A stretch of DNA of 35,391 bases. It comes from a virus. Taxonomy: Duplodnaviria; Heunggongvirae; Uroviricota; Caudoviricetes. The translations under genes were made by a program, and so were the position numbers. The notes beneath the pieces are model-generated. The model was not told where the DNA came from, did not search any database, and saw only the letters and a program-made list of their open reading frames with translations. The DNA lies in IMG/VR virus record IMGVR_UViG_2778261298_000003, one strand, 5' to 3'. Shown one piece after another: positions 1 to 35,391 of the stretch (positions are counted from its first letter, which is position 1; each line of letters starts with the position of its first letter).

Positions 1-1284
1 TTACAGACTTCTGGAAGGTTGCGCAGCTCTTACAACACGCGGTTGATCTTCCGCGGCGTCTTCCAGCGCACTTAAATCACGGTCTTTCACTTCTGGCATT
101 TTCAGCGCAGAGATTAAACCAATCACTGAATATGCCATGATCATAATGGCGATCGGATACCAGGATTCCGTCATGGTGCAGAAAATACCCGCCAGGATAG
201 GACCAAAACCGGAAGCGATAAGACCACCAATTTCTTTAGAAATAGCCATCCGGGTAAAGCGGTTTTTACAGCCGAACATTTCTGCCATGGTAATATTTTC
301 CAGAGCAAATAATCCCAGCACCGCACAGTTATGAATCACAATCAGTGCAACCATAATGGTGCTCGGGGCATAGCTTTTATCTACGATGATAGAAAGCATT
401 GGCCATGCCAGCACAATCGCGGAGGTATTCATAATAATATACGGGATCCGGCGACCAATTTTATCGGATAACCAACCAAGGAACGGAATGGTCATAAAGC
501 CGAGAATCGAACTGATCATCAATGCATCTGTTGGAATTGCTTTGTTAAACAATAACGTCTGCACTAAATAGCCCGCAAGGAAAGTCTGAATTAAACCTGA
601 GTTACCCGCCTGACCAAAACGCAGCCCTGTTGCCAGCCAGAAGGATTTGCTCTGGAACATGCTACCAGCAGGTGCAGGTTTTGCTGTCGGTTGGTTGCTG
701 TCGTTAACCTTCTCAAAAACCGGGCTTTCTTTCAGATTCATACGCAACCAGATAGCAAAGACCATCACGACAACGCTCGCCAGGAACGGTATACGCCATC
801 CCCACGCCAGCAGTTCCTCTTTACTGAGAATGAAGAACATAAAGGCCCAGATTGCCGTTGCGCTTAAAGTTCCGCAGTTAGTTCCCATAGCCACAAATGA
901 GGAGATAATTCCGCGCTTACCTTTTGGCGCATATTCCGCCAGCATCGTACCGGCACCGGAAATTTCCGCACCTGCACCCAATCCCTGAATAATACGCAGC
1001 GTCACCAGCAAGATGGGGGCAAAAACACCAATCTGTGCATAGGTCGGTAACACACCAATTAAGGTGGTACAGATCCCCATCATGGTGATGGTAATAAAGA
1101 GCACTTTTTTACGCCCTATTCTGTCGCCCATTTTGCCGAAAATAAATGCTCCGACAATACGCGCCACATAACCTGCACCGTAGGTTCCCATTGCCAGAAT
1201 TAACGCCATTGCCGTTGATGATTCAGGAAAAAATATTTCATGAAACACTAACGCTGCGCCGAGCGAATATAACTGGAAATCCAT
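1..1284 (-). CDS. ydfJ: MFS-family transporter (YdfJ-like), probably N-terminally truncated at the prophage junction
   Basis: 427-aa multi-helix hydrophobic protein with the MFS loop motif G-x-x-x-D-R-x-G-R-K (GKMGDRIGRKK) at residues ~50-60, earlier than in full-length family members; ATG at 1282-1284. Confidence 0.8.
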   Translation of the reverse strand: MDFQLYSLGAALVFHEIFFPESSTAMALILAMGTYGAGYVARIVGAFIFGKMGDRIGRKKVLFITITMMGICTTLIGVLPTYAQIGVFAPILLVTLRIIQGLGAGAEISGAGTMLAEYAPKGKRGIISSFVAMGTNCGTLSATAIWAFMFFILSKEELLAWGWRIPFLASVVVMVFAIWLRMNLKESPVFEKVNDSNQPTAKPAPAGSMFQSKSFWLATGLRFGQAGNSGLIQTFLAGYLVQTLLFNKAIPTDALMISSILGFMTIPFLGWLSDKIGRRIPYIIMNTSAIVLAWPMLSIIVDKSYAPSTIMVALIVIHNCAVLGLFALENITMAEMFGCKNRFTRMAISKEIGGLIASGFGPILAGIFCTMTESWYPIAIMIMAYSVIGLISALKMPEVKDRDLSALEDAAEDQPRVVRAAQPSRSL

Positions 1285-1887
1285 AATTCACAGGTGTTTT
1301 TTCCCATCCTGTGGTTTCCTTGGCGTTTTCTAGGTTTTTTCAGATAGTTGCATTTTTTAAAAAGCATCCTAAGTTCGATCTCAGTGTCTATCTGGGGCCT
1401 ATTTCTGTCCCATATATGCCCCAAAAAAACTCCCCAACAGATAAGTAGTTTTTTCATGGATTTATGCGTAAAATCAAGAACGGCTGGAAATCATTCAATA
1501 CTCACACTATCGAAAAATTTACCAGCCAACCGCAGCACGTTCTTGCATAAGGCGTGTCTGCGGTTTTTCAACTATTCAGATACATCACTCCCATCACATT
1601 CATTCCTCCGCATCAAAGGCATATAGGCTATATCACCTTGATATTTTTCTTTTTCAGATAAAAACTGTTATCTATGTATACTTTTAAACCCAATCCGTGT
1701 AGAGTCTCTGCATAAGATAGTTTGCAGTTGCCGCTTCAGCTTGCGCCATAAACCGCCTGATTTTTGCTGCCACCTGTTAGCATTCCTGTATACCTGAAAC
1801 GACAATGTTTATCTACGAACTTTAAGAACACCCAAGATAAAAATTGTCAACTATATCATATATAACACATTACTAATTCGAGGCTAT

Positions 1888-2001
1888 ATGAACAGCATAC
1901 TGATAATCACTTCTCTCCTTATCATATTCAGCATTTTTAGTCATGCCCTAATAAAATTAGGGATTGGCATATCCAATAACCCAGACAAAACCGATGTATA
2001 A
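1888..2001 (+). CDS. Candidate small hydrophobic protein (37 aa, [37 protein letters not shown])
   Basis: ATG preceded by GAGG about 5 nt upstream; single predicted transmembrane helix; TAA stop at 1999-2001. Not in the ORF track (below length cutoff). Confidence 0.3.
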
Positions 2002-2069
2002 GTCAACATATCCTGAATCAGACATACAATATCGCAATGAAACTCAATAATATTTTAAGGAATATCTTC

Positions 2070-2303
2070 ATGAAATCAAAAGACACCCTAAAGTGGTTCC
2101 CTGCGCAGCTTCCTGAAGTAAGAATTATCCTAGGGGATGCTGTAGTGGAAGTAGCAAAACAGGGAAGACCTATCAATACCAGAACATTGCTTGATTACAT
2201 TGAAGGAAACATAAAGAAAAAATCATGGCTGGATAACAAAGAATTATTACAAACAGCGATATCAGTTCTTAAAGACAACCAAAATTTAAATGGTAAAATG
2301 TAA
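2070..2303 (+). CDS. ydfK: YdfK/YnaE-family prophage protein (cold-shock-induced family in K-12)
   Basis: ORF-track frame 2037..2303; start re-set to the internal ATG at 2070 (MKSKDTLKWFPAQLPEV...), which has an AAGGAA SD 8 nt upstream; 77 aa. Confidence 0.75.
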   Translation: MKSKDTLKWFPAQLPEVRIILGDAVVEVAKQGRPINTRTLLDYIEGNIKKKSWLDNKELLQTAISVLKDNQNLNGKM

Positions 2304-2619
2304 TATAATAAACTTACTTTTTTATCATTTTTCCACTTTAACAACATTTTGCTCCACTTTTCCACGATCAAACAACTTGAAATCTGGTTAAAATAACACG
2401 CAACACTATTCTTCTTCCTTGAGTCCGCCCGGAACTCGAAAAACAAACCGAGTTAAAGCCATTTTTCACAAAATCGATTTTGGGTCTCACCAAAATTACG
2501 GGGTTGCATACGCATTCGTTTATTTTCGAACGTGTACATACAAATATGCACAAAAATAATAAAAATTATTTTCTGAGATGCATTATGATATGAACACCAA
2601 TTTCGTATAGAGTCTCACT

Positions 2620-3210
2620 ATGTCTCGAATTTTTGCTTACTGTCGGATATCAACGCTGGATCAGACCATCGAAAATCAACGCCGGGAAATCGAAAGTGCA
2701 GGTTTTAAAATCAAACCTCAGCAAATAATCGAAGAACACATTAGCGGCTCAGCAGCAACCAGTGAGCGTCCTGGTTTTAACCGGTTGCTTGCTCGCCTGA
2801 AATGTGGTGATCAATTGATTGTGACAAAACTGGATCGCCTTGGTTGTAATGCAATGGATATCAGGAAAACAGTGGAACAACTGACCGAAACAGGTATCAG
2901 AGTGCATTGCTTAGCATTGGGGGGCATTGACCTGACCAGTCCAACAGGAAAAATGATGATGCACGTAATTTCAGCAGTCGCTGAATTTGAACGAGACCTT
3001 TTACTTGAACGCACTCATTCCGGGATAGTAAGAGCCCGCGGCGCAGGGAAACGTTTTGGTCGACCACCTGTGTTAAATGAAGAACAGAAACAGGTGGTAT
3101 TCGAACGAATTAAGTCAGGTGTAAGTATAAGTGCCATTGCCCGGGAATTCAAAACCTCGCGGCAAACCATTTTAAGAGCCAAAGCAAAACTTCAGACACC
3201 TGACATATAA
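2620..3210 (+). CDS. pinQ: Serine recombinase, DNA invertase of the Pin/Gin/Hin/Cin family
   Basis: 196 aa; N-terminal catalytic domain with active-site Ser in the YCRISTLDQ context; C-terminal helix-turn-helix; ATG start verified. Confidence 0.9.
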
Positions 3211-3307
3211 AAAATAATCTCGGTGTGAGATGCTTTACGTCTTCCAAGCCCCCTTCCTTGCCGTAAATGGAAAGATACATCTAATTATAGAATTTATATG
3301 TTTTACC

Positions 3308-3883
3308 CTACGGCAGTGCTGGCCATTCAATATCCTGTGCAGTTGACGTATCAACACGGTTCAGCAACACCCGATACTTTTTCCAGGCTTCCAGCAATGA
3401 GGTTTCTTCCTCCGTTGCGATTTCCAGATCTACAGCATCCTGAAGTGGTGCAATATGCTCACTGGCTACCTGCATCAGGCTGTTTTTTGTTTCTTCCGCC
3501 TCTCGGATCCGGAACAGTTTTTCTGCTTCTGCATCTTTCACCCAGGCTGTGCCGTTCCACTTCTGAAACTCCCCTTCCGGCGATAACCAGGTAACATTTT
3601 CCGGTAACGGACCGAGTTCAGAAATAAATAACGCGTCCCCTGACGCTACGTCATAAACCGTTTTACCCCGATGGTCTTCAACGAGATGCCACGATGCCTT
3701 ATCACTGTTGAAAACAGCCACAAAGCCAGCAGGAATATCTGGTGGTGCAATATCGGTACTGTTTGCTGGCAGACCTGTATGAGGCGGAATATATGCGTCA
3801 CCTTCACCAATAAATTCATTAGTTCCAGCCAGCAGATTATAAATTTTTATGGTCCGTGGTTGTTCACTCATTCTGAATGCCAT
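3308..3883 (-). CDS. tfa: Tail fiber assembly protein (Tfa)
   Basis: 191 aa, lambda Tfa-like ([24 protein letters not shown]...); its ATG overlaps the stf stop. Confidence 0.9.
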
Positions 3884-6582
3884 TATGCAAGCCTCACAAT
3901 ATAGTTAAATGCGATGTTTTTGACGGTGTTTTCCGCGTTACCAGCAGCGTTAACGGTGATGGTGTGTCCATGTGAACCAATCGCAACGGAGTGCGTATGA
4001 GCACCAATACCGACAGTATGCGCGTGTGCACCTGCAGATGCTGCTGTGCCGGACAGTGAATGGCTATGATTACCATCTGTACTGGTATTCGCTAACCACC
4101 CCGTAGACATACCTACTGAGCCTTGTACACCCCAGGTATTTTGACCTGAGCTTGTATAACCATATTGATAAGTATCTTTAAAAACACTGGGGTTAAATCG
4201 ACGGCCATCTCTATGGCTGTGATTACCAGCTGCATTCGTGCTGCCACTTAAACTATGGGTATGCGCACCAGTGTTATTCGTGGATTTAGTGCCGTAATCA
4301 AACGACGATGTGGTTTTCGTCCCCAAATCCGTACTGGATGCGCTGGCGCTGTGGGTATGCGATTTAATGCCGTCCTGTTCCTGAGACAATACGGCCCGAC
4401 CACTGGCAGGTTTGCCCTTAATCGTCCAGCCACGCATATCAGGGATCACGCCTGACGGATAAGCGGCTGCAAGTTTCGGGTATGCAGATTTGTCAAAAGT
4501 CTGCCCCTGCATCAGGGCATAGCCAGACGGAACGGTATCTGATGGCCACGGGATTGGTGCGCCAGGCGGATAAAACTGCTCTGATGGCGTATAGAGTGAA
4601 TAAACTGTACCGTCCGTTAACCCTTCCGGCTTATTAGCAGAATATGCTGGTGACGTATGAATCGTCACGCTGGCATTACTGGTATAATCCCATTGAATAT
4701 TTACACCAGTCGCATAATTTCCGATTGCAACGTAAATATCGTAAGTATCACCAGATGTATTGACCCAGGCAAAATTTGTAAACCCTGTCGATGTGCGCTG
4801 CCATAAAGCACCAGTAATCCCCTTCGGATTACCATTACCTGCACGTAAAACAAGTTCAGATATACCTGCCTGTTGAGGTGACCCCACGTTAAATCCAGCG
4901 CCACCAATCAACGTAATTGAAACAACAGAACTCGCCTGTGGCATGGTTACCGTTGCTAATTTGAACCAACCAGCACCACCGCTGAATGACATTGTTGTTG
5001 AGTTAAGCGTACCAATATCTTTCGGCGTCAGTGTTATATCCGCTGAAAGCGCCTTACCATTCACCTTACGGGCAGAAGGTACCCGACCATTCGCATTGTC
5101 ATTAGCTGCTTTCACTGCTTTCGGTGTCGCAGCAAGCGTTTCAGATGTGCTGTTGGTTGCACTACTGAGCTGGACAATTCCTTTTTGTGCTGTCGTAGCG
5201 TCCTGTGCGGTGTATTTCCCGTTAGCCAGGTCATACGCGGCCTTAACGGCTTTTGGCGTTGCCGCCTGTGACTCGGAAGTGCTGTTAGTCGCACTGCTGA
5301 GCTGAACTATCCCTTTCTGTGCTGTCGTTGCATCCTGTGCGGTGTATTTCCCGTTAGCCAGGTCATACGCGGCCTTAACGGCTTTTGGCGTTGCCGCCTG
5401 TGACTCGGAAGTGCTGTTGGTCGCACTGCTGAGCTGTACTATCCCCTTTTTCGTCGTGCTCGCATCCTCAAGCGCCACGGCGGATGCAATATCCTCTGCC
5501 CGTTTTGCTGCTGTCTCGGCGCGCGTTGCCGCGGATTCCGCCGTACTTTTGCTCTGTGCTGCCGCTGCCGCACTGCCAGCAGCCTCTGTCGCCTTCGTGG
5601 ATGCCGTCGTGGCGCTGCCCCTCGCTGCTGACGCCTGTCTGGTCGCCTCATCTTTTGAAGCAGACGCAGATGATGCAGCCGCTGTTTTTGAGCCTGCCGC
5701 AGCCGAGGCGCTCTGTCCCGCTGCCGTTTCAGAAGACCTGGCGTTCGTCTCGGACGTTTTTGCCGCCTTCGCGGAATTTCCTGCCGCCGTTGCCGAGGAA
5801 GCGGCACTACTGGCGCTTGATGATGCGTTCGTTTCTGATGATTTTGCCGCCTCTTTTGAAGCCGACGCATCCCGTGCTGAAGTGGCTGCTTCTGACGCTT
5901 TCGTAGTCGCGGTGGATGCAGAAGTGGCTGCTGATTGTTGTGACGCTGCCGCATTCGTTTCTGACGTTTTCGCCGCACCGGCACTGGTAGCCGCCGCGCT
6001 TTTTGAGGACTCTGCAGCGGCAGCACTTTTTAATGCTTCAGTGGCCTTTGTTGATGCCGTTCCTGCGCTGGAAGACGCTGACTGAGCCGACGAAGCAGCC
6101 TGTCCGGCTGACGTGCTGGCTGCGCGTGCTGAGCCTGCAGCATCAGTCGCATGGGTTGCCGCCTCACGGGCTGATGTGCTGGCATCGCTGGCTGACTTCT
6201 TCGCGGCTGCCGTGTTCTGTGCCACCGCGGACGCGTTACGCGCCACCTCTTCCACCATCAGTTCAAAACGGCGCAGTGCCTCAGGACGGGCATCATCCTC
6301 CGTCATGGCACCGAGAAAATCATTCAGCGTACCGGGTCGGGAATCTTCATACACGGTGATGGTCCCGGCATGTGACGGCGGGAATCCTTCCACCAACAGA
6401 ATAACGCTGTACTGACCGTACTCAACGTCCATGCTGTAACGCCCGGCTTCATCCGGATTTTCTGAGGCCAGCGTGTTCACCACCACCGTGGTACTGTTAC
6501 GTTTTGCTTTCAGCTGGATTGTGCAGTTCTGTACCGGTTTTCCTGTGCCGTCTTTCAGTACACCTGAAATCTTTACTGCCAT
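3883..6582 (-). CDS. stf: Side tail fiber protein (Stf) with Ala/Ser/Thr-rich shaft, tandem 44-aa repeats and Gly/His-rich C-terminal region
   Basis: ORF-track frame to 6588 begins on GTG; the lambda-like N-terminus [20 protein letters not shown] starts at the ATG at 6580-6582; C-terminus ...[18 protein letters not shown] matches lambda Stf. Confidence 0.9.
5110..5460. repeat. Tandem direct repeat, 132-bp unit, about 2.5 copies, inside stf
   Basis: The string cctgtgcggtgtatttcccgttagccaggtcatacgcggccttaacggcttttggcgttgccgcctgtgactcggaagtgctgtt recurs 132 bp apart (from 5201 and 5333); encodes the repeated [15 protein letters not shown]...[27 protein letters not shown] motif. Confidence 0.75.
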
Positions 6583-6593
6583 ATTCACCCCAC

Positions 6594-6620
6594 AAAAAAG
6601 CCCGCCTGAACCGGCGGGCT
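6594..6620 (-). terminator. Rho-independent terminator-like hairpin between lom and stf
   Basis: GC stem gcccgcc/ggcgggc with a 6-nt loop, followed on the minus strand by a T-run (plus-strand aaaaaa at 6594-6599). Confidence 0.5.
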
Positions 6621-6646
6621 GTCATAACACTGTGTTACCTGGCTAA

Positions 6647-7246
6647 TCAGAATTTATAACCGACACCCACGATGAAACCGTCAGTGCGCCAGTCGCCACT
6701 GCCGGAACCTTCATAAGCGACATCAACGGCCACGGATTCGGTCGGGTTAAACTGCACGCCAGCCCCCCACGCCAGAGACGTGTTGCTGTGGCGACCGTCA
6801 TCACTTCCGATCAGCACATCGTGCGTTTTCCCCGTATTGTCGGTCACCTGCAGATAATCCCCGGAGAAAGTCGACACACGGCTGTAAGCCACACCCGCCA
6901 TCGCATACGCGCTGAACCATTCATTCACGCGCACAGACGGCCCCGCCATCACGCTGAACCAGCGGTTACGCACGGAATCTTCATGCCAGCGGGTATCGCT
7001 GTAATGCGTTTTTTGCTCATCTTCAGCGTTGGCATAACTGAATGACGTAATCAGCCCCAGCGTGTCCGTAAACTCATAACGGTATTTCACGTTAATCCCG
7101 TTCAGATTATCGCTGCCGGGAGCGTTCGTACGGGCATGAAGATACCCTGCGCTCAGTGTGGCCTGCTGCTCAGACGCCCATGCAGGCGCACCGGATACGG
7201 CCAGACAGATGGCTGCGGACAAAATGGCTGCACAAACTTTACGCAT
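6647..7246 (-). CDS. lom: Lom outer-membrane beta-barrel protein (Ail/Lom/PagC family)
   Basis: 199 aa with signal peptide [24 protein letters not shown] and C-terminal ...[10 protein letters not shown]; ATG verified. Confidence 0.9.
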
Positions 7247-7267
7247 AATTACCTCTCGCTTTTCTGC

Positions 7268-7296
7268 AATAAAAAAGGCGCCATTTCTGGCGCCCG
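7268..7296 (-). terminator. Rho-independent terminator-like hairpin between J and lom
   Basis: Stem ggcgcca/tggcgcc with loop tttc, flanked by an A-run on the plus strand (T-run on the minus strand). Confidence 0.5.
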
Positions 7297-7313
7297 TATA
7301 TGGGTTATAAAAT

Positions 7314-10300
7314 TCAGCTGATACTGATGCCTGCGGTGGCTTTCTTCATCACCACAACCAGCAAATCGCTGATACTTGCTGTGGGATACCAGTCATTTAC
7401 CAGCCATGCTGACACCGAAAACTCCAGCGTCATGTGGCCGTGACCAGCTGGCATATCAATAACACCACTGTAAATCAGCGTATTATCCAGCGCGGTACGG
7501 TTATAAATTTCAGCACCATTTTTCTTCACTATCAGGCGGCATGACGAATAAATATCGTTATTCTCCCGCTCATGTTTAGCGCCGCAGAATGCCACCGCCG
7601 GAATAACAATTTGCCTGTCAAAAGGCTGATCGTCATAAATCCTGACGGTAATGGTCCCTGATGGCCACCGCTCCGGTGCCCGGGAGTCCCGCGGGAAAGC
7701 CTTACCCACTGTTTTGACAATATCGCCTTCAATCTGGTTGGCTGACAGTTTCCCTTTAATCTGACAGTTCTCATTTATCGTAACGTTGTTGAGCGTCCCG
7801 GAGTTCGCATTCACACTGCCACTGATATCTGCATTTTTAGCGGTCAGCTTTCCGTCCGGTGTCAGGGAAAATGCAGGAGGATTACCGCCGCTGGTAATGG
7901 TGGGAGCCGTCAGATATTTCAGGAACACTTCATTCATAAATATCTGATCACCCTGACCAACAAACATCGGTTTTGTGTTGCCATTTGCAGGATTAATCAT
8001 CGCAATCCTGTCTGCCGCCAGCAGCACCTGACTCTGCATGCCGTCGGGGGTGTTCTCAATACCGGCACCGATACCCGCGATATAAAGGCGTCCGTCCTGC
8101 ATCTGCTGCAGCTTCACAGCCCACATGCTGTTCAGATTATTATTTGTATCAACCTGAACCTTCTGTATCTGCTGGATCGCTGCACTCTGGTCTTCCAGTT
8201 TCTTATTGACGGTCTGTGTGATTTCATTGCTGACATCCGTAATGGATGTCCTGATTTCAGCCAGGTCAGGCGCAAGCTGACCGTTATCAATCTGCGTCCA
8301 CAGCTCCTGAGCCAGATGGGTTTTCCCTATCTCGCCTTTGAAAAAATCCAGATAGCCGGATGCGTCATCACTCGGCTGACCAACAGCCTCCACGAATGCC
8401 GATTTGCCAACGGTGTTCACACTGCGAACGTAAAAATAATAATTATGGCCCGGCCTGATATTGATACTGGCGGCTATCCAGTACAGCGCCGTGCCAAGAT
8501 AGCGTGCTGTGGTTTCAACCTGCCTGATATCCGCAATCCGCTTTTCCGAGAACCAGAACTCAAACTGTACCGTCGGATCATAAACCGCAAGATGCGGCGT
8601 GGCGGTTATCTGAAAATAGCCCGGCGTCAGCTCAATCCGCGACGGCGCTGCCGGTGCGGCAATCCGGAACGATACCGACGCCGGATCGCCCTGCTGCCCC
8701 CACGCATTTACTGCCCGGACTGTCAGCCTGTAGTTCCCCAGAGCCAGTTGTGTGAAGCGGTAAGTGGTTTCCGTCGTCCGGGCCGTGCTGACCAGCCGCT
8801 CACTGCCGTCATCCGCTGTTACGGTCAGGCGAAGCATGAAACTCACGCCCTTCACCACCTTCGGCGTGTCCCAGCGGGCCAGTACCTGATACTCCCCGCT
8901 GTCTGCGGTGACTTCGGCAGTCAGGTGCTGCACTGCTGGCGGCGTGACACCATTCACCGTGCCGCTCTGGTCGCCGTCAAAGTGCGCCCCGTTATCCACG
9001 ATAGCTTCTTTTTCCGGTACATGCTGCACGGCGGTGATGGCATACGTGCCGTCGTCGTTCTCACGGATACTCACGCAGCGGAACAGGCGCTGGCGCAGCG
9101 TCGGCAGCTTCAGCCCCCATACGCTGTATCCGGCAACGCCGTCAGGAACACGGCTCACTTTTACCTTCACGCCGTCGGTGACGGACTGGACCTCCACGCT
9201 GACCGGATTGCCACTTCCGTCAACCAGGCTTATCAGCGTGGTACCGGAGGATGGCAGCGTGATTTCACGGTCGAGCGTCAGCGTCCGGGTCTGGCTGTTC
9301 ACCGCCAGCACGCGCCCGCCGGTGCTGATCCCCGCATAGTCATCATCGCAGATTTCAATGACATCGCCCGGCACATGGCGAAGCCCTTCCGCACCCACGC
9401 TGAAGTCCACGGTCTGCGTTTCCAGTAGTTCCGTTTTAATCAGCCACAGCCCGGCGCGGTGCGCCTGCCCCCGGCTGGTACAGCCAAAGGCATCCATCTT
9501 CGTGACGTTACGACCGTAACGGAGAATGGCCTGCGTATCTTCAACAAGCTCTGTCGCCGTCTCCCAGCCGTTATCCGGGTCAATCCAGTTCACCTCAACG
9601 GCATTATGACGGTCCTTCAGGGCACTGAAGCTGTAGCGGAACGGCGCGCCATCATCCGGCATCACCACATTACTGCAGTTATAGGTCCACACCTTATCCG
9701 ACGGTCGGTCCTGCACGAACGTCAGCGTCTGCCCGTTCCATACCGGCATACAGCGCATCGCCGAGCAGAAATCACTGAGAACATCCCACGCCTTGCGCTG
9801 TGTGGTCAGCCAGGCATTACAGGTGATGCGCGGCTCCGTGCCGCCAAAACCGTCCGGCACCGACTGATCGCAATGCTGGCCGATGACATACAGCGCCCAT
9901 TTGTCCACATCCGCCGCACCGAGACGCTTCCCCATGCCGTAGCGCGGATGGGTCAGCATATCCCACAGACACCAGGCCATGTTGTTGCTGTATGCTGGCT
10001 TAAACGTTCCGTCCCAGATACCGCTGTATTGCCGCGTCTGCGGGTTATAGTTCGACGGCACCTGCAGAATGCGCCCGCGAAGATGATAATTACGGCTCAC
10101 CTGCTGGCTGCCGAACTGTTCCGAGTCCACCTGCACGCCGACCAGTGCCGTGTTCGGGTAGCACTGTTTCACATCGATGATTTCGGTGTATGACGACCAG
10201 AGCGTTTTGTTCTGCAGCTGGTCTGTGGTGCTGTCCGGCGTCATTCTGCGCATCCGGATATTAAACGGGCGCGGCGGCAGGTTATCCACCACCACCGAGG

Positions 10301-10793
10301 CCAGATACTGCGAGGTGGTTTTGCCCTTAATGGTGATGTCTTTTTCCGTCACCCAGCCACCATTACGCTGTATCTGAACCAGCAGGCGAACTTCCGACGG
10401 ATTCCGGTCCCCCTTTGAGGTGGTTTCCACCAGTGCCTGCACACCGAAGGTAAAGCGCAGTCGGTCGATGTTTGCCGACGTGATGGCGCGGGTGATCGGC
10501 GTGTCGTATTTCACTTCCGTACCCAACACCGTCTCGGAGCCGGAGGATTCAAATCCCTCCGGCGGAGTCTGCTCCTGCTCACCAGCCCGGAACACCACCG
10601 TGACACCGGCGATGTTGGTATTCCCATCACTGTCCAGCACCGGCGTACTGTTCAGCAGCACGCTTTTTAATCCATCCACCGGACCTTCAATCGGCCCTTC
10701 ACTGATGGCATCAATCACACTCAGCAACTGCGTGGACTTCAGGTTGTCCTTCGCTTCGCGCGGGGTATGCCCCTTACTGCTTCCTTTACCCAT
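7314..10793 (-). CDS. J: Tail tip / host-specificity protein J (central fibre)
   Basis: 1159 aa, lambda J-like throughout with fibronectin-III-like middle region; ATG verified. Confidence 0.95.
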
Positions 10794-10853
10794 TCCTCAC
10801 GCTCCATAAACGACAAAACCGCCCGCAGGCGGTTTCACATAAAACATTTTGCA

Positions 10854-11525
10854 TCAGCGACCAATCACCACAACCTGACCACCGTCCCCTTCGTCTGCCG
10901 TGCTGATCTCCTGAGAAACCACGCGTGACCCCACGCGCATTTCCCCGTACAGAACAGGCAGAACATTGCCCTGGGCAACCATGTTATCCAGTGAGGAGAA
11001 ATAGGTGTTCTGCTTACCGTTATCCGTTGTCTGTGTACGGGGAGTTCTGGCTTTCGGTGCCAGCATCTGCGCCACACCACCGAGCACCATACTGGCACCG
11101 AGAGAAAACAGGATGCCGGTCATACCACCGGCCCCAATGGCTGCCCCCCATGCTGCAAGGGTGGCTCCGGCGGTAAAGAATGATCCGGCAATGGCGGCAG
11201 CCCCCAGGACAATCTGGAATACGCCACCTGACTTGGCCCCGGCGACTCTGGGAACAATATGAATCACAGCGCCATCAGGCAGAGTCTCATGTAACTGCGC
11301 CGTTAACCCGGACGTGCTGACGTCCCGCCCGGCAATCCGTACCTGATACCAGCCGTCGCTCAGTTTCTGACGAAACGCCGGGAGCTGTGTGGCCAGTGCC
11401 CGGATGGCTTCAGCCCCCGTTTTCACACGAAGGTCGATGCGGCGACCAAATCGTTGTAAATCCCCGTAAAGGCAGATGCGCGCCATGCCCGGTGACGCCA
11501 GAGGGAGTGTGTGCGTCGCTGCCAT
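10854..11525 (-). CDS. I: Tail assembly protein I
   Basis: 223 aa; overlaps the 3' end of K by about 100 bp, as in lambda. Confidence 0.9.
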   Translation of the reverse strand: MAATHTLPLASPGMARICLYGDLQRFGRRIDLRVKTGAEAIRALATQLPAFRQKLSDGWYQVRIAGRDVSTSGLTAQLHETLPDGAVIHIVPRVAGAKSGGVFQIVLGAAAIAGSFFTAGATLAAWGAAIGAGGMTGILFSLGASMVLGGVAQMLAPKARTPRTQTTDNGKQNTYFSSLDNMVAQGNVLPVLYGEMRVGSRVVSQEISTADEGDGGQVVVIGR

Positions 11526-12166
11526 TTGTCGGTGTACCTCTCTCGTTTGCTCAGTTGTTCAGGAATATGGTGCAGCAGCTCGCCGTCGCCGCAGTAAATT
11601 GCGGCGTGATTCGGCACCGATGAACCAAAACAGCACAGCAGCACATCGCCCGGCTGTGCCGCTGACAACGGCACCTGATACAGCCCCGTCGCCTCCAGAT
11701 TATCCAGATAGAGATTCTGGCCGTTACGCCACCAGTCATCCTCACGATGAAAGTCCGGCATCTCAATCCCCGCCAGATGATAAGCATCCCGGAACAGTGT
11801 GTAACAGTCCGTCACACCGTGCTCAAAGCGCCGCCCGGTGAGATGCGGCACACAGCGGAACTTATGAATCGTCCCCCGGCAGACCAGCCACCACGGCAAA
11901 TCACTCTGCACCTGCAGCCGCCGGTCGGCCTCACTCAGCCAGGGCAGACCACCGGGGTGGCTGTGGACCAGCGCCACAATCTCACCCTGCATTTCTGCCT
12001 GCAGCCAGTCTTCCGGCGACATACGGAAATACGCCTCCGGCTCACCGGAGATATTCACGCAGGGGAAATATCTTTCCCCCTCCGGCGTGCTTACCACGAA
12101 GCCGCACGACTCCGCTGGCGCACATCGCCGGGCGTGCGCCAGAATCGCTGATTCTGTCTGTGTCAT
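11423..12166 (-). CDS. K: Tail assembly protein K (N-terminal JAB/MPN metalloprotease-like domain, C-terminal NlpC/P60-like domain)
   Basis: 247 aa from the ATG at 12164-12166, 5 nt after the L stop; JAMM-like motif HSHPGG...SEAD in the N-terminal region. Confidence 0.85.
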   Translation of the reverse strand: MTQTESAILAHARRCAPAESCGFVVSTPEGERYFPCVNISGEPEAYFRMSPEDWLQAEMQGEIVALVHSHPGGLPWLSEADRRLQVQSDLPWWLVCRGTIHKFRCVPHLTGRRFEHGVTDCYTLFRDAYHLAGIEMPDFHREDDWWRNGQNLYLDNLEATGLYQVPLSAAQPGDVLLCCFGSSVPNHAAIYCGDGELLHHIPEQLSKRERYTDKWQRRTHSLWRHRAWRASAFTGIYNDLVAASTFV

Positions 12167-12171
12167 GGGAT

Positions 12172-12870
12172 TTACTGCGAAAGTTTGTTAATGGAAAGGA
12201 AGCCGCCAAAGTTGCCGACGTTATTGCGGAACTTACAACCGCTCAGGCATTTGCTGCATTTATCCTTCGTGATATCGGACGTTGGCTGGTCATATTCATC
12301 CGCGACAGCCGGACCGCTATAACCGCACTCGTCACCGCGATAGGTCCAGGTGCAGGTGTTGGCCAGCATGATACGTCCCGGAAAAACAGCGCCATCCGTT
12401 TCCGTCGGCGTGGACAGTACAAAAGAGGCACTCACCGCGCTCAGTTCGCTGCACTGCTCAATGCGCCAGCGGCTGATCACCTCCTGCTCCGGATCGGCGC
12501 CACTGTTTCCGTTGACGAAGTTCACCGCATCCAGAAAACGGGCGTAAACCTTACGCCGGACCACCGTTCCACCGACCAGACTCTGCAGATCTTCCGCCAT
12601 CCCGGTGACCATACCGTACAGGTTAGAAACCGTCAGTGTGGGGCGCGTACTGGTGCCTTTGCCATTCAGTTCAAAACCACTCCCCTGAATGGGATACGGC
12701 TGATACTGTCGCCCCTGCCAGGTGACCGGCTCACCTTTTTCGTTCTGCTCATTACAGAAAAAATAACGTTCTCCACCGACCTCTGTCAGGTCGATTTCCC
12801 AGAGCACCACGCTGGCCGACTGCTCCGCACGGGTGCATTCATTCAGTGTTTCCTGCCGGATATCCTGCAT
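12172..12870 (-). CDS. L: Tail tip assembly protein L
   Basis: 232 aa (MQDIRQETLNECTRAEQSASVVLWEIDL...), lambda L-like. Confidence 0.95.
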   Translation of the reverse strand: MQDIRQETLNECTRAEQSASVVLWEIDLTEVGGERYFFCNEQNEKGEPVTWQGRQYQPYPIQGSGFELNGKGTSTRPTLTVSNLYGMVTGMAEDLQSLVGGTVVRRKVYARFLDAVNFVNGNSGADPEQEVISRWRIEQCSELSAVSASFVLSTPTETDGAVFPGRIMLANTCTWTYRGDECGYSGPAVADEYDQPTSDITKDKCSKCLSGCKFRNNVGNFGGFLSINKLSQ

Positions 12871-13199
12871 CAGTTCACCACCTGTTCAAACTCTGCGCTG
12901 AACTCAACACGCAGCATACTGACCCGCGACGACCATTTTGCGCAGGTCACCTTTATCTGCCGCCACTCATAAGGCGGCGTCCACAGAAAGGCTTTCCAGC
13001 CCCCGTGCTCAGCCAGAAACGACTCCAGCGCCGTGGCCTCCCAACGGGGAACAGAAAGCGTCACGCTGTACGTTTTCAGGTCGGCATTCAGCCCGGCAGG
13101 CGCTCGCTGGGAATAGCCATCACCAAAGCGCACTTTCCTGACGGAAGGGGCCGAAGCCACATCCATACCGGGTTTCACTTTCCAGCGGAAGGTCTTCAT
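12870..13199 (-). CDS. M: Tail tip assembly protein M
   Basis: 109 aa; start overlaps the H stop. Confidence 0.95.
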   Translation of the reverse strand: MKTFRWKVKPGMDVASAPSVRKVRFGDGYSQRAPAGLNADLKTYSVTLSVPRWEATALESFLAEHGGWKAFLWTPPYEWRQIKVTCAKWSSRVSMLRVEFSAEFEQVVN

Positions 13200-15775
13200 C
13201 GTCCACCTCCGGAGAACAGACCACCATCGCGCATCTGTGCCTGAATTTCATCACGGGCACCCTTGCGGGCCATGTCATACACTGCCTTCATCATCTGTGG
13301 ACCTGGCAGACCATTCGTACCGTCGTTCTGAATCACCACGTGATTGTTCTGATTAAAATTAATGCCTTCAGCCCGCCGCATCTGCGCCGGACTTCCGGCA
13401 CCGCCCACATAACCACCTTCCGCATAGCCCCGCATCAGGCGGTACAGGTTGCCGACACCAATTCGGCTGGTTGCCTCCTTCGTGAAGACAAATTCACCAC
13501 GGTGAACAATCCCCGCTGGCTCATATTTGCCGCCGGTTCCCGTAAATCCTCCGGTTGCAAAATGGAATTTCGCCGCAGCGGCCTGAATGGCTGTACCGCC
13601 TGATGCGGATGCGCCGCCACCAACAGCCCCGCCAATGGCGCTACCGATACTCCCGACAATCCCCACCATTGCCTGCTTAAGCAGAATTTCTGTCATCATG
13701 GACAGCACGGAACGGGTGAAGCTGCGCCAGTTCTGCTCACTGCCGGTCAGCATCGCCGCCATATTCTGCGCAATACCATCAAAGGTCTGCGTGGCTGCAC
13801 TTTTAACCTGCGACATACTGTCCGTGGCGCTCTCTTCCCACTCACTCCAGCCGGACCTGAGGCCTGCCATCCAGCTCCCGCGAAGCTGGTCTTCAGCCGC
13901 CCAGGTCTTTTTCTGCTCTGACATGACGTTATTCAGCGCCAGCGAATTATCGCCATACTGTTCCTTCAGGCGCTGTTCTGTGGCTTCCCGCGCTGCCTGC
14001 CGGTCAGTAAGCCCCCGGTTTTTCGCCTCAATGGCTGCCCGTTTTGCCCGTTGTTGCTGTGCGAACTTATCCGCCTGCTGCGCCAGCGCGTTCAGGCGCT
14101 CCTGATACGTAACCTTGTCGCCAAGTGCAGCCAGCTGGCGTTTGTACTCCAGCGTCTCATCTTTATGCGCCAGCAGGGATTTCTCCTGTGCGGACAGCTG
14201 GCGACGTTGCGCCGCCTCCTCCAGTACCGCGAACTGACTCTCCGCCTTCCACAAATCCCGGCGCTGCTGGCTGATTTTCTCATTTGCTCCGGCATGCTTC
14301 TCCAGCGTCCGGAGTTCAGCCTGAAGCGTCAGCAGGGCAGCATGAGCACTGTCTTCCTGACGATCGCCCGCAGACACTTTCACGCCGGACTGTTTCGGCT
14401 TTTTCAGCGTCGCTTCATAATCCTTTTTCGCCGCCGCCATCAGCGTGTTGTAATCTGCCTGCAGGATTTTCCCGTCTTTCAGTGCCTTGTTCAGTTCTTC
14501 CTGACGGGCGGTATATTTCTCCAGCGGCGTCTGCAGGCGTTCGTAAGCCTTCTGCGCCTCTTCGGTATATTTCAGCCGTGATGCCTCAGACTCGGCCCAG
14601 TCCTTTGCTGCCATCTCTCTGGCCTTTTCAAGATCGGCCTGCAACGTGGCGGCTGAAAGCCCAAGTTGCGCATTCGCTCTGTCCTCCCATGCTCCCCGGA
14701 GATTGGCAAGAAATGCTGAGGTTTTACCGCGCCGGTGGCTTCGGCTCTGATACCACTGCCATTTTTTGTCCGCCTCATCAAAAGCCTTTTCTGCTTTCTC
14801 CAGCATTCCCTGGGCAGTGTCCGGGCGACCAATATCCAGCACCGAATCCCACATGGATTTGAATGCCCGTGCTGTCCTGTCTGCCCAGGTCTCCAGCGTG
14901 CCCATGTTCTCTTTCAGGCGGCGGGTCTGGTCATCAAACCCTTTCGTTGCGGCCTCGTTCGCCGCCTGCAATGCCCCGGCTTCATCTCCGGAACGCTGCA
15001 ACTGAGCAACATACGCAATCTGCTCCGCCGTCACGTTATGGAACTGACGTGCCATCGCTGTCAGTCCCGACGTCGGGTCTGTGGTCAGCTTCCCGAAGGC
15101 TTCAGCGACCTTGTCCACCTCCACGCCGGATGCAGAGGAGAAACGCGCCACACTCTGGCTGATCGCCTCAAACTGCTCACCACCACGCACACCGGCATTC
15201 ACCAGCGCCGTCAGTGACTCGCTGGTCTGGTTAAACGTCAGCCCTGCCGCCTGCCCGGCTCTGGACAGGGCCAGAATACGATCTGCCGTCAGTCCCGCCT
15301 GATTGCCGGAAAGGACCAGCGTTTTGTTGAAATCGGACAGGGTTGAGTTGCCCTGATACCAGGCATACGCCAGCGCACCGGTCGCCACCGCCAGCGAGGT
15401 GGCCCCCACCATCGGCAGGGTGATCGCACCGGCAAGCCCCCTGAACATGGGGATCATCCCGCCGAAGGAGTCCTTAACCTGACCACCCTGTTGCAGCAGG
15501 ATCAGCCACGGACTTTGCCCGCCTGCAAGCTGCGTGGCCACGTCGGTGAACTGTGCAGGCAGCATACGCATGGCGGCTTTATACTGCCCGACGGAAATCC
15601 CCGCTTTCTGTGCAGCCAGCGCCTGTCGGCTCAGCGACTGTTCAACGACTGCCGCTGTTTTTTTCGCATCAGTTTCCGTACCGGAAAAATGACGCCTGAC
15701 TCTGGCCATCTGCTCGTCAAATCTGGCCGCATCCAGACTTAAATCAACGACCAGATCGCCTACCGGTTCAGCCAT
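13196..15775 (-). CDS. H: Tail tape measure protein H
   Basis: 859 aa, coiled-coil-rich, Gly-rich C-terminal segment; lambda H-like. Confidence 0.95.
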   Translation of the reverse strand: MAEPVGDLVVDLSLDAARFDEQMARVRRHFSGTETDAKKTAAVVEQSLSRQALAAQKAGISVGQYKAAMRMLPAQFTDVATQLAGGQSPWLILLQQGGQVKDSFGGMIPMFRGLAGAITLPMVGATSLAVATGALAYAWYQGNSTLSDFNKTLVLSGNQAGLTADRILALSRAGQAAGLTFNQTSESLTALVNAGVRGGEQFEAISQSVARFSSASGVEVDKVAEAFGKLTTDPTSGLTAMARQFHNVTAEQIAYVAQLQRSGDEAGALQAANEAATKGFDDQTRRLKENMGTLETWADRTARAFKSMWDSVLDIGRPDTAQGMLEKAEKAFDEADKKWQWYQSRSHRRGKTSAFLANLRGAWEDRANAQLGLSAATLQADLEKAREMAAKDWAESEASRLKYTEEAQKAYERLQTPLEKYTARQEELNKALKDGKILQADYNTLMAAAKKDYEATLKKPKQSGVKVSAGDRQEDSAHAALLTLQAELRTLEKHAGANEKISQQRRDLWKAESQFAVLEEAAQRRQLSAQEKSLLAHKDETLEYKRQLAALGDKVTYQERLNALAQQADKFAQQQRAKRAAIEAKNRGLTDRQAAREATEQRLKEQYGDNSLALNNVMSEQKKTWAAEDQLRGSWMAGLRSGWSEWEESATDSMSQVKSAATQTFDGIAQNMAAMLTGSEQNWRSFTRSVLSMMTEILLKQAMVGIVGSIGSAIGGAVGGGASASGGTAIQAAAAKFHFATGGFTGTGGKYEPAGIVHRGEFVFTKEATSRIGVGNLYRLMRGYAEGGYVGGAGSPAQMRRAEGINFNQNNHVVIQNDGTNGLPGPQMMKAVYDMARKGARDEIQAQMRDGGLFSGGGR

Positions 15776-16202
15776 ACCGGACTCCTCCTGCGATCCCTTC
15801 TGATACTGTCATCAGCATTACGTCATCCTCCGTCATGTCCGCCACATCCGGGGAAGCGGGGATAACTTCATTCCCGTCCGGGCCAAAACGAACGCCTCCG
15901 GCAAGCCCTGCCGCTTTCTGCATCAGCACATCATCTTCAGGCTCTTCGTCAGCCTCGCGCCGGTTCAGCAGACTGAAATCCAGCGGATGCATATCCGGAT
16001 CGCTGAAAAACAGGCTGAGCACGGTGTACGTCAGCCCGGAAAAGTGCATATCCAGCAGAACATCATGAAAATAATGGGTACTGTAAAAGCGGTGCCAGTC
16101 GGCATACTCCGTGGATGACATCCCGGCAAGCATGGCACGCCAGTCGGGTCGCCCCATCTCGCGCGCCAGTTTCAGGGCAAAACTCAGCTCACCGTCGAAC
16201 AC
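15768..16202 (-). CDS. T: Tail assembly chaperone T frame (expressed as G-T fusion by -1 frameshift)
   Basis: 144-aa frame beginning at the 3' end of G in the -1 frame; lambda T-like. Confidence 0.85.
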   Translation of the reverse strand: MFDGELSFALKLAREMGRPDWRAMLAGMSSTEYADWHRFYSTHYFHDVLLDMHFSGLTYTVLSLFFSDPDMHPLDFSLLNRREADEEPEDDVLMQKAAGLAGGVRFGPDGNEVIPASPDVADMTEDDVMLMTVSEGIAGGVRYG

Positions 16203-16606
16203 TTTCCCGCAGAAACAGGCTCTGCAGGCCCGGCATCCTCTGCCTGTTCAGGGGCATCATTCACCACAAACTCATACATACCGGACAGCCGGTACACCAC
16301 GTTTTCAGCATGAGAAATTGCCTCTGTAGGCCAGGTGGTAAGCACTTCCTGCTCAATCTGTTTAACGGCTTCATTCATGGAAGGCATCTGCGTCTTCTGC
16401 GGATGGTTATGCCACAGGGACATCGCCACCACACAAGCACCGGTTCTGATGGCGTCTTCCACAGTAAACTTCCGGTTGCTGTCTGACTCCGCCTGTTCTG
16501 CCTGCCGTTTCATCAGGGCGAGATGCTCAATACGCTGCAGGGCTGACAGTTCAGAAAGCGTGACGGTCACACCGTTATGTTCAAATGATTCGGTTTTCAG
16601 GAACAT
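16184..16606 (-). CDS. G: Tail assembly chaperone G
   Basis: 140 aa (MFLKTESFEHNGVTVTLSELSALQRIEHL...), lambda G-like. Confidence 0.9.
   Translation of the reverse strand: MFLKTESFEHNGVTVTLSELSALQRIEHLALMKRQAEQAESDSNRKFTVEDAIRTGACVVAMSLWHNHPQKTQMPSMNEAVKQIEQEVLTTWPTEAISHAENVVYRLSGMYEFVVNDAPEQAEDAGPAEPVSAGKCSTVS
16198..16210 (-). other. Programmed -1 ribosomal frameshift slippery heptamer G GGA AAG in the G/T overlap
   Basis: Plus-strand ctttccc at about 16201-16207 is the reverse complement of GGGAAAG, 5 codons upstream of the G stop, as in lambda G-T. Exact position uncertain by 1-2 nt because my reading of the sequence line and the ORF track disagree by one base here. Confidence 0.55.
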
Positions 16607-16621
16607 CGCTGACTCTCCGGA

Positions 16622-17362
16622 TTAACTGGCGGTGACGTTGATTTCTGCAACCGCAGCAAGTTCACCATTACCGGATACGACCGGAATGTTGACCTTGCCT
16701 GCAGCAACACCTTTCACGGTGATGGTCATACCACTGACCGACACGGTGGCTTTTGTTTTATCCGCTGACACCGCACGGAAGCTCTTGTCGGTTGCGCCTT
16801 CCGGCTGGAATGCCACGGTCAGCGTGGTGCTCTGCCCTTTCACCACCGAGGTGCTGGCAGGCGTCACGGTCATGCCGGTTGCCGCTGTGACCGTGCTGTG
16901 ATCTTCTGCCATCGACGGACGGCCCACATTGGTGACCTTCACCGTGCGGGTGATCACTTCCTTCGCCGTCACCGCCTTACCGATACTGCTGACCCAGCCG
17001 CGGAACACATCGACCGTGCCATTCGGGAAGCGGATTTTATAGGCTCGGGTATCCCCTTCATTAAACCACGCCAGCAGCGCCTGCTGCCCCTGCTCTCCGG
17101 GCATCCACGCCAGCGTGAAGCTGGTATCTCCGGCAGATTTCTGCCCCTGCCCGGTCGCAGTCCAGTCCGCATCTTCATCATCGAGATAGCTGTCGTCATA
17201 GGACTCAGCGGTCAGTTCGCCGGGCGTCAGGTCTTTAACTTTAGCCAGACGCGACCAGTCAACGTCTGAAAGCGGGTTCGCATAAGGGTCACCGTTCCCC
17301 TTATAAACCCACAGTGTGGTCCCGGCCCCTTTCACCGGCATTACTGGATTTGGTACAGGCAT
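16622..17362 (-). CDS. V: Major tail tube protein V with C-terminal Ig-like domain
   Basis: Start re-set to the internal ATG at 17360-17362 ([22 protein letters not shown]...), preceded by a GAGGA SD; 246 aa. Confidence 0.9.
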
Positions 17363-17369
17363 AGCGTCC

Positions 17370-17765
17370 TCACATTTCATAGGTAATGACATAAGTCAGA
17401 TCGGCTGAACTCCACAGGCCCGCATCATCGTCGCGCCGGTAGTCATAGCCGCTGGCCACCATACTGGTGATCAAATCTGACAGTGCCGGGATATCGCTCA
17501 TCACCGGATAAATCCGGGACTCCATCCACGAATCCAGCTCTGAATCCGGCACCTGAGCAGGCAGGAAAACTTCAATATGCAGCTCCGCCTGCCAGGTATC
17601 GCTGTCCAGCTCTTCGCCCGTGTATTCAGCGCCGGTGAGATAAACGGCAATTGCCGGAAAATCCGCCTCATCAAAAACAGCGGGGCGACCATCAAAAAGC
17701 GTCGCCCCGGTGTCATGCTTCTCCAGTGCATCCAGTACGGCTGCACGGAGTTCAGTATGTTTCAT
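17370..17765 (-). CDS. U: Tail terminator protein U
   Basis: 131 aa ([22 protein letters not shown]...). Confidence 0.9.
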
Positions 17766-18340
17766 CGCTTTATTACCATTCTCAGTTGATGCTGCAGCGC
17801 ATAGCCCAGCTCTTTCGGAAGACGTTCACGCCGTATCCGTTCAATATTCTGTTTAAACGCCGTGGTAAGCGGCACCGCCATCGGGATTTTCACCACATCA
17901 ATGGGGTAACGGTTTTTCCCGGCCACACGCTGCATGACATGCCACCGGCCATTTTTCAGTTGCTGAATAAACGCGCCGGGAATACGACGGTTTCCCACCA
18001 CAAGCACGCTGCCGCCACCTTTCAGGGATGAACGCTGCCCCTTTTTACGACGTCTGCGGCGGGAAAGGACAACCCGCGCGTTACCCAGCTTGATTACGGG
18101 CAAATCCCCCCGGTTAACCCTGATTCTGGCCTGCGGATTTTTGACCGTGGCCCTTTTCAGCCTGGCCCTTTCCTTTACCAGTTTCCGGCGTACCTTTGTC
18201 TCACGGGCAACCTGTGACGCAGACTGCGATATCGCGGATGACGCAACGCGGTTAATGGCCATTGCGGCGGCACCAGGCACCGCCGTTTTGCTGATACGGC
18301 TGAGGTTTTCAACGGCCTGCTCAAGACCTTTTATGGCCAT
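17762..18340 (-). CDS. Z: Tail completion protein Z
   Basis: 192 aa (MAIKGLEQAVENLSRISKT...). Confidence 0.9.
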   Translation of the reverse strand: MAIKGLEQAVENLSRISKTAVPGAAAMAINRVASSAISQSASQVARETKVRRKLVKERARLKRATVKNPQARIRVNRGDLPVIKLGNARVVLSRRRRRKKGQRSSLKGGGSVLVVGNRRIPGAFIQQLKNGRWHVMQRVAGKNRYPIDVVKIPMAVPLTTAFKQNIERIRRERLPKELGYALQHQLRMVIKR

Positions 18341-18351
18341 ACATCCCCCTT

Positions 18352-18705
18352 TCAGCGGCGACGGTTAACGGCAGGCGGCACGCCACGCCCAAGCCAGAGA
18401 TGACAGCTTCCGCCATCATCCGGCGAAATCCGGTCCACCCAGAAGTTTTCCTCGCCGATGGTCAGTGTGTCTCCACGCCGCAGCTGCCGCACATCATCAG
18501 TCCGGACAAACAGGGACGGGCTGGAGCCTTCAACGCGCACCCCCTGTCCGGCATAGCTGATATTTTCAGGGTCATCAAAAACACCACGTATCACAGCACC
18601 GGACAGCTCACCGGATGTCATGGTGGCTGACGTTCCCATGTACCCGCGTATCGTTTCATCGGCGCGGGCAATGGCAGCATCGAACAGGTTATCGGAATCA
18701 GCCAC
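18352..18705 (-). CDS. FII: Head-tail connector protein FII
   Basis: 117 aa (MADSDNLFDAAIARADETIRGYMG...); first codon appears to be GTG as read. Confidence 0.9.
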   Translation of the reverse strand: MADSDNLFDAAIARADETIRGYMGTSATMTSGELSGAVIRGVFDDPENISYAGQGVRVEGSSPSLFVRTDDVRQLRRGDTLTIGEENFWVDRISPDDGGSCHLWLGRGVPPAVNRRR

Positions 18706-18716
18706 AGCGCCTCCCG

Positions 18717-19112
18717 TTATTGCATTCTGGCCAGGCCATGTTCTGTCATTTCGGCTGCCACACCGGCAGAGACACGAAACGCCGTTCCCGGCAGCACAAA
18801 TGCCACAGGCTCATCCCGCGTGGCGTGAAGTGCATCAGTATGCAGCGTCACCAGTGCCACGACCGTGACCAGAGCAGCCGTATCAATCACGGTATCCGGC
18901 TGCGCTGATACCACCTCATTTTCATGTCCGGTCAGCGCATTTTCCGGGCTGACAGATGTGTCCTGACCGGCAGCGTCATCCGTGTCATCAAGCTCCTCTT
19001 CCAGCTCTGCCACACGGAGCACCAGTTCTTCTTTCGTCCCCGTCAGGCTGACATCACGGTTCAGTTGCTCACCCAGCACCTGAAGACGGGCAATCAGTTC
19101 ATCTTTCGTCAT
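18717..19112 (-). CDS. FI: DNA packaging protein FI
   Basis: ORF-track frame extends to 19151; start re-set to the internal ATG at 19110-19112 (MTKDELIARLQVLGEQLNRD...), 131 aa. Confidence 0.85.
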   Translation of the reverse strand: MTKDELIARLQVLGEQLNRDVSLTGTKEELVLRVAELEEELDDTDDAAGQDTSVSPENALTGHENEVVSAQPDTVIDTAALVTVVALVTLHTDALHATRDEPVAFVLPGTAFRVSAGVAAEMTEHGLARMQ

Positions 19113-19153
19113 GGACTCCTCCACAGAGAGAAAATGGCCCCGAAGGGCCATGA

Positions 19154-20179
19154 TTACGCCAGTTGTACGGACACGAACGCATCAGGATCAGCCAGCAGCA
19201 TCAGCGGTGCTGACTGAATCATGGTGAACTCACGCGCCGGATCGCCGGTGGTCACCCAGTTTTTCGGGTAGCGGGCAGAGGCGTTAATACCTTCGCGCTG
19301 TGCGTCCGCATCCTGAATGCAGCCATAGGTGCGCAGACCGCGTGCCTGAGTGTTCCCCAGCACCATCGTGTTGTCCGGCAGGAAGTTCTTTTTGACGTCG
19401 TTTTCCACGTACTGTCCGGAATACACGACGATCGCCGTATCGCCATACATCCCCTTATAGGACACCGCTTCGCCCAGGTCTTTTACCGCTGTCTCCAGCT
19501 CGGAATTAGAGCCGCGACGGGTATCCAGCTTCTCCTTGACGGCTTTGAAGGAACGGAACAGCGCCCAGCCTTTCGGATCAAACACGATGATATTCACCAC
19601 GCCGCTGGCGTTCAGCGCATAGGCTTCGATATCGTCGGTCGGGTCATACGTGGACTTGTCACGCTTGCTCCACTCCGTACCACCGGACTGTGTGATGTTG
19701 TTCGCCGCACTGCGGCCCATATCCACCTCAACCGGATCGAAGGCTTCACCGGTCATGGTGTATTTGCCCTTAAGCACAGCAGAAACTGCCTGCATCTCTT
19801 CGACCTGAGCAATGGCCAGCTCTTCGTCTCGCATGTTCTGCATGATGATGCGACGGCGGCGGTAAGCCGGGTCCGCCAGATTCTGCGGATCTTCATCCGG
19901 CAGGCGACGCAGGGTCATCTGCGGATTCACCTCATGCTTGGGTTTGACATATCCCGGCGTAAATTCAGAGGTGGAGCCGCCACGGGAACGGATAACCTCA
20001 CCGGAAACAATCGGCGAAACGTACAGCGCCATGTTTACCAGTCCCGGAATTTGTGAGAGATAGACTTTCTCCGTGGTGAAGGGATAGCTCTCACGGAAAA
20101 AGAGACGCAGAAACAGCGGATCAAACTTAAATTTCTGCTCATTTGCCGCCAGCAGCTGGGCGGTTGTGTACATCGACAT
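19154..20179 (-). CDS. E: Major capsid protein E
   Basis: Start re-set to the ATG at 20177-20179 (MSMYTTAQLLAANEQKFKFDPLFLRLFF...), 341 aa; lambda gpE-like over its length. Confidence 0.95.
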   Translation of the reverse strand: MSMYTTAQLLAANEQKFKFDPLFLRLFFRESYPFTTEKVYLSQIPGLVNMALYVSPIVSGEVIRSRGGSTSEFTPGYVKPKHEVNPQMTLRRLPDEDPQNLADPAYRRRRIIMQNMRDEELAIAQVEEMQAVSAVLKGKYTMTGEAFDPVEVDMGRSAANNITQSGGTEWSKRDKSTYDPTDDIEAYALNASGVVNIIVFDPKGWALFRSFKAVKEKLDTRRGSNSELETAVKDLGEAVSYKGMYGDTAIVVYSGQYVENDVKKNFLPDNTMVLGNTQARGLRTYGCIQDADAQREGINASARYPKNWVTTGDPAREFTMIQSAPLMLLADPDAFVSVQLA

Positions 20180-20234
20180 AAAAAAATCCCGTAAAAAAAG
20201 CCGCACAGGCGGCCTTTAGTGATGAAGGGTAAAG

Positions 20235-20567
20235 TTAAACGATGCTGATTGCCGTTCCGGCAAACGCGGTCCGTTTTTTCGTCTCGTCGCTGGCAGCCTC
20301 CGGCCAGAGCACATCCTCATAACGGAACGTGCCGGACTTGTAGAACGTCAGCGTGGTGCTGGTCTGGTCAGCATCAACCGCCAGAATGCCAACGGCAGTA
20401 CCGTCGGTGGTGCCATCCCACGCAACCAGCTTACGGGTGGAGGTGTCCAGCATCAGCGGGGTCATTGCAGGCGCTTTCGCACTCAATCCGCCGGGCGCGG
20501 TTGCCGTATGAGCCGGGTCACTGTTGCCCAGCGGCTGGTAATGGGTAAAGGTTTCTTTGCTCGTCAT
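20235..20567 (-). CDS. D: Capsid decoration protein D
   Basis: Start re-set to the ATG at 20565-20567 ([27 protein letters not shown]...), 110 aa. Confidence 0.95.
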
Positions 20568-20576
20568 AAACATCCC

Positions 20577-20972
20577 TTACACTGGTGTGTTCAGCAAATC
20601 GTTAACGGCATCAGATGCCGGGTTACCTGCAGCCAGCGGTGCCGGTGCCCCCTGCATCAGACGATCCAGCGCAGTGTCACTGCGCGCCTGTGCACTCTGT
20701 GGTGCAGCTGCCAGAATGCGGCGGGCCGTTTCCACGGTCATACCGGGGGTTTCTGCCAGCACGCGGGCCTGTTCTTCGCGTCCGTGAGCCTCCTCACAGT
20801 TGAGGATCCCCATAATGCGGCTGTTTTCTGCCGCAACCGCAGCGGTGATCTGCGCGTTCACGTCCGGCTGCGCCGCGCTGGCGTTTTCGCCCTCCGTCGC
20901 TGGCACCACGTCAGTAACGTCAGCCTGCGAAGCAGTGGCTGAAACAGTTGTTGATTGAGTCTCTTTGGTCAT
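20577..20972 (-). CDS. Nu3: Scaffolding protein Nu3, in-frame C-terminal 131 aa of C (start assignment tentative)
   Basis: Internal Met MTKETQSTTVSATASQ... in the C frame, Ala/Gln-rich acidic tail; the nested arrangement is known for lambda, the exact start here is from memory. Confidence 0.5.
   Translation of the reverse strand: MTKETQSTTVSATASQADVTDVVPATEGENASAAQPDVNAQITAAVAAENSRIMGILNCEEAHGREEQARVLAETPGMTVETARRILAAAPQSAQARSDTALDRLMQGAPAPLAAGNPASDAVNDLLNTPV

Positions 20973-35391: not shown

Follow-up and report, generated by a model that had tools for sequence, protein, structure and literature searches.

Junction of a Qin-type lambdoid prophage with the 5' end of Escherichia coli ydfJ: a very probable attL site in an IMG/VR virus record

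The window, that is, the whole stretch of 35,391 nucleotides that was analysed, contains at positions 1276–1286 what is almost certainly the attL site left by integration of a Qin-type lambdoid phage into the 5' end of the Escherichia coli gene ydfJ. In the proposed mechanism, the phage tyrosine integrase would have recombined attP with the chromosomal attB across an identical 11-bp core, placed in ydfJ codons 29–31, and this integration would have split ydfJ in two. Codons 29–455 would remain at the prophage end contained in the window, beside the ynfT-ydfK-pinQ-tail fibre arm, and the promoter, the ribosome-binding site and codons 1–31 would have gone to the other end of the prophage, past the integrase, to form the 36-aa hybrid ORF ynfP. 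The remnant, with neither its own promoter nor half of transmembrane helix 1, would most likely be non-functional. The features of the window and their coordinates are shown in Table 1.

Table 1. Features at the chromosome-prophage junction and along the prophage arm of the window
Feature	Position	Strand	Basis
5'-truncated ydfJ, codons 29–455 and stop, MHS-family MFS transporter	1..1284	-	ORF list, identity to M217, PGAP
att common core GAAATCCATAA, 11 bp, attL copy	1276..1286	.	Same 11-mer at the right end of K-12 Qin and at MS1665 attR
Qin-type lambdoid prophage from the attL end; continues past the window, integrase end outside	1287..35391	.	Gene order as in K-12 Qin and MS1665
Short inverted repeat CACAGG-N13-CCTGTG, phage arm of attL, beside the core	1290..1314	.	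Read from sequence
ynfT, small protein, 37 aa, prophage arm	1888..2001	+	Annotation of matching genomes
ydfK, prophage cold-shock-induced gene	2070..2303	+	Annotation of matching genomes
pinQ, serine DNA invertase, 196 aa, intact	2620..3210	+	Resolvase E=2.5e-36 and HTH_7 E=3.8e-11 (Pfam), annotation
tfaQ, tail fibre assembly protein	3308..3883	-	Pfam Caudo_TAP E=3.1e-44, annotation
Side tail fibre gene, 901 aa, full length	3883..6588	-	ORF list, MS1665 and K-12 annotation

The core GAAATCCATAA reads on the minus strand as ATG GAT TTC, the codons Met29-Asp30-Phe31 of YdfJ, and the identity in register of attB and attP is limited to these 11 bp. The first phage-specific base is 1287, which agrees with the sequence-only reading, made before this analysis, that had placed the prophage end near 1285–1300; the left prophage boundary of the window can now be fixed to the base. 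The same 11-mer is present at both ends of K-12 Qin in direct orientation, at L001 4278 (attL) and L001 24747–24757 (attR), and the feature annotated as 'cryptic prophage Qin' in K-12 MG1655 extends from 1632277 to 1652745, its left end corresponding to window position 1276. No second copy of GAAATCCATAA was found within the 35,391-base window, its sole occurrence being at 1276. Since the core is single in the window and the far end lies beyond base 35391, the direct-repeat test was carried out on related genomes; the att-like repeat predicted for the far prophage end was recovered there, in K-12 and in strain MS1665. The chance of an exact 11-mer at a specified site is 2.4e-7, and, counting both strands, 50 kb would be expected to contain about 0.02 occurrences. 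A stronger argument than this figure is that the reciprocal attB and attP are both found in nature exactly as predicted.

The frame upstream of the ORF start reads ...TGA ATT ATG, with an in-frame TGA one codon before the ATG, so that zero phage-encoded residues are added to the ydfJ remnant. This ATG, which belongs to the core, is the codon that specifies the internal Met29 of native YdfJ. The N-terminus of YdfJ is thus to be regarded as severed rather than replaced; the proposal that the true N-terminus was replaced when the prophage inserted holds for its loss by insertion but not for the replacement. The short inverted repeat located in the phage arm beside the core (Table 1) is also present within the contiguous attP of free phages; it may serve attP as a protein-binding site, or form a weak hairpin.

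The ydfJ remnant is a 427-aa ORF of the minus strand, with its ATG at 1284–1282 and its stop codon at 3–1 (ORF list), the first bases of the window being the ydfJ stop codon. Its translation opens with MDFQLYSLGAALVFHEIFFPESS. Pfam MFS_1 was detected in this ORF with E=2.6e-37, and TIGR00883, the model of the MHS subfamily, gave 453.5 bits, above the curated cutoff of 443.45, and 462.9 bits on the intact YdfJ orthologue. The loop 2–3 motif G-x3-D-R-x-G-R-[RK] is present as GKMGDRIGRK at ORF residues 50–59, corresponding to residues 78–87 of intact YdfJ, and only about half of helix 1 together with helix 2 lies ahead of it in the truncated ORF; these helix counts were derived from the motif position and the profile alignment coordinates, with no topology predictor. 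A Kyte-Doolittle scan (19-residue window, threshold 1.4) resolved helix 1 in neither the truncated nor the intact form. In the profile search, the alignment of the truncated ORF started at position 37 of 438 in ShiA, 40 of 500 in ProP and 37 in PRK10406, and that of the intact orthologue at positions 12, 22 and 14, respectively. Both the motif position and the late start of the profiles bear out the earlier observation that the transporter ORF is short at its N-terminus before the loop motif. The 427-aa ORF, from which 28 residues are absent, has neither an entire N-terminus nor the whole of transmembrane helix 1 that belongs to the 12-helix architecture.

The sequence-only reading had further claimed that a prophage-chromosome junction truncates the 5' end of the transporter gene, and had proposed an alignment with intact orthologues from prophage-free strains. 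In this alignment 427/427 residues were identical to residues 29–455 of the intact 455-aa YdfJ of the prophage-free strain M217; the same N-terminus was not found, the prophage-free orthologues carrying 28 more residues, and the claim is upheld. Orthology to YdfJ is indicated by the identity to M217 and by the presence of ydfI directly downstream in every matching genome inspected. The PGAP label of the ORF in the matching genomes is 'MHS family MFS transporter YdfJ; incomplete; missing N-terminus'. Chance does not explain the shortened N-terminus, which is real; by its sequence, the 427-aa ORF represents a fragment of a gene and falls short of full membership of the MHS family. An annotated ydfJ product of 427 aa is a fragment truncated by the prophage, and annotations should not present it as a full-length transporter.

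The empty site was reconstructed by joining the chromosomal side of the window, one copy of the core and the right flank of K-12, which gave a continuous 455-aa ORF, MTIEKHERSTKDLVKAAVSGWLGTALEF followed by MDFQLYS... The predicted 400-nt attB was matched over 400/400 bases in single pieces in complete E. coli genomes. It was present in one place (at least 80% of the query), with ydfJ adjoining rspB, in 2007 of the 5426 complete genomes; strain M217, with no prophage, has there an intact ydfJ of 1368 bp, annotated as 455 aa and adjoining rspB. Megablast of window positions 1–2400 gave matches in all 5426 genomes, and the ydfJ-ydfK junction of the type of the window was detected in 1986 of them (80% or more of the query covered in one place, with the annotations ydfJ, ynfT and ydfK). 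In this collection, the ydfJ site thus carries this junction type in about 37% of the genomes and is empty in about 37%, and ydfJ is already established as a standard lambdoid attachment site in E. coli. At 80% coverage, both the junction of the type of the window and the empty attB were missing from about 1400 of the 5426 genomes; their ydfJ site is probably occupied by other elements or rearranged.

The evidence on attR, integrase and excisionase comes from K-12, strain MS1665 and free phages; the window ends before the far end. Strain MS1665 is the closest whole-prophage match (99.5% over window positions 1–25000). Its far end, ...CATGACTCTT-GAAATCCATAA-ATTCAAGCGCAG..., is identical to K-12 attR, and beside it a 426-aa tyrosine integrase (Arm-DNA-bind_2 E=3.7e-22, Phage_integrase E=3.9e-18) is encoded next to an 83-aa excisionase (DUF1233 E=1.6e-31). 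In K-12, intQ is a pseudogene that carries IS2. An attP was predicted by placing the core between the integrase-side arm and the phage arm of the window; it was found contiguous in Escherichia phage PhiR42_1 (349/349 bases), and with 98–99% identity in mEp460_ev081, HannyBb and Tritos; in these four phages the match adjoins the integrase gene, overlapping the integrase annotation. In addition, 15 records of Stx2a-converting phages (LC727844 and others) matched the integrase-side arm of attP at 89% identity, and these matches break off precisely where the 11-bp core ends (query 4–135). A related integrase module could use this ydfJ core in combination with another arm on the opposite side.

The existence of both the predicted attB and the predicted attP argues for site-specific integration and not for a deletion scar, the alternative that had also been suggested from the sequence alone. 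In that alternative, a deletion or rearrangement in or near an older prophage would have removed the 5' end of the transporter gene and the boundary would not be an att site. Qin-type prophages are often decayed: K-12 Qin is without head and tail genes and has IS2 in intQ, and the Qin-type prophage of EcPF16 shows several IS insertions and truncations. However, a random deletion would yield neither an attB nor an attP match, whereas flank, core and flank make up a real empty site base for base, with the reciprocal attP in free phages, and the 5' fragment of ydfJ is still present, intact, at the other prophage end as ynfP in K-12. The junction has the features of a clean integrase-type attL, with exact counterparts in genomes and phages, and a scar is so improbable that it can practically be dismissed. 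It is scarcely conceivable that the 427-aa ORF is a natural, complete transporter and that the phage genes lie nearby by coincidence, even if the K-12 RefSeq record gives ydfJ (b1543) as a 427-aa CDS, 'putative transporter YdfJ', and the TIGR00883 score of the ORF is still slightly over the cutoff. Against it stand the uninterrupted site beside rspB in the 2007 genomes, with ydfJ annotated as 455 aa in the one inspected (M217), the approximately 25 further N-terminal positions aligned by the MHS profiles in the intact form, and the flagging of the short form by PGAP as missing its N-terminus.

Under the preferred reading, integration of a Qin-type phage at attB, the other fragment of ydfJ comprises the start codon and the first 31 codons, of which 28 are unique and three, Met-Asp-Phe, come from the duplicated core. 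In K-12, YnfP is a protein of 36 aa formed by these first 31 ydfJ codons and five phage-encoded codons: MTIEKHERSTKDLVKAAVSGWLGTALEFMDFKSHAC. YnfP is among the small proteins detected in K-12 (VanOrsdel et al. 2018, PMC6001520 Table 1), and its detection indicates that the native expression signals of ydfJ stayed with that fragment. For the remnant, no Shine-Dalgarno-like sequence was recognized by our own reading in the 20 nt before the ATG (GGGAAAAAACACCTGTGAATT). Seven promoter-like matches were counted in positions 1100–2700, with no excess over shuffled sequence (5.7 +/- 2.4); the promoter and terminator scan of this region gave nothing above the shuffled expectation and is uninformative on expression of the remnant. 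In an MFS fold, both insertion and the N-domain bundle would be expected to suffer when half of helix 1 is lost. The ydfJ remnant is probably inert.

A reading that differs from the former in its consequence only is that the remnant is expressed by read-through or from a promoter of the phage arm, giving a working or neofunctional 11.5-helix transporter. The remnant ORF is uninterrupted, the K-12 annotation keeps it as a CDS, upstream promoter-like matches exist on the minus strand (e.g. 2079–2052), and 15 nucleotide differences separate it from the truncated ydfJ of K-12, all of them (15/15) synonymous, with 0 amino-acid changes. This synonymous-only pattern could reflect continued constraint, and equally polymorphism older than the (possibly independent) integrations; it can be inherited from intact alleles, as the protein equals the intact allele of M217. 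With promoter-like matches no more frequent than in shuffles, no Shine-Dalgarno-like sequence ahead of the ATG and half of helix 1 absent, such a transporter is unlikely. Excision would rebuild ydfJ exactly, so that integration and excision could constitute a reversible on/off switch of YdfJ, and Qin-type phages whose integrase and excisionase are intact do occur at the ydfJ site. A switch of this kind, in the manner of 'active lysogeny', or a function of its own for YnfP or the 427-aa remnant in lysogens, is very unlikely.

The prophage of the window has the order tail, head, terminase, lysis and cold-shock genes, followed by the late-regulatory genes ydfT and ydfU. Bases 1287–26000 were 96–97% identical over 92–95% of their length to the phages PhiR68_2, Kati, PhiR34_1 and PhiR42_1, the matches to isolated phages being mosaic, in 4–8 aligned pieces. 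As the prophage far exceeds K-12 Qin in completeness and resembles isolated phages, it may be inducible. The G+C content is low (35–41%) at 1300–2600 and 26000–32000, versus 55–61% in the structural genes; the low-G+C stretches coincide with the accessory genes at attL (ynfT and ydfK) and with the region of cold-shock genes, gnsB and lysis.

The ynfT peptide is hydrophobic and identical to YnaM of the Rac prophage; it was detected in K-12 by tagging, under its name at that time, ynfQ, and the YnaM and YnfT peptides are both listed as detected proteins (PMC6001520 Table 1). No convincing inverted-repeat pair marking a Pin-invertible tail-fibre segment was found, the best pairs being of 14–22 nt with 73–87% complementarity, and pinQ, which is next to the tfa and stf genes, may encode an orphan invertase that has no invertible segment. 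Three tandem repeats of 132 nt, encoding units of 44 aa, occur at 5087–5482 in the side tail fibre gene (100%, 77% and 63% identity to the first). Its product has 901 aa in the window versus 986 aa in MS1665; the number of repeats or the length of the tail fibre may vary between strains.

The insertion of Qin in ydfJ is already known from the literature and from genome annotations, this being the classical Qin attachment site. Qin has been described as integrated at the 5' end of ydfJ, with loss of the promoter and 28 N-terminal codons (Ramisetty and Sudhakari 2019, PMC6379469), and as present in 48% of 638 strains (PMC6379469). The E. coli W genome paper gives ydfJ as the place where Qin is inserted in W, K-12, B and Crooks (PMC3032704), and in SE11 a lambda-like prophage was located 'between ydfJ and rspB' (PMC2608844).

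In K-12, the attachment site of Qin is in ydfJ and its remnants are ydfJ b1543 and ynfP b4534, b1543 being the same 1284-bp ORF. K-12 Qin shares with the window the integration base, the 11-bp core, the truncated ydfJ with 0 amino-acid differences and the flanking phage genes ynfT, ydfK, pinQ and tfaQ. On the other hand, K-12 Qin is a 20.5-kb decayed remnant without head and tail genes between stfQ and nohA, whereas in the window a stretch of about 23 kb, bounded by the tail fibre and terminase genes, makes up a full lambda-like structural module that includes the tail, head, portal and terminase genes, and the side tail fibre gene, truncated in K-12 (stfQ), is full length in the window.

With respect to isolated lambdoid phages, PhiR42_1, mEp460_ev081, HannyBb and Tritos carry the attP predicted from the attL of the window and the related attR, with 98–100% identity, and PhiR68_2, Kati and PhiR34_1 resemble the window in the structural genes. 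These phages are free or induced genomes with attP, and the window represents the integrated form with attL. The Rac prophage, at the 5' end of ttcA, is like Qin a case of site-specific lambdoid integration inside the 5' coding end of a host gene; integration of Rac results in a variant N-terminus of TtcA, whereas with Qin ydfJ loses its promoter and 28 codons and receives no substitute (PMC6379469).

Follow-up and report, generated by a model that had tools for sequence, protein, structure and literature searches.

The 37-codon ORF upstream of ydfK in a Qin-like prophage is ynfT, a gene under purifying selection for a small protein with a predicted membrane helix

Characterised small membrane proteins of E. 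coli such as AcrZ, MgtS and MgrB act by binding larger membrane proteins. Together with PmrR and KdpF they are about 30–50 aa long and have one transmembrane helix and a short conserved tail, a description that also fits YnfT, the subject of this study, with the helix in its case being a predicted one. The class of small inner-membrane regulators and YnfT have been detected by the same SPA-tag approach. YnfT has, however, no sequence relationship to AcrZ, MgtS, MgrB, PmrR or KdpF, and it differs from them in being prophage-borne, in belonging to a very narrow family and in having a membrane location that is predicted. Type I toxins such as Hok/Gef and PepG1 are a second group for comparison, as these are likewise small hydrophobic peptides of prophages, but YnfT is not a member of their families, no antitoxin RNA was found in a search of its region against Rfam, and it accumulates in normal growth.

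The closest described counterpart is the YnfT/YnaM protein of E. coli K-12, which has the same sequence, the same length and the same position at the end of the Qin prophage as the product of the ORF examined here. This ORF is located in a stretch of viral DNA (Caudoviricetes) of 35,391 nucleotides, IMG/VR record IMGVR_UViG_2778261298_000003, which was analysed as a whole and is referred to as the window. The initial annotation, made from the sequence alone, had described an ORF with a Shine-Dalgarno sequence and one hydrophobic helix upstream of ydfK, and every one of these elements was described correctly. It had further remarked that small membrane proteins at prophage ends often escape annotation, which does not hold for ynfT, as RefSeq, Pfam, NCBIfam and PHROGs all contain it.

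Identity of the gene and its prophage context

The ORF at 1888–2001 is the already known and annotated gene ynfT. In a megablast comparison of positions 1300–2700 with 5,426 complete E. coli genomes, the RefSeq label of the matching ORF is “ynfT: YnaM/YnfT family protein”, and the best E. coli matches to this region were 99.9% identical, not 100%. The coordinates of the ynfT CDS in strain IAI1 correspond exactly to 1888–2001, with the gene lying between ydfJ and ydfK. The counterpart in MG1655 is ynfT (b4748, 1632890–1633003), between ydfJ' and ydfK, which has a twin in the Rac prophage, ynaM (b4744). A single synonymous base distinguishes the window gene from MG1655 ynfT, and the proteins are 100% identical. 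Family assignments agree with this identity, with YnfT matching Pfam PF23676 over the full model (residues 1–37, 96.2 bits, cut-off 27), NCBIfam NF041477 (63.9 bits, cut-off 35) and PHROG 35882 (E = 3e-20). The Qin copy is named 'ynfQ' in a table of PMC6001520, while the current annotation is ynfT, and the gene was still among the uncharacterised ones in the 2024 y-ome survey. A search of the literature revealed no published membrane localisation, topology, binding partner or phenotype for YnfT, PADLOC gave no match of YnfT to a defence system, and a sequence search of the PDB found no relatives of YnfT or YdfK.

The first feature of the window is the 3' portion of ydfJ, a transporter gene (1–1284, minus strand), followed by a 600-nt gap and then by ynfT, ydfK, pinQ, tfaQ and a tail-fibre gene. 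The features of the ynfT region are as follows.

1528–1568, plus strand: terminator-like hairpin with a U-run, an inverted repeat (−20.7 kcal/mol, z = −4.87 against shuffles)
1653–1682, plus strand: distal sigma-70-like promoter candidate, TTCAGA-18-TATACT, predicted by a consensus scan
1826–1887, plus strand: conserved upstream block, containing AAAAATTGTCAA, the −10-like element ATA(T/C)ATAA(C/T) and GAGG at 1880–1883
1888–2001, plus strand: ynfT CDS, coding for the 37-aa YnaM/YnfT-family protein with one predicted transmembrane helix
2002–2069, plus strand: ynfT–ydfK spacer of 68 nt, with a promoter-like site (2003–2030), the ydfK ribosome-binding site AAGGAA (2057–2062) and a Fur-box cluster near 2045 (published prediction)
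2070–2303, plus strand: ydfK, coding for a cold-shock protein of 77 aa (Pfam PF27475)

At its other end, the window carries hokD (relF), which codes for a 51-aa type I toxin of the Hok/Gef family (34877–35032, minus strand; 82.9 bits on Pfam) and next to which a 95-aa ORF occupies the relE position (35104–35391, minus strand). With the end of ydfJ on one side and the relBE-hokD region on the other, the window spans the Qin-like prophage between them. Long intact ORFs of the size of tail and head genes (e.g. 901, 1159, 859 and 641 aa) occupy 3883–26200, all on the minus strand and unlike K-12 Qin, so that the prophage in the window is far more complete than its K-12 counterpart and appears to be a relative that has decayed much less.

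According to the ORF list of the window, ynfT consists of 37 codons for 37 aa. Its ATG is the first in-frame ATG after a stop, and no in-frame start exists farther upstream. The Shine-Dalgarno sequence GAGG is positioned 4 nt 5' of this ATG, and the alignment shows both the motif and its spacing to be retained in the Salmonella-type homologues. Residues 4–22 form the sole hydrophobic segment (19-residue Kyte-Doolittle mean of 2.52; summed Hessa-scale energy of about −1.8 kcal/mol), after which K23 and a polar tail follow. The AlphaFold2 model is a single helix covering residues 2–30 (pLDDT 88.7), so hydropathy and structure prediction both point to a single transmembrane helix, and on the basis of these models we consider it very probable that YnfT has a membrane helix. 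The charge distribution leaves the topology unfixed. Of the single-pass membrane peptide proposed initially, the peptide is real and translated (see below), while its membrane location is a prediction, as is any activity as a toxin or regulator.

Composition alone is not decisive for ynfT, because three of the 169 ATG-initiated ORFs of 25–60 aa in the window reach this hydrophobicity, ynfT itself included, and the known toxin gene hokD is among them. What is decisive for its status as a gene is the frame-specific purifying selection together with the published detection of the protein, and there is hardly any room for doubt that ynfT is a real, translated gene. Another short, very hydrophobic ATG-initiated ORF of 43 aa (MVFWFVTNLSEAVIVIILLFVPLEISLLVFLSDIFFRTILPKG; 28446–28577, minus strand; Kyte-Doolittle 3.02) fills part of a gap that larger ORFs leave close to the lysis region and has no match in Pfam.

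Selection on the frame and pairing with ydfK

The ynfT region is found in 2807 of the 5426 complete E. coli genomes (~52%), with up to three copies in each and at least 90% identity throughout. A DNA search of phage genomes additionally revealed a divergent homologue in Salmonella phage 118970_sal3 (79% nucleotide identity), which is an annotated ORF of 37 codons with a ydfK homologue behind it. Scanning IMG/VR with a degenerate pattern identified 109 ynfT loci, representing 17 DNA alleles and 9 protein alleles, all of 37 codons; as the pattern forced ten residues of the tail (25–34), these loci are no independent test of the tail.

The ynfT frame is under purifying selection. Of the 22 differences from the homologue in the Salmonella phage, which was found by DNA similarity, 14 are synonymous and 8 non-synonymous (pN/pS 0.16; binomial P = 3e-5). 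They are distributed 4/4/14 over the codon positions, with 14 of 22 in the third. The initial annotation had proposed comparing synonymous with non-synonymous changes in related prophages, and this comparison shows a conserved frame, as pN/pS against the homologues from Salmonella phages lies at 0.16–0.20 (P about 1e-5 to 1e-4). Among the remaining five frames, four give no signal, and a weak one (P 0.03–0.24) is seen in frame −2, the antisense frame that has its wobble positions in common with frame +1. When the analysis is restricted to codons 1–24 as a control for ascertainment, pN/pS is 0.25–0.33 (P < 0.01). Variable residues are 2–4, 8–10, 19, 21, 24 and 37, while residues 11–18 and 25–36 are invariant; in the DNA-found homologue, the polar tail (25–36) has 5 synonymous changes but not one altered residue. 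The constraint on ydfK is similar (pN/pS 0.13–0.14).

Judged by sequence searches, the family appears to be very narrow. A phmmer/HMMER pass of YnfT against 1.84 billion cluster representatives returned 4 clusters, three of which are truncated or frameshifted variants, and no wider family was detected with this 37-residue query, which has little power for distant relatives. A scan of genome contigs with YdfK gained little divergence, as it returned only near-identical Escherichia/Shigella loci and two decayed cassettes, from E. coli ECGI0523 and Shigella flexneri (L014, 2274–2471, and L016), in which the ynfT-like and the ydfK-like frames are both frameshifted. From these sequences, the two genes appear to be lost together as a cryptic prophage erodes.

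Homology between the E. coli-type and the Salmonella-type loci begins ~62 nt 5' of the ynfT ATG (~1826) and ends at the ydfK stop codon, with unrelated flanks on both sides; these boundaries define a mobile cassette. Identity between the two types is 55% in the upstream block, 76–80% in ynfT, 62% in the spacer and 83–86% in ydfK. The pairing of the two genes is close, with ynfT present in 2807 and ydfK in 2803 of the 5426 complete E. coli genomes, and with ydfK starting 68–75 nt downstream of ynfT (68 nt in the window) in 107 of the 109 phage-contig loci. In both remaining loci, ynfT and its 62-nt upstream block adjoin a tail-fibre assembly gene and ydfK is absent. Conversely, YdfK homologues of 55–64% identity from Enterobacter, another E. 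coli lineage and Limnobaculum have no comparable small ORF upstream. Because ynfT occurs without ydfK and distant ydfK homologues occur without the small ORF, the two genes are usually but not necessarily paired, and either can exist by itself. Our analysis adds to what was known of ynfT the purifying selection, the constant length of 37 aa, the tail that is invariant in one homologue, the pairing with ydfK that is ~1:1 but separable, and the tiny size of the family.

A side observation concerns two of the distant ydfK homologues, from Limnobaculum and an E. coli lineage, which in place of a ynfT-like small ORF have a divergently transcribed gene for a zinc-knuckle small protein of the YnfU family (PF23499) directly upstream (L129, 2218–2379; L131, 2170–2370), so that two different small-protein families of Qin are neighbours of ydfK-family genes.

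The predicted fold of YdfK itself, a three-helix model with a pLDDT of 80.7, is closest to YmgB/AriR. YcgZ, YmgA and AriR act on the Rcs phosphorelay. A comparison with the YcgZ-YmgA-AriR(YmgB) connectors concerns the partner YdfK, not YnfT, and rests on the predicted model, sequence identity being only 15% and the NCBIfam score 15.9 against a cut-off of 80. The ycgZ-ymgAB genes are not known to have a small membrane peptide as a companion.

Expression and transcription of the cassette

Translation of ynfT has been shown in published work. In the list of VanOrsdel et al. 2018 (PMC6001520), precisely these 37 aa appear under two loci, ynaE/ttcC and ydfJ/ydfK (1632890–1633003). Both copies are among the 36 small proteins detected in that study by chromosomal SPA tagging and immunoblot, and its authors note that both were also positive in a screen by tetracycline ribosome profiling. 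These data, along with the purifying selection, bear out the proposal of the initial annotation that a small protein is translated from this ORF. Weaver et al. (bioRxiv 10.1101/511675) found YnaM-SPA at a level above that of most newly found small proteins, and yet, despite this good accumulation, YnaM showed no start peak with Onc112 or retapamulin. Between −52 and about +22 around the ATG, the two K-12 copies, in Qin and in Rac, do not differ, and the 3 nt that differ within the ORF are all synonymous. Start footprints would for this reason not be assignable to one copy, and reads from the start sites of ynfT and ynaM, which would not map uniquely, would commonly be discarded. The absence of ribosome density at the start codon, which had been named as grounds for refuting the ORF, is thus unsafe and would have been a false negative in this instance.

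RNA-seq upon yaiX overexpression (PMC13058169) showed ynfT to be up 5.7-fold and ydfK 5.3-fold, accompanied by cspI, cspG, cspB, ymcE and deaD; this is one indirect experiment, in which reads from the Qin and the Rac copies are hard to separate. The co-induction with csp genes is consistent with ynfT taking part in the cold-shock response, and on balance we expect ynfT to be co-expressed with ydfK in the cold, with a corresponding rise of the protein.

Several older results on the “5' leaders” of ydfK and ynaE also concern this region. Prematurely ended transcripts from these leaders are described in the passage of PMC5089854 that cites Raghavan et al. 2011, and leader fragments of ydfK/ynaE were found to bind Hfq and were proposed to be riboswitch-like elements (PMC4152368). 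As these papers predate the discovery of the small proteins, the Hfq-bound leader RNAs are most simply read as the mRNA of ynfT and of ynaM. An information-theory scan (PMC2189734) predicted a Fur-box cluster of 17.1 bits at +8 of the old start codon of ydfK and of ynaE, and both genes were reported there to be Fur-activated; conversion of the published coordinate to the window is approximate and places the cluster near 2045, within the ynfT–ydfK spacer.

Among E. coli-type copies, conservation reaches 300–400 nt farther upstream than in the comparison with the Salmonella type, up to the hairpin at 1528–1568. In phage 2H10 and in a prophage of the O145 strain RM13514, dinI is located upstream of this region, and the hairpin is probably the terminator of this dinI gene, which related phages have and the window lacks. 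We infer that the hairpin ends transcription arriving from upstream and so insulates the cassette, which would have a promoter of its own between 1569 and 1887. The candidate at 1653–1682 is conserved in the E. coli-type copies and absent from the Salmonella type, and its use would result in a 5' leader of ~200 nt. No properly spaced −35/−10 pair is present within the conserved 62-nt block, where TTGTCA and the −10-like element are only 10–11 nt apart. The promoter-like site in the spacer (2003–2030), which is not conserved in the Salmonella type, could drive ydfK separately. The spacer contains no terminator-like site. In the model proposed below, the two genes would be co-transcribed.

The RNA of positions 1870–2110 shows no significant structure when compared with shuffles (z = +0.84), and a hairpin inside ynfT (1945–1961) is not retained in the Salmonella type. 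No Rfam family reaches its threshold in 1285–2700. A hit to CssrB on the minus strand (1531–1668, 25 bits against a threshold of 76) was dismissed as it is essentially the upstream terminator hairpin, and an inverted repeat (1801–1814 / 1835–1848) was treated as due to chance, since the other E. coli-type copies do not conserve it.

Alternative readings and a proposed role

Of the alternatives that we weighed, the one that survives best is that YnfT resembles a type I toxin or a holin, a peptide that damages or depolarises the inner membrane when expressed and is normally restrained by an RNA that is antisense to it or overlaps it. We consider this unlikely. YnfT is indeed small, hydrophobic and prophage-borne, it shares its prophage with a true type I toxin gene (hokD), and a minus-strand promoter-like site at consensus level (2079–2052) could yield an antisense RNA. 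A faint match to the type I toxin PepG1 (E = 0.055), however, scores just 13.1 bits, which is far below the cut-off of 70 and looks composition-driven, and neither Pfam nor NCBIfam assigns YnfT to Hok/Gef or any other toxin family. Nor does Rfam reveal a known antitoxin RNA family in 1285–2700, and the leader shows no stable fold by which the ribosome-binding site would be occluded (z = +0.84). Type I toxins are tightly silenced, whereas the tagged protein (YnaM-SPA) accumulates from its own locus in ordinary LB; a C-terminal tag could mask toxicity, and the toxicity of untagged YnfT is unreported in the literature that was searched. A single genome can tolerate as many as three copies, and the strongest constraint is on the polar tail, not on the hydrophobic core alone.

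Somewhat less probable again is a cis-acting role, with ynfT being a leader ORF (uORF) whose translation, or the membrane targeting of its nascent chain, controls ydfK, while the peptide itself has no function. Such a role would suit the position of ynfT 68 nt upstream of ydfK, within what was earlier named the ydfK/ynaE 5' leader and is described, in the passage cited above, as giving rise to prematurely ended transcripts, and it would also suit the ~1:1 occurrence of the two genes in E. coli. It does not explain why ynfT and the 62-nt block persist without ydfK in two phage contigs (2/109 loci), nor why the more distant ydfK homologues manage without ynfT. The peptide, moreover, accumulates stably and is under purifying selection over most of its length, with residues 25–36 unchanged in the DNA-found homologue. 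No attenuator-like structure was seen that couples the ORF to the ydfK start, and within the cassette only the upstream block is less conserved than the spacer.

That the functional product is an RNA, be it riboswitch-like or an Hfq-binding sRNA from the 5' leader, with the ORF incidental or the transcript having a dual function, accords with the co-immunoprecipitation of short leader transcripts with Hfq (PMC5089854, PMC4152368) but is highly improbable in view of the protein-type selection (changes mostly at third codon positions, a low and frame-specific pN/pS), the missing Rfam match, folding that is no better than that of shuffled sequence, and the loss of the lone local hairpin (1945–1961) from the Salmonella type. 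In its purely non-coding form this reading is very unlikely, while a dual-function ynfT RNA is possible.

We favour a process where YnfT acts as a protein, namely as an inner-membrane peptide that is encoded by the cassette, is expressed from the resident prophage along with cold-shock genes, and modulates a larger membrane protein. Taken as a whole, this model seems to us rather more plausible than not. In it, ynfT is the first gene of an accessory ynfT-ydfK cassette, a 'moron', which in lambdoid prophages of the Qin and Rac types has the attachment/dinI end on one side and the pin and tail-fibre genes on the other. The cassette is expressed from the resident prophage and not only in lytic growth, and its transcript rises along with the csp cold-shock genes. 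The helix of YnfT (~4–22, flanked by K23) would insert into the inner membrane, in an orientation that may be either one, and helix and conserved tail together may bind and modulate a larger membrane protein, possibly in concert with the AriR-like YdfK in the cytoplasm. The last step, that YnfT is a modulator of a membrane protein, is drawn by analogy with AcrZ, MgtS and MgrB and is put forward tentatively, as somewhat short of an even chance.

A bolder version combines several of these elements. YnfT and the AriR-like YdfK may constitute a prophage-borne, cold-induced two-part module that retunes a sensor or transporter in the inner membrane of the host (e.g. the Rcs phosphorelay) or blocks the entry of related phages, with the Hfq-bound leader being a dual-function RNA, which would base-pair with targets besides encoding YnfT. 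We regard this as a long shot.

As a discovery, ynfT carries little weight, since its annotation, its assignment to named families and evidence of its expression were already available. One implication reaches beyond this locus, in that genes duplicated within a genome cannot safely be refuted by the lack of a start-codon peak in ribosome profiling. The remaining value of the locus lies in the biology of an uncharacterised small protein that is present in about half of the complete E. coli genomes, often in two or three copies, that is clearly under selection, and that is linked to a cold-shock gene, ydfK. The invariant polar tail, the separability from ydfK and the AriR-like fold predicted for YdfK are potentially useful for functional work on this pair of prophage genes.

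Follow-up and report, generated by a model that had tools for sequence, protein, structure and literature searches.

Genes at the pinQ locus

The window, meaning the whole stretch of 35,391 nucleotides analyzed here, is a lambdoid prophage at the Qin site of E. coli. The order of genes at the locus is ydfJ, ydfK, pinQ, tfa, stf, lom, and J, with pinQ convergent with tfa-stf. The genes and gene features under discussion are as follows:

1-1284, minus strand: ydfJ
2037-2303: ydfK
2620-3210, plus strand: pinQ, 196 aa, most likely the tnpR of a truncated Tn5403-like Tn3-family transposon
2650-2652: codon of the pinQ nucleophile, Ser11
2845-2847: codon 76 of pinQ, TGT (Cys), in place of the Arg equivalent to R71 of the Tn3 and gamma-delta resolvases
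3308-3883, minus strand: tfa, tail-fiber assembly chaperone (Pfam Caudo_TAP, 3.1e-44), the sole copy in the window
3883-6588, minus strand: stf, side tail fiber, 901 aa, with a single C-terminus
about 5005-5478: three tandem Phage_fiber_2 repeats of stf

An earlier note on this DNA had described pinQ as intact and next to tfa-stf. Both statements hold for the reading frame, which is open over 196 codons and whose product matches the Pfam families Resolvase (2.5e-36) and HTH_7 (3.8e-11). The active site, on the other hand, is not intact, since codon 76 has replaced a conserved Arg. The window prophage is far more complete than that of K-12, with its 901-aa stf, lom, J, and beyond. The length of stf differs among otherwise similar prophages, from 320 aa (truncated) in K-12 Qin and 901 aa in the window to about 1,120 aa in Rac and phage Turner, and this variation is likely the result of recombination among the Phage_fiber_2 repeats.

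Search for an invertible tail-fiber cassette

The Gin/Cin/Pin/Hin systems possess 26-bp crossover sites and a second cassette, unlike the pinQ locus. The whole 35 kb was searched by tblastn with the tfa and stf C-terminus of the window, TfaE, TfaP, and StfP of e14, and S, U, and U' of Mu. As the earlier note had reported, there is one tfa and one stf C-terminus, and no fiber-gene fragment was detected in the window with any of these fiber and chaperone queries.

Crossover sites were sought with a weight matrix of 11 half-sites, which combined gix, cix, and pix as read from Mu, P1, and e14 with hix. Genuine crossover sites score 19-31 bits with this matrix. The best gix-type score in the window was 8.6 bits, compared to a mean best score of 9.1 bits in shuffled sequences, and scores stayed at the shuffle level throughout. 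The search of 3211-6600 for gix, cix, hix, and pix sites found none; no position in that interval was among the top 25 of the window, and all scored below 1.1 bits. The pix core, TTGGTTTGGGAGAAGG, was absent from the window at up to three mismatches, and a search for inverted repeats between 1900 and 7300 returned pairs at the chance level only. These results agree with the earlier failure to see a convincing pair of inverted crossover sites. They do not favor the idea that the switch may use sites not visible by eye, as neither the gix-type matrix nor the res-type matrix described below yields an above-chance pair. A crude scan for the paired Fis cores of a recombinational enhancer, which in this family lies in the 5' part of the recombinase gene, missed its positive controls, gin, cin, and pinE, and therefore says nothing about pinQ. 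The top two gix-type matches, which belong to the five best and are within chance, begin at 27321 and 27353; they lie 32 bp apart in the AT-rich intergenic stretch 27321-27378 and read CCCGTAAAAACGAGGTTTATGGATAA and TTATTGAATACATCAGATTAAATTAA.

One explanation for a lone recombinase gene beside tfa-stf is a decayed Gin-type switch, in which pinQ once flipped an alternative stf C-terminus and tfa in the manner of P1, and the cassette and its sites were later deleted. The layout lends itself to this reading. P1 has the order cin, cixL, Sv' U' U Sv, cixR, with cixL overlapping the 3' end of cin, and the convergent pinQ/tfa/stf arrangement mimics it. In addition, the stf repeats at 5005-5478 share homology with a part of Mu S, residues 107-170, that ends directly at gixL. 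However, the position in stf homologous to Mu gixL, directly past the repeats, has no crossover site, fiber fragments and gix-type sites are absent across the whole window, and active phages show the same cassette-less layout. Further evidence against a decayed switch comes from the ancestry of PinQ and from the DNA flanking its gene, described in the next two sections.

PinQ and the Tn3-family resolvases

Gin, Cin, PinE, and Hin resemble PinQ in that they are small serine recombinases with Resolvase and HTH_7 domains encoded beside tail-fiber genes. Members of the Gin/Cin/Pin/Hin family are about 60-70% identical to one another, whereas PinQ is only 35% identical to Gin, 35% to Cin, and 38% to PinE. 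Fin belongs to the true Hin/Gin-family invertases, and PinQ does not. PinQ shows 77-84% amino acid identity to four clusters of TnpR proteins (P0015, P0101, P0085, and P0073). Each of these is encoded 159-160 bp from, and divergently to, a 994-aa transposase with DUF4158 and DDE_Tnp_Tn3 domains, and the pairs sampled come from E. coli IncF plasmids (512 contigs), Hafnia, Klebsiella, and Shewanella. Relatives of PinQ were present in 1,858 plasmid records. In a neighbor-joining tree with gamma-delta resolvase as the outgroup, the PinQ alleles pair with the E. coli plasmid TnpR as its sister group inside the TnpR clade, and a deep branch of their own unites Gin, Cin, and PinE. The recognition helix gives the same picture: TSRQTILR of PinQ is close to TTRQTILR of the transposon resolvases and unlike the helices of Gin, Cin, and PinE, which also differ from PinQ in having kept the active-site Arg.

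PinQ shares with the gamma-delta and Tn3 resolvases the fold and the equivalents of Tyr, Arg, Ser, Arg45, Asp67, and Arg68. It differs from them in overall identity (about 30-35%, 84 bits), in having Cys at the position of R71, and in the apparently non-functional state of res in the window. The res sites of its transposon relatives follow the three-subsite logic of gamma-delta, and their half-site, TGTMCGAAA, is close to the TGTCYRTTA type, which is the gamma-delta consensus. By score, the TnpR clade to which PinQ belongs lies somewhat nearer to Gin (106 bits) than to gamma-delta resolvase (84 bits), and invertase-like behavior would therefore be compatible with the sequence.

PinQ of Qin and PinR of Rac in K-12 are the same gene as pinQ of the window, with 98-99% identity, and both K-12 prophages share its flanks, the res and terminal repeat relics, the 98-bp spacer to tfa, and Cys76. 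One residue sets the window protein apart. It has His115 (2962-2964), where K-12 PinQ, PinR, and all the transposon TnpRs have Gln. This column aligns with a His of Gin, Cin, and PinE and corresponds to the position at which the changes Gin H106Y and Hin H107Y give Fis independence. Elsewhere in the clade, Erwinia oleae (L022:1280-2649) carries two divergent, back-to-back genes about 200 bp apart, whose products are 71% and 77% identical to PinQ. A 60%-identical gene of Erwinia phage LS-2018a showed neither fiber genes nor convincing repeats in its context.

Remains of a transposon around pinQ

Alignment of the locus with the transposons that carry the closest TnpR genes revealed the following features around pinQ:

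2507-2532, plus strand: res subsite a (presumably crossover site I), a relic with homology left only in its right half (about 2520-2532, TTTTCGAACGT)
2547-2578, plus strand: res subsite b (accessory site II), decayed, with half-sites TGCACAAAAA and TTTTCTGAGA
2584-2609, plus strand: region of res subsite c, promoter-proximal, with a -10-like hexamer and one strong half-site
3216-3253, plus strand: relic of the right 38-bp terminal inverted repeat, CTCGGTGTGAGATGCTTTACGTCTTCCAAGC(---)CCCC, with its outer end at 3253
3254-3307: 54-bp spacer of phage DNA that separates the outer end of the transposon from the stop codon of tfa and has no crossover site

The reference transposon is an element of 3,815 bp from E. 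coli IncF plasmids (L030:4823-8637) with perfect 38-bp inverted repeats, GGGGTCCGCTTGGAAAACGGAAAATATCCCACGCTAAG. Window positions 2524-3253 correspond to 3081-3815 of this element, with 82% DNA identity over 730 bp. The right end of the alignment is the last base of the right inverted repeat (transposon 3815, window 3253), which is 54 bp from the tfa stop. The repeat relic differs from the transposon by eight substitutions and a 3-bp deletion, and it aligns to both the left and the right inverted repeats of the E. coli and Shewanella transposons; the left repeat also matches window 3206-3249 on the opposite strand. At the left edge, transposon 3081 equals window 2524, within the first res subsite, although at 82% identity this breakpoint is fuzzy by about 10 bp. 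To the left of 2524, no DNA similarity to the transposon was detected (z about 0). No tnpA relic was found anywhere in the window by tblastn, and blastn found no second, left inverted repeat in the window.

At a dS of about 0.6, the reference transposon is to be seen as a cousin of the ancestral element rather than as that element. Its TnpR and PinQ are both 196 aa, with 82-84% protein identity and nearly identical recognition helices, and in both cases the gene is flanked by the same promoter-proximal res subsite and 38-bp terminal inverted repeat. Unlike the window, the transposon has a transposase, a left inverted repeat, intact res sites I and II, and the R71-equivalent Arg. We call it Tn5403-like because plasmid papers write "Tn5403-pinR" for the Tn5403 resolvase, auto-annotated as pinR; the name rests on this usage and not on sequence comparison. 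The Shewanella element has the same inverted repeats as the E. coli plasmid element. In one strain of Shewanella baltica (CP002811/CP002813; L045, L046, and L047), there are three identical copies, two chromosomal and one on a plasmid, and a TTTAA target duplication was read at the flanks of the one copy examined, which suggests that this element is currently active.

The four transposons share a conserved res with TGTMCGAAA half-sites and subsites of 26, 32, and about 25 bp. A res matrix was trained on the transposon half-sites (11.8-18.4 bits each), and intact dimer sites score 28-33 bits with it. Subsite a scores 9.1 bits in the window compared to 32.8 when intact. Subsite b, in which both half-sites have lost the CG core, scores 8.3 bits compared to 27.9-29.6 in the transposons. 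The best-preserved parts of res are the promoter-proximal half-site and the hexamer TATGAT (2584-2589), which aligns with TATAAT of the transposons and is probably the -10 hexamer of the promoter. The lone strong surviving half-site, TATACGAAATTG, is on the minus strand at 2598-2609 and scores 14.6 bits. Across the whole window, the res-type matrix found no dimer pair above chance. Judged from these scores, a functional three-subsite res is absent upstream of pinQ and, since the window has neither a gix-type nor a res-type site, PinQ has no substrate in cis. The pinQ coding sequence itself contains a further strong half-site of res type at 2882-2893, TGACCGAAACAG (14.3 bits), which may be shared with the transposons or a chance match. 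The Tn3 and gamma-delta resolvases repress their own promoters via res, and PinQ may similarly repress itself at the remaining res site III.

Most likely, pinQ is the tnpR of a small Tn3-family transposon that inserted by tfa, and there was never a fiber switch here. A transposon with tnpA, res, and tnpR, seemingly Tn5403-like, would have entered an ancestral lambdoid phage at a point shortly downstream of tfa. Its transposase half would then have been lost, with a breakpoint at about the center of res site I, leaving the right 730 bp (2524-3253). Of res, these hold the right half of site I, site II in decayed form, and site III along with the promoter; tnpR and the right inverted repeat follow. 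The position of the breakpoint, at the center of the presumed crossover site, suggests that the loss was mediated by the resolvase. We infer this order of events from the arrangement of the remains. Reconstruction of the insertion event was not possible, as the search gave neither a target-site duplication nor an empty site. In E. coli, tfa genes that lack a pin gene show homology only from about 3317 onward, and the original insertion target was thus not recovered. The tfa gene is a neighbor of the transposon relic and lies outside it.

On this origin, pinQ would sit beside tfa because the transposon inserted there, rather than as the remains of a fiber switch, and since the gene arrived as part of a transposon, the locus most likely never had an alternative cassette or gix-type sites. 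A Tn3-family terminal inverted repeat, and no cix-like site, lies directly past the pinQ stop, and PinQ, with its 35-38% identity to Gin, Cin, and PinE, is nested among transposon resolvases. The sequence of the repeat and res relics already contradicts a decayed switch, and we consider it highly improbable. Therefore, the earlier placement of PinQ in the Pin/Gin/Cin family, with a switch once owned and then decayed, does not survive the low identity to that family, the nesting in the TnpR clade, and the two kinds of relic. In a literature search, we found no paper tying pinQ or pinR to a Tn3-family origin, which does not by itself establish priority.

The origin of pinQ also bears on annotation. 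Both genes universally bear the annotation "DNA invertase from lambdoid prophage", for pinQ as for pinR, and automated annotation spreads the name "pinR" to Tn5403-type resolvases of plasmids. If PinQ is an orphaned resolvase without its catalytic Arg, the absence of a fiber switch beside it would be explained, and host-range switching would no longer be expected in these phages. The locus would also illustrate clearly how a piece of a transposon can become fixed in a phage module that is widely exchanged.

The active site of PinQ

PinQ keeps Tyr7, Arg9, Ser11, Arg50, Asp72, and Arg73. At the position equivalent to D36 it has E39, and Glu is typical of the PinQ clade. The residue aligned to R71 of the Tn3 and gamma-delta resolvases is Cys76, encoded by TGT where the transposon has CGT. 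Arg is the residue found here in 112 of the 120 homologue clusters; Gin, Cin, PinE, and the transposon copies without exception have it as well. In contrast, all 13 full-length prophage and phage copies examined have Cys76, including those of active phages and an 84%-identical allele.

The six most critical residues of Tn3 resolvase are Y6, R8, S10, D36, R68, and R71 (PMC2794168). PinQ lacks the full set, with Cys76 standing in for R71. In Tn3 resolvase, R71A and R71K abolished recombination and slowed cleavage about a thousandfold, although the mutants were described as "not inert" (PMC2794168). By analogy, the Arg-to-Cys change should reduce catalysis by PinQ roughly a thousandfold, and its catalysis is presumably weak.

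Selection on pinQ and distribution of the module

Among transposon copies, dN/dS was 0.03-0.08, and between PinQ and the E. coli transposon copy it was 0.16. Between the two prophage alleles it was about 0.36 (pN 0.078, pS 0.189; Fisher p = 6e-4), which is significantly below 1. Prophage pinQ is under relaxed purifying selection, with protein evolution about 4-5 times faster than in the transposon copies, and the value below 1 rules out simple decay of the protein. Internal stop codons are absent from each of the 13 full-length copies sampled. Two frameshifted pseudogenes were found, in Shigella flexneri (L025:10001-10587) and E. coli ECGI0523 (L026:10001-10583). Both belong to more divergent modules of ydfK, pin, tfa, and stf, in which pin is broken by several frameshifts and stops.

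The pinQ module was present in 2,671 of 5,426 complete E. coli genomes (49%), always collinear. Phages Turner and mEp460_ev081, both active, share the layout and the 98-bp spacer. In only 170 of the 5,426 genomes, a population-level count, was the P segment of K-12 type with pinE collinear at a coverage of at least 80%. Unlike this K-12-type segment, related Gin-type cassettes are common among the E. coli genomes.

These data bear on two possible present roles. The first is that pinQ is a functionless hitch-hiker that spreads solely through its linkage to the exchangeable ydfK, tfa, and stf end. A missing cis substrate, selection about fivefold more relaxed than in the transposon copies, the two pseudogenes, and the behavior of the module as one unit across 2,671 genomes would all fit such a gene. 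However, a dN/dS of 0.36 indicates some constraint, the 13 sampled full-length copies are free of internal stops, and deletion of pinQ in K-12 was reported to raise sensitivity to phage T2 (PMC12529663). We regard a gene without any function as an unlikely reading.

The second is that PinQ has been domesticated into an essentially non-catalytic DNA-binding protein, which represses its own promoter or read-through antisense to tfa, or modulates other serine recombinases as a partner. In favor of such a binder, Cys76 is fixed, and the frame has remained open, in alleles with a 16% difference in protein sequence, dN/dS lies significantly under 1, and it is the promoter-proximal half-site and the -10 hexamer that have been best preserved in res. 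Three points weaken it: R71 mutants of Tn3 resolvase are "not inert" (PMC2794168), only one strong half-site is left for the protein to bind, and the gene has decayed in some lineages. We regard a binder of this kind as quite doubtful.

Published activity of PinQ in trans

The earlier note had listed a decayed switch, sites not visible by eye, and action in trans on another prophage as its options. The lack of a local switch stands, and action in trans has been reported, but the Pin-family premise behind these options is not supported. According to Kirigo et al. (NAR 2025, PMC12529663), the P segment of e14, which is 1,797 bp long, is inverted by K-12 PinQ and also by PinR, a protein 99% identical to it. 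This inversion creates StfE2, which blocks the adsorption of phage T2 (PMC12529663). Overproduction of K-12 PinQ raised inversion of the P segment from about 30% to 88% and protected cells from T2, and protection was abolished by deletion of stfP, stfE, or the whole of e14 (PMC12529663). T2 escape mutants mapped to gp38, and the P segment occurs in both orientations among deposited genomes (PMC12529663). In the BLAST survey of that study, inversions were found only in e14 and none in Qin or Rac (PMC12529663). As precedent for action in trans, on the H segment, the authors cited Fin of the Salmonella prophage Fels-2 (PMC12529663). PinQ was named solely from its 38% identity to PinE (PMC12529663). 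A text search of the paper showed that Tn3 is unmentioned and that "resolvase" appears only in a general introductory sentence and in the title of a reference.

The main role of PinQ could thus be that of a trans-acting invertase, which would act by direct binding and recombination at sites of the gix/pix type carried by other prophages, as in the P segment of e14, and so switch their fiber-like genes; the published StfE2 defense against T2 is this role. The results of Kirigo et al. on inversion, deletions, gp38 escape, and both orientations speak directly for this role, and the window PinQ is 98% identical to that of K-12. Against it, a pinE mutant was locked in the non-inverted state despite the presence of pinQ and pinR (PMC12529663), and a text search of the paper found neither a catalytic-dead control nor an in vitro reaction. 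PinQ also has Cys at the R71-equivalent position and a res-type recognition helix instead of one of the Gin/Cin/PinE type, and pix, gix, and cix score about zero or below on the res half-site matrix. Finally, the K-12-type P segment is far rarer (170 genomes) than the pinQ module (2,671 genomes). The published inversion in trans fits poorly with Cys76, the res-type helix, and the locked pinE mutant, and we think it improbable that inversion in trans is the main role of the protein.

If pinQ originated as a transposon resolvase gene, as we consider most likely, anything that PinQ does in trans, for example, to the e14 P segment, would be no more than a weak, secondary effect. We tentatively raise, as a less probable extension, that PinQ and PinR are a domesticated resolvase made mainly into a non-catalytic DNA binder by the fixed Arg-to-Cys change, with an indirect effect on the orientation of the e14 P segment in place of a genuine invertase reaction. 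Such an effect would arise by biasing PinE, by selection for one orientation, or by very weak residual catalysis upon overexpression. An orphaned resolvase without its catalytic Arg would place a concrete and testable doubt on the mechanism of the published PinQ anti-phage system.

Variants of the module

Two other genomes show rearrangements next to pinQ. In phage Turner, a tfa fragment (L007:3948-4100; residues 132-182, 78% identical) lies about 1.9 kb away across pin, shares its strand with the real tfa, and appears to be left over from a former fiber module of the b region. Escherichia ruysiae (L011:10679-14885) retains pinQ, the inverted repeat relic, and about 100 bp of the 3' end of tfa, whereas a different fiber module, with proteins of 346 and 93 aa and another stf of 800 aa, takes the place of the remaining tfa and of the stf C-terminus, which places a module-exchange breakpoint inside tfa.

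Follow-up and report, generated by a model that had tools for sequence, protein, structure and literature searches.

A tandem array of Phage_fiber_2 repeats that varies in copy number in the side tail fibre gene of lambdoid E. coli prophages

Results

The stf locus and the domain layout of its product

The window, by which we mean the whole 35,391-nucleotide stretch of viral DNA analysed (IMG/VR record IMGVR_UViG_2778261298_000003), carries a lambdoid prophage with a lambda-like tail cluster, J-lom-stf-tfa, adjoining ydfJ. All four open reading frames lie on the minus strand in the order found in lambda, and each matches the corresponding Pfam family. The gene for the central tail tip or host specificity protein, J, is at 7314..10793 (Pfam GpJ domains), and lom, encoding an Ail/Lom outer membrane protein, is at 6647..7246 (PF06316, E = 4e-125), directly upstream of stf as in lambda. 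The side tail fibre gene, stf, occupies 3883..6582 and encodes 899 residues from an ATG at 6582, with an in-frame GTG at 6588. It is followed by tfa, the gene for the tail fibre assembly chaperone (3308..3883; PF02413, E = 3e-44), the homologues of which are annotated tfaQ. A resolvase/invertase gene adjoins tfa. We looked for a Pin-type invertible segment and did not find convincing inverted repeats around stf or tfa.

The stf product gives Pfam matches to phage_tail_N (239.5 bits), Phage_fiber_2 (183.1 bits, in three stretches) and Collar (46 bits), and relatives in RefSeq carry the annotation "prophage tail fiber N-terminal domain-containing protein". The N-terminal domain, PfN, which is the part expected to attach to the tail, is encoded at 6181..6582 on the minus strand (PF08400, E = 1e-71); its score lies far above the cutoff of 26.6 bits and identifies a lambda-type Stf N-terminus, and Stf residues 1–94 match PDB 9e7m (deposited as "Tail fiber protein") with E = 1.2e-51. 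Next comes a low-complexity, Ala/Ser-rich shaft segment at 5449..6180 (minus strand), defined by protein alignment and called the "PCoil" region after PMC3368898. In the protein alignment this segment is 87 residues shorter here than in most relatives, and the deletion junction, at ~5662–5667, is flanked by 11-nt direct repeats, GCATCATCTGC. Beyond the Phage_fiber_2 repeats, a 166-residue segment without a Pfam match (4588..5085, minus strand) leads to the Collar domain. The C-terminal receptor-binding tip at 3886..4614 (minus strand) contains the Collar domain and His-rich repeats (PF07484, PF03335) and is homologous to the needle and tip of T4 gp37, the structure of which (PDB 2xgf) aligns to Stf residues 657–899 with E = 3.9e-85. 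The Caudo_TAP family protein encoded immediately downstream of stf is Tfa, and the tip is predicted to need a chaperone of this Tfa/gp38 type.

The layout of Stf predicted from these matches is therefore PfN, PCoil, n internal Phage_fiber_2 (Pf2) units, one terminal Pf2 unit, the distal module and the gp37-like tip, where n is 2 here and 0 in both lambda and K-12 StfR. That lambda Stf has one copy in all, as an earlier note on this DNA had stated, is borne out by lambda orf-401, which shows a single GIVQLSS motif at residue 362. For K-12 StfR we had expected many Pf2 units beforehand, and only one was found.

The 132-nt array

Tandem Repeats Finder reports a repeat at 5147–5451 with a period of 132 nt, 2.3 copies, 92% matches and a score of 531. 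A separate repeat search found three copies at a spacing of 132 nt, an array far beyond chance, and the translation of stf (minus strand, 6582 to 3883) holds three copies of the module. By the profile match, each 132-nt unit is one repeat of the Pfam family Phage_fiber_2 (PF03406): the match has E = 5.6e-55 against a gathering score of 22 bits, and the best of its three stretches spans profile positions 1–41 of 42.

Unit 1 (5317..5448, residues 379–422) and unit 2 (5185..5316, residues 423–466), both on the minus strand and each 132 nt or 44 residues long, are identical at 126 of 132 nucleotides and at all 44 residues. Their six differences, at unit positions 3, 12, 30, 117, 120 and 132, are all synonymous and in the third codon position, giving dS of ~0.22 and dN of 0. 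Unit 1 is of the internal type. Unit 3 (5053..5184, minus strand, residues 467–510) is of the terminal type, joins the distal module and resembles the single unit of lambda and Mu. It matches unit 1 at 78 and unit 2 at 76 of the 132 nucleotides, with 29 of 44 residues identical; conservation is confined to the first 27 codons (25/27 residues), 18 of which differ synonymously, and after ...KAVKAA it passes into the next module. Thus, the array consists of two near-identical units and one old, diverged terminal unit. The earlier note had placed three near-perfect 132-bp DNA repeats at 5110–5460. There are indeed three modules and the repeat is real in that span, but near-identity at the DNA level holds for units 1 and 2 only, and the span stops 57 nt short of the end of unit 3 and extends 12 nt past the other end of the array.

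With head-to-tail units of 132 nt (44 codons) and the high identity of units 1 and 2, the array has the form of a VNTR. A recent triplication was considered and rejected, since dS between units 1 and 2 is ~0.22, unit 3 is synonymously saturated and the array is common to many strains. Many independent genomes contain these three units too, down to the six diagnostic differences, so that an assembly artefact in this window, the possibility that the earlier note had raised against itself, does not account for the array. The three-unit array is an old and widespread allele.

Copy number among related loci

The 166-residue segment downstream of the repeats (4588..5085) provides a copy-number-neutral probe for related loci. 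This repeat-free domain is at least 98% identical across arrays of one to four units, and the 79 IMG/VR loci that share it, many of them draft assemblies in which repeats can collapse, have 1 unit in 4 cases, 2 in 19, 3 in 54 and 4 in 2. Two-unit alleles occur in at least 11 complete E. coli genomes as single-piece matches of 764 nt, and four-unit alleles in at least four (H10, AR_0081, QA-1986 83 and NCTC9088). Roughly 1,100 complete genomes carry the region, and in a spread sample of full-coverage matches the span was that of three units in 16 rows and of two units in 2. A protein-database search with the three-unit segment was rejected as an estimate of frequency, the best 120 matches being mostly "partial" sequences and biased towards three-unit matches.

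Copy number thus differs among otherwise homologous loci, with 1, 2, 3 or 4 units before the same downstream domain, as is characteristic of a VNTR; the invariance that the earlier note had named as fatal to its proposal is not seen. Three units is the modal and clearly predominant allele, the array is largely stable, and rates of change may be low. We found nothing specific in the open-access literature on either the 132-bp array or Pf2 copy-number polymorphism.

Chimeric units at the junctions

At each of the six sites that separate units 1 and 2, a base can be scored as that of unit 1 (a) or of unit 2 (b), so that each unit can be written as a six-letter string. In two-unit alleles the first unit reads aabbbb, aaabbb or aaaaab; that is, it is always unit 1 at its 5' end and unit 2 at its 3' end, in three breakpoint classes. 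In four-unit alleles the extra, second unit reads bbaaaa or bbbaaa, always with the reciprocal polarity, unit 2 at the 5' end and unit 1 at the 3' end, in two classes. A diverged lineage adds a chimera of unit 3 (5') and unit 2 (3') in locus L071 and, in the one-unit allele of locus L060, a chimera of unit 1 (5') and unit 3 (3'). Every recombinant unit that could be classified has the polarity expected from unequal crossover or slippage, and none has the reverse. The two-unit allele of strain WAT consists of aaaaaa followed by unit 3, without a chimera; to arise by exchange, this allele would require a breakpoint within a 5-nt stretch of homology, and alternatively it could be an ancestral state.

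Two near-identical strains, GF47 (two units, aaabbb) and GF50 (three units), can be compared directly. Apart from exactly one unit, by which they differ, the right-hand 20.4 kb is the same in both, and the left-hand 20.2 kb has 7 differing positions. The variable copy number, the polarity of the chimeras and this pair uphold the proposal of the earlier note that the array expands and contracts by slippage or recombination to give fibre-length variants, and we conclude with considerable confidence that E. coli prophages have repeatedly gained or lost one unit through recombination between the copies.

Discussion

Gain and loss of copies is the expected behaviour of repeats of this kind. We consider it very probable that the array is a tandem run of 44-residue Pf2 structural modules of a trimeric lambdoid Stf, which is changed by unequal recombination or slippage. 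The Pf2 modules lie between the Ala/Ser-rich shaft and the distal part of the fibre, which ends in the gp37-like tip. At 132 nt and 95% identity, the internal units offer long tracts of homology on which unequal homologous recombination or replication slippage can act, the likely agent being RecA, a phage recombinase or slippage itself. Whole units have repeatedly been lost or gained in natural E. coli prophage populations, leaving in-frame alleles of 1 to 4 units. By analogy with T4 gp34 and gp12 at the level of the motif, each unit may add one fibrous domain to the length or flexibility of the shaft. The variation in host range or adsorption that the earlier note had put forward as possible is hypothetical, and the receptor-binding tip is unchanged with copy number. 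An AlphaFold2 monomer model of the repeat region (mean pLDDT 39.5, an all-helix guess) was unusable.

Two other origins for the differences in copy number have to be set against exchange within the array. The real array might be fixed at three units, with the other alleles being artefacts of assembly in which the 132-bp repeat was collapsed or expanded. Database Stf proteins are overwhelmingly "partial" and at contig ends, which indicates that short-read assemblies struggle in stf, and a collapsed repeat would likewise yield a unit 1/unit 2 chimera. However, the two- and four-unit alleles are found in assemblies labelled as complete genomes from unrelated projects and sources, and an identical aaabbb allele is present in at least seven complete genomes, from platypus, rock-wallaby, human and chicken meat. 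The same chimeric aaabbb unit is also found in GF43 within a more diverged context; the expansion alleles, with their reciprocal chimeras and, in H10, private SNPs, are not products of collapse; and the unit is shorter than a typical read and carries six diagnostic SNPs. We thus find an artefactual origin very improbable. Modular exchange among the tail fibre genes of different phages, by the classical mosaicism at conserved Pf2 joints, would instead make the one- to four-unit arrays separate inherited architectures. The terminal Pf2 unit is clearly a mosaic joint: the same downstream domain is found behind P2 gpH-like N-termini, the same upstream part is found with other distal modules in phages mEp460_ev081, PhiR68_2 and SPF_0923, and engineered lambda–P2 chimeras were joined at R393, just past the Pf2 unit (PMC11338833). 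The WAT allele without a chimera also fits such exchange, as does unit 2 of the window's lineage, which has 5 of its 6 diagnostic bases in common with unit 2 of the diverged lineage and indicates that inter-allelic exchange or gene conversion has occurred. Against this, breakpoints of several classes are found between flanks that are otherwise identical, contractions and expansions alike obey the polarity rule, and GF47 and GF50 differ within near-identical 40-kb surroundings; exchange within the array is the simpler explanation for all of these observations. As the source of the copy-number differences, modular exchange is therefore unlikely.

There is the further matter of whether copy number is a neutral length polymorphism or an adaptive, fast-switching "contingency" trait that tunes reach to the depth of O-antigen or capsule. 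The recurrence of independent events, the second length-variable segment in the same Stf shaft and the selection of tail-fibre tandem duplications during coevolution in another phage (PMC6365445) would suit the adaptive alternative. On the other hand, three units dominate, dS of ~0.22 has built up across units without homogenisation or loss, and many carriers are prophages that are possibly defective, such as PCP06021 with an IS3 element in J; we hold a fast-switching trait to be most unlikely. A related and more elaborate idea, which seems to us rather unlikely, is that the Stf shaft is a two-part length "rheostat", made up of the Pf2 array, changing in steps of 44 residues, and the Ala/Ser-rich segment, changing by slippage at short direct repeats. 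Prophage recombinases might speed up recurrent in-frame changes in both, and selection on these changes would fit reach to O-antigen or capsule depth, as an adsorption contingency mechanism that leaves the tip untouched.

As a feature, the array is of a known and ordinary kind, and its consequences are modest. Short-read assemblies break, or may mis-size, stf, and care is needed with allele calls and with "partial" annotations. Unequal exchange in a prophage gene has left a clean natural record in the reciprocal chimeric units, and the Pf2 array marks natural, in-frame, tolerated points of insertion and deletion in a lambda-type side fibre, which should be useful to those who engineer Stf chimeras for DNA delivery. 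Should adsorption to hosts that differ in surface layer prove to depend on fibre length, this locus would offer a simple case of receptor-binding fibres that are tuned in length.

Comparison with known systems

Variable in-frame tandem copies upstream of the receptor-binding part of a fibre have a parallel in Enterococcus phage EfV12-phi1, whose tail fibre gene acquired in-frame tandem duplications as phage and host coevolved (Wandro et al. 2019, PMC6365445). There the unit is 1.8 kb, the duplications were de novo under experimental selection and an effect on infectivity was demonstrated, whereas the unit here is 132 bp and the natural polymorphism is seen in genomes. Serial units in a fibre shaft are also known as the "mixed alpha-beta fibrous domain" repeats of T4 gp34 and gp12 (Granell et al. 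2017, PMC5537660). By eye the two motifs are alike (G-IVQLSS... here, G-VIKVAT...VSPKNLKWIA in gp34): a conserved Gly opens a short beta-strand, and further along Ser/Thr-Pro caps a helix that belongs to a three-helix bundle on the trimer axis. PF03406 gave no match to T4 gp34 or gp37 (gp34 at E of 0.1 or better), and hhalign of Pf2 unit alignments against gp34 repeats gave a probability of 29% (P = 5.7e-4) over only 21 columns, so that we treat the relation as a possible analogy only.

Phage Mu gpS (PDB 5yvq, 8ju3 and 9ki1) contains one clear Pf2 unit, KGLVQLTSATDSPSETLAATAKAVKIAMDNANARL (E = 2e-9 for 5yvq), but this fibre belongs to a myovirus and has other domains on either side of its single unit. 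The collagen-like fibres of EHEC prophages, in the relevant passages of Ghosh et al. (2012, PMC3368898), share the PF03406 family and the PfN-PCoil-Pf2 layout with the protein described here, and the length of their PCoil segment varies between alleles. They differ in having collagen triple-helix segments, a PfC C-terminus and, in the EPclB architecture, a single Pf2; Pf2 copy-number polymorphism is not described in those passages. Lambda Stf (Ur-lambda; orf-401 and orf-314 in lambda PaPa), with its Tfa, is also among the closest systems. Against the three Pf2 units here lambda has a single one, its segment from Pf2 to the tip is different, and no more than 58% of the stf gene aligns to lambda, at 87% identity. 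The order J-lom-stf-tfa is nevertheless the same, and the two fibres have in common the PF08400 N-terminus, the Ala/Ser-rich shaft, the Pf2 motif, the gp37-like C-terminal tip and the Tfa chaperone.

The side tail fibre gene

The repeat region (5053–5448) lies within a 2,700-nt minus-strand ORF running from 6582 to 3883 and encoding 899 aa. In Pfam, this protein has the prophage tail-fibre N-terminal domain PF08400 (239.5 bits), three Phage_fiber_2 (Pf2) repeats, PF03406 (183.1 bits in total), a Collar domain and a weak Phage_fiber match. Comparison with solved structures matched aa 1–94 to PDB 9e7m (E 1e-51), a structure deposited under the name ‘Tail fiber protein’, and aa 657–899 to the receptor-binding tip of T4 gp37, 2xgf (E 4e-85). 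The same strand carries its neighbours tfa (PF02413), lom (PF06316) and J. At the left end of the window are an MFS transporter ORF (1–1284, minus strand) and a Pin-like resolvase/invertase gene (2620–3210, plus strand; PF00239 and HTH_7), annotated in the closest RefSeq relatives as ydfJ and pinQ, respectively; in the remainder, consecutive minus-strand ORFs follow the layout of a lambda-type head and tail operon. The domain and structure matches, the neighbouring genes and the pinQ/ydfJ annotation together identify the element as a lambdoid prophage and the ORF as its side tail fibre gene, stf. By every sequence criterion tested, the protein belongs to the lambda Stf family and to PF03406.

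The resolvase/invertase gene lies ~ 100 nt past tfa on the opposite strand (compare pinQ/pinR in K-12), and no inverted repeats that could delimit an invertible tail-fibre segment turned up within 1–7300. The repeats and the Collar domain are separated by a 166-aa segment (4588–5085, minus strand; Stf aa 500–665) that has no Pfam match; its conservation is at least 98% in the best 80 of 294 IMG/VR stretches encoding a relative. Antisense to the Ala/Ser-rich region and the repeats of stf lie two long plus-strand ORFs, 5342–6085 (247 aa) and 4943–5305 (120 aa), much as antisense orf206b is annotated inside orf-401 in the lambda reference record; rather than being genes, they most likely reflect the GC-rich composition of Ala/Ser codons.

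Structure of the repeat array

At the protein level, Stf contains three 44-aa units, encoded on the minus strand at 5448–5317, 5316–5185 and 5184–5053. Tandem Repeats Finder reports 5147–5451 with a period of 132, 2.3 copies, 92% matches and a score of 531. The repeat is thus present where the earlier note placed it (5110–5460), with the ends slightly off and the strand unstated. The note's description of a near-perfect, threefold DNA repeat fits units 1 and 2, which differ at 6 of 132 nt, but not unit 3, which is identical to unit 1 at 78 of 132. The six differences (unit positions 3, 12, 30, 117, 120 and 132) are all synonymous third-position changes, and the two peptides are identical. With dS ~ 0.22 and dN 0 between these units, the array is therefore no fresh duplication; the Pf2 peptide is under purifying selection. 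Unit 3 retains 25 of the 27 N-terminal residues, with 18 of those codons differing synonymously, and has a different sequence beyond. It resembles the sole Pf2 unit of lambda and of Mu, and its sequence marks it as an old, diverged terminal unit.

A second common stf lineage (for example the unit succession U06-U10-U08, among loci L006–L023) has units 1 and 2 differing at ~ 23 sites, compared with 6 in the window. Five of the six unit-2-specific bases of the window are common to the unit 2 of that lineage, and the interior of unit 2 is that of unit 1. This pattern suggests that the window's units once exchanged sequence by gene conversion, or that an allele was imported, rather than that a duplication occurred recently.

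Copy number among relatives

IMG/VR was probed with the 166-aa domain 3′ of the array and the units were then counted upstream at each locus, which avoids a bias towards three units. Three units were found at 54 of the 79 loci, two at 19, one at 4 and four at 2. Because many IMG/VR contigs are draft assemblies, complete E. coli genomes were queried with the two-unit and four-unit alleles. The former matched 11 genomes in a single ungapped 764-nt piece and the latter four (H10, AR_0081, QA-1986 83 and NCTC9088) in one piece of 1,027–1,028 nt. In a spread sample of matches to the window's three-unit region, the full-coverage rows comprised 16 three-unit and 2 two-unit spans, and two more rows had spans that would fit one unit. 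Among sequenced phages in GenBank's phage collection, mEp460_ev081, PhiR68_2 and SPF_0923 have two units and PhiR34_1 has one. The modal state is three units, with minority alleles of one, two and four; the copy number, for which the earlier note had proposed a comparison among homologous prophages, is not invariant. The closest Stf homologues (P0001–P0120, among the protein matches listed) almost all carry the label ‘partial’, many on contigs of 1–2 kb, so that short-read assemblies evidently often break stf.

Polarity of the chimeric units

In a three-unit array, exchange between units 1 and 2, whether by unequal crossover or by slippage, would contract or expand the array by a whole unit. 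A contracted allele would retain a single chimera, unit-1 type (a) at its 5′ end and unit-2 type (b) at its 3′ end, and an expanded allele would gain an extra 5′-b/3′-a chimera between the intact units 1 and 2. The six sites separating units 1 and 2 provide a directional test. Four classes of first unit occur among the two-unit alleles: aabbbb (IMG/VR loci L005 and L030), aaabbb (GF47 and GF43; seven complete genomes in all at 100%, GF47 included), aaaaab (2017.09.02CC, ARS-C301 and OkiPb01697) and aaaaaa (strain WAT). With the intact units written A, B and C, the four-unit allele is A-bbaaaa-B-C in H10 and A-bbbaaa-B-C in AR_0081 and NCTC9088. In the diverged lineage (~ 23 sites), two-unit alleles have unit-1-specific bases at the start and unit-2-specific bases at the end, the four-unit allele L071 has a unit3-5′/unit2-3′ chimera and the one-unit allele L060 a unit1-5′/unit3-3′ chimera. 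All classifiable recombinant units have the predicted polarity and none is reversed. The breakpoint classes among these chimeras imply at least three independent contractions and at least two independent expansions in the window's lineage. The WAT allele, the sole case lacking a chimera, could be the ancestral state or a microhomology event.

GF47 (two units) and GF50 (three) are both chicken-meat strains from Switzerland, with assembly accessions near each other. Across the 40.7-kb stf region, the 132-bp unit and seven substitutions separate them; the substitutions all fall in the left 20.2 kb, and the two strains have the same sequence over the right 20.4 kb. This pair, known from assemblies alone, points to a very recent unit change, an assembly difference being a formal alternative. 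Six of the seven substitutions fall within 136 bp of a ‘phage tail protein’ gene (positions 8329–8464 of L085/L086, the retrieved loci), a patch that looks like gene conversion with another prophage as donor, or like an artefact of polishing. The earlier note's proposal that the repeats expand and contract by recombination or slippage is supported by the alleles of one to four units, the polarity of the chimeras and the GF47/GF50 pair, and the repeat behaves as a coding VNTR.

Other variation in the fibre

Compared with most relatives (SE11, WAT, GF47), the window's Stf is 87 aa (261 nt) shorter in the Ala/Ser-rich shaft (junction ~ 5662–5667, minus strand, aa 306/307), and no complete genome in the collection gave a one-piece match to the window's stf at its length. 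An 11-nt direct repeat, GCATCATCTGC, borders the deleted segment, which suggests that the deletion arose by slippage. In PCP06021, 61 aa are missing from Stf at this position, and the fibre thus has, in the Ala/Ser-rich segment, a second part of variable length, independent of the array. The PCP06021 stf is the most similar to the window's (99.9%); an IS3-family element interrupts J in that prophage (L001, 153–2275), which is therefore tail-defective despite an intact stf.

The terminal Pf2 unit (5053–5184) is also a mosaic junction, followed in natural sequences by alternative distal modules; it is also where engineered lambda-P2 fibre chimeras were fused, at R393 (PMC11338833). The same Stf N-terminal part precedes another distal module (…DNAEKRLQKDQNGADIPGKD…) in mEp460_ev081, PhiR68_2 and SPF_0923, and P2 gpH-like N-termini precede the same downstream domain in some loci (among L080–L084 and L097–L100).

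Function of the unit and comparison with known fibres

The part names PfN, PCoil and Pf2 are those of Ghosh et al. (PMC3368898), who describe Pf2 as poorly understood in structure and function. In the solved T4 gp34/gp12 repeats a conserved Gly starts a beta-strand and Ser/Thr-Pro caps an axial helix (PMC5537660). By eye, Pf2 follows the same motif logic; the profile comparison is weak, no connection was found via Pfam and the monomer AlphaFold model failed, and we therefore only infer that each unit may form one of a series of fibrous domains, by which the trimeric shaft gains length or flexibility. The receptor-binding tip (aa 657–899) is the same whatever the copy number, making a direct change of receptor specificity unlikely; an effect on fibre reach or adsorption kinetics is possible.

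Copy-number change is expected of tandem repeats of such size and identity, and we found no description of this polymorphism in the searchable literature. We regard the array as a newly documented, well-supported example of a familiar type of feature, of modest significance. Selected in-frame tandem duplications within a tail fibre gene provide a precedent (PMC6365445). Lambda orf-401 has one unit, as the earlier note stated, and so has K-12 StfR, whereas the window's Stf has three.
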